Assembly (NCBI GenBank): GCA_900543695.1 | Contig: UQSG01000001.1 | Span: 10,136-74,135, forward strand | Source: an uncultured Clostridium sp. | Lineage (GTDB): Bacteria; Bacillota; Clostridia; UBA1212; UBA1255 | Length of the DNA: 64,000 nucleotides | Direction: 5' to 3' | Shown here: positions 1-64,000 of the stretch, piece after piece | Layout: each line of letters opens with the position of its first letter | How positions within the stretch are numbered: position 1 is the first letter of the stretch | The notes under the pieces: generated by a model | The model's input: the letters and a program-made list of their open reading frames with translations, nothing else | Database searches by the model: none | Told to the model about the DNA's origin: nothing | Made by a program: the position numbers and the translations under genes

Positions 1-33
1 AAATGGTTATTTCTTAATACAGACAATACGTCA

Positions 34-66
34 AAAACGGAATCAGAAATCTGATTCCGTTTTGAC
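34..66. terminator. Bidirectional rho-independent terminator downstream of the araD-ulaE unit
   Basis: Perfect 13-bp inverted repeat AAAACGGAATCAG-AAAT-CTGATTCCGTTTT. It is flanked by A-run and T-run, so it ends in U-tracts on either strand, and lies 27 nt after the araD stop. Confidence 0.7.
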
Positions 67-92
67 ATGAAGCCAATTTTTTTGCGGCGGGG

Positions 93-782
93 CTACTGCC
101 CATAGTAAGCCTTCGGCCCATGTTTTCTCTGATAATGCTTATCCAGGACGTACTGCGCCATGCTGCTTTCCGGATTTAAGAGAAGCGTTTTCAGATCCAT
201 CTCAGCCACGCGCTCCAATACAACGGCGTGGTATACGGAATCCGCGGCATCCTTCCCCCAGGTGAACGGTCCGTGGTTGCGGACGACAATTCCCGGGATG
301 CTCATTGCATCATAGCCGCCGGACAGGATCGTTTCCACAATCACCTTTCCCGTGTTTGCCTCATAGGCCTCCGCCACTTCCTCGCGCTTCAGTTCCCGCG
401 TACACGGAATATCTCCATAAAATGCATCGGCGTGCGTCGTTCCCAGGGCAGCGATCGGGATCCCCGCCTGCGCGAAAGCCACCGCATTTGTAGAATGCGT
501 ATGGGTAACGCCGCCGATTTCCGGAAACGCCCTGTACAGCTCCAGATGTGTCGGCGTATCGGAAGAAGGCTTCCATTTTCCTTCCACCAGATTGCCCTCC
601 AGATCGATCACAGACATATCCTCTGGCGACATCGCTGCATAATCGACGCCGGACGGCTTAATGACGACAAGACCGCGCTCCCGGTCGATTTCGCTTACAT
701 TTCCCCACGTATAAATCACAACGCCTTTTGCAACTAAATCAAGATTCGCAGCCAAGACGCGCTCTTTTAATTCTTCTAACAA
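93..782 (-). CDS. araD: L-ribulose-5-phosphate 4-epimerase (class II aldolase/adducin family; AraD/SgbE/UlaF)
   Basis: 229 aa, near end-to-end similarity to E. coli AraD from memory: [51 protein letters not shown]. The His/Asp metal-site motifs are conserved. Confidence 0.9.
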
Positions 783-797
783 AATTCCTGCCCCCTT

Positions 798-1640
798 TTA
801 AGCGTGTGTTTCCGCAGACCGCTGCAGAATACCGGATAAAAACGCATAAGCCGCTCGAAGCTCACGCTCCGCATCCCGATCTGGCAGACACCAGAATTCC
901 GCCGTAAACCGCAGAACACCCAGATCAAATAAAGTATCCGCAATCACCGGAAAATCAACTTTTCCTTCTCCAAAAAACAAGTTGCGGTAGATTCCCGGCT
1001 TCGTTTCTTTCAAATGTGCAGAAAAAAGATGTCCGGCGCCGCGGCGCAGATCCCCGGGAACGTCTTCCACCGCGTTGCTGATGTTTCCGGTATCGGGATA
1101 GACGCCCAAATAAGGCGAATCAATTTCCGATACATATTCCATGGCCTTTTCAACGGTATTCATAAAATCATTTTCCATTGTTTCCAGGCCCAGAATGACG
1201 CCGCAGGAGGCGGCCATTCTGGCAGAGCGAAAAAGATTTTCCGTAAAATATTTTTTTGTTTCCGAATCGGAGGTCTCGTTGTAATAAACGTCATATCCCG
1301 CCAGCTGAATGATCCGGATGCCAAGATCATAGGCAAGCGCAATCGCGTTCTCCATAATCTGCATCCCCTTCTCGCGGATTTCCGGGAAATGGCTGCCGAT
1401 CGGATATTTTCTGTGCGCGCTCAGGCAAATGGAGCTGACGCACAGCTCCTGCCTGCTCCATGCCGCGAATTCTCTTCGCTGGGCCTTGCTCCATTCCAGG
1501 CGCAGCTGACGCTCCTGTGTTTCATCGATACTCATTTCGATAAAATCAAAGCCGAGCTGTCCGGCCGCACTCATTTTATGCGGCCAGCTCCAGGCCTCCG
1601 GCATTGCCTTTTCATAAAGTCCAAGCTGATATGGCTTCAT
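798..1640 (-). CDS. ulaE: L-ribulose-5-phosphate 3-epimerase (UlaE/SgbU, xylose-isomerase-like TIM barrel)
   Basis: 280 aa. Start LGLYEKAMP..GFDFIEMSIDETQER and IIQLAGYDVYY..PGIYRNLFFGEGKVDF closely parallel E. coli UlaE. It lies immediately upstream of araD and is co-oriented. Confidence 0.85.
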   Translation of the reverse strand: MKPYQLGLYEKAMPEAWSWPHKMSAAGQLGFDFIEMSIDETQERQLRLEWSKAQRREFAAWSRQELCVSSICLSAHRKYPIGSHFPEIREKGMQIMENAIALAYDLGIRIIQLAGYDVYYNETSDSETKKYFTENLFRSARMAASCGVILGLETMENDFMNTVEKAMEYVSEIDSPYLGVYPDTGNISNAVEDVPGDLRRGAGHLFSAHLKETKPGIYRNLFFGEGKVDFPVIADTLFDLGVLRFTAEFWCLPDRDAERELRAAYAFLSGILQRSAETHA

Positions 1641-3910
1641 ATCTGGCTCCCCTTAACATATACGAAATAACGATCCTGTATTTTGCGGACAGATCCCTTC
1701 GCGCCGCCGGCAATCTGAATTTCCGGCCTGTTGAAGGGCCCCATACGGATCCAATCTACAGCGGCGTCACCGTTCCAGTCCGCGGTATAGCTGCATTCGC
1801 CGTCAGAAGCGGTAATTTTGCCGGCTCCTGTGCCGCGCCGGTAAGAGAACGAGAACGGAACCACCGTACGGTCCGCTTTTGTAACGGTATATGCCTCCGT
1901 TTCCAGAGAGGTCCAGCCGTCCGGAAGACGCGGCACAAGACGGAGGCCCCGTTCCGGTGCAATATCGTCGATTCCCAGCAAAAGCCGCGCACATTTTACG
2001 ATTTCCGCCTGCTGAACTGCATTTCCAAGATCGCTGTTGCGATACCAGAACCGTTTCGACCCGTGGACGATCACGCCCTCCGGCACGATGTAGCTGTGAT
2101 CGGTATGATGATAGCAGAACATCGCCGCCGTTTCAATGCATTCCGTCATTTCCTCGTAGCGGTCCAGCATAATCGCCGACTGCGTCAGATAGCCCTGTCC
2201 GTAGCCCATCTGCCGTCCGGATTCCGGTGCATAAAATACTTCCTTCTGCGCCAGGAACGTACGGTTCAGCAAATCAAACCATTCCGGATGCTCATACGAC
2301 ATATCGTATCCAAACATATCGCTGTAAATCAGGAGGTCCACCATCCGCTTATATTCATACGTCCAGCAATCGTCCGTCGTATCTGTATATACCTTTCCGT
2401 AGCGCGGATGCTCCATCAGGAAATGTCTGCCGGCCGCCTCGCGGAGCGCTCCTGCAAAATCCGCAAGCTCAGAAGCATAATCCGCTTCACCAATTTCACG
2501 GAACAGCTCAGCGTATCCTAAAAGCGCAAAAGAAGAAATCAGATTGGAGAAAAGATCATAGCCGCCCGTAATCTGCGTGCTGGTCTCCGATTCTGAAAAT
2601 AAAATATCGGTAAAATTCGACTCCTTCGGATGCGCCTTCTGCCACAGGTAATAATCCGCGGCATCCTTCAGCTCCTTCCGGTGCTCCTGCAGCCACTGGC
2701 GATCCACGACGCCCTTCCGGAACAGAGTAAAGATAAACAGCATGACAGCCGCGTGTCCGTCGTTTTCCTTGCCTTCGTTAAATAAATCGTTTTCGTCCTT
2801 TGCAACCAGATTGGCCACGCGCTTCCAGTGCGGAATCGGGAAACGGACGGAAGGATAATACAGCAGCTTATGGAGGTAATCAGCCGCAGGCACCACGCGC
2901 TTAAAATAACCGAAATTGGTCAGCTCCATCAGCGTCCTTCCGATGTCGCGCGTCCAGACGTGGCCGCCGTAGCTGTCACTGTTTTCCTTAAAGGTTCCGA
3001 AGCCCAGATAGCAGCCAAAGTTGCACGTATACGGCGTGGAAGTATGCGAACGGCCATCGTCCTCAATTTTGCCGTGCGCCATATCCATAATGTTTGCACG
3101 GTAAACGTTCGTATAAACCTCCGCCATCGGCGCGCCGGAAAAAGTGACATCCGGTGCGTCGAAGCCTTCGATTTCTTTCTTTGCATCCGAAGCCGGCAGC
3201 TCGTCCCGGAACTGGTACAATCTGCGCGCCAAACGGTCAATATCCGCATAATAAGCTCTGCTTAAGAAAAAGTCCTGATCCACAAGCGTCCATTCCGGGC
3301 GCAGCTCACCGCCGGCCAGGAGGCCGGTTACGGCAGATACGGCTACGTTTGCACGCTTCGAGTCCTCCCGAAAAAGCATGATTTCCTTAATTTTCTTATC
3401 CGAACGGAGCCGGTATCCAAAAACCCATTTGGTGCATTTTTCCGCCGATTCCGAAGTATTTTCCATCAGCTTCATGGCAGCGTCCTTCAGCGCCTTCGCA
3501 TTCGGATCGGAGACGAAGGGCTCCTGATACGGGGCGTCAAATGCCATCAGCTGCTCTTCCTCTTTCGGACGATAGTACAAATTATAGTTCCACGCATTTA
3601 CGCCGAAGATCACGGAAATCAGATCCTCTGTACGGTCTTCAAATATCACGCGGATCCGCATGAGACGATCCCCCAGGAAAAGACGAATGGAATGATCATA
3701 CATTGCTTCGTTCTGCGCCCACCATTCCGAACAATAATCGGAATCGGTAGCCATTCCCAGGAAAAACAGGGCTTCACACGCTGCCGGGAACGCAAGCGTT
3801 TCGCGATCAATTTTGCGGACTACGCCGCGTTCGTTTCTCGAAACAGAAAACGGGATCCCACATACTTCCAGCGTTTCCGGTTTTTCAGTCTGCTGATATT
3901 GATAAAACAT
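1637..3910 (-). CDS. Large cytoplasmic glycoside-hydrolase-like protein, (alpha/alpha)6-barrel-like, family unassigned
   Basis: 757 aa with no signal peptide. Strong RBS AAGGAGGAAA-N5-ATG. ATGA overlap with the ulaE start indicates translational coupling. Motifs GHVWTRDIGRT, ENDGHAAVML and GQGYLTQSAIMLDRY are typical of six-hairpin glycosidases. Family not determinable by eye. Confidence 0.4.
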   Translation of the reverse strand: MFYQYQQTEKPETLEVCGIPFSVSRNERGVVRKIDRETLAFPAACEALFFLGMATDSDYCSEWWAQNEAMYDHSIRLFLGDRLMRIRVIFEDRTEDLISVIFGVNAWNYNLYYRPKEEEQLMAFDAPYQEPFVSDPNAKALKDAAMKLMENTSESAEKCTKWVFGYRLRSDKKIKEIMLFREDSKRANVAVSAVTGLLAGGELRPEWTLVDQDFFLSRAYYADIDRLARRLYQFRDELPASDAKKEIEGFDAPDVTFSGAPMAEVYTNVYRANIMDMAHGKIEDDGRSHTSTPYTCNFGCYLGFGTFKENSDSYGGHVWTRDIGRTLMELTNFGYFKRVVPAADYLHKLLYYPSVRFPIPHWKRVANLVAKDENDLFNEGKENDGHAAVMLFIFTLFRKGVVDRQWLQEHRKELKDAADYYLWQKAHPKESNFTDILFSESETSTQITGGYDLFSNLISSFALLGYAELFREIGEADYASELADFAGALREAAGRHFLMEHPRYGKVYTDTTDDCWTYEYKRMVDLLIYSDMFGYDMSYEHPEWFDLLNRTFLAQKEVFYAPESGRQMGYGQGYLTQSAIMLDRYEEMTECIETAAMFCYHHTDHSYIVPEGVIVHGSKRFWYRNSDLGNAVQQAEIVKCARLLLGIDDIAPERGLRLVPRLPDGWTSLETEAYTVTKADRTVVPFSFSYRRGTGAGKITASDGECSYTADWNGDAAVDWIRMGPFNRPEIQIAGGAKGSVRKIQDRYFVYVKGSQI

Positions 3911-3939
3911 AAGCTTTCCTCCTTATTCATTTTTATCGT

Positions 3940-6900
3940 TTATACATGTGCCGCCAGTGCAAAGATTCCGCCGGCTGCATCCGCCTCACTGGCGATGATT
4001 CGCAGCTCTTTCATTTCTTTAAATTCACCGAAGTCCAATTCCAGCAGGTTGAACACCGTGCTGCAGCACTCAATCGCGCGGTTTTTGCACCAGAGGCTCC
4101 GCTGCGGATAGGCCGGAGGCTGAGCCTGCCGGTAATCCGTTTCTCCCGGCGCGACGGGCATCGCAGGAATCTCGCTTCGGTCCGTATCCGGCACATATGT
4201 TGCAAACCCCGCAATCACCTCATTTCCGAAGCCCATATCGGCAGTGCCGGGATAATAAACATCATAGAGATATATGGGACGAAAATACGAGTCTTTTTTC
4301 ACGGCCTCCGCCTCTGCGCGGAAAATTCTGCTGAATACGTCATGGTTGTCGATAAAAGCGCTGAAAAGCACGTAAAGCTTTTTCATTTTCCGGCCTTCAA
4401 GCGAAATCGTGACAACTGGATGCTTCTCTTTGCTGAATGGAAGGAACCCGTTCGGATTCAGAGAAAGCGGGACGGAGGGCAAAATGGGAATGGCTCCGTA
4501 CTGCTCCCAAAGTCCTTTCATAAAGGAGTCCGGGCCCTGCATCATATGGCCATGCGAAGGATGCAGACCGATTTCCCTCCAGTACGCGCTCGGCTTGCAC
4601 GCCTCGTCCGGGATCGGGATCGGGACGACCTGCGCATGCGCCGGCGCGGCTTCGATCTCCAGCGGATAATGGATCGGGCCCTGCAAAGTGGCTTTGTTCT
4701 TACCGGGAGAAAAAAGAATCTCACCCGAGCGGATTGGGAAAACGATCGTTCCGTTTTGCTTCGGCAGAACGGTTCCCTCCGCAGTCAGAAGCTGTCTGCC
4801 AATCAGGAGCTTCCATCCGCCTGTAAGCGCCTTTTCAGACTGATTCCAGACTTCCACTAAAACGGAATTTTGCCCTGCCGCAGCGGCAGCGCGGCAATAT
4901 ACCGCGGGTAAAGAAACCAGCGCGCAGGGATGCAGGAATTCCCTGCCTCCAGCCCGCAGGCGCAGAAAGAGCATTCTTCTGGCAAAATTGAGAATTCCGA
5001 ACCATCCGTAGCATTCGTATTTTTCCAGCAAATCGCGGCGAACAGTTCCCGTGAGTTTATTATTCTGCCATTCCAGCGAGGAGAAAACACCGCAGCGGTC
5101 TTCCACGCCGATCAGCTCCGCATCGCCTTCTATCCGCAGAGAAAAAGAATCTCCGCAGGCCGCCGTCATCTCATAGGTGCAGCGGATCTGAATGGGTTCC
5201 CAAGAGCAGGATACCGTAAGATTTCTTCCGGAGCCTGCTTCAAATTCTACGCTGCTCCAGCCGCAGTGCAGCTCCGGCTCAAGCGTCCATTTTTTCCCTT
5301 CCGCTTCGGCCGTAACGCGGAAAGACGGCGGGCAAAGAACGCGTATAATCTTACGCGTGTCATCCTCTATTTGCAGCTGCATCGAAAAGCCGTTCGTTTT
5401 GGACGTGTAGCTGATTTTGACGCCAGGCAGCTGCAGAGAAGCCTCCGGCCAGTCCTCCGGAATACACGGCGCAATTACCGTTTTATTCTCCGGCATATCG
5501 CGCTTCAGGCCGAAAATCGACTCGATAACAGCCTGAGAAAATACCGCTGCCGAAGGAGAAAAATAAGCAAATCTTTTTTCGTTCGCCGTTTCCGGCCAGG
5601 ATCCGCGCTGATAGCTGCCGCACACTCTGCGCGCAATAAAGGACAGCGGACGCACGGCTTCTTTTTTCATGCCGACAGAGGCGTACGCAGCAGAAGCAAA
5701 CGGCTGCATGTCCGAGCCGCACTGCATTCCCCACGTGGGGACGCCCCAATACGCATGATCGCCAAAGTGATTGGACTGATAAATTTCGCCCTCCGGACCA
5801 GTCATTCGATGCAGCAGGTGATCCAGCGCAGAAACTTTATCAGGATCGTCAATTTCATCGTATAGGATGGGATAAGTAATGCCGTGATACGTTGTTTCCA
5901 GACGAAGCTCTCCGGAAATATCTTCGTACCATGCCGGTCTGCCGAGATCCTTCAGCCATAGGGTTCGATACCATTCCGCCCTGCATCTGCCCGCTTCGGC
6001 GGAATAAAACTCTGCCTCCTCCGGCTTTCCCAGGATCGATTTGATGTAGGACATGATTTCCATCATTCTCACGCCTTCGATTCCGGTTGCCGCACCCTTT
6101 CCCGGGGTGCTTTCGAAATCCTCCTGATTTCCGATCTGCGTTCCCCAGCCGATTACGCCGCTGCCAACGGGATCGTATTCCGCAAAGCTCTGCCATAAAG
6201 CTTTTTCCAGAAAAGGCTCCGCTTCCTCGGCAAAGGCGAGGTCTCCTGTCATTTTAATATAATGCTCTACTTCCCGGAAAAAAAACTGATTATTTCCGCC
6301 CCAGTCACGGCGCGCCGAACCATCGGGGCACAGATCAGGGATCGCGCCGCTTTCAAATACGCGCTGCATCTGGCTGCGGAGACATTCCCGCACTCTGTCG
6401 AATCGGCCATTCCATTCTTCTGCCGCAGTATGCTCCATATGCCACATCGTAGGCCAGTGCTGAATGCTTTCAATCCAGCCGTAAGGACGAAGCCATGCAT
6501 ATTCCACATTCAGCAGCGCATGTCCGAATGCTTCGTTCAGCGCAGCATCCGGAGTATGAATCCGCCACTGTGCCAGAAGATCATCATAATAGCGGATGAC
6601 GCGTTCTTCCTCTTTTACCGGATCGCATCCGGCCAGCTCGACAGCACGCTCTTCCTGTTCTGAAAATCCAACGACGGCAAACAAATCCGTTCCCGTTCCG
6701 TTTGCCACTGCATACGTGCCGTACCTTCCGAAATCGCCCTCTAAAGACATAATCTTGAGATCGGAAAAGTTCCCCTTTACCGCCGTGACGAGCGGACGCT
6801 CTTCGCGCCGGATCAGGACCGTATTGCCGGACAGCTCAGCCGAGCCATGCTCGCAGTCGATTTTTTCTCCGGCCATGCTCTGATTGGGAGAGAAATGCAT

Positions 6901-7326
6901 AAAAGCTATATTTCCCGCGCCGAATTTCAGCCAGAATTTTCTCGGAGCATCACTGTGGATATGAAGCAGCGCCGCGCCCTCCCAGAGCATGTTTTCTCTT
7001 CCAAAATGGAGAGGATACCAAGACGCCTGAAAAGAAGTTCCGTCCGGAAGCTTCACTTCGCTTCTCAATCCGCCCGGGATATTGTCTGCGGTCGTTTCCT
7101 CGCTGCATTCCTGATAAGTAAGCCAGCGCGGCTCGCTTTCACCGACACCAATTACAAATTTTGCCAACAATACGTGTTCCGCACCGCGCGCCTGTGTATG
7201 ATCATATGTCATTACGGCGCCGTTCGGATACGCTTGCCTGAGAAAGACCAGACACTGCTGATAGGCGCATGCCCGCTCGTCCAGCAGCTCCAGTGTGGGG
7301 GAAATGTCGCTTTCGTTTTGTCTCAT
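3940..7326 (-). CDS. Very large (1128 aa) cytoplasmic glycoside-hydrolase/phosphorylase-like protein, family unassigned
   Basis: RBS AAAGGAGAA-N6-ATG. Central (alpha/alpha)6-like segment WLRPYGWIESIQHWPTMWHMEHTAAEEWNG with beta-sandwich flanking regions. No signal peptide. Divergent from the AraC regulator gene. Confidence 0.35.
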   Translation of the reverse strand: MRQNESDISPTLELLDERACAYQQCLVFLRQAYPNGAVMTYDHTQARGAEHVLLAKFVIGVGESEPRWLTYQECSEETTADNIPGGLRSEVKLPDGTSFQASWYPLHFGRENMLWEGAALLHIHSDAPRKFWLKFGAGNIAFMHFSPNQSMAGEKIDCEHGSAELSGNTVLIRREERPLVTAVKGNFSDLKIMSLEGDFGRYGTYAVANGTGTDLFAVVGFSEQEERAVELAGCDPVKEEERVIRYYDDLLAQWRIHTPDAALNEAFGHALLNVEYAWLRPYGWIESIQHWPTMWHMEHTAAEEWNGRFDRVRECLRSQMQRVFESGAIPDLCPDGSARRDWGGNNQFFFREVEHYIKMTGDLAFAEEAEPFLEKALWQSFAEYDPVGSGVIGWGTQIGNQEDFESTPGKGAATGIEGVRMMEIMSYIKSILGKPEEAEFYSAEAGRCRAEWYRTLWLKDLGRPAWYEDISGELRLETTYHGITYPILYDEIDDPDKVSALDHLLHRMTGPEGEIYQSNHFGDHAYWGVPTWGMQCGSDMQPFASAAYASVGMKKEAVRPLSFIARRVCGSYQRGSWPETANEKRFAYFSPSAAVFSQAVIESIFGLKRDMPENKTVIAPCIPEDWPEASLQLPGVKISYTSKTNGFSMQLQIEDDTRKIIRVLCPPSFRVTAEAEGKKWTLEPELHCGWSSVEFEAGSGRNLTVSCSWEPIQIRCTYEMTAACGDSFSLRIEGDAELIGVEDRCGVFSSLEWQNNKLTGTVRRDLLEKYECYGWFGILNFARRMLFLRLRAGGREFLHPCALVSLPAVYCRAAAAAGQNSVLVEVWNQSEKALTGGWKLLIGRQLLTAEGTVLPKQNGTIVFPIRSGEILFSPGKNKATLQGPIHYPLEIEAAPAHAQVVPIPIPDEACKPSAYWREIGLHPSHGHMMQGPDSFMKGLWEQYGAIPILPSVPLSLNPNGFLPFSKEKHPVVTISLEGRKMKKLYVLFSAFIDNHDVFSRIFRAEAEAVKKDSYFRPIYLYDVYYPGTADMGFGNEVIAGFATYVPDTDRSEIPAMPVAPGETDYRQAQPPAYPQRSLWCKNRAIECCSTVFNLLELDFGEFKEMKELRIIASEADAAGGIFALAAHV

Positions 7327-7492
7327 CGTTCATTCTCCTTTGCATTCTACTTTCCGCAGGATTCATTTGCCCTCATTATATCGGGCGCCTGCTGAAGGTA
7401 AAATTGCACAAAACATATTATTGATGGACAAAAGCGCAAAACTGTGCTAAAATCTGAAAAAGAAAGAACAAGAAAAAGGATGAGTTTATTTT

Positions 7493-8305
7493 ATGCCGAA
7501 AATAAAATATGTTGGCCGGTTATATGAAAATACGTACCGCATCAATCTTCACACGCATGATTTCTGGGAAATTGTACGCTATACCAAAGGAAGCGGTCTG
7601 GTAGAAATTGACGGAGAAATCATTCCTTTTCAGGAAAACGATATTTTTGCGATCCCGCCGAATGTCCCGCATACGGACTATTCCGATACGGGCTTTCAGA
7701 ATTATCATTACACCTTCAATGATGACGACTTCAACAGACTCTCTTATATGAAGTTTCCGGATACGGAGAACAACGATTTTCTGACGATCATGAAGCAGCT
7801 CTATCACGAATATCATTTGAAGCGCAAAAATTATCAAAACATTATAGACAGCCTCTATACGGTTTTGTTTCACTATATTCTGGCATTGTCCGAAGAAGCG
7901 GAAAGCAATCAATATGTAGCGCTTGTCATCAATGAAATCATCAGCAATATTTCTAATCCGGAATATGAAATTCAGCAGACACTGCAAAAAATTCCGTTAA
8001 CGGAAGACTATTTTAGAAAATTATTTTTCCAGGAGACCGGAAAGACGCCGCTCCAGTATCTCACGCAGAAGCGAATCTCTTTTGCAAAGCAGCTGCTCTG
8101 TCTTCAGGCCCATTCCGGGATTTCCATTCAGGAAATTGCCTGGCGGTCCGGATTTGCAGACAATTATTATTTTTCCCGTGTTTTTAAAAAGGTTACGGGC
8201 GTCAGCCCCAAATATTGGGCGGAGTACGACAAACAAAAAGCAGAGGAAGATAATGAGCTTCCCAAGCGCAATTATCTTCCTCCTGAGACAAAGGATTATG
8301 AATAA
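7493..8305 (+). CDS. AraC/XylS-family transcriptional regulator (N-terminal cupin sensor, C-terminal HTH)
   Basis: 270 aa. C-terminal AraC signature ..QEIAWRSGFADNYYFSRVFKKVTGVSPKYW. N-terminal beta-rich cupin region. Sits in the sugar locus divergent to the 1128-aa GH. Confidence 0.85.
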   Translation: MPKIKYVGRLYENTYRINLHTHDFWEIVRYTKGSGLVEIDGEIIPFQENDIFAIPPNVPHTDYSDTGFQNYHYTFNDDDFNRLSYMKFPDTENNDFLTIMKQLYHEYHLKRKNYQNIIDSLYTVLFHYILALSEEAESNQYVALVINEIISNISNPEYEIQQTLQKIPLTEDYFRKLFFQETGKTPLQYLTQKRISFAKQLLCLQAHSGISIQEIAWRSGFADNYYFSRVFKKVTGVSPKYWAEYDKQKAEEDNELPKRNYLPPETKDYE

Positions 8306-8340
8306 AGCGGTCTTAATGGATCGCTTTATTTCTTTTTCTT
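8304..8340 (+). terminator. Intrinsic terminator after the AraC-family gene
   Basis: Hairpin AAAGCGGTC-ttaatg-GATCGCTTT followed by ATTTCTTTTTCTT, 1 nt after the stop codon. Confidence 0.55.
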
Positions 8341-9489
8341 GCTTCGTACGATCACAACGACGAAGATGATTACAACAACTGCAATCGCGCCGATCAGCAC
8401 ATAAACCAGCCAGCCGTTTCCGCTGTCCGCATCCTCTGTGCTGCCATTCGTCGTCGGTACGGGCGTCTTTTCCGCAGCAGGCGTTCCGTCTGTTCCTGCA
8501 GTCGGCTCCGTCTCCGACGTAGGCTGTTCGGGAGCCGGCGTGCTTTCTTCCGCCTTCTCATAGACAGCCAGGTTATCAAGGCCAAAATTATTAGCGCGGT
8601 TGATAAAAGCAAACAGGCCTGTTACCGGTACCACGGCTTCATCGACGGTAGCCACAACCGCACCCTCAGCGTCTTTGATTTCCACCTTGCGATAGGAATC
8701 GCCGGAGAAGAGCTCCATTCCTGCCAGAGAAGTATCCCAGTAATTTTCATTCCAATGCGTCGTCACCTCGTCCGGTTCGGACATCGTAATCGTGCAGACG
8801 AGATTATCTTCTACGTATACGGCAATCTCGCCGTTCTCCTCCTGCACGCAGACAGACGTAAATTCCGTGAAATTAACGCCCTCGGGCATCTGGAACTGGT
8901 AGGAAACGGTGTATGCGCCGAGCATCCTGTCCGCCGCGTTTTCTACGACGCCGGTCGTCGCCTCGCCGTTAATCGGTCCCGCCGTGCCGCCATTTTTGTT
9001 TGTGTGTACGCCTACCTCCAGGATATTATCAAAAAAGTAAATAAACACGCCGGCAGCGCCCAGGAAGGACGTCAGATCCTTATCCTCATTGTCCGGCTCG
9101 ATCACCATGCCAACGGAATCGGCGGGAACGTGCAGCGCCAACGCGGATTTATAGGCATTTTCCGCCAAATTTCCGGGGATTGCCGTTTTAATGTCGAACT
9201 GCACACGGTAGTCAATCACCTCGTACATGGAATACACATAAGCCCCAGAAGGGAACATGCCGTTGTAATACGTGTTGTCGCCTTCTGTTACGACATTTTC
9301 CGCCTTTACATCGTAAGTGTTAAAATACGTGTAGAAATCGTCGGGAAGCACGCCGTCATAGCCCTCAAAATCGGTTACATATGCTTCGTTAAAGCTTTCC
9401 GGGAGCTCCGGAACAGCTGCTAGGGCCGGCAAAACGCCTGCAAAAGCCATGACTGCCGCCAAAAGACTTGCTATTATTTTTCGTTTCAT
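8326..9489 (-). CDS. Secreted cell-surface protein: signal peptide, beta-rich domain, Pro/Thr/Glu linker, C-terminal transmembrane anchor with KKKK tail
   Basis: 387 aa. N-terminal MKRKIIASLLAAVMAFAGVLPALAA signal peptide. Linker ..STPAPEQPTSETEPTAGTDGTPAAEKTPVPTT. C-terminal WLVYVLIGAIAVVVIIFVVVIVRSKKKK. RBS GAGAGGAG. Confidence 0.6.
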   Translation of the reverse strand: MKRKIIASLLAAVMAFAGVLPALAAVPELPESFNEAYVTDFEGYDGVLPDDFYTYFNTYDVKAENVVTEGDNTYYNGMFPSGAYVYSMYEVIDYRVQFDIKTAIPGNLAENAYKSALALHVPADSVGMVIEPDNEDKDLTSFLGAAGVFIYFFDNILEVGVHTNKNGGTAGPINGEATTGVVENAADRMLGAYTVSYQFQMPEGVNFTEFTSVCVQEENGEIAVYVEDNLVCTITMSEPDEVTTHWNENYWDTSLAGMELFSGDSYRKVEIKDAEGAVVATVDEAVVPVTGLFAFINRANNFGLDNLAVYEKAEESTPAPEQPTSETEPTAGTDGTPAAEKTPVPTTNGSTEDADSGNGWLVYVLIGAIAVVVIIFVVVIVRSKKKK

Positions 9490-9508
9490 AAAATGACTCC
9501 TCTCTTTG

Positions 9509-11029
9509 TTACGATTCCGACGGAATCGTATATTCTGTTACGGTACTTTCTCCGAATGTGTTGCGCGTCTGAATATAGCAGACATTTCCGTCTCTTTCTT
9601 CGGGGAGCTCGACACCGTCATTAATATTGTAATAGACCCATTCCCCCTGCGTCTCCGCATCAAAGGAAATCCGGTATTCGGTTGGATAGCCATCCAGGGA
9701 AAGGAAAAGCGCATCGTCGTCTGAAGAAAGGACCTCAGGGGCAGGCGGCGCCTCCTGCTTCCAGTAATTCAGCTTATACAGATTTGTTTTGACATTGTCA
9801 AACACAAGAAAACCGAAATCCACATTTGGTTCAATATGGGTGCTGCCATACAGCGACACTCCCTCCTGCGGCTGCTCCTTCCAGGCCATCGCATAATTAA
9901 AGCGGTTGATCAGAAGCGCTTTGGGAGACAGCTCCGCCACACCGCGGAGCGTACGTTCAAACGTCGTCTGACCGTTTACAATGTGATTCAGCTCATCCCA
10001 GTTCTCGCCGCCTTTATGGAGCGAGGCCCAGGCGATCATTTGCTCCACGCTTCCATCCGCAGCGTCTTTGTGGAAAATACGGTACATGCCTTCCCCGGCG
10101 TCAGGATCCTCTTCAGATTCTACAAAGAACCAAAGCGGCACATCGCCGGAAATGGACTTGCTTCCATCCTTCTGCTCTTCCGTATATGGAGACAAATAGC
10201 CGTTGCTGAAGCGAATATTGAAGCGCTCATCATCAAATATTTCAGTCCCCTCCGCTACTTTTTTCTGAAGCTCTGAATCAATAAAAATGATGAGAAACGG
10301 CTTGGAAGCGCGATCGGTCCCGTCCTGCAGACGATACCAGGCATCAGGATACTGTTCGTACAGCGTATAAACATCCGTCAGCACTTCATTCAGCGCATCG
10401 TAATTTTCCCCACTGAGCCGCACTGTAATGTAAATCTTGGGCGATTCGAAGCCAAGCGACGCCGATGCCTCCTTTAGAAGCACCTCCGTGTTTGCATAGA
10501 CTCCGTACGTATATTTATACCAGTCCTGTCCCGGCGTTTCCAGCCGGTAAGAAGTATAGTTGGTCCAGTCTACCGCCACGCCGTTGCAGCCGAGCGCTGA
10601 CATCCAATACAAATGCTGTCTGGCCGTTTCCGGATCTCTTTGATCATATAGGCCCATCAGCGGCGTTGTCGTCCGGTAATTGCCGCTCACCTGGACTGTG
10701 TCGGGATGCTGCGGGTTCAGCGGCCACCACCCTCTTTGCGGACGGCCGTTCGTCGTCGGTCCCGTGTCGATATCATACCACATAATCATATCCATGGTTC
10801 TTCTGCCCTCTTCTCTTGCGCTGAGCGTCTGCGGCTTTTCCACCGGTTTCGGTTCAGCAGCTCCTCTGCCGACATAGAAATAGATTCCAACCGCACACAG
10901 CACGGCCGCGCAAACAACCGCTGTTAAAGTGCAGCCCTTTGCCGAAAGCCTTTTCTTTGCATACAGTACAAACAGAAGAAGCGCGGCGATAACCGCCAGG
11001 AAAACAAGAAGCAATATTTTTACAAGCAT
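9509..11029 (-). CDS. N-terminally membrane-anchored extracytoplasmic protein, possible glycan-active enzyme
   Basis: 506 aa. Two N-terminal hydrophobic helices (LLLVFLAVIAALLLFVLYA; LTAVVCAAVLCAVGIYFYV) followed by a large soluble domain with an aromatic-rich segment HLYWMSALGCNGVAVDWTNYTSY. Function is inferred only from context. Confidence 0.35.
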   Translation of the reverse strand: MLVKILLLVFLAVIAALLLFVLYAKKRLSAKGCTLTAVVCAAVLCAVGIYFYVGRGAAEPKPVEKPQTLSAREEGRRTMDMIMWYDIDTGPTTNGRPQRGWWPLNPQHPDTVQVSGNYRTTTPLMGLYDQRDPETARQHLYWMSALGCNGVAVDWTNYTSYRLETPGQDWYKYTYGVYANTEVLLKEASASLGFESPKIYITVRLSGENYDALNEVLTDVYTLYEQYPDAWYRLQDGTDRASKPFLIIFIDSELQKKVAEGTEIFDDERFNIRFSNGYLSPYTEEQKDGSKSISGDVPLWFFVESEEDPDAGEGMYRIFHKDAADGSVEQMIAWASLHKGGENWDELNHIVNGQTTFERTLRGVAELSPKALLINRFNYAMAWKEQPQEGVSLYGSTHIEPNVDFGFLVFDNVKTNLYKLNYWKQEAPPAPEVLSSDDDALFLSLDGYPTEYRISFDAETQGEWVYYNINDGVELPEERDGNVCYIQTRNTFGESTVTEYTIPSES

Positions 11030-11052
11030 ACTATGCCACGCCTCCTATTTTT

Positions 11053-12174
11053 TCATGCATTGTTTTTTCTGCGCCGGATCACAATCCCAGCCGTCGCGCC
11101 AATGAGAAACGCCGCTGAAATGCCGAGCAGAAGTCCGGAATCACCGGTTGACGGGTTCGGCTTCTCCGGATCGGGATTCTGGTCCGGGTTCTGATCATCC
11201 GGATCGACAGGAATCTCAGGATCAACCGGATCCTCCGCCTCCGCCGTCTTACTGAGCTTCAGCGCATCCAGACGCGCACAGAATCTTCCGGAGCCATTGT
11301 CAACGCTAGAAATCGTGATTTTATGAATTCCTGCGGCCAGCTCTATCTCGCCCAGCTCCTGCTCTTCAAGCGTCCAGCCGCCGTCATGGTACAGATTGAC
11401 CGGCTCGCCAATCTCCTGACCATCGATCGCAATCTGAACGGAGCAGCTGTCATTGTTTAAGATGTAGGCAAGAGAAACGTTGTATTTTCCGGACTGCGGA
11501 ACAACGAGAGACACCGTTTCCAGAGAACGTCCAGCTTCATAGAAGTCCACGTTGACTATGGCGTCAACCGGCAGCGCTTCATGCGTGTAATTGCTTTCCA
11601 GATGGAATTCATCAGATTTGGTATATGCGTTTCCTTCAAATTCAAAGACAATTTCATCCGAGGGCGTCAGCTCCTCCAGGGTAAGATAATCCAGCAGCGC
11701 GCAGTAATACGCCGACTCCTGACTTGTAAAGGTCAGCGTATGCGTGCCTGCGGACAAAGTCATCAGGCCGACCGTTTTTTTACCAGCCTCCCAGCCGGCG
11801 CCGTTGTTCAGATTGATCTGACTGTCAATTACAGTGCCGTCAATTTTCATTTCTAAAATTCCGCCGTCCTGGTTCAATACGTATCCTAAAGTAATGAGAT
11901 AAATAGCTTCCTTTTCTACAGTGAACGTAGTTTCCAGAGCGTTTCCTGCCTCATAAAAGTTTACGTTCGCCGCACTTTCTACCGGGAGCGCCTCATGCAC
12001 AAAAGGCACCTCGAGAAAAAATTCTCCAGTTTGTGTCCATTCCTGATCTTCCAGCTCGAAGGTGATCTGCTCCTCGGCCGCACCTGCCGGAAGCAGGCTG
12101 CAAGCAAAAAGCGCCGCAACCACAAAGAAAATTAGGAAGCTAGCTTTACTTTTTCTTAATCCATGTTTTACCAT
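11053..12174 (-). CDS. Secreted surface protein with two tandem ~125-aa carbohydrate-binding-like beta-sandwich repeats, Pro/Asp linker and C-terminal transmembrane anchor
   Basis: Start reassigned to the internal Met (MVKHGLRKSKASFLIFFVVAALFAC), which follows RBS AAGGAGGA-N9-ATG. Repeat 1 ITFELEDQEW..LDYLTLEEL and repeat 2 IVFEFEGNAY..LDALKLSK are clearly homologous. Linker DPVDPEIPVDPDDQNPDQNPDPEKPNP. C-terminal LLLGISAAFLIGATAGIVIRRRKNNA. Confidence 0.55.
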   Translation of the reverse strand: MVKHGLRKSKASFLIFFVVAALFACSLLPAGAAEEQITFELEDQEWTQTGEFFLEVPFVHEALPVESAANVNFYEAGNALETTFTVEKEAIYLITLGYVLNQDGGILEMKIDGTVIDSQINLNNGAGWEAGKKTVGLMTLSAGTHTLTFTSQESAYYCALLDYLTLEELTPSDEIVFEFEGNAYTKSDEFHLESNYTHEALPVDAIVNVDFYEAGRSLETVSLVVPQSGKYNVSLAYILNNDSCSVQIAIDGQEIGEPVNLYHDGGWTLEEQELGEIELAAGIHKITISSVDNGSGRFCARLDALKLSKTAEAEDPVDPEIPVDPDDQNPDQNPDPEKPNPSTGDSGLLLGISAAFLIGATAGIVIRRRKNNA

Positions 12175-12338
12175 TTTAAAAATCCTCCTTTTCTTTTGAC
12201 AACTGTTCTGCCTAAAAAGATACCCCAAACATACATTCTTTTAAATAGACATTATCGTTTTTTTGTTGGACAATTCATAACACATTTTTTTGTAAAAAAT
12301 GTTTGGCGATAAGAAAATCTGGATATTTTTGTAAAAAA

Positions 12339-12373
12339 GAAGATAATTTCAATTTTAATTTGAAATTATCTTC
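12339..12373. repeat. Perfect 14-bp AT-rich inverted repeat (GAAGATAATTTCAA-N7-TTGAAATTATCTTC) between the kinase and surface-protein genes
   Basis: Read directly. On the minus strand it is followed by a U-run, so it could be a weak terminator after the kinase gene, or an operator. Flanked by two TTTTTGTAAAAAA direct repeats in an AT-rich ~190-bp spacer. Confidence 0.5.
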
Positions 12374-12421
12374 GAAAAACCAAATAATACAGCTTTCTTA
12401 TATTTTGTACAAAACCGAGCT

Positions 12422-13885
12422 TCAGCGTTCCAGCATTTCCTGATACAGAGCATATTTTTCTCTGTAGACAGGAACCTTATGCGCGTCCGGAGAAAAGGTC
12501 TTCCGAATATGAACCATTTCTCTGGCAGCCGTATGATAATCCGGATATGCGCCGCAGCAAATGGAAGCAGCGATCGCAGCGCCCATTGCGCCGAGCTCTT
12601 TTCCGTCTACGACCTGCAGGGGCGTCTCAAGAACGTCGGCAAACAGCTGCATCCACACATCTGAATTTGCCGCGCCGCCCGCAATTCGAATATAAGGCGG
12701 CGTCTTTCTGTACTTCAGCAGTCTTTCAACATGCTGCTTGTGGGAAAATGCGACGCCCTCATATACCGCCCGCAGAAGATGCTCCGTACCATGACCGCTG
12801 TGCAGTCCTACCCACGCAGCATGCTTCCGGTTCCGTGCGTTGCTGCCGTATAAAAACGGGAAAAACAGAAGCGAAGAGGATTCCGGCGCTACAGAGGCCA
12901 CCATATTGTCGATTTCCCCGTAAGAGGGCTTATCCTTCCCAAACAATATGCCGCGTACCCAGTCCAGATTCCCTGCGGAAGTCGGACTGCTTTCTTCGAT
13001 AAGGTAATATCCCGGCATACAGAAAAGCGAATGATTCACGCCCTCCTCCGGCGCAACCGGTTCCTGCGATATATATTCGTTGATGCTCCACGTTCCGGTA
13101 ATAACGCAGATTGGAACGGAATCAGAGACGTCCATGGCGATCGCGCAGGCATCGATATCGAACATGCCTCCGCACACCGGAATTCCCTCGGGAAGCCCCG
13201 TACAGGCCGCTGCTTCTTTCGTTACGCAGCCACAGTGCGCTGAGGAATCCGCTAACGGCGGCAGACATTCCGCAATCTCCGGGATTCCGTAAAGTCTCAG
13301 CAATTCCGGATCATACGCTTTCTTCCGGAGGTTCAGAAGTCCCGTTCCGGAGGAATCCGTATATTCAGCGAAAGGACGGCCTGTCAGCATAAAGCGGATA
13401 TAATCCTTTGCTTCAAACACCCATTGAATGTTCTGATATACCTCCGGCTGATTCCGCTTCAGCCAGGCAAGGAGCGCAGTCGGCTGACATGCCAGAGTGG
13501 ATTGAAGATTCAGCAGCCCCGCCTGCGCCGTCGTTCCGTTCTGCTCCCATTCCCGAACGAGCTCGGCCGCCCGCTGGTCTGTCGAAGCAATTGCCGGCGC
13601 GCACGGTTTGCCGTCCTTTCCCCAGAGATACAGTCCTTTCCCATGACCGGTACATCCCACTGCGGCAATTTTCTCCGGAGCAATGCCGGAAGCAGATATC
13701 GCCTTTTGTATGGCAGCCGTCGTCTTCTCCCACAGAAAAATCATATCCCGTTCGTGATAGCCTTCCCGCACCACTGTAACGGGAGTTTGTTCAGAGGCAG
13801 CGCTCATCTGCTGCCCGCTGGAGGAAAATACGGCGGCCTTGATATTGGTTCCGCCATTGTCAATCCCTACAAAATATCGTTCCAT
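12422..13885 (-). CDS. FGGY-family carbohydrate kinase (pentulose kinase; L-xylulokinase/ribulokinase-like)
   Basis: 487 aa. N-terminal GIDNGGTNIKAAVF actin-fold ATPase motif. C-terminal FGGY motif IRIAGGAANSDVWMQLFADVLETP. RBS GAGGAG-N8-ATG. Sits between the isomerase-like gene and the surface-protein genes. Confidence 0.75.
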   Translation of the reverse strand: MERYFVGIDNGGTNIKAAVFSSSGQQMSAASEQTPVTVVREGYHERDMIFLWEKTTAAIQKAISASGIAPEKIAAVGCTGHGKGLYLWGKDGKPCAPAIASTDQRAAELVREWEQNGTTAQAGLLNLQSTLACQPTALLAWLKRNQPEVYQNIQWVFEAKDYIRFMLTGRPFAEYTDSSGTGLLNLRKKAYDPELLRLYGIPEIAECLPPLADSSAHCGCVTKEAAACTGLPEGIPVCGGMFDIDACAIAMDVSDSVPICVITGTWSINEYISQEPVAPEEGVNHSLFCMPGYYLIEESSPTSAGNLDWVRGILFGKDKPSYGEIDNMVASVAPESSSLLFFPFLYGSNARNRKHAAWVGLHSGHGTEHLLRAVYEGVAFSHKQHVERLLKYRKTPPYIRIAGGAANSDVWMQLFADVLETPLQVVDGKELGAMGAAIAASICCGAYPDYHTAAREMVHIRKTFSPDAHKVPVYREKYALYQEMLER

Positions 13886-13906
13886 ATCCCGTTTCTCCTC
13901 TGTCCG

Positions 13907-15100
13907 TTATGCCTGCGCCTCGGCAGCAGGATAATGCTTCAGCATAACAAGCGGTTCATATGCGCTGGCATTTTCGACGAGCACGCCGTTCGAAGCGGCA
14001 GGATAAGAAACAAAAAATTCATCTTCGCTTTTCTGTCCAAAGCGCAGCATGGTCGCCGCAGCACAGCGCTGCCCGGCCAGCTTGCCGTAGCCCTGCACAA
14101 CGATGCAGCCGTATGCGGTGTCATCCGTGATCCGTGCAGAGCAGCCTGGATATACAGTCAGCTCTTTTGCCGCAATGTACTCGTTTCCGTATACAATCTG
14201 CTTTACCATATAGCTTTCCGTTTGTTCCAAAATAATGGGCGGACGGAAATAGTGTTCTTTATATTGCGGATCGATGTTCTTTTCCCAGTCCATCATTTCA
14301 ATAACATAGTCCGGATCTCCCCAATGCTCCGGCGGACAGTTTTCATAGAGGAAGCTGTCGTCATAGATTTCGCTGTCAGTAATATTTTCGAAGACCGCAT
14401 TTACGTCCGAATTCCACTGCGGTTCATAAGTAAGATAGGAGCCGGGAGCATGCAGCACTCCGGGCGGCGTATACCAGCCGGTTCCCAATTCGATCCGATA
14501 CGCTCTGGAAAGCTCTGTGATCCGCAGATCCCGCTTTTGATAGTCCCTCAGACGTTCCCGCAGATCATCCTTGGTGGTATCCGCAGTAAATCCAAAATAA
14601 GTGTGCGGAAATTTTCCGGGATAGTTATTATATTGCGGCGGATAATAATACGCCTCCGGTTTTCCCAGCTTTCCGACGCGCGCTGCAGCTTCAAAGCCCA
14701 GATGCATATGATGGAACAGAGGTCCCTCGTAATCAAAAAATTTGGAGTACATCGGCCACGTCTGGTGCCGTCTGTAACAGTTCTCTCCGATCATTTCTTC
14801 CCGAAGCGTATCGACAAATGCCTTCAGCGTGATTCTTTCCCCGCTGCAGCCATCCAGGTTTACATAGCTCATACCTTCGTCCGGCGCGGCGTCGGGGCCG
14901 TTCATTGCTGTAATTACAGAAGAAAACCAGCGTTCCTTAATGGAACCGCGTTTTGTGCCAAGCGCATAATAATCATCGGGATGCAGCCGCAGACGTCTGC
15001 CCGCCGTTCCGAAGCGGCGCGGTACGAATGTCGGGATAAGCGGAAGAACACCGCCGCGATCCTGAAAAAATGAATTTATAATTTCTTTTTCTGAACTCAT
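13907..15100 (-). CDS. Type-I phosphomannose-isomerase-like cupin protein (putative sugar aldose-ketose isomerase)
   Basis: 397 aa. Segments KFFDYEGPLFHHMHLGFE, EAYYYP and GTGWYTPPGVLHAPGS..EPQWNSDVNAVF parallel the Zn-binding and cupin motifs of class I PMI (KLLD..SIQVHPDD; ECWYII; FYYVPSGTLHA..ETQQNSDATYRV) as recalled. RBS AAAGGAAGAG. Confidence 0.45.
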   Translation of the reverse strand: MSSEKEIINSFFQDRGGVLPLIPTFVPRRFGTAGRRLRLHPDDYYALGTKRGSIKERWFSSVITAMNGPDAAPDEGMSYVNLDGCSGERITLKAFVDTLREEMIGENCYRRHQTWPMYSKFFDYEGPLFHHMHLGFEAAARVGKLGKPEAYYYPPQYNNYPGKFPHTYFGFTADTTKDDLRERLRDYQKRDLRITELSRAYRIELGTGWYTPPGVLHAPGSYLTYEPQWNSDVNAVFENITDSEIYDDSFLYENCPPEHWGDPDYVIEMMDWEKNIDPQYKEHYFRPPIILEQTESYMVKQIVYGNEYIAAKELTVYPGCSARITDDTAYGCIVVQGYGKLAGQRCAAATMLRFGQKSEDEFFVSYPAASNGVLVENASAYEPLVMLKHYPAAEAQA

Positions 15101-15447
15101 TTCATCTCTTCCTTTCTATATATTCTGTATATCAGTGTATAAATAAAAAGAGATTCTCTCAATGTACAATTTCTTGTTATCCATGGACAAATGCGTAAAA
15201 CCGGCTGCGGAAACGGAAGACGGCAAAATGTAAACCCAATGAGAAATGGATCACGGCAGATCTGACAATGGGCGCCGTCGAATCGAAATTTGCAGATATT
15301 ATCTGGCAAAATGAAGCAATTTCATCCGCCGGGCCTGCAAGCAAAGCCAACAATTGCTGGGCTGGAAGAAGAGCACATCTTTTACTGTGCTGAGGAGGAG
15401 CTCGAATATCTGCGCCGCCTGGTTGCAGAATACGAGGAGGAATAGAC

Positions 15448-15757
15448 ATGCAGGACTTCTTTCTTGATCGTCTTAATAAGAGTATTGCTGCAGGCTGGCT
15501 GGTTCTGGCCGTTATTGTGCTGCAGCCTGCTCTTTTAAGAATGCGTCTCGCCGGTTCTGCTTCTTGAAGGCGAGCCCCGGGAATTCATGATTTCCGGCAA
15601 GGATGAAACAGTTCTGGTTTACGTCTATGAAAGCCCGGCAGCCGCAGCGAAGCAGCAAGGGCTTGTTTCCAGCGACGGTTTTAGAATAATAATAAAGCAA
15701 AACGAAAACGAGTCATCCGAGATCATCTACGAATGGATTTCAGCGCCGCATTGGTAG
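15448..15757 (+). pseudogene. Apparent frameshifted remnant of a small membrane-anchored protein gene
   Basis: ATG at 15448 encodes MQDFFLDRLNKSIAAGWLVLAVIVLQPALLRMRLAGSAS then stops. The +1 frame from ~15539 continues ..VSPVLLLEGEPREFMISGKDETVLVYVYESPAAAAKQQGLVSSDGFRIIIKQNENESSEIIYEWISAPHW and stops at 15757. A one-base indel near 15530-15545 would join the two. Lies in a ~740-bp region that is otherwise non-coding. Confidence 0.3.
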
Positions 15758-15840
15758 CTCCGCGGCAACACGATCGCATTCTATGTCGGTACGGATGCGG
15801 CGGGCGCTTCCCCTTTCCGTTCTTCTTCGAGCCCTGTTTA

Positions 15841-16566
15841 TTATAAAACCTTAGAAAGAAAGTCCTTCGTCCGTGCGTGCTGCGGATTTCCAAACAGCTC
15901 CTCCGGCGTGTTTTGTTCGATGATCACGCCTTCATCCATAAACAGGACGCGGTTTGCCACCTCTTTTGCAAATCCCATCTCGTGTGTTACCACAATCATC
16001 GTCATGCCTTCATCCGCCAGCTCGTGCATCAGAGACAGCACCTCGCCTACCATTTCCGGATCCAGCGCGCTCGTCGGTTCGTCAAACAGCATAACCTCCG
16101 GATTCATGGCAAGCGCCCGCACGATCGCAACACGCTGCTTCTGCCCTCCGGAAATCATGGAGGGATACGCGTTGACCTTGTCCGCAAGCCCGATCCGTTT
16201 CAGCAGCCGGTTCGCATTTTCCGCCGCCTCTTCCTTTGTTTGCAGCTTCAGCTTTACCGGAGCAAAAGAAATATTTTCCAGAATTGTAAAATGAGGAAAT
16301 AAATTAAAATGCTGAAAAACCATCCCCATGCTGCAGCGGATTTTATTAATATCCACATTTGGTGCCGTAATATCCACGCCTTTAAAAAGCACCTTTCCGC
16401 TCGTGGGCGTTTCCAGCAGGTTCAGGCAGCGCAGGAACGTGCTCTTTCCCGAGCCGGAAGGGCCTATCACGACAACCTTTTCATTTTTTTGAATTTTCTC
16501 GCTGATACCGTTTAATACGATTTTTTTGCCGTCAAACGTCTTTACGAGATTTTCAGTTTCGATCAC
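15841..16566 (-). CDS. Polar amino acid-type ABC transporter ATP-binding protein (GlnQ/HisP-like)
   Basis: 241 aa. Walker [10 protein letters not shown]. Signature [15 protein letters not shown]. Walker [13 protein letters not shown]-loop VVTHEM. Start overlaps the permease stop by 14 nt. Confidence 0.9.
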
Positions 16567-18622
16567 TTCTGTTCAATCTCCTTTCAAACCGCTTAAATAC
16601 GGCAGACAATCCAAATACCAGAATCAGATAAATCAGCGCCACGAATAAAAGCGTAAAGAACGCATCCGCCGTCCGGCTCCGAACCAATTCTCCGGCCCGT
16701 GTGAGATCGATCACTCCAAGATATCCGATTACAGAAGTTTCCTTCAGTACCGCGATAAATTCATTGCCAAGAGCCGGCAGGATATTTTTGAATGCCTGCG
16801 GCAGCACGATGCTCTTCATCGTCGTGACCTGTGACAGCCCGAGCGACCGTCCCGCCTCGGTCTGCCCCTTATCTACGGAATTGATCCCCGCGCGTATAAT
16901 CTCAGAAACGTAAGCGCCAGAATTGATGCTGAAAGCAAAAATACCAATTAATACCGCTCTGTCCGAGAAAACGAATATGACGTTGTAAGTAATCAGAAGC
17001 TGCACCACGACCGGCGTGCCGCGGATTACCGTCGTATAAAATTCCGCAATAAAATTCAGAAACCGCAGCACAGGATTCCTCTTTTTTGCAAGGATCGTCT
17101 GATGGTTCCACACCTTAACGATCGCGATCAGCATTCCGATTATGACGCCGAAGCCCGTCGAGGCCACCGCCACGAGCAGCGTATTCCCCAGACCCTCCAG
17201 AAACAGCTTGTACCGATTGTCCCGGATAAAGGTTTTATCGATCATCTCTTTAAAATATGAGACAATTCCCTGAAAAAAGCGAACGAAGGCGTTTCCCTCC
17301 TCCTGAGGAGCTTCCCCGGCAGGCGCAGAAGCACCGGAGGCCGTGAAAATATTTTTCAAACGCATTTTTCCGACGCCGGAAAATGCCGGGGCGTCGCTGT
17401 ACAGGCCCTCCGCCGCGTCATATAAAACGGGCACGATTACGCCGTCGTCCTCATTCTGCCTGAGTTCCTCACATTTCGCAGCCAGGTCTGTTTCCTGTGT
17501 CCAAAGCGCGTCCTGCGCCTTTGCCCATTCCTCATTCCCATTCTGATCGACCAGCAGGATTCCCTGATCCAGCGCCGTTTCCTGCCAAAGCTCCGGCAGC
17601 GCGCCGCTGCGGTACGTTATTACGTTCCAGCCGATTTCTTTCAGCAATTCAAAAAAAGAATTGATCCATTCCCGGTTCCAGGTGTATCCCGAATTCTTTG
17701 GGTTTGCAAAAAAATCGGATACGATCAGGTCCATTCCGTAACGGTATCCCTCCGTACCGAACAGCTGCCCGCTGCGCAGGGCAAACGGCACCGTAATACG
17801 ATCTCCCGAGGTAATAATCTCCGCAGTATAAACGTATGGCTTCTCTGCCGTCCAGACGTTTTTTTCGGTAAAATCCTCGATTTCAATCCCGGAAACGTTC
17901 GCGCTGGCATTCCCTCCCGACAGAATATCAATTCCTTCCAGAAGAAACGAGCCCTTTTCCGCACCGTCCGGATCGTAAACAGCAATCGAAACGTCCGTTT
18001 TCACGTCTTCCTCCCGCGGATTAAACAGGTTGAGCGCAAAGGAAACCGTACCGGCCTCCGGATCCGTCTCAACATCCACCGAAACAATCGCCGGAGCGCT
18101 GCTGAATATCAGCTCAATCCGATCTGCAAGGCAGGCGCCGGATACAGACGCATCCGAAGCGCGTTCAAGCAGTACAATCGTATTTTCCCCCGTATGCAGC
18201 AGCGGCGCGATATTTTCTCCGGCCAGAGCGCCGTTTACATAGACCGCGGCAGCTCCCTGGGATGAGCCGAAATCAAGCAGGACGACTTCCGCAGGAGGAT
18301 TTGCCAGAGAAATCGTTTTCCGGTACCACACGCGCGTTTTCCCCTCCGGAAGCGCCGAATAAGAAGGAAGGAGAACCGTGCCGCCGGAAGCAAGAGATTC
18401 CGGAACCGACTGAGGAATTTCTTCGTCAGACGCGTCATCCGTAAATAACTCCCATTCTCCTGCCAGTGAAACGGTCTCTCTGGTATTTCCCACAATCACG
18501 GAGGACTGGCCTCCGTCTTCTGCAGCGGAAAAGGAGCCGCAGCAAAGGGCGGCAAGACAGAGCGTTAAAATTAAAATTCTGCCCGGTAAGCGGAGCGTAT
18601 TATTTCTTATGTGTTTCATCAA
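16553..18622 (-). CDS. Fusion protein: signal peptide, catalytically truncated GH2-glycosidase-like extracytoplasmic region (~460 aa), then a polar-amino-acid-type ABC permease domain (~220 aa)
   Basis: 689 aa in one open frame. N-terminal [32 protein letters not shown]2 sugar-binding jelly-roll pattern [52 protein letters not shown]2 sandwich-domain motif [14 protein letters not shown]. Start of the GH2 TIM barrel [56 protein letters not shown], but no catalytic acid/base or nucleophile segments follow. Then HisM/GlnP-like permease ..[72 protein letters not shown]. Start overlaps the stop of the upstream GH2 gene (ATGA). Confidence 0.6.
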
Positions 18623-20958
18623 AAGCCCTCGAATTCGTCAAAGCCGCATTTCTCCAGCGCTTTCAGGTAAGCGTCGTAGTCGATATCTATAATGTTCGTA
18701 AAATAATGGTTGCGATGCGTGCCGCCATCCTTCTGCCATTCGATCAGGTAAAAGTTCTTCTCCCCGTCTTTCAGCTTCAGCTCTCCGATCCGCGTAGACG
18801 CGTCAGCCGGAAGCAGCGCTTCCCCTTCCAGCACAAGCCTTCCGTCCTCCGTAATGTTTTTCACGGTAAAAGAAACCTCGGCGTCCGCTGTCGTATCGTT
18901 CACGCCGTACAGCGGCAGGAAGCCGTTCTCCGGCTCCCGGAACATCAGGCATACGGGATTCTGAGACCGTTTAATAAAATGGTACGCAAGCTTCTTTGTG
19001 AAATAATAGTCTACAATCGCATCCGAAATCTGCGGCCAGCCGTCCAAAAGGTTCCACCAGATAATGCCGGTCCGCCTCCATTTGGACGCCCGGAAGCGTT
19101 CAATGAAGAATTTCTTTGCCTCCGCCTGCGAAATCTGACTTTGTTTTGCAAAGTTTTCCAGATCCTGCGCCTCCGTTTTGCCGAACAGCGTCTTCACCTG
19201 ATTTGCCATCAGCCGGATCCTGTAAGAATATGCCACGTCCGGAAGCAGCTCCATGCAGGCCGCATGCACCTGCCATTCGTCCCTGGAAAGGCCGTTTTCT
19301 TTAAAGCAAGGCCAAAGCTCTTCCTTGGAAAGGAATTTTTTCAGAGATTCCGGAGACGGACAGCCATGATACCCCGTTTCACTTGCAAAATGGCAGACCG
19401 TCGTATTATAGTAAGGCCCCTTGAAATAATCGCGCGGGCCCCACAGATGATCCTCGGACGTCGGTTTTCCGCCGACATAAGATTCTTCGGTAATATAGGG
19501 AGAGCTCGGGAGGTATGGGCGGGTAAAGTCATACGCCTCGCAGGCTCTTGCCAGCACTTCGCGCGTTACGATATTTTTATCGGGATTTCTGCGGATGCCG
19601 CCCCAGTCCTGATACGCGTAGTCGCCCTCGTTGTCTCCGGCCCACAGCACAAGGGACGCATGGTTGCGCAAGCGCTTGATAATATGCTTCGCTTCGGTCT
19701 CCAGCATTTCGAAAAACCTGCGTTCCTGCGGATATACGGCGCAGCCCATGGCAAAATCCTGCCACACCATGATCCCGTGCCGGTCACAGAAATCAAAGAA
19801 GAAATCATCCTCATAAACATTGCCGCCCCAGCAGCGCGTGATATTGCAGCCCAGGTCGTCCAGCAGCTCAAGCGCTTTCGGAAGCCTGTTAATATCATTG
19901 GAATGAAACGCGTCTACCGGAACCCAGTTCGATCCCATGGCAAATACTTTCTTGCCGTTGATCTTAAAGCAGAACTCGCCGTGCCCTTCCTCGTCCGTGA
20001 CGTTTGTCCGATCGAGCTCTACGGTCCGTACGCCGAAATTCACCGTATAGGTATCGCACAGCTCGTCTTTATAATATAAGTTCACTTTCGTCTCATAAAG
20101 ATTTGGTTCTCCTGCGTTTTTCGGCCACCAATATTTGCAGTTCTGGATCCAGAAGCGGAAATGGCCCTCTGTGTGCCAAAGCCTCTTTTTGAAGTAAAAC
20201 CGGCTGTCTCCGCAGATTCCCTCCACTTCCAGGGAATACTCTTTCAAGAGGTCTCTTGAGACGTCCACGTGGAAAAAAATGGATGCGGCGGCAGAACGTC
20301 CCGCAGGATCGATACCGGTCGTGTACAGAAACGCATCGTCGATGCGGTCGGCCTTCCTGCGCAGAATGGAAACAGGCTTCCAGATCCCGCATGATACGAT
20401 CCGGGGCATGATATCCCATCCGAACATATGCGGCGCCTTGCGGAGATAAAGCGAATCATACGCATACTCCTGCGCATTGCTCGACGGCGGCAGGCGGAAC
20501 TCCCGTGCCGCAATGGAAGCCGGCCAGATATGGACCACCAGCTCGTTTCTGCCGTTCTTCAAATCGGGAAGCCCGATTTCGTAAGAAAGATACATGTTGT
20601 CGGTGTGGCGCACCAAAGCGCCGTTCACGTAGATGTCCGCAATGGTGTCGATTCCTTCAAATTTTATGTACTCCGTGCCGTCCGGATCACTGAGCTCAAA
20701 TTCGTTGTAATACCATACATGCCGATTTTCAAGGTCCTGCATCGCCAGGGGATTAAGGCCGAAAAACGGATCCCCGATGACATTGGCATGATAAAGGTCA
20801 AGCTCAAAATTTCCGGGAACGCTCGCAGGAATCTCAGGCAGCTTTTTTTCTTTCAGCGAAGCAATGTCCCGAATCTGATCCGCATATTCCCGGCAGATAT
20901 AATTTTCCTCGTAAGCGATCCGCCAGCCGCTTCCGAGCTTCAAAATGGTTTTGTCCAT
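18619..20958 (-). CDS. GH2 beta-mannosidase (cytoplasmic)
   Basis: 779 aa with no signal peptide. GH2 sugar-binding domain (..IKFEGIDTIADIYVNGALVRHTDN..). TIM barrel with acid/base segment LVLWAGDNEGD and nucleophile region FASETGYHG. Beta-mannosidase-type C-terminus. RBS AAGGAG-N8-ATG. Confidence 0.8.
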   Translation of the reverse strand: MDKTILKLGSGWRIAYEENYICREYADQIRDIASLKEKKLPEIPASVPGNFELDLYHANVIGDPFFGLNPLAMQDLENRHVWYYNEFELSDPDGTEYIKFEGIDTIADIYVNGALVRHTDNMYLSYEIGLPDLKNGRNELVVHIWPASIAAREFRLPPSSNAQEYAYDSLYLRKAPHMFGWDIMPRIVSCGIWKPVSILRRKADRIDDAFLYTTGIDPAGRSAAASIFFHVDVSRDLLKEYSLEVEGICGDSRFYFKKRLWHTEGHFRFWIQNCKYWWPKNAGEPNLYETKVNLYYKDELCDTYTVNFGVRTVELDRTNVTDEEGHGEFCFKINGKKVFAMGSNWVPVDAFHSNDINRLPKALELLDDLGCNITRCWGGNVYEDDFFFDFCDRHGIMVWQDFAMGCAVYPQERRFFEMLETEAKHIIKRLRNHASLVLWAGDNEGDYAYQDWGGIRRNPDKNIVTREVLARACEAYDFTRPYLPSSPYITEESYVGGKPTSEDHLWGPRDYFKGPYYNTTVCHFASETGYHGCPSPESLKKFLSKEELWPCFKENGLSRDEWQVHAACMELLPDVAYSYRIRLMANQVKTLFGKTEAQDLENFAKQSQISQAEAKKFFIERFRASKWRRTGIIWWNLLDGWPQISDAIVDYYFTKKLAYHFIKRSQNPVCLMFREPENGFLPLYGVNDTTADAEVSFTVKNITEDGRLVLEGEALLPADASTRIGELKLKDGEKNFYLIEWQKDGGTHRNHYFTNIIDIDYDAYLKALEKCGFDEFEGF

Positions 20959-21016
20959 AAATACACTCCTTAATTTTCATCATAATTCAAATACATACTG
21001 TGAAATTATATATGAA

Positions 21017-21718
21017 TCACTTTTTAAATACAATATCCTTTTCCGGTATAAAAAGCGGGATTCCCAGATTATCCAAAAAATCGCACATTTGCTTTACGCG
21101 CTCCTTCCGGTATTCGCCGCGTCTGTGGCTGTCAAATCCTACGCTGAGGCAAACGCCTGCGTTTTTCACAAGCTTCTGCTGCTCCCTGCTGTTCAGAAAG
21201 GTCTGAACGTACGGATGCTCCCTGTAGCCGTGAACAGAATCGTAGTTGACGTTCATCTCCCAGAAAATTCCGTTTTCCGCCAGCCCGGCAAAATATGCTT
21301 CCGGATCTGATCCCTTGCGTTCCAGATAAGAAAACAGATCCGTATGTGCGATCCCCGTAGGACAGCCGCAGCGCTTGGAAAACGATATAATATTTTCCCC
21401 GCCGACACAGCTGTCCGGCCGGTCGATATGTTCTACAAGGCAATAGTCGAAATAGGAAATATCCTCTTCCGGCGCAAGGCAAAGACCGTTTACCGTGGCG
21501 ATTTCAATTCCTCTGAAAAGGCGGATTTTTCCGCTGTATTTCTGCTGAAGCTCTGTCAGGAGGCTGAAGTAGCGGCGTTTTTTATCGCCGATTCCATAAT
21601 TGTGATCCGATATGCCGAACACGTCGATTCCGGATTCAATGGCTTTCAAAATCAAAAGCTCCGGATCATCTGCGCCGCAGGCAGAAAAATACGTATGTGA
21701 ATGCAGATCCTGTGTCAT
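21017..21718 (-). CDS. PHP-family metal-dependent phosphoesterase (histidinol-phosphatase-like)
   Basis: 233 aa. N-terminal DLHSHTYFSACG motif and GISDHN, typical of PHP domain. RBS GGGAGAAAG. Lies between ftsY and the beta-mannosidase gene in the same orientation. Confidence 0.7.
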   Translation of the reverse strand: MTQDLHSHTYFSACGADDPELLILKAIESGIDVFGISDHNYGIGDKKRRYFSLLTELQQKYSGKIRLFRGIEIATVNGLCLAPEEDISYFDYCLVEHIDRPDSCVGGENIISFSKRCGCPTGIAHTDLFSYLERKGSDPEAYFAGLAENGIFWEMNVNYDSVHGYREHPYVQTFLNSREQQKLVKNAGVCLSVGFDSHRRGEYRKERVKQMCDFLDNLGIPLFIPEKDIVFKK

Positions 21719-21732
21719 AGGCTTTCTCCCGC

Positions 21733-22641
21733 TTATTCAAACAGCGCTCTTACATAGTCCTCCGGCGAAAAGGGCTGCATATCCCCGATGCCTTCTCCTA
21801 CGCCGACCAGGCGGACCGGAATGCTCAGCTCGTTGCAAATGGAGACGATAATGCCGCCTTTAGAGGAACCGTCCAGCTTTGTAAGAACGATTCCGGTCAG
21901 CTCCGCCACCTCGGAAAATGCCTTAGCCTGATTTACCGCGTTCTGTCCCGTCGTGGCGTCCAGCACGAGAAATGTTTCACGCCGAACGTCCGGCAGCTCT
22001 CTGGCCACGACACGCGCCATCTTCGCAAGCTCATCCATAAGATTTTTCTTGTTATGGAGCCGTCCCGCCGTATCGCAGATCAAAACGTCGGCTTCTCTGG
22101 CCTTCGCGGCTCTGCAGGCGTCAAACAGCACTGCCGCGGGATCCGCGCCCTCTGCCTGCCGGATCAGCTCCGCCCCGGAGCGTTCTGCCCAGACGGCAAG
22201 CTGATCGCCCGCCGCCGCACGAAACGTATCGCCGGCCGCAAGAAGCACCTTTTTCCCCGCGTTCCTGTACAGATGGGCAATTTTACCGATGGACGTCGTT
22301 TTCCCGACGCCATTTACGCCGATCACCGTAATAACTGCAGGCACGTCGTCCAAATCAAGGCCGCGCGCTCCGATATCGAGCAGCCCTGCAATAATCTCCT
22401 GCAGCTCGGAACGGATCTGCGAGGCCTCCGTCAGCTTCTTCGTCTTTACGGATTCCCGCAGCTTTTTCAGGATTTCCTCCGTCGTCTGCACGCCGAAGTC
22501 GGACGAGATCAGCACATCCTCCAATTCCTCAAAAAGCGCTTCATCAATTTTGCCAAACCCCGCGAGAATCGTATCAACCGTTCCCAGAAAGCTCTCCTTT
22601 GTTTTCTTCAGCCCGCTTTTCAGCTTATCGAAAAATCCCAT
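21733..22641 (-). CDS. ftsY: Signal recognition particle receptor FtsY (short NG-domain form)
   Basis: N domain plus SRP GTPase G domain: GVNGVGKTTSIGKIA, DTAGR, TKLDG..KGG. Start set at MGFFDKL (RBS AAAGGAG-N9-ATG). The ORF could begin 9 nt earlier, at 22650. Follows smc as in many Firmicutes. Confidence 0.85.
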   Translation of the reverse strand: MGFFDKLKSGLKKTKESFLGTVDTILAGFGKIDEALFEELEDVLISSDFGVQTTEEILKKLRESVKTKKLTEASQIRSELQEIIAGLLDIGARGLDLDDVPAVITVIGVNGVGKTTSIGKIAHLYRNAGKKVLLAAGDTFRAAAGDQLAVWAERSGAELIRQAEGADPAAVLFDACRAAKAREADVLICDTAGRLHNKKNLMDELAKMARVVARELPDVRRETFLVLDATTGQNAVNQAKAFSEVAELTGIVLTKLDGSSKGGIIVSICNELSIPVRLVGVGEGIGDMQPFSPEDYVRALFE

Positions 22642-22668
22642 GGCCGGCATCTCCTTTCCCTGTTCTCC

Positions 22669-25600
22669 TTATGAATCCATTTTCAGCGATATTACTTTCG
22701 AAATTCCCTTTTCCTCCATCGTTACGCCGTAAAGGGAGCCGGCGTTTTCCATCGTGCCTTTCCGATGGGTAATCAGAATAAACTGCGTGCCTCCGTCGAT
22801 TTGACGCAAATAATCCGAAAGCCTGTATACGTTGGCATCATCTAACGCCGCTTCGATTTCGTCCAAAAGGCAGAACGGAGAGGGATGCATTTTCAAAATT
22901 CCAAACAGCAGTGCGATTGCGGTCAGCGCGCGCTCTCCGCCGGAAAGCAGCAGCATATTCTGGAGCTTTTTCCCGGGAGGCTGCGCCTGGATTTCGATGC
23001 CGCATTCCAGGATATCCTGCGTTTCATCCAGAACAATATCTGCCTTCCCGCCGCCGAACAGCTGCCGAAAAACCTCCTTGAAATTATCACGGATCAGGCG
23101 GAATTGCTCCGAGAACTGGCGGCGCATCACAGCGTTCAGATCTGATATCACTTTTTGGAGCTTTGCTTTTGCTTCGCTGAGGTCTCCCATCTGGGCGGAA
23201 AGAAACGTATGGCGCTCTTTTGTGCTTTCGTATTCCTCCACGGCATTGACGTTTACCGCGCCGAGCGCCTTTATGCTGGCTTTCAGCTCTTTAATGCGGC
23301 GGGAGGCTTCCGTATAATTTTCCGTACGTTTTCCTCCCGTCAGCTCCTTTGCCGAGGAATACGCCAGCTCGTATTCTTCCCACAATCTGTTTTTATTTGC
23401 GTTGATCTCGCTTTCTTCCCGTACCTTTTTGATTTCCGCCTGATTCAGACGCTCCGTGCAGCGCGCAATCTGCTCGCTGGTTTCCGTAATTCTGCCGAGC
23501 ATTCCGCCAAGCTCCGCGTCAATTTCCCGTTTCATTTCTTCGTAATTTCTCTGCGTTTCGGCTTCCGCCTGCCGTTCATCGGAAATGCCGGCGATGGAAA
23601 TTTCATTCTCTGTATTGCTGTTTTCAAGCTGGCGGACCGCTGCTTCGCAGTCCCGGATCTGTAGGCTGCAATATTCGATTTGTTCCTTCCCCTCAGAGAG
23701 GGAACGCTCGTATCGTTTTCGATCCTCCTCTGCCTTTTGGAGTCGGGCGCGGAGATCGGCTTCCTTGACTCTCCGCTCCATCAAATTCTGGTTTTTTGCT
23801 TCCAGGAGCCGTTCTGCTTCTTCTCTGCGAAGGTCCGCCAGACGCAGCCGTTCCTCCGCCCTGGACTGCTCCCCCGCGAGCCGCTCCTGTGCTTCTTCCG
23901 CCGATTCAATTGCGCGCCGCGCATCCAGCATATTGCTGATCTGGAGCTTCAGCTCCGCTACAAGCCGTTGCCGGCGCGCCGTTTCGCCGGCCTGTCGGTC
24001 CCGCATTGCCGTGCATTTTGCCGTCCACTGAGAAAGCGAAACCTCCAGGGCACGCATTTCCTTCATGAGCGCATCGCGTTCTTTTTCGATTCCCTGCGCA
24101 GACGTCTGATAGGAATCGAGCGTTTTGCGGATTTGTATGAGCAAAGCGCTATTATCCGCCACGGCTTTCTCCAGCTCGGGTATTTCTCTCGTTCTGGAAA
24201 GCGTTCCGGCGGAGGCGCGTCCTTTTTCTGTGCTGCCGCCTGTAATCGCTCCCGAGGTCCGCAGGATATCTCCGTCCAGCGTAACGCACATGACGGCGTA
24301 GCGTGTTCTGCCCGCAAAGAGCAGCGCATGATCCAGCCGGTCGAATACGGCGGTGCGTCCAAGCAGGCTTTCGACCGCTTTTTTATATTTTCCCTCAAAT
24401 TGCACAAGCCCGGAGGCCGTGCCCAGGAAGCCTTCCGCCCGTTCCAGCATACGAACCGTTTCCGGATCGAGCGGCCGGCCGTTTACCGCAGTCAGCGGCA
24501 GAAACGTCGCTCTGCCGTATCTCCCCTTTTTCAGATATTCGATCGCCTTTTTGGCGTCCTCCTCCGTCTCGGTTACAATATTTTGGTATGCCTGACCAAG
24601 CGCCGTTTCAATTGCGGTTTCATATTCTGCCGGGACGCGCAGAATCTGCGCTACGGCGCCGCAAATGCCCCGTCCAAAGTCCGGATTCGATTTGCACAGT
24701 GACAAAACCTTCTTAACGCTGTAGGCGTATCCCTCGTAATCTGCCTCCATTTCCCGGATCGCTTTAAGGCGCGCCGTATCTCCCTGAAGACGCGCCGACA
24801 GGACAGCGGCACGCTCCGATTCTTTTTTTTCTCCGCTTTTTGCCGTCTCCAGCGCTTCTGTTTTATTTTTATAAAGCTGTTTGGCGTCCTCAAGGGACTC
24901 CTCTGTTTTCTGCCGGTTTTCCTCCGCCGCTTCGATTTCCTCCGCCGCAATGGCAGTGCTGGAATCCAGAACGGCCAATTCTTCATCAATGGCGTTTTTT
25001 CTGTCGGTAATCATTTCGATTTGCTTCTGATACGATTCGGCGGCGCTGCGCGCGTTTCCCTGCTGCAGCTTGATTTCCAGAATCGCCTCTGATGCAGCGG
25101 AAACCTCTTTTCGGATTTCTTCGGAGGCCTTGAAATCGGCGCGATATTCCTCCTGCAGCGCTTCCGTCTCTGCAAGCTCTGCCTCCAGCGTTTTCTGCGC
25201 CTCCGAACGTTCCCGCTCCGTTTCCTCGATGCGAAGCTCATACGCTCCGTTCTTCTGCTTCTGCTGCTCCTGCTCTGCGGCCAGTCTGTTTTTATTCTCC
25301 TCGGCGCTTTTAATCTTTTCCCGATTGATTTCGATTTCGCTTTTCAGACGCTCGATCTTTTTTTCCAGCGCATACGATTTTTCTTTGCTGGCGTTGATCA
25401 GGCCGGAAAGCAGTCCTGCTTTTTCCGTTTTTTCCGAATTTTCGCGCCGGATGCGTTCCAATGATTTTTCGGCTTCGGTTCTGTCCTGCGTTAAAATTTC
25501 AATGTCATTGATGATTTTTTTCAGGCGCTCTTCCGCAAAATCAATTCCGTCCACGAGCACGCCGACCTCAATGCCGCGCAGCTCATATTTATAATCCAGA

Positions 25601-26244
25601 TATTTTTTCGCCGTTTCAGCCTGCTTTTCCAAGGGCTTCAGCTGCTGCGCAAGCTCGGAAACGATATCTCCTACGCGCAGGAGATTCTGCTCCGTCAGGT
25701 TCAGCTTTCGTTCACTTTCCTGCTTTCGCATTCTGTACTTCATAATGCCGGAGGCATCTTCAAAAATATTTCTCCGGTCCTCCGATTTACTGTTCAGGAT
25801 TTCGTCTACCCTGCCCTGACCAATTAAAGAATAGCCGTCCTTTCCAATTCCCGTGTCGGCAAATAAGAGATGAATGTCCTTCATCCTGCACTGCGCATTG
25901 TTGATCAGATATTCGCTGTCGCCGGAACGATAAAGCCGGCGTGTAATTTTGACCTCGCTGAAATCGATATTCAGAAAACGGTCTTCGTTATCCATGACCA
26001 GAGAGACTTCCGCCATCCCCACGGGCCTCCTGTTTTCCGTACCGGAAAAGATCACATCCTCCATGCGGCTGCCTCTGAGCGTCTTAGGGCTTTGTTCTCC
26101 GAGCACCCATTTCACAGCGTCAGAAATGTTGCTCTTACCGCTTCCGTTCGGGCCGACGACTGCCGTGATTCCCTTATTGAAATCCAGTACGGTTTTATCC
26201 ACAAAGGACTTAAAGCCCTGCATCTCTAATCTTTTTAAATACAA
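22669..26244 (-). CDS. smc: Chromosome segregation protein SMC
   Basis: N-terminal Walker A GPNGSGKSNI after LYLKRLEMQGFKSF. Long coiled coils. Hinge. C-terminal signature LSGGERALTAIALLF and Walker B LDEIEAALD. Likely TTG start (MYLKRLE) 8 nt after RBS GGAGAGA, so the longer ORF to 26277 is probably 5-prime over-extension. Confidence 0.9.
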   Translation of the reverse strand: MYLKRLEMQGFKSFVDKTVLDFNKGITAVVGPNGSGKSNISDAVKWVLGEQSPKTLRGSRMEDVIFSGTENRRPVGMAEVSLVMDNEDRFLNIDFSEVKITRRLYRSGDSEYLINNAQCRMKDIHLLFADTGIGKDGYSLIGQGRVDEILNSKSEDRRNIFEDASGIMKYRMRKQESERKLNLTEQNLLRVGDIVSELAQQLKPLEKQAETAKKYLDYKYELRGIEVGVLVDGIDFAEERLKKIINDIEILTQDRTEAEKSLERIRRENSEKTEKAGLLSGLINASKEKSYALEKKIERLKSEIEINREKIKSAEENKNRLAAEQEQQKQKNGAYELRIEETERERSEAQKTLEAELAETEALQEEYRADFKASEEIRKEVSAASEAILEIKLQQGNARSAAESYQKQIEMITDRKNAIDEELAVLDSSTAIAAEEIEAAEENRQKTEESLEDAKQLYKNKTEALETAKSGEKKESERAAVLSARLQGDTARLKAIREMEADYEGYAYSVKKVLSLCKSNPDFGRGICGAVAQILRVPAEYETAIETALGQAYQNIVTETEEDAKKAIEYLKKGRYGRATFLPLTAVNGRPLDPETVRMLERAEGFLGTASGLVQFEGKYKKAVESLLGRTAVFDRLDHALLFAGRTRYAVMCVTLDGDILRTSGAITGGSTEKGRASAGTLSRTREIPELEKAVADNSALLIQIRKTLDSYQTSAQGIEKERDALMKEMRALEVSLSQWTAKCTAMRDRQAGETARRQRLVAELKLQISNMLDARRAIESAEEAQERLAGEQSRAEERLRLADLRREEAERLLEAKNQNLMERRVKEADLRARLQKAEEDRKRYERSLSEGKEQIEYCSLQIRDCEAAVRQLENSNTENEISIAGISDERQAEAETQRNYEEMKREIDAELGGMLGRITETSEQIARCTERLNQAEIKKVREESEINANKNRLWEEYELAYSSAKELTGGKRTENYTEASRRIKELKASIKALGAVNVNAVEEYESTKERHTFLSAQMGDLSEAKAKLQKVISDLNAVMRRQFSEQFRLIRDNFKEVFRQLFGGGKADIVLDETQDILECGIEIQAQPPGKKLQNMLLLSGGERALTAIALLFGILKMHPSPFCLLDEIEAALDDANVYRLSDYLRQIDGGTQFILITHRKGTMENAGSLYGVTMEEKGISKVISLKMDS

Positions 26245-26381
26245 ATTTCTCTCCTCGGCTCCCGGAAAATATTTCAATCAAAGCGGATTTTACAATATTT
26301 TTAAAGAGCTTGTCAACCTTGCGCATCATTATTTATTCCGGTAAAATAGGAAGGAAGCTTGAGAGATTCGGAGGATTCGAT

Positions 26382-27764
26382 ATGGAAATCAGAGATTTTA
26401 TTGATCGGGAGTTTGGCGGTATGCTGGAATGTCTGGACCGGCTGATCCGGATTCCCAGCGTAAGAAGCAGCGCGGAGGCGGACGCGCCCTTTGGAAAAGA
26501 AACGCGGCGCGTGCTGGAGGAGGTTCTGAAAGCGGCTTCCGAAATGGGCTTTGCCATTCGCAATTACGAAAATCAGATGGGAATCGTCGATTTATGCGGC
26601 GGCCTTGAGCCGGCGATCGGTATTTTGTGCCACGCCGATGTGGTTCCTGCCGGAGCCGGCTGGATCCACTCCCCTTACCGCGCCACGCTTGACGGAGACA
26701 AAATATACGGACGCGGTGCGATCGACGACAAAGGGCCGCTTGTTTCCGTATTATACGCAATGAAATATTTGAAAAATTTCTGTCCGCCGCTCAGGCATGG
26801 CGTCCGGCTGCTCATTGGCACCGATGAGGAATGCGGTTCTCAGGATCTTTCCTCCTACAGGCAGCAGGAACCGCTTCCCCCGATCGTCTTTACGCCGGAC
26901 GCAGGCTATCCTGTGATCAATACGGAAAAAGGCAGAGCAGTCGCTTCCTTTCTGAAAACGCTTCGTCCCTCCGCTCCTGGAAAAATGGTAGAGCTCGCCT
27001 CCGGAGGCGGTGCGGTAAACGCCGTTCCCGATCGGGCGGAAGCGCTTGTCTCCGGCTTTTCTACGGAAGAGCTGTATGCCGCTGCCGCCCGTTCCCCCTC
27101 CGGGATCCGGTATGACTTTACCCCGGAAAGCGGCGGAAGATACAGAATTCTGGCAGCCGGGAAAAGCGCCCACGCCTCTGCTCCCGGCACAGGAGAGAAT
27201 GCTGTTACGGGCCTGATTGCCCTTCTGTCGCTTATCGAGCCGGATTGGAAAGAAATTGCCGCCTTGTTTCCCCACGGAGAAACGGACGGAACGTCGCTTG
27301 GCATTTCCTGTTCCGATTCCGTTTCCGGAGCTCTTACGGCTTCCTTCGACGTGCTTTCCTACCGCGCTCCGGATTTCGCAGGAACGTTTGATATCCGGTT
27401 CCCGCTTGGTCAAACCGGCGCCGCGCTTCTGCAGCTTCTGCGCAAGACGCTTGACGCCGGCGGCTTTGCGCTGGAGGGATACCACGCGTCCGAGCCGCAC
27501 CATACCCCGCCCGATTCCCTGCTGGTCCGCACGCTGCTCTCCGTTTATGAGGAAGCCTCCGGCAAGCCGGCAAAAGCCCTTGCAACCGGCGGAGGCACCT
27601 ATGCGCACGGGATCCTGGGAGCCGTCGCCTTCGGCCCGGAGGTGCCCGGAGACGACAATCATATGCATGCTGCGGATGAATTTATCCGCGTTTCCGATTT
27701 TAAATTAAATACCGAGCTGATGATCCGCGCCGTTTCCAGGCTCGACGAGGCGCTGACGTTCTGA
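26382..27764 (+). CDS. M20-family metallopeptidase (dipeptidase PepV/Sapep-like)
   Basis: M20 motifs CHADVVPAG..GW and GRGAIDDKGP. Dimerisation/lid domain and C-terminal HxxDE-like segment AADEFIRV. Start chosen at MEIRDF after GGAGGATTCGAT-ATG. Confidence 0.75.
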   Translation: MEIRDFIDREFGGMLECLDRLIRIPSVRSSAEADAPFGKETRRVLEEVLKAASEMGFAIRNYENQMGIVDLCGGLEPAIGILCHADVVPAGAGWIHSPYRATLDGDKIYGRGAIDDKGPLVSVLYAMKYLKNFCPPLRHGVRLLIGTDEECGSQDLSSYRQQEPLPPIVFTPDAGYPVINTEKGRAVASFLKTLRPSAPGKMVELASGGGAVNAVPDRAEALVSGFSTEELYAAAARSPSGIRYDFTPESGGRYRILAAGKSAHASAPGTGENAVTGLIALLSLIEPDWKEIAALFPHGETDGTSLGISCSDSVSGALTASFDVLSYRAPDFAGTFDIRFPLGQTGAALLQLLRKTLDAGGFALEGYHASEPHHTPPDSLLVRTLLSVYEEASGKPAKALATGGGTYAHGILGAVAFGPEVPGDDNHMHAADEFIRVSDFKLNTELMIRAVSRLDEALTF

Positions 27765-27817
27765 TTTAGCGTTTTGTTTTGGAGAAAACTTCTTTCCTGA
27801 AAGTTCATATTTTCCGG

Positions 27818-27846
27818 TTGACGATCCGGTCTGTCGGTGTTACAAT
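27818..27846 (+). promoter_or_regulatory. Sigma-A-type promoter of the 2-oxoacid dehydrogenase operon
   Basis: TTGACG -35 (27818-27823), 17-nt spacer, TACAAT -10 (27841-27846), ~65 nt upstream of the E2 start. Confidence 0.55.
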
Positions 27847-27856
27847 TTAACAGACT

Positions 27857-27875
27857 TGTGTTAGATTATAACATG
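27857..27875 (+). promoter_or_regulatory. Candidate operator (imperfect inverted repeat TGTTAGA-T-TATAACA) just downstream of the -10
   Basis: TGTGTTAGATTATAACATG matches 6 of 7 positions per arm. Resembles TGTTA..TAACA-type sites such as Rex boxes. A further ATAACAG half-site-like element follows at ~27888. Confidence 0.3.
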
Positions 27876-27912
27876 TAGTTGTAAATATATAACAGACCAA
27901 GGAGGTTTTTGA

Positions 27913-28530
27913 ATGGCGACACCGGTTATCATGCCCCGTCAGGGGCAGTCAGTTGAAAGCTGTATCATTTCTAATTGGGCCAAGAACGTTGGAGACAAGG
28001 TCGTCCCGGGAGACACGTTATTTACTTATGAAACCGACAAGGCTACATTCGACGAGGAAGCAAAAGTTGAAGGTACCATGTTGGTTCATTTTTTTGAGGA
28101 AGGCGACGACGTTCCCTGTCTTACAAACGTCTGCGTCATCGGAAACGAGGGAGAGGATTTCTCCGTATTTTCTCCGAACGGGGCGAAAGCGGAAGTTGCG
28201 CCCGCTCAGCCGCAGGCTCCGGCTGCTCCCGCTTCCCCGGCTGCACCCGCTCCGGCTCCCGCGGCGTCCAAGTCTAACGCGAATCCCGTGATTATGCCGC
28301 GGCAGGGGCAATCCGTAGAAAGCTGCATCATTTCAAAGTGGAACGTGAAAGTCGGCGATAAAGTAAAAGTCGGCGACAACCTTTTTACATACGAAACCGA
28401 CAAGGCGACATTTGACGAAGAATCCAAATTCGAAGGTACCGTGCTCGCGATCTTTTTCGGCGAGGGCGACGACGTGCCGTGTCTTACAAACGTCTGCGTC
28501 ATCGGTGCGCCCGGCGACAGCTATGCGGAA
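27913..28530 (+). repeat. Tandem duplication of the lipoyl-domain coding segment inside the E2 gene (27913-28150 and 28284-28520)
   Basis: Copies are ~75-80% identical at DNA level, including an identical 26-nt run tgtcttacaaacgtctgcgtcatcgg. Protein repeats IMPRQGQSVESCIIS..LFTYETDKATFDEE..GDDVPCLTNVCVIG. Confidence 0.8.
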
Positions 28531-29637
28531 TTTGATCCCAGCGCTTCCGCCGCCGCAGAGGCTCCCGCGCCGCAGCCCCAGGAAGCTGCCGCACCTTCGC
28601 AGCCTATTTCCTCCGCGCCGGTGCAGGCTACGGCCGCAGCTGCGGATGGAAAGCGCTTTATTTCTCCGAGAGCCCGGGCGCTTGCGGAGCGCACCGGCGT
28701 AAATCCTGCTTTTCTTGCGGGCTCCGGTCCCTACGGAAGAATCGTGGAACAGGATGTCCGGGCGTTTATCGCAGCCGGCGGCAATACGACGTATGCCGCA
28801 GAAGCCTTTGCCAAAGACGGCATGAGCGGCAGCGGTTTTGCCGGCAAGATTTCCGTATCCGATCTGAACGCGCCGCAGGCTCCTGCAAAAGAAGCCGCTC
28901 CGGCGTCTGTCCCCGCCGCTCCGGCAGCAGCCGACGCCGATTTCGAGGATGTAAAAATCCCGAATATCCGCAAGGTTATTTCCAGATCCATGCATACCTC
29001 CCTTTCCACAATGGCGCAGCTTACGCTCAACGCGTCCTTCGACGCCACAAATATTCTGGAATTCAGAAAGCAGATCAAGGAAAACAAGGAAAAGCTCGGT
29101 CTGAACAATATCACCATCAACGATATCATTATATTCGCCGTATCCAGAACGATTCTTGCGCACAAGGACCTGAACGCAAATTTCATAAACGACGGCACCA
29201 CAATGCGGTATTTTAAAAACGCGCATATCGGCGTCGCCGTGGATACGCCCAGAGGCCTGATGGTTCCGACGCTCCGGGATGCCAATCTGAAGTCGCTGAA
29301 CGAAATTTCCATCGAGGCGAAGAAACTCGCAACAGACGCGCAGGCAGGTACGATCAACCCCGACCTTTTGAAGGGCGGTACCTTTACGATTACGAATCTC
29401 GGCACAATGGGCATCGAATCCTTCACGCCCGTGATCAATCCGCCCCAGACGGGAATTCTCGGCGTCAATACGCTGGAGACGCGCGTAAAGAACGTGGGCG
29501 GCGAGCCGAAGATGTATCAGGCAATGACGCTTTCCCTGACCTTTGACCACAGAGCGCTCGACGGCGCTCCCGCCGCCAGATTCCTGCAGGAGCTCTGCAA
29601 GAATCTCGAGAATTTTACAATGCTGCTGATTAAATAA
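27913..29637 (+). CDS. Dihydrolipoamide acyltransferase (E2) of a 2-oxoacid dehydrogenase complex, with two N-terminal lipoyl domains
   Basis: Two lipoyl domains (..LFTYETDKATFDEE..). Ala/Pro-rich linkers. Peripheral-subunit-binding domain (ISPRARALAERTGVNPAFLAGSGPYGRIV). Catalytic domain with DHRALDGAPAARFL. RBS AAGGAGG. Confidence 0.85.
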   Translation: MATPVIMPRQGQSVESCIISNWAKNVGDKVVPGDTLFTYETDKATFDEEAKVEGTMLVHFFEEGDDVPCLTNVCVIGNEGEDFSVFSPNGAKAEVAPAQPQAPAAPASPAAPAPAPAASKSNANPVIMPRQGQSVESCIISKWNVKVGDKVKVGDNLFTYETDKATFDEESKFEGTVLAIFFGEGDDVPCLTNVCVIGAPGDSYAEFDPSASAAAEAPAPQPQEAAAPSQPISSAPVQATAAAADGKRFISPRARALAERTGVNPAFLAGSGPYGRIVEQDVRAFIAAGGNTTYAAEAFAKDGMSGSGFAGKISVSDLNAPQAPAKEAAPASVPAAPAAADADFEDVKIPNIRKVISRSMHTSLSTMAQLTLNASFDATNILEFRKQIKENKEKLGLNNITINDIIIFAVSRTILAHKDLNANFINDGTTMRYFKNAHIGVAVDTPRGLMVPTLRDANLKSLNEISIEAKKLATDAQAGTINPDLLKGGTFTITNLGTMGIESFTPVINPPQTGILGVNTLETRVKNVGGEPKMYQAMTLSLTFDHRALDGAPAARFLQELCKNLENFTMLLIK

Positions 29638-29654
29638 GAAAGAGGTGTGTTTCC

Positions 29655-31022
29655 ATGGGATATGATTTAATTGTCATCGGCGGCGGCCCCGCCGGATATC
29701 TGGCTGCAGAGCGCGCCGGCCACGCCGGGCTGAACACGCTGCTGATCGAAAAGCGGTTTATCGGCGGAGTGTGCCTGAACGAGGGCTGCATTCCTTCCAA
29801 GGCCCTGCTTTATTCCGCAAAAATTTACGACGGCGCCGCGCACGGCGAAAAATACGGCGTTTCTGCCAAAGAGCTTCATCTCGATCATTCCTTCGTCATA
29901 GAACGCAAAAACAAGGTGGTCAATACGCTCGTCAGCGGAATCAAGTCCAAGCTGAAGAAGAATAAAGTCACCGTAGTAATGGCAGAGGCCAAAATCACCG
30001 GCAGAACGGCCGAGGGCTTCACCGTTTCGGCGGCAGACCAGACGTATACAGGCGCAAAGCTGCTGATCGCAACGGGTTCCGTTCCGGTCACGCCTCCGAT
30101 TCCCGGCGTCAAAGAAGGACTGGAATCCGGCTTTGTTCTGACAAACCGCGAAATTCTCGATCTGAAGGCGGTTCCTGAAAAGCTCACGATTATCGGCGGC
30201 GGCGTTATCGGTCTGGAAATGGCCTCCTATTTCAATACGGCGGGCTCCAAAGTCACCGTCGTAGAAATGATGGATAAGATCGCCGGTCCTACAGACCGCG
30301 AGATTTCCGAAATCTTGCTGAAAAATTATCAGAAAAAAGGCGTCGTATTCAATCTCGGCTGCAAGGTAACCGGCGTCCAGCCCGGCAAAGTGATTTACGA
30401 GTCCGAAGGCAAAACGTTCGAGGTTCCCTCGGATAAGGTGCTGCTCAGCATCGGCAGACGCGCATTTACCGAAGGGCTCGGCCTGGAAACGATCGGCGTG
30501 GAAACGGAGCGCGGCAAAATCAAAACGGACAATAAAGGCCGCACCAATATTGCCGGCGTATATGCCGCAGGAGACGTCAACGGCTATTCGATGCTCGCTC
30601 ACACGGCCTACCGCGAAACGGAGGTGGCGATCAACGATATTCTCGGGATTCGGGACGCCATGCGCTACAACGCGATTCCTTCCGTCATTTACACCAATCC
30701 GGAGGTTGCCGGCGTAGGTGAGACAGAAGAAACGGCCAAGGCAAAGGGAATCGATTACGAAGTCGCAAAGCTTTCCATGCTGTACTCCGGAAGATATGTT
30801 GCGGAAAATGAGGGCGGCGACGGCATCATCAAAATCCTGATCGATAAGAAGTACAGAAACGTCATCGGCGTACATATGATCGGCAATTATTCCTCCGAAA
30901 TCATTTACGGCGCCGGAATTCTGATCGAAACGGAAATGCCCGTAAAGGACGTGAAAAAGCTTGTCTTCCCGCATCCCTCCGTATGCGAGGCGATCCGCGA
31001 GGGAATCTTCGAATTTGAATAA
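29655..31022 (+). CDS. lpdA: Dihydrolipoyl dehydrogenase (E3)
   Basis: FAD motif GGGPAGY. Redox-active disulfide GGVCLNEGCIPSKAL. NAD motif GGGVIGLE. C-terminal dimerisation domain with HPS motif (..VFPHPSVCEAI..). Confidence 0.9.
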   Translation: MGYDLIVIGGGPAGYLAAERAGHAGLNTLLIEKRFIGGVCLNEGCIPSKALLYSAKIYDGAAHGEKYGVSAKELHLDHSFVIERKNKVVNTLVSGIKSKLKKNKVTVVMAEAKITGRTAEGFTVSAADQTYTGAKLLIATGSVPVTPPIPGVKEGLESGFVLTNREILDLKAVPEKLTIIGGGVIGLEMASYFNTAGSKVTVVEMMDKIAGPTDREISEILLKNYQKKGVVFNLGCKVTGVQPGKVIYESEGKTFEVPSDKVLLSIGRRAFTEGLGLETIGVETERGKIKTDNKGRTNIAGVYAAGDVNGYSMLAHTAYRETEVAINDILGIRDAMRYNAIPSVIYTNPEVAGVGETEETAKAKGIDYEVAKLSMLYSGRYVAENEGGDGIIKILIDKKYRNVIGVHMIGNYSSEIIYGAGILIETEMPVKDVKKLVFPHPSVCEAIREGIFEFE

Positions 31023-31053
31023 TAATAGATTATAAAGGAAAGAGGTAACGCAT

Positions 31054-33525
31054 ATGCCAAAATCACAATTTATTGATGAAAAGACAGTAAGAAAAAGCGG
31101 CTGGATCAAATATCAGGATACCCCTGTGAACCAGTATAAGAAAACGATCGAGGAAGAAAAGGAAAACTTTACCACAGAGGATTTCCTGCGGATTTACAGA
31201 GATATGTTTATCATCCGCGAATTCGAAATGATGATCAACAGCATCAAGACGACGAGCGAATATAACGGAATTAAATACAGTCATCCTGGACCGGCACATC
31301 TTTCGATCGGTCAGGAGGCGTCCGCAGTTGGTCAGGCTTATCTGCTCGACACCAACGACTGGATCTTCGGCTCGCACAGAAGCCACGGCGAAATCCTTGC
31401 CAAAGGGCTTTCCGCAATCCAGAAGCTCAGCGACAAAGAACTCATGGAAATCATGGAAAATTATTTTGACGGCGCCGTTCTCAAAGTCGTGCAAAAAGAT
31501 CAGACGACCGTAAAAGAGCTGGCAATTGACTTCCTGATCTATGGTACGCTCGCTGAAATCTTTGCCAGAGAAACAGGCTTCCATAAAGGGCTGGGCGGTT
31601 CGATGCACGCCTTCTTCTGCCCCTTCGGCATCTATCCGAACAACGCCATCGTAGGCGGCAGCGCTACGATCGCAACCGGAAGCGCGCTGTTTAAAAAGGT
31701 CAACAGAAAGCCGGGCATCGTCATTGCCAACATCGGCGACGGCTCTCTTGGCCGCGGTCCGGTCTGGGAAGCGATCTGCTTTGCGACAATGGACCAGTAC
31801 AAAAAGCTCTGGGAAGGCGACATGAACGGCGGTCTTCCGCTGATCTTCAACTTCTACAATAACCAGTACGCGATGGGCGGACAGACAAACGGCGAAACGA
31901 TGGGCTTTGAAATCCTTGCCAGATTCGGCGCCGGCGTCAATCCGGAGCAGATGCATTCCGAGCGCGTCGACGGCTACAATCCGCTGGCCGTAATCGACGC
32001 CATCCGCAGAAAGAAAGAAATTCTGGCGCAGAAGAAGGGGCCGGTGCTGCTGGATACGCTGACCTACAGAACGACGGGACACTCCCCCTCCGACGCCTCC
32101 AGCTACCGGACGAAGGAAGAAATCGACATGTGGTTCGAAGGAAATTCCGTCAACGAATTCAAGAACAAGCTGATCAAGGCCAAGGTCGCCACGAAGAAAG
32201 AATTCGATGAAATTGACAAGAAATGCGTCGAGCTGATTACGAAGATCTGCGCAATGGCAGTCGACACGGAAATTTCGCCTCGTATGGACTTTCTGAAAAA
32301 TCCTCATCAGATTGAAGATCTGATGTTCTCGAACCAGAAAATTGCCAAGATGGAGGATCGCAAGCCTGACGTTCTGATCTCCAAGGAAGAGAATCCGCGC
32401 GTCCAGCAGATCGCCAAGAAAGAGCGCTTCGCCTTCGACAAAGACGGCAAGCCGTTCTCCAAGCTGAAAACATTTAACTACAGAGACGCTATTTTTGAGC
32501 CGATCCTTGATAAATTCTATGAGGATCCGACGCTGGTCGCATATGGAGAAGAAAACAGAGACTGGGGCGGCGCCTTCGCCGTTTACAGAGGTCTTACGGA
32601 AGCGCTTCCTTATCACAGACTGTTTAACTCCCCGATTTCCGAAGCGGCGATCGTCGGCACAGGCGTCGGCTATGCAATGAGCGGCGGACGTGCGATCGTA
32701 GAACTGATGTATTGCGATTTCCTGGGCTGCGCTGGCGACGAAATCTTCAATCAGATGGCAAAATGGCAGTCCATGAGTGCCGGCGTTCTGAAAATGCCGC
32801 TCGTTCTGCGTGTTTCCGTAGGCTCAAAATACGGCGCGCAGCATTCCCAGGACTGGAGCTCGCTTTGCGCTCACATCCCCGGTCTGAAGGTCTGCTTCCC
32901 GGCTACGCCTTACGATGCGAAGGGCCTCATGACCTCCGCTCTGAACGGAACGGATCCCGTAATCTTCTTTGAAAGCCAGAGAATTTATGACAAGGGCGAA
33001 GAATTCCATCAGGGCGGCGTTCCGAAGGAAAGCTATGAAATCGAGATTGGAGAGCCCGATATCAAAAAGGAAGGAAAAGATATCACCATCCTTACCATTG
33101 GCGTAACGCTGTATAAAGCGCTCGAGGCTGCAAAAATCCTCGAGGAAAAATATGGTATTTCCGCGGAAATTATCGATGCGCGTTCTCTTGTGCCGTTCAA
33201 CTACGAAAAAGTAATTGAATCCGTTAAGAAAACAGGAAAAATCCTGCTCGCCAGCGACGCCTGCCAGCGCGGTTCCTTCCTGAACGATCTCGCAGAGAAC
33301 ATCACAGAAATGGCATTTGATTACCTCGACGCGCCTCCGGTCATCGTCGGCGCCAAGAACTGGATCACACCCGCTTATGAATTCGATCATGAGTTCTTCC
33401 CGCAGGCTTCCTGGTTCCTCGATGCTATCAATGAGAAGATTATGCCATTAAAGGGCCACGTCAATACGCCGAACGTCAATTATACGACGAACGAGCGTCT
33501 GCGGATTTCCAAGAAAGGTGTATAA
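31054..33525 (+). CDS. 2-oxoacid dehydrogenase E1 component, fused alpha (TPP-binding) and beta (transketolase-like) subunits
   Basis: 823 aa. N-terminal half has the E1-alpha TPP motif (..[30 protein letters not shown]). C-terminal half is E1-beta-like (..[25 protein letters not shown].., transketolase C-terminal domain). Follows E2 and E3 in a non-canonical order. Confidence 0.8.
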
Positions 33526-33528
33526 CGG

Positions 33529-34305
33529 ATGCTGGACGAGAGAAGAAAATCTATATTATCTGTCATTGATGAATATGGAGAAATTTCTCTTGCGGAGTTA
33601 AGCTCTTTATTTCCCGACGTATCGTCTATGACGATCCGTCGGGATCTTTCCGAATTGGAAAGCCGCGGCAGCATCATCCGTACCAAAGGCGGTGCATTGA
33701 GCGTCCGCAAATTCAGTTCCTCCCGCTCCGCAAAAGGAGAAGAAAACGAGTACTCCCTGCGGGCAAGAGAAAATATTTTACAGAAAAAGGCAATCGCAGC
33801 AAAAGCGCTCCCCTATGTACAGAAAGGGCGTTCCATTTATTTCGATGCCGGCTCTACTATTATGGCTCTTGCCGAGCTTGTTCCCAACGAGAACATGACG
33901 ATTATCACAAACGGAATCAACGTCGCACAGGCGCTGGTGTCTAATTCCAATATCAACGTCATGGTTCCAGCCGGAAGCGTCAATCGCAACACGCTTTCCG
34001 TATCCGGTTCCGATTCTCTGAGTTTTATTGATAAAATCAATATTGAGCTCGCTTTTATGTCTGCTTCTGCATTCTCGCCCGAATCGGGTTTTACCGTTTC
34101 CAATGTCAGCGAGGCGGAGCTGAAGCGAAAGGTGATCTCCCGGGCAAAAAAAACAATTATGCTTCTGGATCAAAGTAAAATCGGCAAAGATTTGCTGTTC
34201 ACCCTTGCCGACATTAGCGAGATTCATGTTCTGATTACCGACGGACCGCTTTCCGCCGAACTTCAGCAATTAGCCGATCAAAGCGGAATCACCGTCATTT
34301 CATAA
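33529..34305 (+). CDS. DeoR/GlpR-family transcriptional regulator
   Basis: N-terminal HTH (RRKSILSVIDEYGEISLAELSSLFPDVSSMTIRRDLSELE). C-terminal sugar-phosphate-binding DeoR-C domain. Starts 4 nt after the E1 stop. Confidence 0.85.
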   Translation: MLDERRKSILSVIDEYGEISLAELSSLFPDVSSMTIRRDLSELESRGSIIRTKGGALSVRKFSSSRSAKGEENEYSLRARENILQKKAIAAKALPYVQKGRSIYFDAGSTIMALAELVPNENMTIITNGINVAQALVSNSNINVMVPAGSVNRNTLSVSGSDSLSFIDKINIELAFMSASAFSPESGFTVSNVSEAELKRKVISRAKKTIMLLDQSKIGKDLLFTLADISEIHVLITDGPLSAELQQLADQSGITVIS

Positions 34306-35062
34306 AGAGCTGTACGATAATTTTACCATAAATCGGACTCGTATAGACTCCAATTCCCGTTTTTGTAAAATCGCCGTTCGTGATATTTGCCTTATGACTG
34401 TCCGAATTCATCCACGCATAGAATGCGCCGTCAATGGTCTGATTCCCGGCAATATTTTCGGCCGCTGCGGTAAAAGCAAGTCCATATGCCTTCATCATCT
34501 CAAAGGGCGTTCCGTAGCTCGGTGACTGATGTGAGAAATAGTTGTTTGTTACCATGTCTCTTGCCTTATCGTAAGCCACCTTGCTGAGCTCCTCGCTGTA
34601 TTCCAGCTTCGCAGAGCCTGCCTCCTGCCTTACGTTGTTGACCAGGCTCAGCAGACGCTGCGCATCGTCGCTCACGTTTTCCAAATTGGAGACATCCTCC
34701 GATATGCTGGGAGCTTCTTCATCCGGAACCTTCGGATCGTTTTTGGAATCCTCAGAAACGGCCGTGATATAATTCCCATTTACAAAACCAACTTGTTTCG
34801 AATTGTAATCATATACCGCATACCACTCGCCCAGCTGGCCAAGAATCTTCACTGCCTGTGATTTTCCGATCGAAGCAAGCGCCGCAAAATCCGTTCCCGG
34901 ACCGGATCGAAGATTCAAGCCGGACACGTTTACCGTAGCGTTGCCTGTTTTATAAGCAAACGTTTCCTGTCCGTCGTCCGACGCTCCCGCAGGAGCAGTA
35001 ATCATTGCCACAATCATTGCAAATACGATCATGAGCGCACAGCATTTTGCTTTTTTATTCAT
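34295..35062 (-). CDS. Secreted SH3b plus CAP (SCP/PR-1, YkwD-like) domain protein
   Basis: Signal peptide MNKKAKCCALMIVFAMIVAMITAPAGA. SH3-like segment (..GTDFAALASIGKSQAVKILGQLGEWYAV..). C-terminal CAP domain (..NYFSHQSP..AENIAGNQT..HKANITNGDFTKTGIGV). Confidence 0.65.
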   Translation of the reverse strand: MNKKAKCCALMIVFAMIVAMITAPAGASDDGQETFAYKTGNATVNVSGLNLRSGPGTDFAALASIGKSQAVKILGQLGEWYAVYDYNSKQVGFVNGNYITAVSEDSKNDPKVPDEEAPSISEDVSNLENVSDDAQRLLSLVNNVRQEAGSAKLEYSEELSKVAYDKARDMVTNNYFSHQSPSYGTPFEMMKAYGLAFTAAAENIAGNQTIDGAFYAWMNSDSHKANITNGDFTKTGIGVYTSPIYGKIIVQLFMK

Positions 35063-35120
35063 AACCGATAACCTCCATTCATTTTTATGGCAATGGATAT
35101 TATTACCGATTCAAGAAATT

Positions 35121-35984
35121 TTATTCGTACGCCGGTACTGTCGTTACTGCCCGATCAGGAAAAATGCGGGCAAGCTGCGCATCCATCTGCCGCGGGATAA
35201 GCGCGCATGCCCATAGCGCCTGATAGCGATAGCCATATTTACTGTTGACCGCATTGCTGCCATATTTCCCATCTCCCAGGATGGGAAAGCCCAAAAAGGC
35301 CAGATGCGCGCGAATCTGATGCGTTCTGCCCGTAATAAGACTGATTTCGAGCGCAGAAGTATTGCTCTGGGAATCATATTTCACCGATTTGATTTCAGTA
35401 AGAATCTCTTTTGCATATTTTCGCGGCGCTGCGTAGATGTACACACGGTTTTTCGCCCGATCTTTAAAATGCCAGGCCTTTTGGATTCCAAGAAGGCTCG
35501 CGGCGTCTCCGAAAACGAGGCAGTGATAAATTTTCTCGCAGCGTCGCGTATTTAAAGCGTTTTTAATCGTATCCGCATACTCCTTCTTTTTGGAAAGCAC
35601 TACGATTCCGCCGGTGTTGCGGTCGATCCGGTGGCAAAGCATAAATTCCCCGCTCAAATCGCGGTTCAGTCTTTCAAGCAAAGAAAATTCATGATTTCTG
35701 TCCTCTGTCACGGGGATCCCCTGCTTTTTGTCCACAATCAGAAGATATTCGTTTTGATATAAAATTTTGTATCCTTTTTCATCCTCCTGTTTAAAAGGAA
35801 GATAAGCCTCTATGATGTCCCCCTCCCGAACAACGGCATTTTCTGAAATCCGCTTTCCGTTGATTTTAACATCACGTTTTCGAAGCGCTTTGTAGAAGCT
35901 GTTTCTTTCTATTTTATAACGAGAGAGCAGCAGGCGCTCTACAGGTTTTCCGTCGTCGTTTTTTTGTGCAATATATCTGATCAT
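35121..35984 (-). CDS. RluA-family pseudouridine synthase (S4 domain plus catalytic domain)
   Basis: S4-like N-terminus (..VERLLLSRYKIERNSFYKALRKRDVKINGKRI). Catalytic motif HRIDRNTGGIVVLSKK. GRTHQIRAHLA. Start placed at internal MIRYIAQ. The ORF extends to 36083 but that N-terminal extension is low-complexity and overlaps the upstream gene. Start uncertain. Confidence 0.7.
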   Translation of the reverse strand: MIRYIAQKNDDGKPVERLLLSRYKIERNSFYKALRKRDVKINGKRISENAVVREGDIIEAYLPFKQEDEKGYKILYQNEYLLIVDKKQGIPVTEDRNHEFSLLERLNRDLSGEFMLCHRIDRNTGGIVVLSKKKEYADTIKNALNTRRCEKIYHCLVFGDAASLLGIQKAWHFKDRAKNRVYIYAAPRKYAKEILTEIKSVKYDSQSNTSALEISLITGRTHQIRAHLAFLGFPILGDGKYGSNAVNSKYGYRYQALWACALIPRQMDAQLARIFPDRAVTTVPAYE

Positions 35985-36060
35985 AAAAAACAGAAACGGC
36001 AGCCTTTCCTTCAGACCGCCGTTTTGCAGGTTCCTCCCGTTTGTTCCCGCAGAAGAGCTC

Positions 36061-36783
36061 TTATTTTTCCGTTTCCCAGCCAAGCATCCGGAAGTCGTTC
36101 AGCATGCTTTCCATGGTAGAATAATAAGTATCCCAGGAACCGCTTTCCGCCTCCAGCGTGATGACGTAGAAGCCCTCTTTGCCGATTGTTACAAGCAGCA
36201 TTCCCTTCCAGTCAACGCCGTCGACCGTAAAGGTATAGCCAAGCTTCTGGAACACGATTTTGTTATAAGAAGCATTCGTCGATTCAATACTTTCCTGCGT
36301 ATCCTCTATATCCTCTTCCCAGACAAACGCGTCTCTCGGAGTATGCTCTTCGCTGTCCAAAAACAAATTATTAAAGGAGAAGTTATATTCGTTCTTTCCC
36401 AAAAGACCGATCAAAATATCGCCCTGCGTAGCGCGCATGAACGTACCCTTCAGACTGTAAACGCTGTATTTCACTTTATCCGCATCACTCGAGGGCGAAA
36501 ACTGCGCAACAAGGCCGCAGTCGTTGAACTGCGTAATGGGCGTCCCATCGGCATACTCCTCAATCGTTTTTAAATAATAGCTCTGCTCCAGATCTGCAGA
36601 CACCGTCCAATCGTCAGGATAGCCCTGCTGGCAATAATAGCGCCCGTTCACATATTGATTGGTATAATAAGGTTCCTCCCCATAGATGACCGTTTCCTCT
36701 TCCTTACATCCGGTAAAAGACAAAACCGAGAGAACCGCCAGACCGCCCAGCAAGCATCTTGTCATAAAATTTTTAGAACGCAT
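36061..36783 (-). CDS. Lipoprotein of unknown function
   Basis: Signal peptide plus lipobox LSFTGC, followed by a Tyr/Trp-rich soluble domain. RBS ACGGAGGG-N4-ATG. Confidence 0.5.
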   Translation of the reverse strand: MRSKNFMTRCLLGGLAVLSVLSFTGCKEEETVIYGEEPYYTNQYVNGRYYCQQGYPDDWTVSADLEQSYYLKTIEEYADGTPITQFNDCGLVAQFSPSSDADKVKYSVYSLKGTFMRATQGDILIGLLGKNEYNFSFNNLFLDSEEHTPRDAFVWEEDIEDTQESIESTNASYNKIVFQKLGYTFTVDGVDWKGMLLVTIGKEGFYVITLEAESGSWDTYYSTMESMLNDFRMLGWETEK

Positions 36784-36907
36784 AAAACCCCTCCGTTAAT
36801 AGAATAATTATATATGTAGCTTTACAAGCAGTATAACAGAACGTGTTCATAAATACAACGAATCCTTCAGTAAAATAATTATGAAAGAATTGTAAATACT
36901 GGATTTT

Positions 36908-38563
36908 CTATGTTTTTTTCTTTTCAATAATATTGGTTATTAGCGGAATCACGTCTTTTTTCCGCGACATGATGCTGCCGTATGTGAAATCCCTGTTTTG
37001 CCCTGTTCCGTCAAGCTCTGCGCCGGCCTCCTCCGCAAGACCGCCGGAAAAATGCAGCGTTGTGCTTCCCGCGAGAAGATCAATAAACATGACCGCCAGC
37101 AGGTCATAGCCCTCCGTGTCCGCCAGCCGCTCCATATAGGCATATATGCTTTCTTTCAGGCAGGATATGCCGGCCATTCCCATTACCGTGATCTGGCTGA
37201 TTCCGATTGTATATCCCTGAACGGAAATCATTTTAAAATCCTGTAGAAACGCCTCCTCTGCCGATTTGCCGAGAAGCGACGTGCCGGCTTTAAACATCAT
37301 TTCCGAAAATTCATCGATATCGATCCCCGCTATATCTGCAAGACGCTCCGCCGTGCTTCGGTCATAATCGGTTGCCGTTGGCGACTGAAACTTAAGCGTA
37401 TCCGAAAGAATTGCCGCACACAGAATACCTGCCACAGCAGGCGTAGGCCGTCTGCCCTTCTCGGTATACAGATTTGCTATAATCGTCGCCGTGCTGCCGA
37501 CCGGTTCATTTTTAAACAGAATCGGACTTGCCGTCGTCAAATCTCCGACCTTATGATGGTCAATTATTTCAAGGATCTCGGCCTCTTCAATTCCTTTTAC
37601 TGTCTGCCCCTTTTCATTGTGGTCCAGCAGGATGACCTTTTTTTTCCTGTGTGAAATTAAATGGTAACGGGAAATAAATCCCAAAACCACGCCCGTCTTG
37701 TCAAGGACCGGGTAGCTCCGGTACCGGTTTTTCGTCATACTGTCGCGGATATCCTCAATGTAGTCGTCAATGCGGAATTTTACGATATTATTGTTTTTAT
37801 CCGCCGTCATGATGGAACTGACCGGAATGCTTTGATTGATCAGCCTCACTGTAGTATATGTATCATACGGCGTGCTTATGATCAGCGCGCCTAAATTTTC
37901 CGCTTTCTCTCGAATTTCCGCCTGCGGCTTAAAGCCGCAGGTGATAATGATTACGTTTGCTCCGAGCTCCAGCGCTTTTTCCTGCGAATCATCGCGGTTT
38001 CCGACGATCACGATGTCGCCGGGCTCAATATAATCGCCGTAGCCGTCAGGCATGCATGCGGCAACAACGATTTTTCCCACGGAATTGTAATGATGCCGGC
38101 TTCCTGCCGTAAGCTCTCCATTGATTGTTTCCAGGATATTATCGAGCTTCGTTCCGCATGCAGAAATGCTGGCGTAATCAAACGCATCCATATATTTATC
38201 CGTAATATTCGTAAGCGATACGAGCCCGAGAAGCTTCTGCGCGTCGTCTACGATCGGTAGCGTGCGGATATTGGACTTTTCCATAATATGCCAGGCAATC
38301 TTAATCGAAACATCCGGTGAAAGCTTATCCACGATATCCAGATCGAGGTCGCTGACCTGTCTGCGAACATTTGAAATCTTCTGCGGCACAGGAACCTTGA
38401 AGTAGTCCAGTACAAACCGCGTTTCATCATTAAGCTCCCCCAGACGGCAGGCCTCTGCCTGATATCCGAGTTTTTTCTTCAGCTCCGCATATCCGATCGC
38501 AGAACAGATGGAATCCGTATCCGGATTTTTATGACCAAAAATATAAATCGTATCGCGGTCCAT
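36908..38563 (-). CDS. ppaC: CBS-domain-containing family II (DHH/DHHA2) manganese-dependent inorganic pyrophosphatase
   Basis: N-terminal IYIFGHKNPDTDSICSAIGYAELKKKLG is the family II PPase DHH motif. CBS pair plus DRTGG-like insert. C-terminal DHHA2 (..GGGH.. region). RBS GGGGAGGAAA. Confidence 0.75.
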   Translation of the reverse strand: MDRDTIYIFGHKNPDTDSICSAIGYAELKKKLGYQAEACRLGELNDETRFVLDYFKVPVPQKISNVRRQVSDLDLDIVDKLSPDVSIKIAWHIMEKSNIRTLPIVDDAQKLLGLVSLTNITDKYMDAFDYASISACGTKLDNILETINGELTAGSRHHYNSVGKIVVAACMPDGYGDYIEPGDIVIVGNRDDSQEKALELGANVIIITCGFKPQAEIREKAENLGALIISTPYDTYTTVRLINQSIPVSSIMTADKNNNIVKFRIDDYIEDIRDSMTKNRYRSYPVLDKTGVVLGFISRYHLISHRKKKVILLDHNEKGQTVKGIEEAEILEIIDHHKVGDLTTASPILFKNEPVGSTATIIANLYTEKGRRPTPAVAGILCAAILSDTLKFQSPTATDYDRSTAERLADIAGIDIDEFSEMMFKAGTSLLGKSAEEAFLQDFKMISVQGYTIGISQITVMGMAGISCLKESIYAYMERLADTEGYDLLAVMFIDLLAGSTTLHFSGGLAEEAGAELDGTGQNRDFTYGSIMSRKKDVIPLITNIIEKKKT

Positions 38564-38581
38564 CGGTATTTCCTCCCCTGC

Positions 38582-39436
38582 TTATTTTAGAATATCCCGG
38601 TGTTCTGTAAATACGGAATACCCCAGCGTCTGAACAGCCGACGCAAGCGCATTTGTAATCGCGACGCTTCTGTGCTTTCCCCCTGTGCAGCCGATTCCAA
38701 TTTCTAAAATTTCTTTTCCCTCCGAACGGTAAAGAGGAAGCAAAAAGGCGAGCAAATCTTCCAGCTTCTGCAAAAACTCCGGGCAGTTTTCTGAATGAAG
38801 CACATAGCTTCGGACAGCTTCGTCGTTACCGGTCAAATTTTTCAGTTCCGCTACATAATACGGGTTGTCCAGGAAACGCACGTCGAAAATCAGATCGCAC
38901 GTTTGCGGCAGACCGTGCTTGTAGCCGAAGGAAAGAATGTTGACTTTGATTGCGTGTTCGGCCTCCGCTGTACCGAATAACTTAACAATATTCTTTTTGA
39001 GTTCCCACACGGAATATGCGCTCGTATCGATAATGACGTCAGAGAGCTCCTTCAAATGCGCAAGCTTTCTCCGTTCCTCTTCGATCGCATTCAAATTATT
39101 CCCGTCCTCCGCAAGCGGATGAAGGCGCTTGTTTTCTTTATAACGGTTCAGAATTACGGAATCGCTGCAGTCTATAAAAACGATCCGGATCTGCTCTCCG
39201 ATCGCTTTCATATCGTCGATAAAATTATAAAGATCGGAAAAATCGTTTCCGCTCCGCACATCTGTAACAAGCGCCGTCTTTTTGCTTGTAAATTCGCTGC
39301 GCCGGTACATTTCTCCGAATTTCGGGAAAAGCTTCAGAGGCATGTTATCAATGCAGAAATAACCGATATCCTCCAAAAATTTCGTCGCCTGTGTTTTTCC
39401 GGCTCCCGACATCCCGGTCAGTATCAAAAAACCCAT
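38582..39436 (-). CDS. rapZ: RNase adapter / nucleotide-binding protein RapZ (YvcJ)
   Basis: 284 aa. Start MGFLILTGMSGAGKTQATKFLEDIGYFCIDNMP is the RapZ Walker A N-terminus. C-terminal GCTGGKHRSV motif. Confidence 0.85.
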   Translation of the reverse strand: MGFLILTGMSGAGKTQATKFLEDIGYFCIDNMPLKLFPKFGEMYRRSEFTSKKTALVTDVRSGNDFSDLYNFIDDMKAIGEQIRIVFIDCSDSVILNRYKENKRLHPLAEDGNNLNAIEEERRKLAHLKELSDVIIDTSAYSVWELKKNIVKLFGTAEAEHAIKVNILSFGYKHGLPQTCDLIFDVRFLDNPYYVAELKNLTGNDEAVRSYVLHSENCPEFLQKLEDLLAFLLPLYRSEGKEILEIGIGCTGGKHRSVAITNALASAVQTLGYSVFTEHRDILK

Positions 39437-39441
39437 GCAGT

Positions 39442-40383
39442 TTATCCCTCGATAATTTTGATCTCCGGCTCCAGCATTACTCCCTTTTGCTCAAAAACCG
39501 TTTTCCGAATATATTCTATCACATGAAGCACATCCTCACAAGTCGCGCCGCCGGTATTGACAATAAAGCCGCAGTGCTTTTCAGAGACGCGGGCGCCGCC
39601 GCAGGCGTATCCTCTAAGGCCGCATTCTTCGATCAGCTTTCCCGCATAAAACCCCTGCGGTCTCTTGAAGACGCTGCCGGCGCTTGGATATTCGAGCGGC
39701 TGCTTTGCCAGTCGCCGTGCGTTTAATTCTTTCATTTTCATTAAAATTTCCGCTTTGTCGCGCCGCCGGAGACGGAAATCGGCGCTCAGTATTACGCCGT
39801 GATCCTCCTGATAAGAAGAGCTTCGGTAAGCAAATGCATGAGCCGCTCCGGTTTTCACTGCGACAGAAAGACGCTGCGCATCGATATAGGTGCTTTTAAA
39901 AACAAGCTGCGATATTTCACCGTCATATGCGCCCGCATTCATCAAAACTGCGCCGCCGACGCTTCCGGGGATTCCTGCGGCGAATTCCAGTCCGCCGAGG
40001 CCAGCCTCGCAAGCCGTATTGGCCAAACGACGCAGCAGCGTTCCGGCTCTTGCGTGTAATGTCACGGTTTCGTCCGCTTCCTCATGAAGCGTGATGCCGG
40101 AAAATTCAGCGCCGAGCTTGATGACAATCCCCCGGAAGCCTCGGTCCGGAAACAAAATGTTGCTTCCATTTCCGATGATAACCGATCGCAATCCGGCGCT
40201 TCGGATATAAGCCAGGAGCGCCAGGAGCTGCGTATCCTCGCGGGGAGCAGCCAGAACGTCCGCAGGTCCGCCGATGCGAAAGGTGGTATGCTTCTGCAAA
40301 GGCTCATCAAAGGAAAACGAATCCCGAGGGAGGATTTTTTCAAGCTCCGCATACATAAGACCGAACCGTCCTTCCGCTGTCAA
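39442..40383 (-). CDS. murB: UDP-N-acetylenolpyruvoylglucosamine reductase MurB
   Basis: FAD-binding FRIGGPADVLAAP..VIIGNGSNILF. C-terminal MurB domain (..GSVFKRP..GGARVSEKHCGFIVN). Confidence 0.85.
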   Translation of the reverse strand: MTAEGRFGLMYAELEKILPRDSFSFDEPLQKHTTFRIGGPADVLAAPREDTQLLALLAYIRSAGLRSVIIGNGSNILFPDRGFRGIVIKLGAEFSGITLHEEADETVTLHARAGTLLRRLANTACEAGLGGLEFAAGIPGSVGGAVLMNAGAYDGEISQLVFKSTYIDAQRLSVAVKTGAAHAFAYRSSSYQEDHGVILSADFRLRRRDKAEILMKMKELNARRLAKQPLEYPSAGSVFKRPQGFYAGKLIEECGLRGYACGGARVSEKHCGFIVNTGGATCEDVLHVIEYIRKTVFEQKGVMLEPEIKIIEG

Positions 40384-41345
40384 TAAAACAGATCGCCATT
40401 AAAGCTCCCGCCCCGCGGGACGCCCTTATTTTCAAAAACGCGCCTGTTTAATTCTTTTGCCGCGTTGTATCCCATCATTTTCTGACGATTGTTCATCGCA
40501 GCTACTTCAATGATAATCGCCAGATTTCGTCCCGGCATTACCGGAATCTTGACGGAGGGAATTCGGATTCCGAGAATTTCGGTATAATGATCCTCGATCC
40601 CCACCCGATCATACTCTTTTCCGTCTACCCAGCGCTCGAGATCTACCACCAGCTGAATATTTTCTGTCATTTTCACGGCGCCTACACCGTAAAGCCGCTT
40701 CACGTCCAGGAACCCGATTCCCCGAATTTCCAGCATGTGACGAATAATCTCCGGCGCCGAGCCAACCAGCGTTTTATTGGAAACGCGGCGAATTTCAACA
40801 ATATCGTCCGCTACAAGACGGTGTCCCCGTTTGACAAGCTCCAGAGCAGTCTCGCTTTTTCCGACGCCGCTGTTGCCCGTGATCAAAACACCTTCGCCGT
40901 AAACCTCAATAAAGCAGGCGTGTTTTGTTGTCCGCGGCGCCAGCTGTACGCAAAGATAGCGGTTCAGCTCGCTGTGAAAGGCTGTCGTCGTTTCCTCCGT
41001 ACGCAGGATGGGGATGTTATATTTAACGGCAAGCTCCAGCATGTTTTCGCAGGGAGCAAGCTTTCTGGCTATAATCATGCAGGGAAACCCAATCTGAAAC
41101 AGAAGCTCCATCCTGCGAATCCGTTCTTCTGCGGAAAGCGCATACAGGTACTGCATCTCGACGTTTCCGAGAAGCTGGATGCGGTCGTTTGCAAAATTAT
41201 CGGCATAACCGGCCAGCTCCAGGCCGGGCCGGTTGATATCCGGACCGTCCAGAAAAATATGATCGATCTGATCCTCGCAGCAAAGGACTTCAAGCCCCTC
41301 ATCCTTTACGATTTTTGAAAGACAAACATTGTATTTTTCCTCCAT
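40380..41345 (-). CDS. hprK: HPr kinase/phosphorylase
   Basis: Walker A GNSGVGKSETALELVKRGHRLVADD. HprK capping motif IRGIG. Stop overlaps the murB start. Confidence 0.9.
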   Translation of the reverse strand: MEEKYNVCLSKIVKDEGLEVLCCEDQIDHIFLDGPDINRPGLELAGYADNFANDRIQLLGNVEMQYLYALSAEERIRRMELLFQIGFPCMIIARKLAPCENMLELAVKYNIPILRTEETTTAFHSELNRYLCVQLAPRTTKHACFIEVYGEGVLITGNSGVGKSETALELVKRGHRLVADDIVEIRRVSNKTLVGSAPEIIRHMLEIRGIGFLDVKRLYGVGAVKMTENIQLVVDLERWVDGKEYDRVGIEDHYTEILGIRIPSVKIPVMPGRNLAIIIEVAAMNNRQKMMGYNAAKELNRRVFENKGVPRGGSFNGDLFY

Positions 41346-41368
41346 ACGGATCGCCTCCGGTTTAAAAT

Positions 41369-42097
41369 TTATAATTGCTTAAAGCGGTAGCCCGCGCCCC
41401 ACACCGTCTCAATATACTGCGGTTTCGACATGTCTTTTTCGATTTTTTCCCGCAGTTTATTAATATGTACCGTTACCGTAGAAGTTTCGCCGAACGAATC
41501 TACGCCCCAGATCCGGTCGAACAGCTGGTCTCTGCTGAAAACCACATTCGGATTGGAGGCCAGGAACACCAGAAGATCAAACTCTTTATTCGAAAGCATA
41601 ATCTCCTTCCCATCCACATATACGCGCCGGGCCGGTTTTTCGATTCTGAGACCGCCCGTTTCTATAATATCGTTTTTGTCTGCCGTTCCCTCGCCGCTCT
41701 TCGAAACAAGCCGTTCATAGCGGTTAATATGCGCCGTTACCCGGGCCACCAGCTCGCTCGGGCTGAACGGTTTCACGATATAGTCGTCCGCTCCCAGACC
41801 AAGACCGCGTATTTTGTCGATTTCCTCTTTCTTGGCTGTAGCGATGATCAGCGGCACGTCCTTTTCCTTCCGGATCCTTCTGCAGATTTCAAAGCCGTCC
41901 ATGCCGGGCAGCATGATATCCACGATAACGCAGGCAAAGTTTTCTTCCAGCGCAGACTTCAGCCCGTCAGGCCCGTTCAGCTCCGTCCTTGTCTCATAGC
42001 CGTTTGCCTCTAAGTAATCGCGTTCCAGGGCTGAAATATTTTCATCATCCTCTATGATCAGAATCTTCTTTTTCTCCATTTTCGTCTTTCCTTTCAT
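41369..42097 (-). CDS. OmpR-family response regulator
   Basis: Receiver domain (ILIIEDDENI..VIVDIMLPGMDG). Winged-helix (..VHINKLREK..GAGYRF). True start may be the MEKKKILII Met at 42079. Confidence 0.85.
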   Translation of the reverse strand: MKGKTKMEKKKILIIEDDENISALERDYLEANGYETRTELNGPDGLKSALEENFACVIVDIMLPGMDGFEICRRIRKEKDVPLIIATAKKEEIDKIRGLGLGADDYIVKPFSPSELVARVTAHINRYERLVSKSGEGTADKNDIIETGGLRIEKPARRVYVDGKEIMLSNKEFDLLVFLASNPNVVFSRDQLFDRIWGVDSFGETSTVTVHINKLREKIEKDMSKPQYIETVWGAGYRFKQL

Positions 42098-43616
42098 CTA
42101 TGATTTGTTCCTCCACGGGAAGAGCGATGTATATTGTCAGTCCCTCTCCGATATTGCTCTCTGCCCAGATTCGCCCCCCATGGCTCGTCACAATCTGTTT
42201 TGCGATCGAAAGCCCCAGCCCGCTTCCTTTTACAGGGTTCGTGCGGGCGGGATCATTTCGATAGAAGGAATCGAATATTTTTCCCGTCAGGCTGGAATCG
42301 ATCCCCTCTCCGTCATCCTTCAGCGCGATCAGCACTTCCCCATTGTCTTCCGTAATGGCAACGTAAAAGCTGCCAATTTCGTTTTTCTTGTATTTTGCAC
42401 TGTTATCCGCAATATTGATCAATACACGCGCGAACTGCCCGCGATCCAGCATCACATACACAGGATTTGGGCAGAGATTTGCATAGGCAAGACACATTTT
42501 TTTCTTTTCCAAAGAAAATTTAAGCTCCTCACAACATTGCGAGATATAATTTCCAATTTCTACATGTTCGAAATTGAACGGAACTTTATCAAGGTCCAGC
42601 TTGGAAAACAGGAACAGATCGTCCACCAGACGGTCCATTTCTTCCGCCGTATTATAGATCGTCGTCAGATATTTCTGCCGTTTTTCCGGAGAATCTGCGA
42701 TTCCATCGATCAATCCTGAAACGTAGCCCTTAATGGAGGTCAGCGGCGTGCGCAGATCGTGTGAGATCCCCGCGATCATTTCCTTTCGGTCCTCCTCATA
42801 GGCTTTCTGTTTTTCATTCGATTCTACGAGCTTTTCCCGCATCTGCTCGAATTTCTGCAATACGTCCGTAATTTCGTCATCGCCCGTATAGCTGATTTCA
42901 AAATCAAGATTTCCTTCGCTGATTTTCTGAGCCGCTTCTTTTAATTTATTCAGGGGGCTCATAATGCTGTTCGAAAGCGCGACAATCAAAACAAAATTAA
43001 TAATAATAATGACAATAGAGCCCAGAATGGTAATTGAGCGGACCGCATCATTGATATTTTGCGCGGCATCGCGCCAGTAGCGGCTGTTCTCATTGCGGAA
43101 TTCCATCGTCCCCATATGATCGTTGTACAGAAGCACCTCCGCTTCCCCGTCCGTATCATTCAAATTCATGTTTGCGTAATACAGAAAGCTGTCGGAGTCT
43201 GAGTACAGAATTGTTTTTTTATTCTGAGCCAGCGTGTCGTTGAGTAAGATCGCACCTGCATAAATTTCATTTGCAGTCTCTCCGCCGTTCAGATAAACCG
43301 GCGCTCCGCTGACCAGAATATACGCTTTGGAAGCTGTTTTCGTAATATACTCGTCAATTCTGGCATAATCCTCATGCTCCTGGATCTGATACGGGGCCTC
43401 CGCCGCCATGTCAATCATCCCGTCAAATAAAATCTGCAGCTCATATACCGAAATCGAATCCTCATGATAATCGGGAATTTCCAGGCTGCTAACATCATTT
43501 CTGATATACGTCATCAGAAAAATCCGCATGATGTAAAAAGACAGCACCATAACAAGCGCAAGCAAAAAAAGCAGCATGATCACATTTGAGAATAGAATTC
43601 TTTTTTTTACGCTCAT
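42045..43616 (-). CDS. Sensor histidine kinase (two TM helices, extracytoplasmic sensor, HisKA plus HATPase_c)
   Basis: H-box ISHDLRTPLTSI. G-boxes DDGEGI and GSGLGLSIAK. Overlaps the RR gene by ~35-50 nt. Confidence 0.85.
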   Translation of the reverse strand: MSVKKRILFSNVIMLLFLLALVMVLSFYIMRIFLMTYIRNDVSSLEIPDYHEDSISVYELQILFDGMIDMAAEAPYQIQEHEDYARIDEYITKTASKAYILVSGAPVYLNGGETANEIYAGAILLNDTLAQNKKTILYSDSDSFLYYANMNLNDTDGEAEVLLYNDHMGTMEFRNENSRYWRDAAQNINDAVRSITILGSIVIIIINFVLIVALSNSIMSPLNKLKEAAQKISEGNLDFEISYTGDDEITDVLQKFEQMREKLVESNEKQKAYEEDRKEMIAGISHDLRTPLTSIKGYVSGLIDGIADSPEKRQKYLTTIYNTAEEMDRLVDDLFLFSKLDLDKVPFNFEHVEIGNYISQCCEELKFSLEKKKMCLAYANLCPNPVYVMLDRGQFARVLINIADNSAKYKKNEIGSFYVAITEDNGEVLIALKDDGEGIDSSLTGKIFDSFYRNDPARTNPVKGSGLGLSIAKQIVTSHGGRIWAESNIGEGLTIYIALPVEEQIIDERKDENGEKEDSDHRG

Positions 43617-43637
43617 ATCAGAATTTTCCTTTTCTGC

Positions 43638-44285
43638 TCACAGGAAGATAAATACGAGCAGGAGAACTCCATCAAAGATCAGAATTCCGATTCCCGTCCT
43701 TTTGATTCCGTTCATATCCTCCCAGACAGGATTCTCCTCCTCCGGCTTTTTATATAAGATATGCCAAAGCTCTTCCGCTTTTCCGATGATCACGCCGCCC
43801 GTCACGGCAATGATCGCCACCGCAATCGCCTGCCAGATCGTAATAATGGAATCCGTTCCGTAAATCATGGAAATAAAGACGCGCTCTGTAAATCGTTCGT
43901 ACGGCTCTCCCGTTTTCTGAGCTTCCTCTGCATCCTCTTCGTAATGCCATTCTACAGCGGCATTGCTTTTCTGCGATCCGCTGACTGTATAATAATATGC
44001 ATATGGCTGCGTCAAATAGTCCTGCAGCGTTTCATCGTACGCTTCTCTGACGTAAAGGTGCAGCGTATATGAGCCGTCCGCGTTTTCCAGCGTGCCGGTC
44101 ATTACCATGTCGTCCGTAAAATAAAACTCGTAATTTTTCACATTGTTTACGGAGCTTTTTAAAATATAGCGCACATTGTCCACCACGCCAGAGCGATTTT
44201 CCAGCTTGGTGCGAGTCAGGAAGGTGAGCAGACCTAAAAGAAGCAAACAGGACATCAGTATGAAAAAGTTCCGGCCTTTATTCAT
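43638..44285 (-). CDS. Membrane protein of unknown function (N-terminal TM, extracytoplasmic domain, two C-terminal TM helices)
   Basis: Start assigned to MNKGRNFFILMSCLLLLGLLTF, 8-nt overlap with the upstream stop. Immediately upstream of the histidine kinase. No recognisable motif. Confidence 0.45.
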   Translation of the reverse strand: MNKGRNFFILMSCLLLLGLLTFLTRTKLENRSGVVDNVRYILKSSVNNVKNYEFYFTDDMVMTGTLENADGSYTLHLYVREAYDETLQDYLTQPYAYYYTVSGSQKSNAAVEWHYEEDAEEAQKTGEPYERFTERVFISMIYGTDSIITIWQAIAVAIIAVTGGVIIGKAEELWHILYKKPEEENPVWEDMNGIKRTGIGILIFDGVLLLVFIFL

Positions 44286-45528
44286 AGCGCGCTCCGTTTC
44301 CCGCCGCCTCTGCATATAATTTCTGCGCGGTTTCCGGGCTGTCCTCGCCCGTTCTGTTTTTAATCGGCGCAAATTCGCGTTCCCGCTCTACGCGCAGAAT
44401 TCCCATTTTCTGATAAAAAGAGAAGGCATCGAAGAGAAAGGCTTCAAATTTATATGCGTTTGGCTGATCCGGCTCGATTCGGCGACCCTCAGCATCGATG
44501 AAGGAGGCTTTTTTGCAGGCGGCATGATACGGAAGGCCCTCCTCTCCCATTTTGTCGAAAACGTCAGTTCGAAACAAATTACACAAAATATGCGCATCTC
44601 CGTATACAAAAGCGCCGGCGTCGTCTCTCTGCTCTGCCAGCTCCGCAGGAATTTCCGTATATTCTATTACAAACGGACGTCCGTTTTTTCTGCAGAAAAC
44701 GCCGGCCTTTTCATAGGCGTCTCTTTTAATAATGGATTTTCCCCCCAGCTCATAATGATTCTCCGCAAGATAGCCGATCAGAAGGGGATCTGCCGGGCGC
44801 GCCAGCACGTTGTCGATGCCTCCGGTATAAACCCATTCGATTCCGCGCCGTTTCAGATCCTCCGTTATTCCGCGCTTCCGCATTGCGCGGAATATGCCTC
44901 CGTGTCCGTCCGCGCCTTCCCTGATTTTGTATTTCTCTTCCAGGAGGAGCTTCCCGTTCTGATCCAGCATCGGAAGCATGAATTGACGAAAAAACACGAT
45001 GTCCTCCTCGGGATATCCGAAGAAACCATTTTCCCGGAAAAAGCGCTTTGTTTCCGCATCATTCTCCTCGCTTGTCATAATATACCACGGAATGGTTTTC
45101 CCGCATTCCTCTGAGCGCACCTTCAATCGGCGGCATTGAATTTCAAACAGCGAAATTTCCTCCGGCACGTAAATTCGAAACGTTCCCTTGGGCCCGGGAT
45201 GACCGAGCCGCGTCCCTTGACCGCCTGCCATCGTGACCGCCGCATATTTGCCGTCCCTTAAGATGTCCATGCCGCGAAAATAGTATTTTTGCTTTTCCTG
45301 CGTCGTCCACGCCGCTTCCACAGCGCAGGGAATCGGCTCGATTCCGGCGGGCGGTTCCGCTTTTTGCTCCTGTATCTGACGAAAAAGCCGTTCCATAAGG
45401 GCAAAATCGATCGTTTCCAGCTGGCTTTCAAGCAGGCCTTTCTCTGCGGCACTCAATTCCCCGTAAAATCTGATCAGGTGTGCCTGTCCATAGCGATTCA
45501 GCTTTTCGCGCATTTCTTCCGATATCAT
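44278..45528 (-). CDS. UDPGP-family UDP-sugar / UDP-N-acetylhexosamine pyrophosphorylase (UAP/AGX-like)
   Basis: 416 aa. Nucleotide-binding loop MAGGQGTRLG..PKG and ..EGADGHGGIF..GIEWVYTGGIDN typical of eukaryote-like UDPGP family. RBS AAGGAG-N6-ATG. Confidence 0.7.
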   Translation of the reverse strand: MISEEMREKLNRYGQAHLIRFYGELSAAEKGLLESQLETIDFALMERLFRQIQEQKAEPPAGIEPIPCAVEAAWTTQEKQKYYFRGMDILRDGKYAAVTMAGGQGTRLGHPGPKGTFRIYVPEEISLFEIQCRRLKVRSEECGKTIPWYIMTSEENDAETKRFFRENGFFGYPEEDIVFFRQFMLPMLDQNGKLLLEEKYKIREGADGHGGIFRAMRKRGITEDLKRRGIEWVYTGGIDNVLARPADPLLIGYLAENHYELGGKSIIKRDAYEKAGVFCRKNGRPFVIEYTEIPAELAEQRDDAGAFVYGDAHILCNLFRTDVFDKMGEEGLPYHAACKKASFIDAEGRRIEPDQPNAYKFEAFLFDAFSFYQKMGILRVEREREFAPIKNRTGEDSPETAQKLYAEAAGNGARYE

Positions 45529-45593
45529 TGCGTGCTCCTTGCATAAAATAGGATGTCATTATTTTACTCTAAATTAAAAGCATTGGCAATATC

Positions 45594-46517
45594 CTACGGG
45601 TTTTTAAGGATTTTGCTGAAATATCCGCCGAGCTCCTCTTCCGGACAGTTCAGCTCAATACAGCGATCTTTCCCCATTCCTGTGCAGAAAACCGTTTCAT
45701 TTGTCACGGGCCGGCAAGTCATACGTCCGGGTTCAGAAAGCTTATAATAGCGGCCTTCCCCTTCAAAGGCAAAATGCACGGCCGTCAGATCATAGGATGC
45801 GTTCATGCAGGTTTTCTCCGTGCGCATCGCGGCAAGGTACTGCCGATAGGAAAGATCAATCGGATGATCCTCAGAGGCCGACGTTTCTTCCGAATCAAAG
45901 CCGGACAGCACACACGCTCCCGTTTCAACCGGACTGTAGAAAATGGGGACACGGATTTTTTCAGAGAATTTCCGAAAGGCATCGGCATCGCATTCAACAT
46001 TGAATTCCTTTTGGGCCTTCCGTTCGCAGCCTGCCATTGTTATGAACGCGTACACTTTTTGTTCCAAAAGCTCCTGCGCCGCGTCCATCAGCTCCGCAAC
46101 GTTGTTCAGCATCCCAATCGTAATAAAGACGACACTTTTGTCCTCCGCGGCTTTCAGTACTTTCTGATAAAGCTTTGCCGCGGATTCCGGCTCGTGCGTC
46201 CCAACCGGACGGTACCTCGTGCGAAAGCGCTCCGAAAGCAGCCGGTTGTAATGCTGCGTATCCGGTCCATCCCAAAATCCCTTTCGGTCGGTCATTCCGA
46301 TCGGGATGTCGTCAGCGCCGCAGTATCGCCCAATCACATCGATTGCTCCGCAGCCATACAAATTTGACGTACAATTACAGATTCCTGAAATCCTGATTCC
46401 GTATTTTTTTGAGAAATGATGAAGCAGGGCCAGCGCGCCTGCATCGTCACAGTCCGGTCCGATATCCGTATCCAGTAAAATTTCGCGTTTAACGCGTTTC
46501 AGCGGCTCGTATTCCAT
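45594..46517 (-). CDS. Inosine-uridine-preferring nucleoside hydrolase family protein
   Basis: N-terminal DTDIGPDCDDAGALAL aspartate cluster (DxDxxxDD). Start placed at MEYEPLK after RBS AAAGGAG. Confidence 0.7.
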   Translation of the reverse strand: MEYEPLKRVKREILLDTDIGPDCDDAGALALLHHFSKKYGIRISGICNCTSNLYGCGAIDVIGRYCGADDIPIGMTDRKGFWDGPDTQHYNRLLSERFRTRYRPVGTHEPESAAKLYQKVLKAAEDKSVVFITIGMLNNVAELMDAAQELLEQKVYAFITMAGCERKAQKEFNVECDADAFRKFSEKIRVPIFYSPVETGACVLSGFDSEETSASEDHPIDLSYRQYLAAMRTEKTCMNASYDLTAVHFAFEGEGRYYKLSEPGRMTCRPVTNETVFCTGMGKDRCIELNCPEEELGGYFSKILKNP

Positions 46518-47364
46518 TGACATTCTCCTTTCCTCCGTCTATTTTTCTCTTGATTTCTTTTCCTTCCGCAAACAGAGCCCGCAGCGCGCCTGTATCTTCG
46601 TTTTCCAGAGCTTCTTTATATTTTCCGAGAGCTTCAAGAAGCGTATTCAGTTCGAAAATAACGTTTTCTCTATTTTCCATGCAGAGCTCTGCCCACATAG
46701 CCTCGTTGAGCCACGCGACACGCGTAAGATCCTTGTAGCTTCCGGCAGAAAAGCCCTTATGATTCTGGGCGGTGGGACTCTTTACATATGCATTGGACAC
46801 GATGTGCGCAAGCTGGGAAGTAAACGCGATGAGCCGATCGTGTTTTTCTGCGCTTGTTATGGAGAAATGGCCGAACCCCGCAGGAGCCAGAAGCGTTTTG
46901 ATCCGGTCAAAAAGGCTCATATCGTCATATACCGGCGGCACGAGAATCATATAGGCGCCTTTAAAAAGCCCTGCTCTGCTGTATTTAAAGCCGGAATATT
47001 GCGTGCCGGCCATAGGGTGGCCGCCTACAAACGTAAAACCGTATTTCTCCGCAATGGCGAAGCAGGCCTCGCATACGCTGCGCTTCGTTCCGCAGCAGTC
47101 AATGACGACCGTTTTCTGTGAAAGATGCGGCGCGGCATTTTTCAAATATGCAATCGCTGCCTCCGGATATACGCAGAGCAGCAGTAAATCGCACGCCCGC
47201 AGATTCTGAGCATCAAGCTTCTGGTCTATGGCTCCGTCCAGCAGTGCGAACTCAAGAATCCTGCCGTCGGTATCACACCCGTATACTGCATGGCTTCCCG
47301 CGCTTTTATAAGCCTTTGCAAAGGATCCGCCAATCAGTCCCAGTCCCACAATGCCGATTTTCAT
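46489..47364 (-). CDS. tyrA: Prephenate dehydrogenase
   Basis: Rossmann motif MKIGIVGLGLIGGSFAKA. Conserved GGHPMAG. Downstream of and overlapping the DAHP synthase gene. Confidence 0.85.
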   Translation of the reverse strand: MKIGIVGLGLIGGSFAKAYKSAGSHAVYGCDTDGRILEFALLDGAIDQKLDAQNLRACDLLLLCVYPEAAIAYLKNAAPHLSQKTVVIDCCGTKRSVCEACFAIAEKYGFTFVGGHPMAGTQYSGFKYSRAGLFKGAYMILVPPVYDDMSLFDRIKTLLAPAGFGHFSITSAEKHDRLIAFTSQLAHIVSNAYVKSPTAQNHKGFSAGSYKDLTRVAWLNEAMWAELCMENRENVIFELNTLLEALGKYKEALENEDTGALRALFAEGKEIKRKIDGGKENVNGIRAAETR

Positions 47365-48365
47365 TCCGCAGTCACCTCGCGGATTTTTCTGATTTTGTCA
47401 GCAGTATCGGCGAACTGCTCAGGCGTCAGGGACTGCGCGCCGTCGCAAAGCGCGTGTACGGGATCATTATGCACCTCGATCATAACGCCGTCCGCGCCCG
47501 CTGCCGCTGCGGCCATTGCAAGCGGCTTTACCAGGCGGGCGATCCCCGATGCATGGCTGGGATCCACAACGACCGGAAGATGCGTCAGCTCCCGCAGCAT
47601 CGGCACCGCAGAGATATCAAGCGTGTTTCTCGTATAGGTCTCAAAGGTTCTGATCCCGCGCTCGCAGAGGATAACGTTTTCATTGCCGCCTGCCATAATG
47701 TATTCTGCGCTCATCAGGAGCTCCTTCAAATTGTTTGCAAGCCCGCGTTTCAGAAGAATCGGCTTGCGGGTATGTCCAAGCTCCTTTAACAAATCGAAAT
47801 TCTGCATATTCCGTGCTCCGACCTGTATAATATCCACCTGTTCAAAAAGAGGCAGATGATTTGCATTCATGATCTCAGTAATAATCGGCATGCCCGTAAT
47901 TTTTTTCGCTTCCAGAAGATATTCGATTCCGTCCGCCTTCAGCCCCTGGAAATCATAGGGAGACGTCCTCGGCTTGAAGGCGCCTCCTCTTAAAATCGAA
48001 GCGCCGGCCTCTTTCACTTTTCTCGCCACTTCGATAATCTGCTCCGGAGATTCAACGGAGCAGGGGCCGGCAATGATTGCGAAATTTCCCCCGCCGATCC
48101 GAACGTCGCCGATCTCTACGATCGTATCATCCGGATGGAATTTCCGATTGGCATTTTTAAACGGTTCGCTGATTCGCTTGACTGCCTCTACAATATCCAG
48201 GCTTTCCAGAAGCTCCGTGTCGATCTGCTTGGTGTCCCCGATCAGTCCGATGATCGTCTGATATTTTCCCTTTGAAACATGAACGTCCAGACCTCTTGAG
48301 CGGAACCATCTGCAAAGATTTTCAATCTGTTCTTCTGTTACGCCTGGTTTTAATACTGTTACCAT
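47361..48365 (-). CDS. aroF: 3-deoxy-7-phosphoheptulonate (DAHP) synthase, class I-beta with N-terminal regulatory domain
   Basis: Catalytic core AIIAGPCSVESPEQIIEVARKVKEAGASILRGGAFKPRTSPYDFQGL and ..VDPSHASG. ~70-aa N-terminal ferredoxin-like extension. RBS AAAGGAGGAA-N5-ATG. Confidence 0.85.
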   Translation of the reverse strand: MVTVLKPGVTEEQIENLCRWFRSRGLDVHVSKGKYQTIIGLIGDTKQIDTELLESLDIVEAVKRISEPFKNANRKFHPDDTIVEIGDVRIGGGNFAIIAGPCSVESPEQIIEVARKVKEAGASILRGGAFKPRTSPYDFQGLKADGIEYLLEAKKITGMPIITEIMNANHLPLFEQVDIIQVGARNMQNFDLLKELGHTRKPILLKRGLANNLKELLMSAEYIMAGGNENVILCERGIRTFETYTRNTLDISAVPMLRELTHLPVVVDPSHASGIARLVKPLAMAAAAAGADGVMIEVHNDPVHALCDGAQSLTPEQFADTADKIRKIREVTAE

Positions 48366-48382
48366 CAAAATTCCTCCTTTTG

Positions 48383-48420
48383 AAAAAAAATACCGTACAG
48401 GCGTTTCTGCCGTACGGTAT
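48383..48420 (-). terminator. Intrinsic terminator / attenuator hairpin in the 5-prime leader of the DAHP synthase-tyrA operon
   Basis: Minus-strand transcript reads GAUACCGUACGG-CAGAAACGCC-UGUACGGUAU followed by UUUUUUUU, then AAAAGGAGGAAUUUUG-AUG. There is no room for a promoter between the U-tract and the RBS. Confidence 0.6.
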
Positions 48421-48612
48421 CGTGTTCGTTCAGATTTGAAAGCGGCTTGAAAACCGGTGATTCTACGTAGCAGAAACTTCTCTTACTTTATCAGATAAAC
48501 AATAAAAGTAAAAGTAAAAAAAGTAATATGCCTTTGTAAAAAGCTTCCGTTTCAATGCGCAGCCTCCATGCTTTGGTTACAAACGGTATTGTAATACGGA
48601 ATAGATTCTCTG

Positions 48613-49830
48613 TCAACTCAAAAAGCGGTCGATCAGCTGAAATCCCTTTTCAATGTAAATCCCCGTCTCGGCCGCGTCTCGTTCATTGTATTCCGCCGAA
48701 GCGCTGCGGATTCCAGCGCGGTCTCCTTCATAGATCATGTAGGGCACCGGGGCATGCGTGTGTGTCCGGAGCGCCAGCGGTGTCGGATGATCCGGCAGTA
48801 CCAGAATCCGGTACGGCTCGCCGGTGTTTTCCAGATAGTCCCAGACCTTTTTGAGGATCCTTTGATCCAGATATTCGATCGCGCGTACCTTATTTTGAAT
48901 TTCCTGCCTGTGTCCGCATTCATCCGGCGCTTCCACATGAAGGTATACAAAATCCCCGCCGCTGCGGAAAAAGGCGATGGCGGCGTCCGCTTTTCCCTCG
49001 TAGTTGGTATCGATGTTTCCAGTTGCTCCAGGCACGTCCGGGACCTCCATGCCCGCACAAATTCCCAGGCCCTTCACAAGATCCACAGCGGAAATTACGG
49101 CGCCTTTTACGTGATGCCTCTCGTAAAAGCTGTCAAAAGACGGCTTTCTCCCTTGGCCCCAGAGCCATACGGAGGATGCAGGCCGCAGTCCATTCTGCAT
49201 CCGGCGGAGATTTACGGGATGATCCTTTAAAAGCACGCGGCTTTTCTTCATAAGGTCATAAAGCATCGCGGCGGTTTCTCCCTTTGGAAGAAAGGAAGCG
49301 ATTTTTTTGCCGGATATATCGTGCGGCGGAGTAAAATGCAGATCCACCGACTTTTGATGCTTCAAAACGACACAGTGGCGATAGCTGACGCCCGGATAGA
49401 AATGGACCTGATCGGTTCCGAGCTTTTGATCAAGAAAGCGAATCAGCTCTCCGGCCTCTGCCGTCGTAATTTCGTCCGAGCTGTAATCCACCATCGTCGT
49501 ATCCTCGTAGCGCGACTCATCGGACAGAGTAACAAGATTGCAGCGGATCGCAATATCGTCTTCTGCCAGATCGATTCCCATGCTGACCGCCTCGAGCGGC
49601 GATCTTCCGGTATAATACCGGTCCGGATCATAGCCGAGCACGGACATGTTCGCAATGTCGCTTCCGGGCGGATTCAGATGATCGGGCACTGTCTTTACGA
49701 GACCGAGCTCCGCGTATTTGGCCATATGATCCATGACCGGTTTGTTTGCCTTCTGGAGAGGCGTCTGATTTCCAAGCTCCTTTACCGGATCGTCTGCCAT
49801 TCCGTCTCCCAACAGTACAAAAAATTTCAT
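48613..49830 (-). CDS. apgM: Cofactor-independent phosphoglycerate mutase, archaeal-type (ApgM family)
   Basis: 405 aa. Alkaline-phosphatase-superfamily metal ligands (LLGDGMAD; ..HVEAPDECGH..; PDHPTP). Overall length and layout as ApgM. Confidence 0.7.
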   Translation of the reverse strand: MKFFVLLGDGMADDPVKELGNQTPLQKANKPVMDHMAKYAELGLVKTVPDHLNPPGSDIANMSVLGYDPDRYYTGRSPLEAVSMGIDLAEDDIAIRCNLVTLSDESRYEDTTMVDYSSDEITTAEAGELIRFLDQKLGTDQVHFYPGVSYRHCVVLKHQKSVDLHFTPPHDISGKKIASFLPKGETAAMLYDLMKKSRVLLKDHPVNLRRMQNGLRPASSVWLWGQGRKPSFDSFYERHHVKGAVISAVDLVKGLGICAGMEVPDVPGATGNIDTNYEGKADAAIAFFRSGGDFVYLHVEAPDECGHRQEIQNKVRAIEYLDQRILKKVWDYLENTGEPYRILVLPDHPTPLALRTHTHAPVPYMIYEGDRAGIRSASAEYNERDAAETGIYIEKGFQLIDRFLS

Positions 49831-49872
49831 CGTCTGCCGTCCTTTCTGTTTTCACATCGGCTCATTCTTATT

Positions 49873-51771
49873 TTATTCCGTTATCCTGTCCAGAAGTTTC
49901 GCAGAACGCTCAATAAAGCGTGTCATTGCATCCGCCTCCATCGGCTGATGGGCGAGCTTTGCCAGATCATAGATCTGACCGCAGATCAGCTCCGTGTCTT
50001 GGGAGGCATCGCCGCTTTCCTTTATCTGCCGCAGCTTCTGCACCGTTTTATTAGAGGCATTCAGGACGAGCGTAACGTCGTTTTCCATCGGAAATCCGAG
50101 AGAGCCGTACATTTTGGCCATCTCCTGCATTCTTCTGGCTTCTTCTGACAGAAGCAGGATCGCCGGCATCGGCGATTTAATGGCTTCAGCCCTGACGGTA
50201 AGCTTTTCATTTCCAGAAACTTTCACAAAGTCTTCTTTGCACAGCTCCGCCAGCTGCTCGAGCTCTTCTTTGGAATAGGCGCCGGACGGATCCTTCATAT
50301 TCTCCGTCACATCGGCGTCCACCCGTACGAACTTGACCTTTCCCGGATTTTTGTATTCCAGAAAGCTGATAAAGTGATTGTCCAGCGGTCCGTCCAGCAC
50401 GGCGATTTTTACGCCGCTGTCTTTATACATATTAACATATTGCGCCTGCTGAAGCGCATCGTCGATATAATGGATCGCATTCTGATCTCCCATTTCTTCC
50501 AGTGTGAGATATTCCCCGTCCGTTGTTTTGAAAACGATCGCCTCTTTCACCTTATCAAAAAACTTTTCGTCCTTCAGGCAGCCAAATTTCACAAAGGGAT
50601 TGATATCATCCCAATATTTGCAGTAGGTTTCCTTTTCCGTATTGAACATGCCGGTCAGCTTGTCCGCTACTTTTTTCGTGATATGCGCCGATATTTTATT
50701 CACGTACCCGTCGTTCTGCAAAAAGCTCCGCGATACGTTCAGCGGAAGATCCGGGCAATCGATCGCGCCCTTGAGAAGCATGAGAAACTCCGGCAGGATC
50801 TCTTTCACATTATCGGCTACAAACACCTGATTATAATAGACCTTTATTACTCCCTCGAGCGTGTCGTACTGACTCTTGAGCTTTGGGAAATACAGAATTC
50901 CTTTCAGGTTGAAAGGATAGTCAATATTCAGATGAATCCAGAAGAGCGGCTCGTTATAATCATGGAACAGCGTCCTGTAGAATTCCTTATATTCTTCGTC
51001 CGTGCAGTCCTTCACCGGTTTCACCCATAGCGGCGTCGTGTTGATCGGCTTCGGCGCTTCCGGCTCTTTGGGCGCTTCGTTTTCCGAAGCATCCTGCTTT
51101 TGCCCGGCTTTTTCCGCCTCCGCCGCTTTTTTCTGCTCTTCCTCTACATCGATAAAATACAGATTGATGGGAAGGAAGGAAAAGTATTTCCGCAGCGTTT
51201 CTCTGAGCTTGAAGGCGTCCAGATATTCTTTGCTGTCCTCCGCGATATGCAGCGTAATATAAGTACCGCGCTCTTCCGTTTCCGAAGGCGTTATGGCATA
51301 ATCCATGCCGCTTACGCTTTCCCAGTGAACGGCCTCCGCGCCCTCCTGATAGGACTTCGTATCGATTTCCACCTTATCGGACACCATAAACACCGAATAG
51401 AAGCCCAGACCAAAATGGCCGATAATCTGCGCGTCATCCGTTTTTCCCTGGTATTTTTCCAGGAAATCCTTCGCGCCGGAGAACGCAATCTGATTAATAT
51501 ATTTGACGACCTCTTCCTGCGTCATACCGATCCCGTTATCAAAAATCGTAATGGTTCCGGCTTCCTTGTCAAGAGAAACTTCAATTTTCCATTCTGTCTC
51601 TTCAACGCTCGCCTCACCTACTGAAATCAATTTTTTCAGCTTACTGATCGCGTCGCTTGCGTTCGATACGACCTCCCGCAAAAAGATATCCTTCTCTGAA
51701 TAGAGCCATTTTTTTATAATAGGAAATATATTCTCCGTACTGATTGATACGGAGCCCTGCATGTTTTCCAT
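49873..51771 (-). CDS. htpG: Molecular chaperone HtpG (Hsp90)
   Basis: N-terminal GHKL ATPase (..REVVSNASDA..GQFGVGFYS-like GHFGLGFYSVF). Middle and C-terminal dimerisation domains. RBS AGGAGG. Confidence 0.9.
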   Translation of the reverse strand: MENMQGSVSISTENIFPIIKKWLYSEKDIFLREVVSNASDAISKLKKLISVGEASVEETEWKIEVSLDKEAGTITIFDNGIGMTQEEVVKYINQIAFSGAKDFLEKYQGKTDDAQIIGHFGLGFYSVFMVSDKVEIDTKSYQEGAEAVHWESVSGMDYAITPSETEERGTYITLHIAEDSKEYLDAFKLRETLRKYFSFLPINLYFIDVEEEQKKAAEAEKAGQKQDASENEAPKEPEAPKPINTTPLWVKPVKDCTDEEYKEFYRTLFHDYNEPLFWIHLNIDYPFNLKGILYFPKLKSQYDTLEGVIKVYYNQVFVADNVKEILPEFLMLLKGAIDCPDLPLNVSRSFLQNDGYVNKISAHITKKVADKLTGMFNTEKETYCKYWDDINPFVKFGCLKDEKFFDKVKEAIVFKTTDGEYLTLEEMGDQNAIHYIDDALQQAQYVNMYKDSGVKIAVLDGPLDNHFISFLEYKNPGKVKFVRVDADVTENMKDPSGAYSKEELEQLAELCKEDFVKVSGNEKLTVRAEAIKSPMPAILLLSEEARRMQEMAKMYGSLGFPMENDVTLVLNASNKTVQKLRQIKESGDASQDTELICGQIYDLAKLAHQPMEADAMTRFIERSAKLLDRITE

Positions 51772-51819
51772 ACCAAAACCTCCTGTGAATAAATGTAATA
51801 TAAACTAAGAACAGCTGTA

Positions 51820-51847
51820 ATTTTAATCTGTTTTCCGCGATTGTCAA
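51820..51847 (-). promoter_or_regulatory. Sigma-A-type promoter for htpG
   Basis: On the minus strand TTGACA (51847-51842), 16-nt spacer, TAAAAT (51825-51820), ~45 nt upstream of the htpG start. Confidence 0.5.
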
Positions 51848-51877
51848 GCAGAAACGAAGGGTGCTGAGAAGCGTTTT

Positions 51878-53029
51878 TTACCCTCCCAGCATGGCGATCA
51901 GTATCCCGGAAGCGACAGCCGAGCCGATTACACCGGCCACATTGGGGCCCATCGCATGCATGAGCAGATAATTGTCCGGATCTTCCTCTCTTCCAACCTT
52001 CTGCGCAATTCTGGCAGCCATCGGAACTGCCGATACGCCAGCCGCTCCAATCAGCGGGTTGACCTTTCCCTTTGTTACAAAGCACATGATTTTACCGAAC
52101 AAGACGCCGAAGGCAGTTCCCATTGCAAATGCGAACATCCCAAGCGCCAGAATGAGGAGCGTTTTGGTGTTCAGAAAGTTCTCGGCGCTTGCCGTCGAAC
52201 CAACCGAAATTCCGAGCAGGATCGTTACGATATTCATCAATTCATTTTCCGCCGTTTTGGCCAGACGCTCGGTAACGCCGCATTCGCGGAGCAGGTTTCC
52301 GAGCATAAGCATTCCCACCAGCGTCGCAGCCGAAGGCAAAAGCAGAGAAACAACAAGCGTCACAAGAATGGGAAATATAATCTTTTCCCTTTTGCTGACC
52401 TCCCGCAGCTGTGTCATTCTGACAGCGCGCTCCTTTTTTGTCGTCAGAAGGCGCATGATCGGCGGCTGAATTACGGGAACAAGCGCCATGTACGAATATG
52501 CCGCAATCGCAATGGACGGCGTCAGATGCTGCGCCAGCGCCTGAGCCGTGAAAATCGCTGTCGGTCCATCCGCACCGCCGATGATCGCCACGGCGCCGGC
52601 TTCCGCCAGCGTAAAGCCTAAAAGCGACGCGCCGATGAACGTGACAAAAATCCCGATCTGCGCGGCAGCGCCCAGCAGCAGGCTGCTGGGATTGGCGATC
52701 AGCGGCCCGAAATCCGTCATGACACCGATTCCCAGAAAGATCAGAGGCGGATAGATTTTTAAAGCCACGCCCTGATATAAATAATATAGCAGGCCGCCCT
52801 CGTCCGCAGAAGACAGACCGGCAAGCGGAAGGTTTGCAAGCAGCATTCCGAACGCGATCGGCAGCAGCAAAAGCGGTTCAAATTTTTTTACGATGGCAAG
52901 ATAAATCAAGACCAGGGAGAGCAGCAGCATCACCAGCGTCTGCCAGCCGCCGTCCTTGAAATATGAAATAATATAATAAAAGCCGGATTCCCTTAACAGG
53001 TCACCCACTGTTTCGAAAAAAGCATTCAT
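51878..53029 (-). CDS. oadB: Na+-translocating decarboxylase beta subunit (OadB/GcdB/MmdB family)
   Basis: 383 aa polytopic membrane protein. Conserved segments ..[24 protein letters not shown] and ..[12 protein letters not shown] characteristic of the beta subunit. Confidence 0.8.
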
Positions 53030-53044
53030 AGCCGAGCTCTCCCT

Positions 53045-53362
53045 TTACCGTATTCTGCGGGGAGTTTTGCGGAACGCTACGACACGGAAGCGTCCGGGAT
53101 CAGCGTTTTCCCCCATTTCACTCCGGTAGGCGGCCACCGCCGCAGTCAGTACGCAAATCAGAGACAGCGCATCCTCTTCGCTGGCCTGCCCCGTGGAAGC
53201 AGGCGCCTTTTCTGGAACCGTGCGGAGCGTTTGCGGCTGTTTTTCATTTCTTTCTTCCGATTTTCCGCCGGCAGCTTTCCGAAAAAGCGTCAGCAGCAGC
53301 GTCAGAATCACAAGGATCGCAAACACCAGTACAATACCTATGACGACGACTTTTACAACCAT
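53045..53362 (-). CDS. oadG: Na+-decarboxylase gamma subunit (OadG-like)
   Basis: 105 aa. Single N-terminal TM helix then charged/Ala-rich tail. Positioned directly upstream of oadB as in oadGAB/gcd operons. Confidence 0.6.
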   Translation of the reverse strand: MVVKVVVIGIVLVFAILVILTLLLTLFRKAAGGKSEERNEKQPQTLRTVPEKAPASTGQASEEDALSLICVLTAAVAAYRSEMGENADPGRFRVVAFRKTPRRIR

Positions 53363-53482
53363 ACGTTCACCCTCTCTCTTAAGCGGATTCGCTTCCCGAG
53401 CGCCCGCGGCGTGTTAAGATATACTTTTTAAGATTAGCACGTTTTTCAGAAAAGGTCAATCTGTCCCGGCGAATTTCACGAT

Positions 53483-53510
53483 TGCTTTGCAGGTCTGGAA
53501 ATGATATAAT
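53483..53510 (+). promoter_or_regulatory. Sigma-A-type promoter for the DUF1846 gene
   Basis: TTGCTT-N16-TATAAT with a ~75-nt AT-rich leader before RBS AAGGAG. Confidence 0.45.
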
Positions 53511-53588
53511 GAGACACGTTGTTTTTTTTATAAAAATAACATACCCCGCTATGTTGCGCTTTATTATACATAATAAGGAGTCCTTTTC

Positions 53589-55073
53589 ATGCAGCCTGCC
53601 TTTAACAACGAGCTTTACATCGAAAAACAAACAAAGCATATCAGAGAACGAATCGGTCTGTTCGGCGATAAGCTGTATCTGGAATTTGGGGGTAAAATTT
53701 TTGATGATTATCACGCCGCGCGCGTTCTGCCCGGCTTCGCTCCCGACAATAAAATCAAACTGCTTTTGGAATTTAAGGAAATCTGCGAAATCCTGTTCTG
53801 CATCAACGCCGCCGATATCGAAAAGAATAAAATTCGGGCGGATCTGGGCATCACCTACGATTTGGAAGTTCTACGCCTGATCGATTCCATAAGGGGACTG
53901 GGGCTGCTGGTAAACAATGTCGTAATTACGCAATACAGCGGGCAGCAGGCGGCCGACATGTTCCGCAGCAGGCTGGAAAAGCGCGGCATTCATACCTATC
54001 TGCACTATCCGATCCCGGGCTATCCCGGAAACGTGGATCTGGTTGTCAGCGATGAGGGATACGGCAAAAATGAATTTGTCGAAACGACGCGCCAGCTTGT
54101 CGTCGTAACCGCTCCCGGTCCGTGCAGCGGAAAAATGGCAACCTGTCTTTCTCAGCTTTATCATGAGCATCAAAGGGGCGTTCAGGCCGGCTACGCAAAA
54201 TTTGAAACGTTCCCGATCTGGAACCTGCCGCTCAAGCATCCTGTCAATCTCGCTTACGAGGCGGCGACCGCCGATCTCAAGGACGTCAATATGATCGATC
54301 CTTATCACCTGGAGGCGTACAATATCCGCACGGTAAATTACAACAGGGATATTGAGGTCTTCCCGGTTGTCAAAACGATCCTCAAGCGGATTCTCGGGAA
54401 AAATGTTTATCTTTCTCCGACAGATATGGGCGTCAATATGGCTGGCTATGCAATCGAAGACGACCAGCAGGTCCGCGCTGCCGCAAACGAGGAAATTATC
54501 CGCAGATACTTTAAAATCCGCTGCGATTTTATCCAGGGGCTGGTCGATGCGGAAACAGTGGAAAAAATCGAGCTGATTATGAACGAGGCCGACCTGAAGC
54601 CTTCAGACCGCAGGGTCGTGCAGCCCGCACTGGAAAAGGCGCGCTTAAAAAATGCGCCGGCGATGGCCATGCACCTTCGCACGGGAGAGATCGTGACCGG
54701 ACGCAATACAAATCTTATGACCGCCGCCGCAAGCTGTACGCTGAACGCTTTAAAAGTCCTGTCCGGTCTGGATGACGCCATGCTTTTGATTGCGCCTGTA
54801 GTGCTTGAACCAATTTTACGCCTGAAGAAAGATATTTACGGCTCGGACAAGCCGCTGCTCAGCCTGGAGGAGGTTCTGATTTCCCTCAGCATTTCCGCCG
54901 TTACAAACACGATGGCGGATATCGCATTAAAAAATTTAGACCGGCTTTCCGGCTGTGAAGCGCATTCCACCGTAATATTATCGCCGGGCGACGATATTGT
55001 TTGTAAAAAATTGGGGTATAATTTAACGTGCGAGCCTGCCTTTGCCAGCAACGATCTTTATGATGGAAAATAA
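53589..55073 (+). CDS. UPF0371/DUF1846-family protein (function unknown)
   Basis: 494 aa. N-terminus ..YIEKQTKHIRERIGLFGDKLYLEFGGKIFDDYHAARVLPGF matches my recollection of the conserved start of UPF0371 proteins of Firmicutes. Confidence 0.5.
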   Translation: MQPAFNNELYIEKQTKHIRERIGLFGDKLYLEFGGKIFDDYHAARVLPGFAPDNKIKLLLEFKEICEILFCINAADIEKNKIRADLGITYDLEVLRLIDSIRGLGLLVNNVVITQYSGQQAADMFRSRLEKRGIHTYLHYPIPGYPGNVDLVVSDEGYGKNEFVETTRQLVVVTAPGPCSGKMATCLSQLYHEHQRGVQAGYAKFETFPIWNLPLKHPVNLAYEAATADLKDVNMIDPYHLEAYNIRTVNYNRDIEVFPVVKTILKRILGKNVYLSPTDMGVNMAGYAIEDDQQVRAAANEEIIRRYFKIRCDFIQGLVDAETVEKIELIMNEADLKPSDRRVVQPALEKARLKNAPAMAMHLRTGEIVTGRNTNLMTAAASCTLNALKVLSGLDDAMLLIAPVVLEPILRLKKDIYGSDKPLLSLEEVLISLSISAVTNTMADIALKNLDRLSGCEAHSTVILSPGDDIVCKKLGYNLTCEPAFASNDLYDGK

Positions 55074-55097
55074 ATAAATAAGTTGGGAGCTGTTTTT

Positions 55098-56078
55098 ATG
55101 AATTCTACTCCGGCGGTGCTGTATATCGTAGTGCCATGCTATAACGAATGCGAGGTTTTTCCGACGACAGCTGCGGAGCTTACGAAGCTTGTCGCCTCTC
55201 TTTCGGAGGAGGGAAAAATTTCCGAGAAAAGCCGAATTCTCTTCATTGACGACGGAAGCAAGGATAACACCTGGGAGTTGATCGATGCGGAATACAGGAA
55301 AAACAAATATATCTGCGGGCTTAAGCTGGCCGGGAACGTTGGTCATCAAAACGCGCTGTTTGCCGGTCTGATGGCGGCAAAGGACCTATGCGATATTTCC
55401 ATTTCCATCGACGCCGATTTGCAGGACGATACGCAGGCGATTCCCCAAATGATAGACAAGTACTATGAAGGCTGCGATATCGTTTACGGAGTGCGCAGCG
55501 GCCGGAAGAGCGATTCCTTTTTCAAACGCACAACCGCGCAGGGCTTTTATAAATTCATGAAGGGCATGGGCGTAAAAACAGTATATAATCATGCGGATTT
55601 TCGTCTGATGAGCGCACGCGCGATGGCGCAGCTTGGAAATTACGAAGAGCGCAATATGTTTCTAAGAGGGATCGTTCCGCTGATCGGCTACAAAACGGAC
55701 TGCGTATATTATGAAAGAAAAGAACGCCTGGCCGGCGAGTCGAAATATCCTCTTAAGAAAATGCTCAGCTTTGCCTTTGACGGAATCACGTCCTTCAGCA
55801 TCAAGCCCATTACGCTGATTTCAGCCGTTGGAATCCTTATTATCGTCGTATCAATCATTGCGGCGATCTATTCGCTGATCTCCTATTTCTGTGGAAACGC
55901 TACGCCGGGCTGGACTTCCCTGATCCTTTCCATCTGGTTTCTGGGTGGCGTGCAGCTCGTTTCTATTGGTCTGATCGGTCAGTACATCGGCAAAATCTAT
56001 GTGGAATCCAAGCATCGGCCGCGTTATAATCCTGAAATATTTTTATCTGACGAAACAAGAGCCGAGGAAACGAAATAA
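55098..56078 (+). CDS. GT2 polyprenyl-phosphate glycosyltransferase (GtrB/CsbB/DPM1-like) with two C-terminal TM helices
   Basis: Start MNSTPAVLYIVVPCYNE. DxD region FIDDGSKDNT and ..SIDADLQDD. C-terminal helices ..ITLISAVGILIIVVSIIAAIY.. and LILSIWFLGGVQLVSIGLIGQYIGKIY. Confidence 0.8.
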   Translation: MNSTPAVLYIVVPCYNECEVFPTTAAELTKLVASLSEEGKISEKSRILFIDDGSKDNTWELIDAEYRKNKYICGLKLAGNVGHQNALFAGLMAAKDLCDISISIDADLQDDTQAIPQMIDKYYEGCDIVYGVRSGRKSDSFFKRTTAQGFYKFMKGMGVKTVYNHADFRLMSARAMAQLGNYEERNMFLRGIVPLIGYKTDCVYYERKERLAGESKYPLKKMLSFAFDGITSFSIKPITLISAVGILIIVVSIIAAIYSLISYFCGNATPGWTSLILSIWFLGGVQLVSIGLIGQYIGKIYVESKHRPRYNPEIFLSDETRAEETK

Positions 56079-56884
56079 TTTTTAATACCCTCCGCAATCC
56101 GTTCCTGATAGGCTTCGGTATTCAGCAGACGGTCTTCCCTTTCGTTGGAAAGAAAACCGCATTCTACAATAATGCAGGTGTTTTGGCACCAGTTGATCCC
56201 TGTATAGGCGTCTGAACGGAAAACGCCGCGGGAAACGGCTCCCGTTTCGGCGCAAAGAAATTGGATCAGCGATTCCGCTTTCTGAAAATCGTCCTCCGAT
56301 CGTTTGCGGTATTCCGCCGTTCCGTCTCCAGCGCCTCTGACATAAAGCTCGATGCCCTCAACCGTCTCTGTTTCCGCAGAATTGCAGTGGATCCGAAGAG
56401 TGATATCCGCACCGAAGCGATTCGCGGCTTCCGCTCTTTCCCGATTAGACAGATTGACGGCGTGGATTTCCCGCGTCATATAAACCTCCGCACCAAGCGA
56501 GGAAAGCTTTTCCTTTATTTTCTGCGCAATTGATAAATTTAAGACGTATTCATCGGTGCCGGTAAAATTTCCACGGGCTCCGGAAGTACATTTCGCCTTT
56601 CGTTCCTCATTCCATGGCGCGCAGAATTCCATTTCCGCGTTTCCGGCGGCCTGATGCCCGGGATCGATGCAAATTCGCCAGCCTTTTAAAACGCATTCCT
56701 CCCGTATCGCTTCCCCGGCTTCCGGAGAAGGCTCGGAAGGGTGCGGAGTTTCTTCCCCCGGAGAGCGCGCCGGTCCGGAGACCGGCGCGGACGAACCGGA
56801 GGAATGCTCCTGCCGTACGGTTTCAGCGGTACAGGAGGAAAGGCAGAGGCAAAGAGCAAAAAAGTACAATGCGCTTTTCTTCAT
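56024..56884 (-). CDS. N-acetylmuramoyl-L-alanine amidase (Amidase_3, CwlD-like), lipoprotein
   Basis: Start placed at MKKSALYFFALCLCLSSC (lipobox). Pro/Ser linker. Amidase_3 core ICIDPGHQ..GADITLRIHCNS..TCIIVECGFLSN. 3-prime end overlaps the convergent GT2 gene by 55 nt. Confidence 0.75.
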   Translation of the reverse strand: MKKSALYFFALCLCLSSCTAETVRQEHSSGSSAPVSGPARSPGEETPHPSEPSPEAGEAIREECVLKGWRICIDPGHQAAGNAEMEFCAPWNEERKAKCTSGARGNFTGTDEYVLNLSIAQKIKEKLSSLGAEVYMTREIHAVNLSNRERAEAANRFGADITLRIHCNSAETETVEGIELYVRGAGDGTAEYRKRSEDDFQKAESLIQFLCAETGAVSRGVFRSDAYTGINWCQNTCIIVECGFLSNEREDRLLNTEAYQERIAEGIKNYFVSSALVSSDKNISGL

Positions 56885-56910
56885 GATGCAAATCCGCTCC
56901 ATTTTCGTTC

Positions 56911-59439
56911 CTATCGCAGCGCTTCGATCTGATGCTTTCCACAAGGCAGATGCAGAACCAGGCAATCTCCTTCCCTGGGAAAGCTGTCTGCTGCGTAAAC
57001 CTTGCCGTCTACGGTTACCGTTTCCGCATTCGGATCAAACACGGGCAGATACAGCGTTGCGTAGGATTCCTTCGGAACCGTAACAATATAGGTAAAAGTA
57101 TCCTCTTCCATGTACCATGCCGCCTCTATCGTTCCGGAAACGGATTCGTAGGAAGCGCGTACCCATTGGATTCGTTCCTGGCCGCAGGGCATTTCGGACT
57201 CTTGGCGTGTGTCCGGCTTTGGGCGGAAAAGAATATGCTTAAAGCCCGGCTTTTCCTCGTCGGTGTCGATTCCCGCCATATATTTATACATCCATTCTCC
57301 CACCGCGCCGTAGGCATAATGATTGAAGGAGTTCATCCCCACGTCTCCAAAGCCGCTTTCTCTGGTATAAGAATTCCAGCGCTCCCAGATTGTCGTCGCT
57401 CCCTGATATACGCTGTAAAGCCAAGAAGGATTTTCTTTCTGAAGCAGCAGAGAGTACGCAAGATTTCCTTCTCCGATTTCGCTCAGCGTCTGATTCAGGA
57501 TTGCGGATCCAACGAAGCCCGTGCTCAGCCGGTAACCGTTTTTTACAATTTTTTCGGCCAGAGCCTTTCTTGCTGCCTCCCGACAATCCTGTGGAAGCAA
57601 ATCAAATTTCAGCGCCAGAAGATATGCCGTCTGAGAGGTCTGCTTCAGGGTTCCGTCCGCATTCAGATAAACATTCTGAAAATGACGGCAGATCTTTGTA
57701 TACAAGTCGCGGTATTCCTCTGCCCTTTCCGCATATTCGTCATCCGGCTTTTTCGACAGAGCAGCCGAGGCCTTGCTGACAAGCAGCGCGTCATATGCGT
57801 AATAGGCGATGCTGATCAGCCGGCTTTCTGTGGGTTCATAAGCAAGCCAGTCGCCGTAGGTCTGATGAGGGCCCTCCAGATTCGTAACACTGAGATAATC
57901 CATATAGTCCAGCATGGAAGAATAGCATTCTTCCAAAATGCTGAGATCCCCATACATTTTATAAATAATATACGGTACGATAATTCCCGCGTCGCTCCAC
58001 GCCGCGCCGCCCTCGCCGACTACGCGCGAGCGCGGAATTACGTCAGGGAAAGCGCCGTACTCCCGCTGACTGTCTCTGGCATCCTGAAGCCATTTATGGA
58101 AAAATGAGCATACGTTTGCGTTGTAAGCCGCCGTGCAGGCAAAAACCTGCGTATCTCCCGTCCATCCCAGACGTTCATCTCGCTGCGGACAGTCCGTCGG
58201 AACGCTCAAATAGTTTCCGCGCTGTCCCCAAAGGATATTGCGGAACAAGCGGTTGACGTCGGGATCCGACGTTTCAATGTAACCCGTTTCCTGATTGTCA
58301 GAGCCGACTACGTCGCACCGGAAGGCCAGCAGCTCAATGTCATCATCTGCGGTCAGTTCAACGTAGCGAAATCCGTAAAAGGTAAAAGCCGGCCTGTATT
58401 CTTCTCCCGCTTCTTTTCCGCAGAGTGTGTATTTTCCTTTCGCTTTGGCACTTCTGTAGTTGGCGGTATACAGCGAGCCCTCCGGTCCGTCGTTGCCGCG
58501 GGACGCCTTTCCGCTATCATTCAGCATCTCCGCATGACGGATCACTATTGTCGTATTCTGCGCTCCCCGCACCGTAAAATGTTCCCAGCCAACCATATTC
58601 TGTCCCATATCGTATATAACCGTTTCGCCCTTTTTCAGAGAAAGCACGGCGTTTTCAGGAGGATTTTCGATCGTGCGGAGCACGCGGATCGCCCCGAAAT
58701 CCGTCCCATTTTGATCCACGCCGTCATATACAACTGCAGTCAGCGGCTTCATGTCCAAAAACTCGCGGATCCGTACGCTCGGCCCTACTTTCGGTGATAC
58801 GACGCCTTTAAAATTCTTAAATTCATACGGAACCTTCCATGTCTTGCTCCTGGGATACGACGGCATGGAAATCTCTTCGTAAGAGTCAAAATTCGCATTA
58901 TATACTTCTCCGTCCCAGATGTCGGCATACCGCACGGGCCCGGACGTCGTGCCGCGCCAGGTCAGATCAGAGCAGATCGTTTCTGTTTCTCCGCTTTCAT
59001 ATATCGTTTCGATGACGCAGAGAAAGGCCGTGTCGTTGTCTCCGTATGTATCAAGAGAAATCCTTCCCTGCCACCAGCCGGAAGAAACCGGTACGGCGAC
59101 TGCGTTGTCCTGCGCCGCCACGTCCGTTACATCGTACGTATAATACAAAACCCTTTTTTCATAATCCGTCCATCCCGGCATCAGTTCGTCCGTTCCGATT
59201 TTCCGGCCATTCATATACAGATTAAAACAGCCGAGCGCGGTAAGGTGGATCTTGCAGCTTTGAATGCCCTCTTTTAATTTAAATCGCTTGTGAAATACCG
59301 GCAGCCCGGAGCCTTTCTCAATGTCGGTCTTCCGGATTTCTGCGTCAATCACGTTCTCCCAGGGATTCACCTTGCTTTTCTTTCCTCGCGCATTCGATTT
59401 AAAGCTGATCCACATTGCATTTTGAAACAAATTTTCCAT
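56911..59439 (-). CDS. GH78 alpha-L-rhamnosidase (cytoplasmic)
   Basis: 842 aa. Hallmark GH78 segment DCPQRDERLGWTGDTQVFACTAAYN. N-terminal beta-sandwich domains and C-terminal (alpha/alpha)6 barrel. No signal peptide. Confidence 0.85.
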   Translation of the reverse strand: MENLFQNAMWISFKSNARGKKSKVNPWENVIDAEIRKTDIEKGSGLPVFHKRFKLKEGIQSCKIHLTALGCFNLYMNGRKIGTDELMPGWTDYEKRVLYYTYDVTDVAAQDNAVAVPVSSGWWQGRISLDTYGDNDTAFLCVIETIYESGETETICSDLTWRGTTSGPVRYADIWDGEVYNANFDSYEEISMPSYPRSKTWKVPYEFKNFKGVVSPKVGPSVRIREFLDMKPLTAVVYDGVDQNGTDFGAIRVLRTIENPPENAVLSLKKGETVIYDMGQNMVGWEHFTVRGAQNTTIVIRHAEMLNDSGKASRGNDGPEGSLYTANYRSAKAKGKYTLCGKEAGEEYRPAFTFYGFRYVELTADDDIELLAFRCDVVGSDNQETGYIETSDPDVNRLFRNILWGQRGNYLSVPTDCPQRDERLGWTGDTQVFACTAAYNANVCSFFHKWLQDARDSQREYGAFPDVIPRSRVVGEGGAAWSDAGIIVPYIIYKMYGDLSILEECYSSMLDYMDYLSVTNLEGPHQTYGDWLAYEPTESRLISIAYYAYDALLVSKASAALSKKPDDEYAERAEEYRDLYTKICRHFQNVYLNADGTLKQTSQTAYLLALKFDLLPQDCREAARKALAEKIVKNGYRLSTGFVGSAILNQTLSEIGEGNLAYSLLLQKENPSWLYSVYQGATTIWERWNSYTRESGFGDVGMNSFNHYAYGAVGEWMYKYMAGIDTDEEKPGFKHILFRPKPDTRQESEMPCGQERIQWVRASYESVSGTIEAAWYMEEDTFTYIVTVPKESYATLYLPVFDPNAETVTVDGKVYAADSFPREGDCLVLHLPCGKHQIEALR

Positions 59440-59440
59440 A

Positions 59441-60799
59441 CTAACACCCTCCTATCGTTTCCATTTCCTTTTTTAACAGATTCAGTGAATGTTCTGATAT
59501 ATATCTTTTTCTAAGACGCTTATCCCTGATGCGCCCAAAGCCATCTTCAGGGATGCCGCGCAGAAGTCCGAAATTAGCCCCCATCGGCTGAAAGTCTGTG
59601 CCGGAGTATTCCGAAACGTAGGAAGCAAGCGCCCCGATCTGCGTAGCGCAGGAAAAGACAATCGGTTCAAGCCCGCGCACCGTCCTGGCCGCATTGATGC
59701 CGGCGACAAGGCCTGAGGAGGTCGATTCCATATACCCTTCTACACCGGTAATCTGCCCTGCAAAGTAGACAGGAATTCCAGTTGTATTTTTATCGCTGTG
59801 CAGACAGTACGTCCGATCCAGCATTTCCGGGGACTGAATGTAAAGATTTTTATGCATTACCCCATATCTTGCATATTCCGCATGCGCAAGCCCTGGGATC
59901 ATTCCAAATACTCTTTTTTGTTCGCCAAATTTCAGACGCGTCTGGAAACCAACCATGTTGTACAGCGTTCCTTCTCGATTGTCCTGCCGCAGCTGTACGA
60001 CTGCATAATATTCTGCTTTCGTTTCGGGATGTCGAAGCCCGACGGGCTTCAGCGGTCCGAAGCGCAGGGTATCGATTCCCCGTTTCGCCATAGACTCAAC
60101 CGGCATGCAGCCCTCGTACAGATCGATGCTGTCAAAATCCTTTACGTCCGCACAGTCTGCATGGATCAACGCGTCGTAAAAAGCAAAATATTCTTCACGC
60201 GACATCGGGCAGTTGATATAGTCCGCGTCGCCTTTCCCATATCTCGCCGCTCGGAACACGAATTCGCTTTCGATGCTTTCTGCCAGGATTACCGGCGCAG
60301 CGGCGTCAAAAAAATGTAGCCGTTTCAGGCCGAACATTTCCGCAATCTCATCCGCGAGATCCTTCGCGGTAAGCGGCCCCGTCGCTATGATTACGCATTC
60401 GCAGTCCCGATTTTCGGCAATCAGGTTCCGCACAGAATGGATTTCCTGGCGAATCACTTCAATGTCGGGATGCATTTCCATTTTCTTTGTAATTTCTTCC
60501 GAGAAGCGGCTCCGATCTACCGCCAGCGCGCCGCCGGCAGGAACCGTATTGTGATCTGCGCAGGAAATGACAAGGCCCTGCAGTACGCGCATCTCTTCTT
60601 TCAGAAGTCCGGATGCGTTTTCCAGGTTTGCCGCTTTAAAAGAATTGCTGCATACAAGCTCTGCCAGCCCTTCAGAAGTATGCGCTTCGGAAAAGCGGTG
60701 TGGCTTCATCTCGTACAGTTTTACTTTTGCGCCATATTTTGCAGCCTGCCATGCCGCTTCACAGCCGGCAAGACCGCCTCCGACAATATAAACAGCCAT
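59441..60799 (-). CDS. trmFO: Methylenetetrahydrofolate--tRNA-(uracil54-C5)-methyltransferase TrmFO
   Basis: FAD motif VYIVGGGLAGCEAAWQ. Conserved ..ELVCSNSFK.. and ..FAGQITGVEGYMESTSSGL. 452 aa. Confidence 0.9.
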   Translation of the reverse strand: MAVYIVGGGLAGCEAAWQAAKYGAKVKLYEMKPHRFSEAHTSEGLAELVCSNSFKAANLENASGLLKEEMRVLQGLVISCADHNTVPAGGALAVDRSRFSEEITKKMEMHPDIEVIRQEIHSVRNLIAENRDCECVIIATGPLTAKDLADEIAEMFGLKRLHFFDAAAPVILAESIESEFVFRAARYGKGDADYINCPMSREEYFAFYDALIHADCADVKDFDSIDLYEGCMPVESMAKRGIDTLRFGPLKPVGLRHPETKAEYYAVVQLRQDNREGTLYNMVGFQTRLKFGEQKRVFGMIPGLAHAEYARYGVMHKNLYIQSPEMLDRTYCLHSDKNTTGIPVYFAGQITGVEGYMESTSSGLVAGINAARTVRGLEPIVFSCATQIGALASYVSEYSGTDFQPMGANFGLLRGIPEDGFGRIRDKRLRKRYISEHSLNLLKKEMETIGGC

Positions 60800-60811
60800 A
60801 AATGACGTCCT

Positions 60812-62926
60812 TTATTCTGACTTACTCTTTTTAAAAAAGGAAGTATAATCGCATTCCTTGTTGCTGCATTTCAAATATTTTCCCTTTTTCCCCTGAGCGA
60901 TTTCCAAATATTGTCCGCACTTGGGGCACGGATCTTTTGTCGGTATATTCCAGGAAGAAAACTTGCAGTCGGGATAATTGCTGCACGCGACATACTTCTT
61001 TCCGGTTTTTGTTTTGCGGTAAATCAGGGCATTGCCGCACAGGGGGCAATCTGCTCCAACTTCTTCGATAATCGGCTTTGTGTTTTTACACTCCGGATAT
61101 CCGGGACAAGCCAGGAACTTTCCGTATTTCCCCGTTTTGATGACCATCATTTTTCCGCATTTATCGCAGGGCACATCGCTGACAGGATCTTCCAGCTTCA
61201 CATGCTCCAGCTCCTGCGTTGCCTTTTCGACTTCTTTTTCAAAGTCTCCATAGAATTCCCGTACAACATCTACCCAGACTTTGTTCCCCTGTTCTATTTT
61301 ATCAAGGTTTTCCTCCATCTGCGCCGTAAACTCTACATTGACGATATCGGAGAAGCTCTTTTTCATGATCTCGTTCACGATTCTCCCCAGCTCCGTAGGA
61401 TACAGCGCTTTTTTCTCTTTTCCCACATAGCCTCTGGCCTGAATTACGGAAACCGTAGGAGCGTACGTGCTCGGACGGCCGATCCCGTTTTCTTCCAGTG
61501 CCTTTACCAGCGTAGCTTCCGTATATCTCGGCGGAGGCTGCGTAAAGTGCTGCTCCGGTTTGATCGCCTCTACGATGACACGCTCGCGCTGCTCCAAATA
61601 TGGCAGTTTGTCATCGGCGTCTTCTGCCTTTTCATCCATGGTTTCTTGATATAGCTTTGTATAGCCGGCAAATTTCACTGTCGTTCCCACCGCACGGAAG
61701 GTGTGTCCCGAGACGTCAAACTCCACCGTACAGACGCTGTAAATCGCATCCGCCATCTGGCTCGCAATAAAACGCTCATAAATCAGCTTATACAATTTGT
61801 ATTGATCGCTCGTAAGCTTCTCTTTGATGTCGGCCGGTTTGTATTCGATATGAGCAGGACGGATCGCTTCATGCGCGTCCTGCGCAGCATTTTTGTTCTG
61901 ATAGATTCTTCTGCGAGCAGGCAGATACGTTTCGCCGAACTCCCGCAGAATCTCCTCTTTCGCCGCAGCCGCCGCTTCGTCGGAAATCCGGGTGGAATCC
62001 GTTCTGATATATGTGACAAGGCCGGTTGGTCCTCCGGAGCCAACGCTGACACCCTCATAAAGAGACTGTACCACCGACATGGTTTTTGATGCGGTAAATC
62101 CAAGCTTCCGGGAGGCCTCCTGCTGCAAAGTGCTCGTAATGAAAGGCGGAGGAGGCGATTTTTTCTTTTCCGTTGTTTTCACGGAGGCAACAATAAAGTC
62201 CTTGCCGAGCACATCCTGATAGACCTGATCCGCTTCCTCCTTTGTTTTCAGCTGGTGCTTCTTTCCGTTTTCTCCGAAATATTTTGCAGTAAACCGATTT
62301 GATTTCAGCGCTTTGTTCGTATTGCTGTCCTTTAAAAGCTCCGCCGTAATGGTCCAGTATTCCTGAGGGACAAAATTTTCAATTTCATCCTCGCGGTCGC
62401 AGACCAGCCGCGTTGCCACGGACTGTACGCGCCCTGCACTCAGGCCTTTTTTCACTTTCTTCCACAGTACGGGACTGATGGAATATCCGACGAGCCGGTC
62501 CAGCACGCGTCTTGCCTGATATGCATCTACCAATTCCATATCAATCTTTCTCGGTTCCTTAAATGCCTCAGTAACCGCATTTTTCGTCACTTCGTTAAAG
62601 GTAACACGGCACACCGCGTTTTCGTCAATATCGAGTATTTTGGACAAATGCCAGGAAATTGCTTCGCCCTCCCGATCCGGGTCGGTTGCAAGAAAAACAC
62701 AGTCCGCTTCTTTCGCGTCCTTTTTGAGCGCCTTAATCAGGTCTCCCTTCCCTCGGATATTCATATACTGCGGTTTAAAATCGTGTTCTATATCGATTGC
62801 GAGCTTGCTCACCGGTAAATCTCTCAGATGCCCTACGGAGGCTTCAACTTTGTATTTTTTGCCTAAAATTCTTCCGATCGTTTTTGCCTTTGCAGGAGAT
62901 TCCACGATCACTAAATATCCGGACAT
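60812..62926 (-). CDS. topA: DNA topoisomerase I
   Basis: TOPRIM start LVIVESPAKAKTI. Active-site region GLVTYIRTDS. C-terminal repeated Cys4 zinc ribbons (CDKCG..C, CPLCG..C, CPKCG..C). Confidence 0.9.
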   Translation of the reverse strand: MSGYLVIVESPAKAKTIGRILGKKYKVEASVGHLRDLPVSKLAIDIEHDFKPQYMNIRGKGDLIKALKKDAKEADCVFLATDPDREGEAISWHLSKILDIDENAVCRVTFNEVTKNAVTEAFKEPRKIDMELVDAYQARRVLDRLVGYSISPVLWKKVKKGLSAGRVQSVATRLVCDREDEIENFVPQEYWTITAELLKDSNTNKALKSNRFTAKYFGENGKKHQLKTKEEADQVYQDVLGKDFIVASVKTTEKKKSPPPPFITSTLQQEASRKLGFTASKTMSVVQSLYEGVSVGSGGPTGLVTYIRTDSTRISDEAAAAAKEEILREFGETYLPARRRIYQNKNAAQDAHEAIRPAHIEYKPADIKEKLTSDQYKLYKLIYERFIASQMADAIYSVCTVEFDVSGHTFRAVGTTVKFAGYTKLYQETMDEKAEDADDKLPYLEQRERVIVEAIKPEQHFTQPPPRYTEATLVKALEENGIGRPSTYAPTVSVIQARGYVGKEKKALYPTELGRIVNEIMKKSFSDIVNVEFTAQMEENLDKIEQGNKVWVDVVREFYGDFEKEVEKATQELEHVKLEDPVSDVPCDKCGKMMVIKTGKYGKFLACPGYPECKNTKPIIEEVGADCPLCGNALIYRKTKTGKKYVACSNYPDCKFSSWNIPTKDPCPKCGQYLEIAQGKKGKYLKCSNKECDYTSFFKKSKSE

Positions 62927-62994
62927 AAATCACTCAGCCTTTCAAAATTCAAGTGCATAATATAATAATCACAAACCCTCGAAATGTAAAGTTA

Positions 62995-63909
62995 TTATTT
63001 TATCAGCCTGTACGTTCCATCCCGGCCTTTCGTAACAATACCTTTTATTTCAAGCATTGTCAAGGCACTCAAAATACTTGCCGTGCTTCTGTCCGCATCT
63101 CGTACAATTTCATCAATATGATAGCTTCCCCGTTTCAGCGCCGCCGCAGCGGCCGCTTCCGCCTCTGTAAGTCCCCCGATCCATCCGCACTTTTCTGAAA
63201 GGGGCGCGGGCTGCTTCAGACCGTAATCTTCCAGGATATCAAGATAGGAAGTAACGCAGACGCCCTGATTTTTCAGCAGCTCATTGCAGCCTTCGGACTG
63301 TTCGGAACCAATATTTCCCGGTATTGCATAGACCGTTCTGTTTTGTTCATAAGCACGATCCACGGTAATCATAGCACCGCTTCTTTTGGAAGCCTCCGCT
63401 ACGAGTGTGCCCAGGGTAAGTCCTGATATAATTCTATTTCTGGCCGGAAAGTGTGCTTTCAGCGGAGGCGTCCCGGGCGGATATTCGGAGAGAACGCACC
63501 CTTTTTCACAAATCTCCGCATAGAGCTTCTGATGCTCCCCGGGATAGACGACATCGGCGCCGCCTCCCAGAACGGCTATCGTATAGCCGGCTCCGGCCAA
63601 AGCCCCTTTATGCGCTTCCGCGTCGATCCCACGCGCCATTCCGCTGACAATTCCAATTCCCTGTTCCGCCAAATGCTTTGAAAACAGAAATGCATTCGTT
63701 CTTCCATACGGCGTACACCTTCTGGAGCCGACCACCGACAGCAGAAGCCGTTCTGCAACGCCGGCTGCATTCGGGAGCCTTCCCTTATAATACAATACAG
63801 TGGGGCGATTGGTCACCTGCCGGAGATAAAACGGATATTCCGGATCCTCCACCGCAGCGATCCGAATCTCCCGTTTGTCGCATTCGTTCAAAATCCGGCA
63901 AGCCTTCAT
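62995..63909 (-). CDS. dprA: DNA processing protein DprA (Smf)
   Basis: Rossmann-like DprA domain: ..VVGSRRCTPYG.., GIDAEAHKGAL..TIAVLGGGADVVYP, C-terminal winged helix. Downstream neighbour of topA as in many Firmicutes. Confidence 0.85.
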   Translation of the reverse strand: MKACRILNECDKREIRIAAVEDPEYPFYLRQVTNRPTVLYYKGRLPNAAGVAERLLLSVVGSRRCTPYGRTNAFLFSKHLAEQGIGIVSGMARGIDAEAHKGALAGAGYTIAVLGGGADVVYPGEHQKLYAEICEKGCVLSEYPPGTPPLKAHFPARNRIISGLTLGTLVAEASKRSGAMITVDRAYEQNRTVYAIPGNIGSEQSEGCNELLKNQGVCVTSYLDILEDYGLKQPAPLSEKCGWIGGLTEAEAAAAAALKRGSYHIDEIVRDADRSTASILSALTMLEIKGIVTKGRDGTYRLIK

Positions 63910-64000
63910 ACGAAGCGAGCTGTCACACAGCCTGCAAAATAATTTTTCTTTTTTTTGCAGGATTTCCGGTATTTGCTTCCGGTCGGCAGCCCTCCACGCC

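Follow-up and report, generated by a model that had tools for sequence, protein, structure and literature searches.

The window, by which we mean the whole 64-kb stretch of DNA that was analysed, carries on its minus strand a gene that joins a glycosidase-like (GH2) ectodomain to a PAAT-type ABC permease. This fusion gene lies between a gene for a GH2 enzyme upstream and a gene for an ABC ATPase downstream, and the features of the locus are as follows.

15841 to 16566, minus strand: GlnQ-type ABC ATPase (Pfam ABC_tran; NCBIfam GlnQ)
16553 to 18622, minus strand: whole fusion ORF (ORF list; homologues at 54-95% identity; frame intact in independent assemblies)
16556 to 17212, minus strand: PAAT-type ABC permease domain with five TM helices, residues 471-689 (Pfam, NCBIfam, identity, dN/dS)
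17213 to 17332, minus strand: linker and 20-residue amphipathic helix, residues 431-470 (pLDDT; stand-alone permeases; P0171, L011)
17333 to 17767, minus strand: GH2 TIM-barrel remnant, residues 286-430 (AlphaFold, alignment, HMMER)
17768 to 18091, minus strand: GH2 Ig-like sandwich with a 14-residue motif, residues 178-285 (Pfam PF00703; AlphaFold; alignment)
18092 to 18490, minus strand: GH2-type N-terminal jelly-roll, residues 45-177 (AlphaFold, Foldseek, BLASTP, HMMER)
18524 to 18622, minus strand: basic N-terminus and hydrophobic stretch, a predicted signal peptide or uncleaved N-terminal anchor, residues 1-33 (Kyte-Doolittle; family alignment)
18626 to 18630, minus strand: Shine-Dalgarno sequence GAGGG, 6 nt 5' of the ATG at 18619 and within the 3'-terminal part of the upstream GH2 gene
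18619 to 20958, minus strand: upstream gene of the GH2 beta-mannosidase clade (Pfam GH2_N2, GH2 and GH2_C; PDB sequence matches)

The fusion gene and its neighbours

A first-pass annotation of this DNA had described a 689-aa open frame, translationally coupled to the gene upstream through an ATGA overlap. The frame is present if translation begins at the TTG at 18622, but the ATG at 18619, giving 688 aa, is the likelier start. The overlap of stop and start also holds, although its sequence differs from that proposed: the junction reads TTGATG, i.e. TGATG, and the TGA of the upstream gene and the likely ATG of the fusion have one nucleotide in common. GAGG-type sites are also found 5' of the start of the long ORF in L001, L005, L007 and L009, such a site being present in all lineages examined, while no usable Shine-Dalgarno site precedes the internal Met460.

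The two neighbours are of the kinds first proposed, a GH2 beta-mannosidase upstream (Pfam, and a PDB match in the beta-mannosidase clade) and an ABC ATPase downstream (ORF list, Pfam). The ATPase gene shares 14 nt with the 3' end of the fusion ORF, and its product matches the NCBIfam GlnQ model with an E-value of 3e-94 at 314.8 bits, below the equivalog cut-off of 379. It is the sole neighbour conserved throughout the family and adjoins the fusion at every locus examined. The upstream GH2 protein, in which no signal peptide is evident, matches PDB sequence 9nfe (CapGH2b, E 1.5e-158), followed by the beta-mannosidases 5n6u and 2vjx; the activity of CapGH2b has been reported (PMC12770490). This gene is missing from L005, L007 and L009. 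In the distant members of the family (~55% identity) the fusion comes directly after ftsY, 23-36 nt downstream on the same strand and with neither the GH2 gene nor the PHP gene, and two genes are inserted between ftsY and the fusion in the window's lineage. As judged from gene order, the link to a beta-mannosidase is lineage-specific and lies outside the conserved unit, so that a mannoside substrate is not to be inferred from this neighbour. A 260-aa lipoprotein encoded next to the ATPase in relatives was considered as a novel binding protein and rejected, as it gave only a weak CBM_4_9-like signal; neither the window nor the distant lineages contain its gene. An Rfam scan of the window returned no match at gathering thresholds, and a scan for promoters and terminators gave consensus-level matches only, near shuffle expectation.

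Orthologues with the same fusion, which the first-pass annotation had proposed to look for, were found in ~20 full-length protein clusters at 54-95% identity, and the fusion is carried by 8 GTDB species. The claim of a single intact reading frame was upheld as well, with no break in independent assemblies. In the NCBI contig of Ca. Egerieisoma faecipullorum the 689-aa frame is unbroken, yet the NCBI annotation consists of the last 230 aa only (from Met460) and leaves 1.37 kb unannotated. Homology-guided start calling cut the entire ectodomain from this record, which points to a blind spot of annotation. The ectodomain evolves ~10 times faster than the transmembrane domain (dN/dS 0.18, with 0.16-0.23 per subdomain, versus 0.019), and ~60 of its positions are invariant across the fusion family. 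The ~20 full-length clusters, the 8 species, the ectodomain dN/dS of 0.18 and the Shine-Dalgarno sequence in every lineage examined together indicate that the fusion is, on this comparative sequence evidence, a real and conserved gene under purifying selection rather than an artefact. Both the truncated NCBI gene call and the faster evolution of the ectodomain could be taken to mean that the ectodomain is a functionless leftover that is tolerated, or that the long ORF is an error of assembly or annotation and the true product is the 230-aa permease beginning at Met460. We consider this very improbable, given that the frame is unbroken both in that NCBI contig and in the ~20 divergent clusters down to 54% identity, that constraint is detected in every ectodomain subdomain and at the invariant positions, that ribosome-binding sites precede the long ORF and not Met460, and that the ectodomain is predicted to fold with high model confidence.

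The GH2-like ectodomain

The hydrophobic stretch near the N-terminus has a Kyte-Doolittle peak of 2.25 centred at residues 18-26, a pattern kept in the family alignment. The next hydrophobic segment begins only at residue 486, and the predicted topology would fit a TM1 with its N-terminus out. Between the two, AlphaFold modelled residues 45-420 with pLDDT of about 70-94, and the top Foldseek matches of the model in the PDB are all GH2 enzymes (6quc, E 1.6e-17, about 375-400 aligned columns). A PDB sequence search with the ectodomain gave no match, and the link to GH2 was made by the fold search and by HMMER searches of large databases, in which matches to GH2-like proteins begin at residue 45 and mostly stop near residue 360. 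The strands of the jelly-roll are modelled at residues 49-174 with pLDDT of about 70-90. No Pfam jelly-roll model matches the fusion protein, and this domain is likewise assigned from the fold search and HMMER. BLASTP aligned it in register with the N-terminal domain of the neighbouring GH2; with an E-value of only 0.002 over the jelly-roll, we rejected a recent duplication of that neighbour as the source of the ectodomain. The Ig-like sandwich is modelled at residues 178-280 with pLDDT of about 90 and matches PF00703 at residues 182-272 with 23.0 bits, exactly the gathering cut-off, and its 14-residue motif aligns with the 'W.PE.P.LY' motif of GH2. Of the TIM barrel, no more than three to four beta/alpha units remain, all from its start; only three strands are modelled (beta1-beta3, at residues 295-300, 334-338 and 356-359), a beta4-equivalent segment (VIVPVLY) has low model confidence, and Pfam gave no match in the fusion protein to PF02836, the complete (beta/alpha)8 catalytic barrel.

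The jelly-roll, Ig domain and beta1-beta3 are homologous to those of a divergent extracellular GH2-like clade (P0027, P0028, P0033 and P0034; 26-34% identity, E down to 1e-27), which has structural Trp residues and the 'W.PE.P.LY' motif in common with the fusion. Unlike these proteins, the fusion ends after the beta4 equivalent and has no conserved acid/base Glu, nucleophile strand or C-terminal domains. Complete GH2-like relatives align with a 'QNE' acid/base motif at beta4 and a later 'INEY' motif. At the QNE position the fusion family has AEG, EDG, VDG or LSG, with no conserved Glu, and the segment bearing INEY, the nucleophile strand and all that follows are missing, homology to the complete relatives running out at about residues 360-430. 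Where beta3 of the relatives ends in a 'DE' motif, the fusion has Gln or Lys in place of the Glu. Proteins of the divergent clade often contain F5/8 type C domains, and some have a C-terminal membrane anchor.

Taking predicted fold and alignments together, the ectodomain is a catalytically dead GH2-like remnant of ~410 aa, made up of jelly-roll, Ig domain and the N-terminal half of the TIM barrel. It offers a case of an enzyme that was halved yet retained by selection. The architecture that had been read from the sequence at the outset, with a signal-like N-terminus, jelly-roll, Ig domain, truncated barrel lacking the catalytic Glu residues and complete PAAT permease, is thus borne out by Pfam, NCBIfam, AlphaFold, Foldseek and alignment, and structure prediction agrees that the GH2 fold was kept and the catalytic residues lost. 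The alternative raised at that stage, an ordinary amino-acid-binding domain at the N-terminus, can be dismissed, since Pfam finds no SBP family in this region and the Foldseek matches identify the fold as GH2. The combination of a glycosidase fragment with a type I permease was not found in the literature searched and appears to be undescribed. By the prevailing view, type I importers require two-lobed binding proteins (SBPs), free or fused, and such binding domains are the only extracytoplasmic ones known in fusion with their permeases.

The permease domain and a candidate binding protein

Residues 429-444 are of low complexity and have pLDDT below 50. The amphipathic helix of the linker also forms the N-terminus of the stand-alone sister permeases, and the region includes Met460; the stand-alone proteins span 93-99% of fusion residues 445-689. 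The permease domain matches Pfam BPD_transp_1 at residues 519-684 (E 7.5e-21; 75.1 bits versus a cut-off of 26.4) and NCBIfam TIGR01726, the N-terminal 3-TM region of His/Glu/Gln/Arg/opine permeases, at residues 472-578 (47.4 versus 42.2). The best full-length NCBIfam models for residues 472-689 are TcyL and GlnP, but the score stays below the respective cut-off for every NCBIfam equivalog (TcyL, GlnP and HisM among them), and substrate specificity is therefore left unassigned. The transmembrane part of the AlphaFold model is poor (pLDDT below 50). In sequence, the 22-residue EAA loop is invariant across the fusion family and all helices are nearly so.

Canonical clostridial PAAT importers, such as those encoded by the P0176, P0177 and P0178 operons, consist of an SBP_bac_3 lipoprotein, a homodimer of a ~230-aa permease and a GlnQ-type ATPase. 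The transmembrane domain of the fusion is 61-81% identical to the stand-alone amino-acid permeases of such SBP_bac_3-permease-ATPase operons, the ATPases agree in type, outer loop 4 does not differ from that of the SBP-dependent sisters, and the canonical loci L014, L026 and L027 have the same 14-nt overlap of permease and ATPase genes. In contrast to these operons, the fusion locus has no SBP gene immediately upstream, the permease bears ~440 aa of signal peptide plus pseudo-GH2 at its N-terminus, and cytoplasmic loop 1 has an insertion of 4-7 residues. In a neighbour-joining tree the transmembrane domains of the fusions form a single clade, whose sister is the SBP-dependent permease P0178. 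By this tree, the fusion has one origin beside SBP-dependent sisters, within a small group of uncultured Clostridia from the gut that comprises Ca. Egerieisoma and its relatives. Only five positions of the transmembrane domain are fusion-specific, i.e. the same in all fusions and not seen in any of the nine nearest sisters; of these, one lies in the cytoplasmic-loop insertion, and TM1, TM3 and TM4 have none. Such similarity to permeases from SBP operons argues for a substrate of the amino-acid type and not a glycan. Residues in the last extracellular loop and TM5 had been taken as fusion-specific signs of a change of docking partner, a reading that we withdrew because SBP-dependent permeases, the nine nearest stand-alone sisters, have them in common. 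The unchanged outer face is itself weaker evidence than it first seems, since the transmembrane domain is so constrained overall.

The absence of a binding-protein gene from the operon, noted in the first-pass annotation, was confirmed: no SBP_bac_3 gene was found in the operon or in the 64-kb window, and the fusion loci examined have no SBP gene in the 6-10 kb around them. A candidate partner is P0353, an SBP_bac_3 lipoprotein that is 61% identical to the SBPs of the sister operons. P0353 and the fusion protein P0004 have the same longest contig reported (515,748 bp) and both occur in sample SRR5903357. From this identical figure and the shared sample, a sister-type orphan SBP apparently shares a contig, and probably a genome, with one fusion gene, the two genes being >10 kb apart. 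The P0353-type SBPs form a distinct subgroup (69-86% identity), and in seven further loci the synteny Alr-SBP-...-ProS is kept and no permease or ATPase gene lies within 10 kb; SBPs at 57-60% identity are directly followed by permease and ATPase. The orphan SBP locus ends at rnc, and the possibility that smc-ftsY-fusion comes immediately after it was rejected, the genes found upstream of smc being those for an M20 peptidase and E2. We infer that the orphan P0353-type SBP would be the partner of the fusion transporter and that its substrate would be an amino acid.

Possible roles of the ectodomain

The reading that we favour, and hold at about even confidence, is an SBP-dependent PAAT importer whose permease carries the catalytically dead pseudo-GH2 ectodomain as an accessory. 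The fusion would have originated from a canonical binding-protein/permease/ATPase operon, and in the translocator the fusion subunit and the GlnQ-type ATPase would each be present twice. A substrate of the amino-acid type would be brought to the permease, whose outer face is unchanged, by a free SBP_bac_3 lipoprotein with its gene at another place in the genome. Both tethered ectodomains would then be accessory modules rather than the substrate receptor; their role might be to bind glycans or the cell surface, to serve as scaffold or stabiliser, or to control the transporter. With the SBP-docking face unchanged and a sister-type SBP surviving as a conserved orphan, there is no need for the ectodomain to have been recruited as a substrate-capture domain, as had been suggested. 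The mannoside or glycan substrate suggested with it finds no support, the mannosidase being absent in distant members and the transmembrane domain resembling amino-acid permeases. Of that initial reading the architecture is supported, and the mannosidase link, the glycan substrate and the capture role are not.

It is possible, although in our judgement doubtful, that the pseudo-GH2 ectodomain is a working receptor that either replaces the SBP or gates amino-acid import on glycan binding, perhaps with the two half-barrels of the homodimer paired above the pore; if true, it would set a precedent, no type I importer being known to use an extracytoplasmic receptor other than an SBP. In the form of a replacement, the ectodomain would pass on to the permease what it had captured, be it a mannoside, a fragment of a glycan or a glyco-amino acid. 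Its location, where sister operons have the SBP gene and GlnP-type permeases have fused binding domains, agrees with such a role, as do the lack of an SBP gene near the fusion loci, the purifying selection on the ectodomain and, in the window's lineage, the translationally coupled beta-mannosidase gene. The mannosidase, however, is absent in the more distant half of the family, the pore-forming helices are of the amino-acid permease type, the outer face is not remodelled relative to the SBP-dependent sisters, and a conserved orphan SBP of the sister type is probably present in one fusion-bearing genome. In addition, ATPase activation in type I importers depends on a two-lobed binding protein moving from open to closed, for which a GH2 fragment has no equivalent. 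We regard replacement of the SBP as unlikely. Less likely still is a non-importing, ATP-driven mechanotransducer or sensor similar to FtsEX, in which the ectodomain would control or sense something in the cell envelope. The position of the fusion just 3' of ftsY in distant lineages recalls the E. coli gene order ftsY-ftsE-ftsX, mechanotransducing ABC systems typically have membrane subunits with large ectodomains other than SBPs, and the cytoplasmic-loop insertion is a further point in its favour. Yet the two genes inserted between ftsY and the fusion in the window's lineage suggest that this adjacency is not constrained, no envelope hydrolase partner is conserved nearby, and both the transmembrane domain and the ATPase are those of a type I importer, very near bona fide amino-acid importers and with the EAA loop and helices nearly invariant.

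Fusion of a receptor to a permease has precedent in L. lactis GlnPQ, where substrate-binding domains are fused N-terminally to the permease. As predicted from sequence, the fusion resembles GlnPQ-type importers of Firmicutes in having a signal sequence, an extracytoplasmic domain and a PAAT-type transmembrane domain, in that a homodimer would present two tethered ectodomains, and in total length (about 690-710 aa). The fused domain differs: that of the GlnPQ type has the two-lobed SBP fold, whereas that described here has a GH2 fold and no SBP_bac_3 match in Pfam. The principle of such fusions is treated for OpuA in PMC11065425. A second comparison is with rBAT (SLC3A1) and 4F2hc (SLC3A2), the heavy chains of heteromeric amino-acid transporters in eukaryotes, in which a glycosidase-family ectodomain with no demonstrated catalysis is attached to an amino-acid transporter and has a role in stability and trafficking rather than in capturing substrate (PMC8537225). 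By analogy, the fusion may likewise place a non-catalytic glycosidase-type ectodomain on an amino-acid transporter. The eukaryotic SLC3 ectodomains are GH13 proteins with a whole barrel, joined by a disulfide between two subunits to an SLC7/APC transporter, whereas the fusion combines half a GH2 barrel and an ABC transporter subunit in one polypeptide; the two are not homologous, and the likeness is convergence at most. The family gives bacteria a counterpart of rBAT and 4F2hc, whose 'fake glycosidase' ectodomains are themselves unexplained, and it provides a natural test of what an ectodomain contributes to an importer, be it glycan localisation, stabilisation or regulation.

The permease and its truncated GH2 ectodomain

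The fusion gene is followed directly by an ATPase gene on the same strand of the window:

16553-18622, minus strand: fusion open reading frame, 689 aa (ORF list)
15841-16566, minus strand: GlnQ-like ATPase gene (Pfam, NCBIfam), the next gene, with a 14-nt overlap with the permease gene

The reading frame opens with TTGATG, and because a GAGGG Shine-Dalgarno sequence lies 6 nt ahead of the ATG, translation is likely to begin at ATG 18619, giving 688 aa. This ATG and the upstream gene's stop codon, TGA, have one base in common; the junction reads TGATG, not ATGA as stated in the first-pass annotation. Pfam identified a BPD_transp_1-type permease domain of the binding-protein-dependent kind over residues 519-684 (E 7.5e-21) and a GH2 Ig-like domain at residues 182-272, the latter scoring exactly at the curated cut-off. 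NCBIfam assigned residues 472-689 to the His/Glu/Gln/Arg/opine permease group, while none of its equivalog models for the permease part attained its own cut-off.

An AlphaFold model computed from a family alignment of 17 sequences was confident over residues 45-420, comprising a jelly-roll, an Ig sandwich and a three-stranded alpha/beta segment, with the membrane part poorly modelled. The top PDB matches of the ectodomain in Foldseek were all GH2 enzymes, with E-values down to 1.6e-17 over about 375-400 columns. Residues 1-470, searched exhaustively with HMMER against 1.84 billion representatives, matched 186 proteins. Just a handful of these were representatives from the fusion family; the remaining matches examined were GH2-like proteins of 650-1430 aa, and across the list the match mostly stops near residue 360. 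Complete GH2-like relatives carry 'QNE' after beta4 and 'INEY' further on in the alignment. The fusion family has AEG, EDG, VDG or LSG at the QNE site, and the sequence beyond it, including the INEY part, is absent. On this evidence, the first-pass annotation had described both the GH2-permease architecture and the loss of catalytic residues correctly.

Several complete GH2-like relatives (P0027, P0031 and P0047) finish with a hydrophobic helix and then a basic tail, and they appear to be extracellular enzymes anchored via a C-terminal membrane helix. Proteins of this type are plausible donors for the fusion. No close solved structure was found for their clade.

Distribution and selection

A search for orthologues, as the first-pass annotation had proposed, recovered the same full-length fusion in about 20 protein clusters, with identities of 54-95%. 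Of the 185,579 GTDB species genomes scanned, 8 contained the ectodomain; each is a MAG of uncultured gut Clostridia, and the hosts are chicken, human, water buffalo and water deer. Among named organisms the closest is Ca. Egerieisoma faecipullorum (GTDB genus UMGS1537, family UBA1255, order UBA1212). The sole gene call in its NCBI record is a 230-aa permease starting at Met460, with 1.37 kb left unannotated, although the same contig has the 689-aa frame unbroken:

4624-6000 of locus L011 (DVMM01000143.1): ectodomain-coding region without a gene call, corresponding to window 17243-18622

The architecture is thus masked in the public record by homology-guided start selection. Four further lineages have a GAGG-type ribosome-binding site ahead of the long frame; the internal Met460 has none. 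Measured against relatives about 95% identical, the ectodomain had a dN/dS of 0.18 (its three parts, taken separately, 0.16-0.23), the permease part (TMD) 0.019, the ATPase 0.025 and the upstream GH2 0.048. The fusion gene is genuine and under selection; both artefact and dead remnant are effectively excluded as readings.

Permease origin, a candidate binding protein and possible function

A search with the TMD only found ordinary Clostridia amino-acid permeases of about 230 aa that are 61-81% identical to it, and the closest of these belong to canonical SBP_bac_3-permease-ATPase operons. The ectodomain takes the place where the binding-protein (SBP) gene normally lies. The fusion arose once: a neighbour-joining tree groups the 16 fusion TMDs in a single clade that contains no stand-alone member, with an SBP-dependent permease (P0178) as sister. 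An apparent clustering of fusion-specific residues in the final outer loop and in TM5 was rejected, as these residues are common to the nine nearest SBP-dependent sisters. Against those sisters just five TMD positions are truly fusion-specific (K514, V551, S582, T657 and F670), K514 lying within a 4-7-residue cytoplasmic insertion. Because the outer residues are shared and so few positions differ, the outer, SBP-docking face of the permease is essentially unchanged. A related PAAT permease, P0251 (379 aa, NCBI-sourced; TMD 62% identical), carries a different N-terminal extension, consisting of a signal peptide and about 110 aa, and BPD_transp_1 is its only Pfam domain. Gain of an N-terminal ectodomain may recur in the clade of P0251 and the fusion.

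A profile search with the SBPs of the sister operons found an orphan SBP, P0353 (286 aa), 61% identical to them:

6001-6861 of locus L028: P0353 gene (orphan SBP)

No permease or ATPase gene adjoins it; its neighbours encode Ddl, an Alr fusion, a beta-helix protein, a 396-aa protein and ProS. For P0353 and the fusion-family protein P0004 an identical longest contig (515,748 bp) is reported, sample SRR5903357 contains both, and the two are probably co-resident in one genome. P0353-like SBP_bac_3 lipoproteins form a distinct subgroup (69-86% identity) that keeps the Alr-SBP-...-396-aa protein-ProS synteny in seven further metagenome loci (L035-L041), and all seven lack a permease and an ATPase within 10 kb. 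Where identity is 57-60%, permease and ATPase genes come straight after the SBP. The orphan locus does not adjoin the fusion. The P0353-like family is the candidate for the missing partner of the fusion transporter.

Most likely, the system would remain an SBP-dependent amino-acid-type importer that carries the pseudo-GH2 ectodomain as an accessory module, perhaps for glycan or surface binding, stabilisation or regulation. We favour this model because a permease-ATPase pair lacking an SBP, a sister-type SBP lacking a permease and an unchanged docking face are found together. The stronger reading of the first-pass annotation, in which the ectodomain substitutes for the SBP, fits the position of the ectodomain but is unlikely; if true, a receptor role would make the architecture of much greater interest. 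An FtsEX-like mechanotransducer is more doubtful still, the sole hint being the position of the fusion after ftsY. For the accessory-module model, the closest functional parallel comes from rBAT/4F2hc: these ectodomains of a glycosidase family stand beside eukaryotic amino-acid transporters, have no proven activity and serve stability and trafficking (PMC8537225). Full-text literature searches turned up no account of a type I importer permease with a non-SBP ectodomain, whether GH2-derived or of another kind; the fusion family is small and recorded from MAGs alone.

Gene neighbourhood

The window and relatives at 66-67% identity share the order smc, ftsY, PHP-domain gene, GH2, fusion, ATPase. 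The GH2 gene is:

18619-20958, minus strand: upstream GH2 of the beta-mannosidase clade, matching 9nfe (CapGH2b), E 1.5e-158

CapGH2b is a GH2_13 enzyme of biochemically confirmed beta-mannosidase activity (PMC12770490), for which a reversible disulfide was recently shown to act as an on/off switch. The first-pass annotation had proposed a mannoside or glycan fragment as the likely transporter substrate. Relatives about 55% identical lack both the GH2 and the PHP gene, and their fusion directly follows ftsY. The fusion-ATPase pair is the sole unit kept across the whole family. The GH2-fusion association is lineage-specific, and therefore no transporter substrate can be deduced from the GH2.

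The fusion operon lies directly downstream of smc-ftsY (window 21733-26277), and canonical sister operons lie directly upstream of scpA-scpB (L014 9414-10867; L026 and L027 6439-7814); both transporter versions thus adjoin chromosome-condensation genes. Window 15101-15840 (740 bp) holds no convincing gene. At the collinear site two relatives encode, on the opposite strand, a 260-aa lipoprotein with a weak CBM_4_9-like signal (L001 13226-14017, L033 12829-13611), of which tblastn found no remnant in the window. A 397-aa protein (window 13907-15100, minus strand) had no match in Pfam, NCBIfam or PDB sequences; its counterpart in relatives (83% identity; L033 13839-15041) likewise lies beside the FGGY sugar kinase gene, and the family, whose context is sugar utilisation, is uncharacterised. 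A 391-aa secreted protein (window 11053-12228, minus strand) with two CBM6/CBM35-like repeats and a weak C-terminal LPXTG-type cell-wall anchor signal has a conserved downstream counterpart in relatives (L033 16759-17862).

Follow-up and report, generated by a model that had tools for sequence, protein, structure and literature searches.

Type I ABC importers are generally held to depend strictly on a receptor of the periplasmic-binding-protein fold, whose task it is to select the substrate and also to set off ATP hydrolysis. To our knowledge, no natural type I importer works with a partner other than a Venus-flytrap protein, and a targeted literature search returned no example. There are precedents for PAAT permeases with binding domains tethered at their N-terminus, such as GlnP, going by the molecule names of the PDB entries 6h30 and 4kpt. 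Substrate has been seen bound in the translocation pathway of ArtQN, apo-MetQ is able to gate rather than to carry, and binding-protein-independent variants of MalFGK2 exist (PMC6233128). Here we describe a gene cluster from an uncultured Clostridium sp. in which an amino-acid-type permease is fused to a truncated glycoside hydrolase module, and in which this module may stand in for the binding protein.

The cluster lies within the 64-kb stretch of DNA that we analysed as a whole (hereafter the window) and comprises five open reading frames, arranged head to tail on the minus strand in the order ftsY, PHP, GH2, fusion gene and ATPase gene. The string of co-oriented genes starts with smc (22669..26277, minus strand, 1202 aa); a predicted sigma-70-like site with 11/12 matches, the best of the region, is located just upstream of it (26316-26287). 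The five genes encode the SRP receptor FtsY (21733..22650, 305 aa; TIGR00064, 345.6 bits), a PHP-domain protein (21017..21718, 233 aa), a GH2 β-mannosidase homologue (18619..20958, 779 aa; CapGH2b-like, GH2_13, with a Glyco_hydro_2_N2 match), the fusion protein (16553..18619) and an ABC ATPase (15841..16566, 241 aa; GlnQ/TcyN/ArtN-like). The Pfam and NCBIfam domain calls gave the same picture, namely FtsY, a weak PHP match, GH2, BPD_transp_1 (PAAT, TcyL/GlnP-like, TIGR01726) and a GlnQ/TcyN-like ATPase. The gaps between ftsY and PHP and between PHP and GH2 are 14 nt and 58 nt long, respectively, with an AAGGAG 8 nt ahead of the GH2 ATG, and the fusion and ATPase genes overlap by 14 nt. These coordinates agree with the sequence-only reading, which had described five co-oriented, tightly packed genes with such gaps and overlaps. 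At the junction between GH2 and the fusion gene (TTGATGA), the latter likely starts, as judged by comparison with its relatives, at the ATG at 18619 (688 aa), which overlaps the TGA stop of GH2 by 1 nt in the same way in all of them. The listed TTG at 18622 (689 aa) would be an alternative start and would overlap GH2 by 4 nt. Through this TGATG arrangement, the two genes are predicted to be translationally coupled in all lineages that carry both. Given that the gene order recurs in several species-level lineages, it is not due to chance. All related loci that extend far enough upstream have ftsY, a member of the housekeeping smc-ftsY pair, ahead of the transporter; we regard ftsY, smc and the PHP gene as neighbours of the transporter, not as functional parts of it.

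That the permease is part of a fusion had been noticed from the sequence alone, while its partner had gone unrecognised. This partner consists of a signal peptide and a GH2-derived extracytoplasmic module of 391 residues, which is followed by a variable linker. The signal peptide (18521..18622, residues 1-34) was assigned by alignment and hydropathy and carries a basic n-region, a hydrophobic core and a conserved cleavage-type site (SAA followed by E/D). It precedes a GH2-type jelly-roll ('sugar-binding') domain (18098..18520, residues about 35-175), a GH2 Ig-like domain (17762..18097; PF00703, residues 182-272) and a partial TIM-barrel domain (17348..17761, residues about 288-425). A low-complexity tether (17258..17347, residues about 426-455), with 24-40% identity between lineages, then leads to the ArtQ-like PAAT permease domain (16556..17257, residues 456-689). 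PF00703 scored just at its Pfam cut-off (23.0 bits versus 23); profile matches to PDB entries, Foldseek and the profile search also identified the jelly-roll and Ig-like domains as being of GH2 type. In the Foldseek search against the PDB, which gave 293 matches at E<=1e-3, 50 out of 50 among the matches listed were GH2-type enzymes.

The third domain aligned with divergent GH2 enzymes with 97.4% probability (hhalign, E 1.5e-11), its first 73 residues corresponding to the barrel strands β1-β3, while the same comparison against the binding proteins of sister operons gave a probability of 0.1%, which speaks against a Venus-flytrap fold. The barrel is not a complete (β/α)8 one: homology to GH2 mostly ends at about profile position 326 (β3) and is followed by at most about 90 residues before the linker. 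Both AlphaFold runs modelled this domain with low confidence (pLDDT 30-60), and its fold past β3 and its docking onto the permease are therefore predicted at most. No other part of the module is as well conserved as the third domain, in which many Trp, Asp, Asn and Arg residues are invariant; in all, 30 positions, including five Trp, are unchanged across all variants. The module ends before the nucleophile strand (β7), so that the nucleophile region is absent, and the column equivalent to the acid/base residue (β4) holds E, D or S and no Asn, whereas the GH2 relatives show an invariant NE and, for the nucleophile, NEY. Lacking both the nucleophile strand and a conserved acid/base motif, the module cannot act as a GH2 hydrolase and is predicted to be a catalytically dead GH2 fragment.

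A search with the module by itself retrieved only 12 protein clusters, 11 of which carry BPD_transp_1, the twelfth being a 343-aa fragment on a 1.6-kb contig. An exhaustive profile search across 1.84 billion representatives yielded five members of the fused family; the next tier consisted of full-length divergent GH2 enzymes, mostly matching only profile positions about 12-326. The fusion arrangement is undescribed, and we saw it in no more than about nine lineages of uncultured gut Clostridia. In the NCBI record of Ca. Egerieisoma faecipullorum, only a 230-aa permease is annotated and the module is missed. As automated annotation hides the module in this way, architecture-based surveys will under-count such fusions.

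The transporter core, on the other hand, looks ordinary. The permease domain is 73-76% identical to stand-alone 230-aa Clostridial permeases, belongs to the PAAT family (TC 3.A.1.3; PF00528, E 7.5e-21; TIGR01726, 47.4 bits versus a cut-off of 42.2) and has ArtQ as its closest solved relative, which it matches over its whole length (4yms, E 2.8e-44). The EAA coupling loop is intact (EAGRSLG...LPQA at residue 589), and the ATPase (ABC_tran, E 2.3e-35) carries the Walker A, signature and Walker B motifs. A single PAAT-type permease without SBP_bac_1 does not correspond to the MalF/MalG-type permease pair plus SBP_bac_1 of CUT1/CUT2 systems. We found no SBP_bac_3 among the real-looking ORFs of at least 180 aa in the window (overlapping ORFs judged spurious being left out), up to about 10 kb away from the fusion in those related loci for which Pfam calls were available, or, by Pfam, in the fusion protein itself, and tblastn with two binding-protein queries against the related loci gave no match. 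Thus, the proposal of a PAAT-type ABC system devoid of a binding-protein gene held within these bounds. The nearest stand-alone permeases, in turn, sit in SBP_bac_3-permease-ATPase operons, in which the gene for an ArtI-like binding protein (4ymx, E 1e-43) lies immediately upstream of the permease gene, and, judged against these sister operons, the GH2-derived module sits at the position of the binding protein. The fused clade is monophyletic within these canonical, binding-protein-dependent permeases, so that it is the binding protein's position that the GH2 fragment has taken. The clade also shares a specific 7-aa insertion (LAKKRNP) after the first membrane helix, in a loop that is probably cytoplasmic.

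Taken together, we tentatively propose, with a probability of roughly 0.4, that the locus encodes an Art(QN)2-type importer in which a pseudo-enzyme domain of GH2 origin, tethered to the permease, acts in place of the binding protein or in addition to it. The core would be a homodimeric polar-amino-acid ABC importer built from one permease gene and one ATPase gene, and each transporter would carry two modules outside the membrane on flexible linkers of about 30 residues. The membrane-proximal partial barrel might dock on the outer face of the permease dimer and serve as receptor or gate in place of a Venus-flytrap binding protein, and import would then be powered by ATP hydrolysis at the ATPase dimer. 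By analogy with the closely related permeases, the substrate would most likely be an amino acid, polar or basic, or a compound resembling one, and it may be glycan-linked where the intact cytoplasmic β-mannosidase is coupled upstream. We consider a stricter form of this proposal doubtful, namely that the system is a natural type I importer free of any Venus-flytrap protein, with the tethered GH2 half-barrel, possibly pairing across the homodimer, as its receptor or gate.

Among the alternatives, the one that survives best, though we deem it unlikely, is that of an ordinary amino-acid importer supplied with a free binding protein from elsewhere in the genome, either an orphan or that of a paralogous operon, with the GH2 module as an accessory surface domain. 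Such a domain might hold on to glycans or to the cell wall as a lectin-like anchor, or assist the docking of the binding protein, similar to the P2 loop of MalF. PAAT systems are well known to share binding proteins: HisJ and ArgT, for example, both serve HisQMP2. In its outer loops, the permease has undergone few fixed changes and closely resembles its binding-protein-dependent sisters, and an ArtI-like protein supplied in free form from another locus could still be able to dock on it. Moreover, the evolutionary rate of the module is about six times that of the permease domain, and lineage L027 carries a 449-aa variant, at the same position relative to smc-ftsY and nested inside the fused clade, which comprises only the signal peptide, the third domain and the permease. 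The jelly-roll and Ig-like domains are therefore dispensable in this lineage, and their loss could be read as decay of a dispensable appendage. Against this explanation stand the lack of a binding-protein gene in the ORFs and related loci scanned, the placement of the module exactly where the sister operons carry that gene, and the invariant residues of the membrane-proximal domain, which all variants, including the short one, have kept. That the short variant keeps only this domain of the module also fits a receptor or gate role for it.

The sequence-only reading had instead proposed a β-mannoside utilisation operon, in which the PAAT system imports a β-mannoside or N-glycan core fragment, the GH2 enzyme cleaves it and the PHP enzyme removes phosphate. 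The enzyme part of this idea was borne out by homology. The 779-aa protein lacks a signal peptide and is homologous over its full length (E 1.5e-158; further matches were 5n6u and 2vjx) to CapGH2b (PDB 9NFE), a biochemically confirmed, redox-switched GH2_13 β-mannosidase (PMC12770490) that acts on oligosaccharides rather than on polymers. E444 (acid/base) and E527 (nucleophile) align with E465 and E553 of CapGH2b, so that we predict an intact β-mannosidase homologue, cytoplasmic in its Clostridial host rather than periplasmic. The first cysteine of the C427-C517 redox pair is kept as Cys406; the second is replaced by Ser493, and a disulfide switch is therefore not expected. The coupling of this gene to the fusion gene speaks for this reading, as does the origin of the extracytoplasmic module from a sugar-binding enzyme fold. 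In addition, both main subclades include lineages with the GH2 neighbour, which is thus probably ancestral to the fused clade. For these reasons we keep a link to glycans as a possibility.

The transport part of this explanation fared less well, and we regard a β-mannoside utilisation operon as decidedly improbable. Gene order around the fusion does recur in related genomes, but neither enzyme gene is a constant part of it. Of the nine lineages in which the highly conserved transporter is kept, four (L004, L018, L020 and L027) lack the GH2 gene, and the PHP gene, present in five lineages, is missing from these four and from L019, which has retained GH2. As lineages keep the conserved transporter without GH2 or PHP, its function is independent of both. 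Elsewhere, PHP homologues with 49-59% identity are found in unrelated gene contexts; the PHP gene thus has no conserved link to the transporter, and the suggested trimming of a phosphorylated substrate gains no comparative support. The translocation domain is of the amino-acid type and close to ArtQ, with nothing that points to oligosaccharide transport. Furthermore, the module and the neighbouring GH2 belong to different GH2 clades (27% identity over 102 aa), and no further mannan or N-glycan genes lie next to the cluster. Import of an intact β-mannoside is possible and only weakly suggested by these data.

It is very improbable that the module is a near-neutral relic, left behind when a deletion fused the permease gene to the 5' portion of a gene for a secreted GH2 enzyme and now serving only to supply a signal peptide. 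The gene order, with a glycoside hydrolase gene upstream and the binding-protein position replaced, makes such an origin of the fusion plausible, and the poorly conserved linker and the loss of two of three domains in L027 would fit with drift. However, at a dS of about 0.23, the module gave a dN/dS of about 0.17 and the permease domain one of 0.026, and each of the three module domains gave values of 0.15-0.24 with unsaturated dS, which indicates that the module is under purifying selection. The reading frame is also unbroken wherever the gene is complete, in some nine lineages, even though these have diverged down to 39-44% identity, and the 30 invariant residues of the third domain, five Trp among them, likewise speak against a relic. 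Finally, it is barely credible that, by analogy with FtsEX, the ABC core is not an importer and drives conformational changes of the module for signalling or cell-envelope remodelling: the missing binding protein would fit this idea, as would the position of the fusion, which immediately follows smc-ftsY in all fused lineages for which the upstream part of the locus is covered, but the core has a type I importer fold in which the EAA loop is complete and the pathway motifs are ArtQ-like, the known mechanotransmitters are built on another ABC fold, and the synteny may reflect only shared ancestry within one narrow clade.

If our proposal of a tethered pseudo-enzyme domain is correct, the receptor role in type I importers could be filled by an unrelated fold, or an ArtQN-type translocator could run on its internal binding site. 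The locus would then be a clean case of pseudo-enzyme exaptation via operon fusion. In the stricter form of the proposal, free of any Venus-flytrap protein, ABC importers would gain a new class of capture domain, through which glycan-linked amino compounds perhaps reach an amino-acid-type translocator. The 449-aa variant represents a natural minimal construct. Should the module be merely accessory, the fusion would be no more than a curiosity, limited to a single small clade of gut Clostridia.

How, then, does the locus relate to known systems? With CapGH2b, the neighbouring enzyme shares the features described above, and it differs in adjoining an amino-acid-type ABC system instead of being part of a mannan PUL. 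The module itself is homologous in its jelly-roll, Ig-like domain and β1-β3 to GH2 enzymes, namely a divergent secreted clade (P0017-P0037) and β-galactosidase- and β-glucuronidase-like structures, and among many structural invariants it keeps the WY..F and VYVN motifs, the Arg of β2 and the Asp of β3. Unlike these enzymes, its barrel is cut after about β4-β5, the NE is not conserved, and it is fused to a membrane transporter. Apo-MetQ with MetNI and the suppressor mutants of MalFGK2 resemble the proposed mechanism in that an outer partner can open the gate and the permease can select the substrate (PMC6233128). Those cases stem from laboratory variants, or they are secondary modes in systems that do possess binding proteins, whereas the fusion locus lacks a binding protein by nature, and this absence is conserved.

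The core most closely resembles Art(QN)2/ArtI of Caldanaerobacter (Thermoanaerobacter) tengcongensis (PDB 4YMS-4YMX), an importer of basic amino acids. Both consist of a single permease gene and a single ATPase gene, the permease matches ArtQ, the EAA loop and ATPase motifs are intact and the sister operons encode an ArtI-like protein; the fusion locus differs in encoding no ArtI-type protein and in its secreted N-terminal extension of 455 residues and its 7-aa insertion. In its overall layout, the fusion protein resembles GlnPQ of Lactococcus lactis and OpuA, which likewise combine a signal peptide, one or more extracytoplasmic domains, a flexible tether and a PAAT permease, with two modules per homodimer. 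Where those systems tether a Venus-flytrap SBP_bac_3 domain, the protein described here tethers a truncated GH2 glycosidase.

All five ORFs were recovered on the minus strand at the positions assigned by the sequence-only reading, and the tight spacing that it had described was likewise seen. A gap of 14 nt separates ftsY (21733-22650; FtsY confirmed by Pfam/NCBIfam) from a gene with a weak PHP match in the same databases (21017-21718), and after a further 58 nt, with an AAGGAG located 8 nt ahead of the ATG, comes a GH2 gene encoding 779 aa with a Glyco_hydro_2_N2 domain (18619-20958). The 689-aa fusion ORF (16553-18622) and the ABC ATPase gene (15841-16566) overlap by 14 nt. At the GH2/fusion junction the sequence reads TTGATGA, and since the fusion genes of all relatives begin at an ATG overlapping the GH2 stop by a single base, the true fusion start is probably 18619 rather than the TTG at 18622. 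The smc gene (22669-26277) is directly upstream of ftsY; the strongest promoter-like site of the region (11/12 matches) lies ahead of smc, and no convincing terminator was found between the genes of the region.

Several neighbouring features deserve mention in their own right. Remnants of a blaI/blaR1 (Peptidase_M56) pair lie in the 740-bp gap after the ATPase gene (15101-15840), and a sister strain has the pair intact (L013, 15511-17621); in the window, BlaR1 residues 1-17 run straight into residues 473-562, a sign of internal deletion. Next to this gap lies the gene of a 397-aa protein without a Pfam or NCBIfam match (13907-15100), possibly a sugar isomerase of an uncharacterised kind; with an FGGY sugar kinase gene (12422-13885) it forms a pair (12422-15100) that is conserved in three related loci (L006, L013 and L021). 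The co-oriented cluster at 93-12228 resembles an uncharacterised sugar-catabolic locus, comprising large proteins without Pfam matches (1128, 757, 506 and 387 aa), a CBM6 protein, a divergent AraC regulator, a xylose-isomerase-like TIM protein and a class II aldolase. On the other side of the operon, an 823-aa protein with E1_dh, Transket_pyr and Transketolase_C domains (31054-33525) unites the alpha and beta subunits of a 2-oxoacid dehydrogenase E1 in one chain, and its gene adjoins those of E2 (27913-29637) and E3 (29655-31022).

The proposed PAAT-type ABC system was borne out by a Pfam/NCBIfam permease domain at residues 472-689 of the fusion protein and a GlnQ/TcyN-like ATPase. This permease domain shares 63-76% identity with thousands of ordinary Clostridial 'amino acid ABC transporter permeases' of 228-237 aa; it also matches ArtQ (4yms, E 2.8e-44), which belongs to Art(QN)2, a homodimeric importer of Arg and His. 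The closest stand-alone relatives of the domain are located in canonical SBP_bac_3-permease-ATPase operons, whose binding protein (SBP) is most similar to ArtI (4ymx, E 1.3e-43). In agreement with the earlier claim that a binding-protein gene is absent, a domain scan found no SBP_bac_3 among the window ORFs resembling real genes, and in the related loci examined, Pfam calls and tblastn revealed no SBP gene closer than about 10 kb to the fusion. By homology, the operon encodes an ArtQN-type homodimeric importer core, and it has no binding-protein gene of its own.

In a neighbour-joining tree the fused clade is monophyletic inside the canonical permeases. It shares a 7-residue insertion, seen in 0/115 canonical sequences compared, in the loop, inferred to be cytoplasmic, that follows the first membrane helix. 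Several substitutions are also fixed in the loop connecting the fourth and fifth membrane helices, which should face outward, and immediately behind it. Whereas the sister operons carry an SBP gene, the fused operon has a GH2 fragment in its place, and the monophyly and shared changes indicate that one event placed this fragment where the binding-protein gene stood. One canonical sister operon (L011, 7100-10867) is directly followed by scpA-scpB, encoding SMC partners, and the fused operon follows smc-ftsY; this recurring adjacency to SMC-complex genes is probably a coincidence.

What, then, is the partner of the permease? Residues 1-455 of the fusion protein are non-permease and begin with a signal peptide (basic n-region, hydrophobic core and conserved SAA|E site). 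A homology search with this module alone returned only 12 clusters (42-97% identity), 11 of which carry a C-terminal BPD_transp_1 domain, the 12th being a 343-aa fragment on a 1.6-kb contig. The module profile matches solved GH2 beta-glucuronidases and a galactofuranosidase over their jelly-roll and Ig domains, and AlphaFold models these first two domains of the module with confidence; Foldseek with the module model yielded 293 PDB matches (E<=1e-3), and the 50 that were listed were all GH2-type enzymes, with about 370 columns aligned. When 1.84 billion representative proteins were searched exhaustively with the profile, the fused family had only five representatives; next came a divergent clade of GH2 enzymes, full-length and mostly secreted, most of which match the module profile only to about position 326, the third TIM-barrel strand. 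In the alignment, the invariant acid/base NE of these enzymes is replaced by E, D or S without the Asn in the fused family, and their invariant nucleophile motif NEY lies beyond the point where the module stops. The module is thus a truncated GH2 that is catalytically dead.

The third domain (residues about 288-425) reached a pLDDT of 30-60 in both AlphaFold runs (module alone, and full length with a 60-sequence alignment). Profile comparison by hhalign aligned it to strands beta1-beta3 of the GH2 barrel (97.4% probability, E 1.5e-11), compared with 0.1% against the sister SBPs; this rules out a degenerate SBP lobe and confirms descent from a GH2 barrel, without kinship to binding proteins. 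A partial duplication of the neighbouring beta-mannosidase gene was also ruled out, as the two share only 27% identity over a jelly-roll stretch of 102 aa and the module's nearest relatives of full length form a different, divergent secreted GH2 clade. A PHROGs scan of the module and the PHP protein gave no matches, and a targeted literature search found no GH2-permease fusions.

The frame is open from signal peptide to permease stop in about nine lineages for which the complete gene was seen. In the NCBI record of a Candidatus Egerieisoma faecipullorum MAG (L012, DVMM01000143.1, GCA_018714995.1), only a 230-aa permease was called and the in-frame 1.37-kb GH2-like module (6627-8001) was left unannotated, within an ORF open from 6618 to 8693. 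The internal start at Met460 implied by this call was rejected, as it has no suitably spaced Shine-Dalgarno and the 455 upstream codons are under purifying selection. Indeed, in the unsaturated comparison of the window with L012/L013 (dS about 0.23), dN/dS was 0.17 for the module (jelly-roll 0.15-0.16, Ig 0.24, third domain 0.15) versus 0.026 in the permease domain. Conservation is highest in the third domain, which has 30 invariant positions including five Trp as well as Asp, Asn, Arg, Gln and Lys. The 25-35-residue linker to the permease varies between lineages and has low complexity, in keeping with a tether.

A natural 449-aa variant (P0015; 10001-11350 of L027, an 87-kb contig of GCA_045580735.1) occupies the same slot directly after smc-ftsY without GH2 or PHP neighbours, and its signal peptide leads directly into the partial barrel, linker and permease. 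Its nesting within the fused clade in the neighbour-joining tree indicates that the jelly-roll and Ig domains were lost secondarily and the partial barrel retained. The module is an inactive GH2 fragment that is secreted, tethered and kept by purifying selection, with the membrane-proximal partial barrel as its conserved core. With one genome considered per species, the module was carried by 7/185,579 species, all of them MAGs of uncultured Clostridia from the gut of chicken, human, water-deer and buffalo. The GH2-module transporter is confined to a small clade. Candidatus Egerieisoma faecipullorum is among the carriers, its contig being a near-identical counterpart of the window (identity 92% for the module and 96-99% for flanking genes).

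We propose that the partial barrel replaces or supplements the receptor/gate role of an SBP at the outer face of the permease dimer, and that import of an amino-acid-like substrate would be powered by ATP hydrolysis. The main rival explanation holds that a free SBP encoded elsewhere serves the transporter and that the module has an accessory part in glycan binding or anchoring.

Import of a beta-mannoside by the whole cluster, as originally suggested, is a minority possibility. The 779-aa GH2 is indeed a cytoplasmic beta-mannosidase homologue: it has no signal peptide, is a full-length homologue of CapGH2b (E 1.5e-158), a GH2_13 member with confirmed beta-mannosidase activity that is inactive on polymers (PMC12770490), and keeps the acid/base E444, the nucleophile E527 and Cys406 (CapGH2b C427). 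Because Ser493 replaces the second redox-switch cysteine, C517, the published disulfide switch presumably cannot operate. The GH2 and fusion genes are translationally coupled and their adjacency is probably ancestral, since a GH2 neighbour occurs in both main subclades of the fused clade and would later have been lost. However, whereas PHP-GH2-fusion-ATPase follows smc-ftsY in the Egerieisoma group plus three or four further lineages, and GH2-fusion-ATPase in L019, the fusion and ATPase genes stand alone in L004, L018, L020 and L027, and the transporter is highly conserved even in lineages without GH2, which contradicts beta-mannoside import as its general function. The suggestion that the PHP enzyme trims a phosphorylated substrate was not supported: no PDB relative was found, its homologues in other Clostridia (49-59% identity) adjoin replication, tRNA-modification or lysine-biosynthesis genes with no link to GH2 or ABC genes seen, and L019 has the GH2 without it.

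What the sequence-only reading observed was therefore confirmed and its interpretation partly supported, and what it did not identify is a GH2-derived pseudo-enzyme domain that sits in the binding-protein place of an amino-acid ABC importer, with a bearing on both transporter mechanism and pseudo-enzyme evolution. A receptor or gate formed by the partial barrel is made conceivable by several known systems. In GlnP, binding domains are tethered to the N-terminus of a PAAT permease. Moreover, substrate sites lie within the ArtQN pathway, apo-MetQ works as a gate and MalFGK2 mutants can act independently of the binding protein (PMC6233128).

Follow-up and report, generated by a model that had tools for sequence, protein, structure and literature searches.

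A probable tyrosine- and phenylalanine-sensing leader-peptide attenuator ahead of the aroF–tyrA operon of a gut Clostridium

Results

Organization of the DAHP synthase locus

The window, by which we mean the whole stretch of 64,000 nt of DNA analysed, carries on its minus strand a gene for DAHP synthase (aroF; PF00793 at 3e-79 and PF18152 at 1e-24), followed by tyrA (Table 1). A TTG codon at 48368 reads TTA in conspecific strains, and the ATG at 48365 was therefore taken as the start of the DAHP synthase gene. The identical DAHP synthase protein is present in 631 blocks of a public assembly collection. Comparisons were made with 80 related DAHP synthase loci, whose proteins are 65–80% identical and whose titles name Oscillospiraceae, Lachnospiraceae, Acutalibacteraceae and Anaerovoracaceae; tyrA lies directly 3′ of the DAHP synthase gene in 66 of them.

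Table 1. Features of the leader and of the genes behind it, in the order of transcription (window positions; – denotes the minus strand)
Feature	Position	Strand	Details
Sigma-70-type promoter	48588..48616	–	−35 TTGACA 48616-48611, 17-nt spacer, −10 TACAAT 48593-48588
Leader-peptide Shine-Dalgarno (SD) GGAGG	48563..48567	–	From the sequence; 7 nt upstream of the TTG start
Leader-peptide uORF	48463..48555	–	TTG 48555-48553 to UAG 48465-48463, 30 codons, encodes MKRKLFTKAYYFFYFYFYCLSDKVREVSAT
Region 1, 5′ strand of 1:2 helix	48511..48545	–	Codons 4-15; core ACUUUUUUUACUUU at 48524-48511
Regulatory codon run	48502..48528	–	UAU UAC UUU UUU UAC UUU UAC UUU UAU, 9 consecutive aromatic codons
Full-length match of covariance model R1	48381..48491	–	47.9 bits, E = 4.3e-07; single match in 64 kb, both strands
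3′ strand of 1:2 helix	48461..48489	–	AAAGUAAGAGAAGU (48489-48476), then UGCU and GUAGAA
Region 2, antiterminator strand GUUUCUGCUACG	48466..48477	–	Codons 27-30, with which the sense part of the uORF ends; abuts the stop codon
Tentative anti-SD segment CCGGUUUUCAAGCCGCUUUCA	48437..48457	–	Predicted pairing with uORF SD and start region (48568-48547); in MFE structures
Intrinsic terminator (3:4)	48383..48421	–	13-bp stem with one bulge, 6-nt loop, U8 48390-48383
Region 3, CGUACGGCAGAAAC	48403..48416	–	Middle and top of the terminator 5′ arm, plus loop; partner is region 2 or region 4
Gene 1, DAHP synthase with N-terminal ferredoxin-like domain	47361..48380	–	SD AAAGGAGG 48380-48373, ATG 48365, stop 47361
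Gene 2, prephenate dehydrogenase (tyrA)	46489..47364	–	PF02153, PF20463; 4-nt overlap with the DAHP synthase stop

A terminator precedes the DAHP synthase gene and a promoter lies upstream of the leader

An earlier sequence-only reading of this DNA had noticed a hairpin followed by U8 immediately in front of the DAHP synthase gene, and this hairpin was confirmed. Its sequence is GAUACCGUACGGC-AGAAAC-GCCUGUACGGUAU (48421-48390, minus strand), with one bulged U, because of which it was missed by a simple terminator scan. The stem-loop alone folds with −16.1 kcal/mol compared with −5.0 ± 2.1 kcal/mol in shuffled sequences, none of which (0 of 1000) reached this value, and the hairpin together with its tail folds with −18.3 kcal/mol. 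Among the hairpins preceding the 99 runs of six or more T residues in the window it ranks in the top three for stability, and its T-run is the joint longest among the twelve T-runs listed. The interval between the U-tract and the ATG of the DAHP synthase gene measures only 17 nt, too little for a promoter downstream of the hairpin, as that reading had also stated.

Upstream, a promoter-like TTGACA-17-TACAAT sequence matches 11 of 12 positions and is the best such site within 47300-50000. It overlaps the stop codon of apgM (48615-48613), and transcription is predicted to start near 48581 on the minus strand, which would give a leader of about 200 nt containing an unannotated uORF. A promoter with at least 10 of 12 matches was found at most 105 nt upstream of the uORF in 46 of 66 loci, where 2.1 were expected from shuffles, and in five example loci of relatives its offset from the uORF is nearly constant. 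The promoter suggested before (TTTACA/TACTTT, 48490-48530) did not hold: this stretch is the run of UAY and UUY codons of the leader peptide.

The leader encodes a peptide with nine consecutive Tyr and Phe codons

The regulatory codon run comprises five Tyr and four Phe codons (peptide YYFFYFYFY). In all six frames of the 64-kb window, the uORF is the sole small open frame with at least six F/Y/W residues out of eight. No gene is called for it in conspecific contigs, and the exact MKRKLFTKAYYFFYFYFYCLSDKVREVSAT peptide was not found in a collection of 15 billion proteins. The Tyr/Phe run is unchanged across seven conspecific strains. A mini-ORF of five codons (MEAAH) was rejected as a leader peptide, as it contains no aromatic codons.

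An open frame with at least six F/Y/W out of eight was found at most 450 nt upstream of the DAHP synthase gene in 65 of the 80 related loci; by chance, 0.0093 would be expected per locus, or about 0.75 in total. All 66 Tyr/Phe-rich leaders, the one of the window included, have an SD-like motif and an in-frame start, which is ATG in 64 of them and TTG in the window. The peptides have a median length of 22 aa (range 17–47 aa) and consist of 18.8% Phe and 16.1% Tyr, with one Trp residue altogether.

Three alternative pairings are predicted for the leader

The Tyr/Phe codons are complementary to the downstream AAAGUAAGAGAAGU segment, and the resulting 1:2 duplex amounts to −20.6 kcal/mol. Its 3′ strand is homologous to the conserved motif of the family, AAAGUAAUAGnGAUUUGUGCUGCAA in the alignment consensus. 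For the complementarity of region 1 to downstream sequence a median z of −3.35 was obtained; this and the other duplex statistics refer to the 48 loci that passed the filters, the automatic finder having misplaced or missed the terminator in about 30 loci. In the window, the 14-bp core of the 1:2 helix shares only 2 nt with region 2, so that region 2 is sequestered by the weaker extension of the helix alone. The prediction that an untranslated leader terminates is therefore weaker here than that of occlusion by a ribosome at the stop codon.

Region 2 (segment GUUUCUGC at 48477-48470) can also pair with region 3 (segment GCAGAAAC at 48410-48403). This antiterminator of 12 bp is mutually exclusive with the terminator, and it is the MFE structure (−16.7 kcal/mol) of the RNA 3′ of a stalled ribosome as long as region 4 does not exist. 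In a fixed MAFFT alignment, covariation of the antiterminator did not exceed that of shuffles, and 77% of the positions were paired compared with 35–53% in slid controls, because the register of the pairing and the length of the loop shift between loci. The antiterminator was therefore judged by per-locus duplex z-scores and by permutation of cognate and non-cognate pairs instead of a fixed-register covariation count. Within each locus, the 2:3 duplexes had a median z of −2.6 against shuffles. Cognate pairs average −14.8 kcal/mol and non-cognate pairs −11.4 kcal/mol, and none of 20,000 permutations was as low; the window's own spacer ranks first of 48 spacers as partner of the window's terminator. 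The pairing of region 2 and the terminator are kept in conspecific strains while the spacer varies, and the strain variant A48468G preserves the 2:3 pair (A-U to G-U).

The terminator itself covaries. Across 30 aligned leaders, 91.2% of the cells are paired and compensatory changes occur in 11 of 11 pairs, a level matched by 0 of 500 shuffles. We also built a covariance model, R1, from 29 relatives with the window left out (see Table 1 for its match in the window). R1 matches 57 of the 80 loci, in every case directly upstream of the DAHP synthase gene, and nothing elsewhere in 519 kb. The analysis of conservation and covariation that had been proposed as a check by the sequence-only reading thus shows a conserved leader, found in 65 of 80 loci and with all 11 terminator pairs compensated.

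The positions of codons, stop codon and pairing regions are suited to control by a ribosome. In the window, 24 nt lie between the end of the last Tyr codon and region 2, to which the stop codon is adjacent. In the family, region 2 begins at a median of 17 nt after the last regulatory codon and, again as a median, the stop codon precedes it by 5 nt; a ribosome at the stop codon would reach region 2 in 94% of the loci.

At equilibrium, the whole leader favours the terminator (−27.8 kcal/mol compared with −20.2 kcal/mol when 2:3 is enforced), and equilibrium folds with a 30-nt ribosome mask placed at several stall sites did not flip the predicted structure. Every masked fold is dominated by the terminator together with a long-range helix that joins the SD region to the spacer. 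Since the terminator always wins in these calculations, the switch would have to be a kinetic one, which is also true of textbook attenuators. The predicted long-range helix could coexist with 2:3 only as a pseudoknot. The helix by which the anti-SD segment might cover the start of the uORF is weakly conserved (median z = −0.54; cognate −9.0 versus permuted −7.1), and we regard this element as tentative.

Rfam contains no matching family

A scan of 48200-48800 against Rfam at E ≤ 10 returned a chance lncRNA match and nothing else, and Rfam 15 gave no match on the window. Neither the window nor any of 19 related loci gave a match at the gathering score, be it to a leader family (Phe_leader, Trp_leader, His_leader, leu/phe leader and others) or to another family. 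This Rfam scan had likewise been proposed before; no family matched in the leader. The statement of the sequence-only reading that no T-box is present was borne out, as RF00230 remained unmatched and a T-box sequence is not visible.

Discussion

Proposed mechanism

The leader carries an SD sequence, a uORF with nine Tyr/Phe codons and the alternative pairings 1:2, 2:3 and 3:4, and these elements are conserved across Clostridia, with covariation in the terminator and a similar geometry. Most probably, the aroF–tyrA operon is controlled by a classical ribosome-mediated leader-peptide attenuator that senses charged tRNA-Tyr and tRNA-Phe; we hold this with high confidence. The earlier claim of a regulated terminator, situated in a leader transcribed from upstream and controlling the DAHP synthase operon, is hence supported by the promoter with 11 of 12 matches, the uORF and the alternative pairings, while its mechanism, which had been left unassigned, can now be named. 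The content of the operon, DAHP synthase and prephenate dehydrogenase, fits a Tyr/Phe signal.

In such an attenuator, transcription of the leader would begin at the promoter at 48616-48588 and the transcript would encode the 30-codon peptide with its nine consecutive Tyr/Phe codons. With an ample supply of Tyr and Phe, the translating ribosome would reach the UAG at 48465-48463 and cover the last four codons, which constitute region 2; in a leader without a ribosome, the Tyr/Phe codons would keep region 2 locked as their partner in the 1:2 helix. With region 2 either covered or locked, region 3 would pair with region 4, the hairpin and U8 would form, and RNA polymerase would be expected to halt about 17 nt before the ATG of the DAHP synthase gene. 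Under a shortage of Tyr-tRNA or Phe-tRNA, the ribosome would stall within 48528-48502 and melt the 1:2 helix, and region 2 would stay exposed because it starts 24 nt downstream of the codon run. Exposed region 2 could then pair with the emerging 5′ arm and loop of the terminator. Once 2:3 has formed, the terminator would come too late and the aroF–tyrA operon would be transcribed. Translation of the uORF, stalling, the kinetic competition between the pairings and the response of the attenuator to Tyr and Phe are what we infer from this arrangement.

Alternative explanations

The nucleotides of region 2 are unusually conserved across families, and GAUUUGUGCUGCA has what we take to be a loose resemblance to the 5′ half of RAT elements. 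Both would be expected if an RNA-binding protein read the region-2 motif and thereby chose between terminator and antiterminator, in the manner of TRAP, PyrR or BglG/RAT. However, a TRAP-like array was rejected on sequence, since repeated triplets in array form are lacking; the locus has no linked gene for a candidate regulator, and the conserved Tyr/Phe-rich frame, its SD sequence and the well-placed stop codons (65 of 80 loci) are left unexplained. We therefore consider protein-mediated attenuation very unlikely.

The same conservation, which holds for the nucleotides of the motif AAAGUAAUAGnGAUUUGUGCUGCAA whether they are translated or lie past the stop codon, and the alternative pairing of the terminator could also point to a small-molecule riboswitch, in which an aptamer in the leader (for example for Tyr, Phe or an intermediate of the shikimate pathway) controls the terminator directly. 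The motif is, however, explained by its pairing duties: AAAGUAAUAG complements the UAY/UUY codons and UUUGUGCUGCA complements the terminator arm. In addition, the conserved upstream part is, in 66 of 66 leaders, a coding frame that has an SD, a start and Tyr/Phe codons in frame; the segment that links region 2 to the terminator ranges from 10 to 52 nt and is unconserved even within the species; and Rfam gave no riboswitch match even at the permissive threshold. This leaves a riboswitch slightly less probable still.

A further explanation, to which we give the same small weight, is that the hairpin merely terminates apgM and that the DAHP synthase gene owes its expression to unregulated leak-through or to a start site of its own. 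The gene apgM does lie upstream on the same strand, and no other terminator is located between it and the DAHP synthase gene. On the other hand, over 190 nt lie between the apgM stop codon and the hairpin, which is also situated downstream of the promoter with 11 of 12 matches, and the gap between U-tract and ATG is too small for another promoter. Among the relatives, apgM or htpG occurs within 3 kb upstream in none of the 80 loci, while leader and terminator directly precede the DAHP synthase gene in 57–65 of them. The leader travels with DAHP synthase and tyrA, and the read-through from apgM that had been listed as a candidate does not account for it.

Two relatives' peptides are called as unnamed genes in public assemblies, as might be the case if the small ORF encoded a functional hydrophobic micro-protein and the terminator were incidental. 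Outside the Tyr/Phe run, however, neither sequence nor length of the peptide is conserved, the nucleotides of the region-2 motif stay the same even where the motif switches reading frame or falls past the stop codon, and the leader unit always precedes the terminator and the DAHP synthase gene; such a role is thus highly improbable. Amino acid genes of Firmicutes are usually under T-box control and the leader length of about 200 nt would suit a T-box, but least probable of all is a divergent T-box sensing uncharged tRNA-Tyr or tRNA-Phe, as neither the window nor 19 related loci gave a match, no T-box sequence occurs 5′ of the terminator and the folds lack stem I and specifier architecture.

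Comparison with known systems

The attenuator proposed here has the layout known from Enterobacteria (trpL-trpE, pheL-pheA, hisL, thrL, leuL, ilvL): a promoter, an SD-led uORF with tandem codons for the end product, a 1:2 pairing over these codons, a 2:3 antiterminator and, directly ahead of the first structural gene, a 3:4 intrinsic terminator, with the stop codon placed such that a finishing ribosome masks region 2. In sequence it is unlike them, as neither Phe_leader nor Trp_leader nor any other family of Rfam is matched, and its host is a gut Clostridium of Gram-positive type. Compared with the enterobacterial leaders, the clostridial codon run is long and mixes two amino acids (five Tyr, four Phe), region 2 lies inside the uORF in the window, and the target is the entry enzyme of the pathway together with tyrA. 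In Escherichia coli, the counterparts of these two genes are controlled by the TyrR repressor. T-boxes on aromatic genes of Firmicutes occupy the same position in the leader, also act through terminator and antiterminator and respond to the same ultimate signal, the charging of tRNA. They bind uncharged tRNA directly, so that translation is not needed, whereas T-box sequence and stem I are absent from the clostridial leader.

Classical attenuation has been described or predicted outside the Enterobacteria. According to the account given in PMC11802643, the aroR leader (Phe-Tyr-Phe) upstream of aroF of Corynebacterium glutamicum attenuates transcription (Neshat 2014) and is reported there to respond to Phe and not to Tyr. 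As far as that account goes, both systems have a leader peptide with Phe/Tyr codons on a DAHP synthase operon, while aroR is actinobacterial, has only the Phe-Tyr-Phe triplet and precedes an operon of other content. A second parallel is the uORFC-13-1 motif, a candidate uORF attenuator that occurs exclusively in front of aroF and is directly followed by an intrinsic terminator (Brewer et al. 2021, PMC8632094). It has a promoter, an RBS, a start codon and a U-run encoding Phe, and its 24 representatives, described as Phe only, come from Acholeplasma and unassigned environmental sequences only (PMC8632094). As described, its architecture is like that of the clostridial leader. Finally, His-leader attenuators have been predicted in the Bacillus cereus group, Peptostreptococcaceae/Eubacteriales and Erysipelotrichales (PMC9413887, PMC2965389). 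These leaders show that classical attenuation occurs in Firmicutes, including Clostridia, where it replaces T-boxes (PMC9413887, PMC2965389); they concern another amino acid and other operons and are unrelated in sequence. In the literature searched, the coverage of which was incomplete, no account of a clostridial Tyr/Phe leader in front of aroF came to light.

Significance

Control of the DAHP synthase gene had been suggested to be possibly novel. Since the sequence contains a textbook leader-peptide attenuator, the control is not of a novel kind, and the clostridial Tyr/Phe leader adds no new regulatory principle. The mechanism is known; the Tyr/Phe leader family is common in gut Clostridia yet uncatalogued and absent from Rfam. 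We regard it as conceivable, if somewhat short of probable, that the leader of the window is the first to be recognised of a large family, so far uncatalogued, of dual Tyr/Phe attenuators that prevails in the control of aroF–tyrA across gut Clostridia (Oscillospirales, Lachnospirales, Anaerovoracaceae) in place of T-boxes or repressors. In such a family, the region-2 motif would be conserved as nucleotides in any frame, and an SD-sequestering helix might possibly limit each leader to one round of translation.

For a very common Clostridium of the human gut, a concrete and testable mechanism can now be assigned to the control of the step that commits the cell to aromatic amino acid synthesis. 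Under this mechanism, transcription of aroF–tyrA in organisms that carry the leader would be expected to depend on Tyr and Phe, and not on Trp. The same device precedes aroF–tyrA in most of the related Clostridia examined, with its uORF unannotated, and the R1 covariance model together with the simple signature of the uORF can be used for annotating such leaders. The clostridial leader would provide more evidence that classical attenuation extends beyond Proteobacteria and Actinobacteria.

Predicted promoter, leader peptide and terminator of the DAHP synthase gene

In the direction of transcription, the minus strand carries apgM, then a 244-nt intergenic region, a DAHP synthase gene whose product carries an N-terminal ferredoxin-like domain, and tyrA (prephenate dehydrogenase), which overlaps the DAHP synthase stop codon. 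The ATG at 48365 was taken as the DAHP synthase start, because conspecific strains have TTA in place of the TTG at 48368.

Features of the DAHP synthase leader and adjoining genes
Feature	Position	Strand	Remarks
apgM	48613-49830	minus	5′ of 244-nt intergenic region, then DAHP synthase
Promoter TTGACA-17-TACAAT	48616-48588	minus	promoter scan, 11/12 matches; overlaps apgM stop codon
uORF SD GGAGG	48567-48563	minus	7-nt spacer to TTG start
uORF	48555-48463	minus	TTG start, 30 codons; encodes MKRKLFTKAYYFFYFYFYCLSDKVREVSAT
Helix 1:2	48524-48511 with 48489-48476	minus	ACUUUUUUUACUUU with AAAGUAAGAGAAGU; first strand is Tyr/Phe codons
Helix 2:3 (antiterminator)	48477-48466 with 48416-48403	minus	GUUUCUGCUACG with CGUA..GCAGAAAC; 12 bp
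Terminator hairpin	U8 at 48390-48383	minus	GAUACCGUACGGC/AGAAAC/GCCUGUACGGUAU, then U8; -18.3 kcal/mol fold
DAHP synthase SD	48380-48373	minus	AAAGGAGG; 2 nt after U-tract
DAHP synthase/tyrA overlap	47361-47364	minus	4 nt, ATGA-type coupling

The hairpin and U-tract that the sequence-only reading had placed ahead of DAHP synthase were borne out: the stem-loop alone folds at -16.1 kcal/mol compared with -5.0 ± 2.1 in 1000 shuffles, none of which was as low. It is among the three most stable hairpins preceding the 99 runs of at least six T in the window, and its T-run is tied for the longest among the twelve sites listed. Two equally stable hairpin-plus-T-run sites, each followed by T6, are located at ~35990 (minus, -19.9 kcal/mol) and ~24379 (plus, -18.5 kcal/mol). 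With the U-tract 2 nt from the SD and 17 nt from the ATG, there is indeed no room for a promoter downstream of the hairpin. The promoter formerly suggested at 48490-48530 was rejected, as this stretch is the run of UAY/UUY codons of the uORF; the promoter match lies upstream of it (see the table).

This run comprises nine aromatic codons in succession (5 Tyr, 4 Phe), and the uORF is the sole small open frame with at least six F/Y/W in eight codons in all six frames of the 64-kb window. Its peptide was not found in a collection of 15 billion proteins. The exact DAHP synthase protein is present in 631 blocks of public assemblies; the contigs returned were metagenome assemblies, one labelled human gut, and none of those carrying it had a gene call in the leader. 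A 5-codon mini-ORF, MEAAH (ATG GAG GCT GCG CAT TGA, 48569-48552, minus), overlaps the leader SD, and its TGA overlaps the leader TTG start. It is probably meaningless, because it has neither an SD of its own nor aromatic codons.

Downstream, an ORF at 45594-46523 with a weak nucleoside-hydrolase match overlaps the end of tyrA by 35 nt (46489-46523). Since no convincing terminator separates the two, the transcript under attenuation may extend beyond tyrA. The apgM start is called differently by gene callers (395 or 405 aa) on the conspecific contigs L081-L087.

Alternative structures of the leader

Four strands of the leader (regions 1-4) can form helix 1:2, the antiterminator 2:3 and the terminator 3:4. 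Helix 1:2 is extended by GGCA:UGCU and UUUUAC:GUAGAA to a duplex of -20.6 kcal/mol. Region 2 comprises the last four sense codons of the uORF, and region 3 the middle and top of the terminator 5′ arm plus the loop. A ribosome at the UAG (48465-48463) would cover region 2 exactly; one stalled at the last Tyr codon would leave it free, because region 2 begins 24 nt downstream. When a ribosome has stalled within the codon run, the RNA on its 3′ side has 2:3 as its minimum free energy structure (-16.7) as long as region 4 is absent. Addition of region 4 favours the terminator (-27.8 versus -20.2 kcal/mol with 2:3 enforced), so the decision must be kinetic, as in textbook attenuators.

The switch was not seen in whole-leader equilibrium folds with ribosome masks, which were dominated by the terminator and by long-range pairing of the leader-peptide SD and start region, UGGAGGCUGCGCAUUGAAACGG (48568-48547, minus), with CCGGUUUUCAAGCCGCUUUCA (48457-48437, minus), a segment of the spacer between region 2 and the terminator. 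Such an SD/anti-SD helix could restrict translation of the leader to a single round; it could coexist with the antiterminator only as a pseudoknot. It is weakly conserved in relatives (median z = -0.54; cognate -9.0 versus permuted -7.1), and strain polymorphisms within it are not clearly compensatory.

Conservation in related loci

A scan covering a single genome of each GTDB species gave 80 related loci, whose DAHP synthases share 65-80% identity with the query (titles: Oscillospiraceae, Lachnospiraceae, Acutalibacteraceae, Anaerovoracaceae, Ruminococcus, Faecousia, Lawsonibacter and others). A sense-strand frame with at least six F/Y/W in eight codons lies no more than 450 nt upstream of DAHP synthase in 65/80, compared with ~0.75 expected from the background rate in the rest of the same loci (0.0093 per equivalent stretch). 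This count is slightly conservative because locus L026 has its Tyr/Phe leader (..FGFPFAFYFYGYRKSFLRREG; from 2543, plus), together with a GC-rich terminator, ~460 nt ahead of DAHP synthase, just beyond that stretch. In all 66 leaders, that of the window among them, an SD-like motif precedes an in-frame start (ATG in 64). A promoter with at least 10/12 matches precedes the uORF in 46 of the 66 (2.1 expected), at a nearly constant offset in the five example loci.

The 66 peptides are 17-47 aa long (median 22) and contain 18.8% Phe, 16.1% Tyr and one Trp residue overall. Those of loci L038 and L047 (Pseudoflavonifractor, Lawsonibacter type; 37-39 aa) match unnamed genes in public assemblies (protein-collection entries P0001-P0014), which could carry the annotation aroF leader peptide; one of the two peptides is present on 62 contigs. 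Approximately 14 of the 80 loci (L007, L022, L033, L066, L072, L073 and others) are without a Tyr/Phe-rich uORF; they had no Rfam match either, T-box included, and some may be internal to operons.

In the terminator, 91.2% of alignment cells are paired and 11/11 pairs show compensatory changes, a level reached in 0/500 shuffles. For the antiterminator, a fixed MAFFT register gave 77% pairing versus 35-53% in slid controls, with covariation not above shuffles; because loci differ in register and in the length of the loop, pairing was then assessed within each locus. Median duplex z against shuffles was -2.6 for 2:3 and -3.35 for 1:2. Cognate region 2/region 3 pairs averaged -14.8 kcal/mol versus -11.4 for non-cognate pairs (0/20,000 permutations as low), and the best of 48 partners for the window's terminator was its own spacer. 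Region 2 begins a median of 17 nt downstream of the last regulatory codon; the stop codon lies a median of 5 nt upstream of region 2 and within ribosome reach in 94% of loci. Seven conspecific strains share 98% identity in the leader: the spacer varies, but there is no change in the codon run, the terminator or the pairing of region 2, where A48468G replaces A-U by G-U.

A covariance model (R1) built from 29 relatives, with the window left out, found a single match in the 64 kb (48491-48381, minus, full-length, 47.9 bits, E = 4.3e-7). It also matched 57/80 loci, 28 of them outside the seed, always directly upstream of DAHP synthase and nowhere else in 519 kb. The consensus AAAGUAAUAGnGAUUUGUGCUGCAA (columns 5-27 of the alignment of relatives' leaders; window 48489-48466) is kept as nucleotides across families of Clostridia in different frames, being either translated (e.g. 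...KSDLCCK) or located just after a ...KK stop. Two pairing duties account for this: AAAGUAAUAG is complementary to UAY/UUY codons and UUUGUGCUGCA to the terminator arm GCCGCACAG. A further trans-acting partner may act beside these constraints.

Probable attenuation by Tyr and Phe codons

These data strongly favour classical ribosome-mediated attenuation, in which the leader reads the charging of tRNA-Tyr and tRNA-Phe; translation and a response to Tyr/Phe are predicted. Four other regulatory explanations and a functional micro-protein encoded by the uORF were weighed. For a riboswitch or a T-box, the Rfam scan proposed by the sequence-only reading matched no family even at E ≤ 10, in line with its remark that no T-box was visible; both are very improbable, and a protein-mediated attenuator equally so. 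That the hairpin merely ends apgM transcripts is hardly credible: apgM/htpG lies upstream in 0/80 related loci and tyrA directly downstream of DAHP synthase in 66/80, so that leader and hairpin belong to aroF-tyrA. The micro-protein has just as little probability, and all five leave the conserved, translatable Tyr/Phe frame with its correctly placed stop codons unexplained. The earlier proposal of an attenuator stands, and the leader conservation it called for was found; its mechanism, then left unassigned, is most likely Tyr/Phe uORF attenuation, and it is not novel in kind.

Feature by feature, the leader shares the design of trpL and pheL-type attenuators, though its sequence falls in no Rfam leader family. 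The C. glutamicum aroR leader (Phe-Tyr-Phe) attenuates aroF (PMC11802643, citing Neshat 2014). A candidate uORF upstream of aroF, uORFC-13-1, comes from Acholeplasma and unassigned environmental sequences (PMC8632094) and, as described, is alike in architecture to our leader. Firmicutes, Clostridia included, have predicted His-leader attenuators (PMC9413887, PMC2965389). The literature covered, which was incomplete, contained no account of a Tyr/Phe leader controlling aroF-tyrA in Clostridia. The leader is an unannotated family, absent from Rfam and widespread in Clostridia, of an already known mechanism.

With Tyr and Phe both plentiful, transcription would terminate 17 nt before the DAHP synthase ATG. 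Scarcity of either would stall the ribosome, allow 2:3 pairing and let transcription continue into the genes for DAHP synthase and prephenate dehydrogenase. Tyr and Phe exert feedback inhibition on DAHP synthases that have this N-terminal domain, e.g. the Thermotoga maritima enzyme. If this inhibition holds here, the transcriptional and allosteric signals would be identical.
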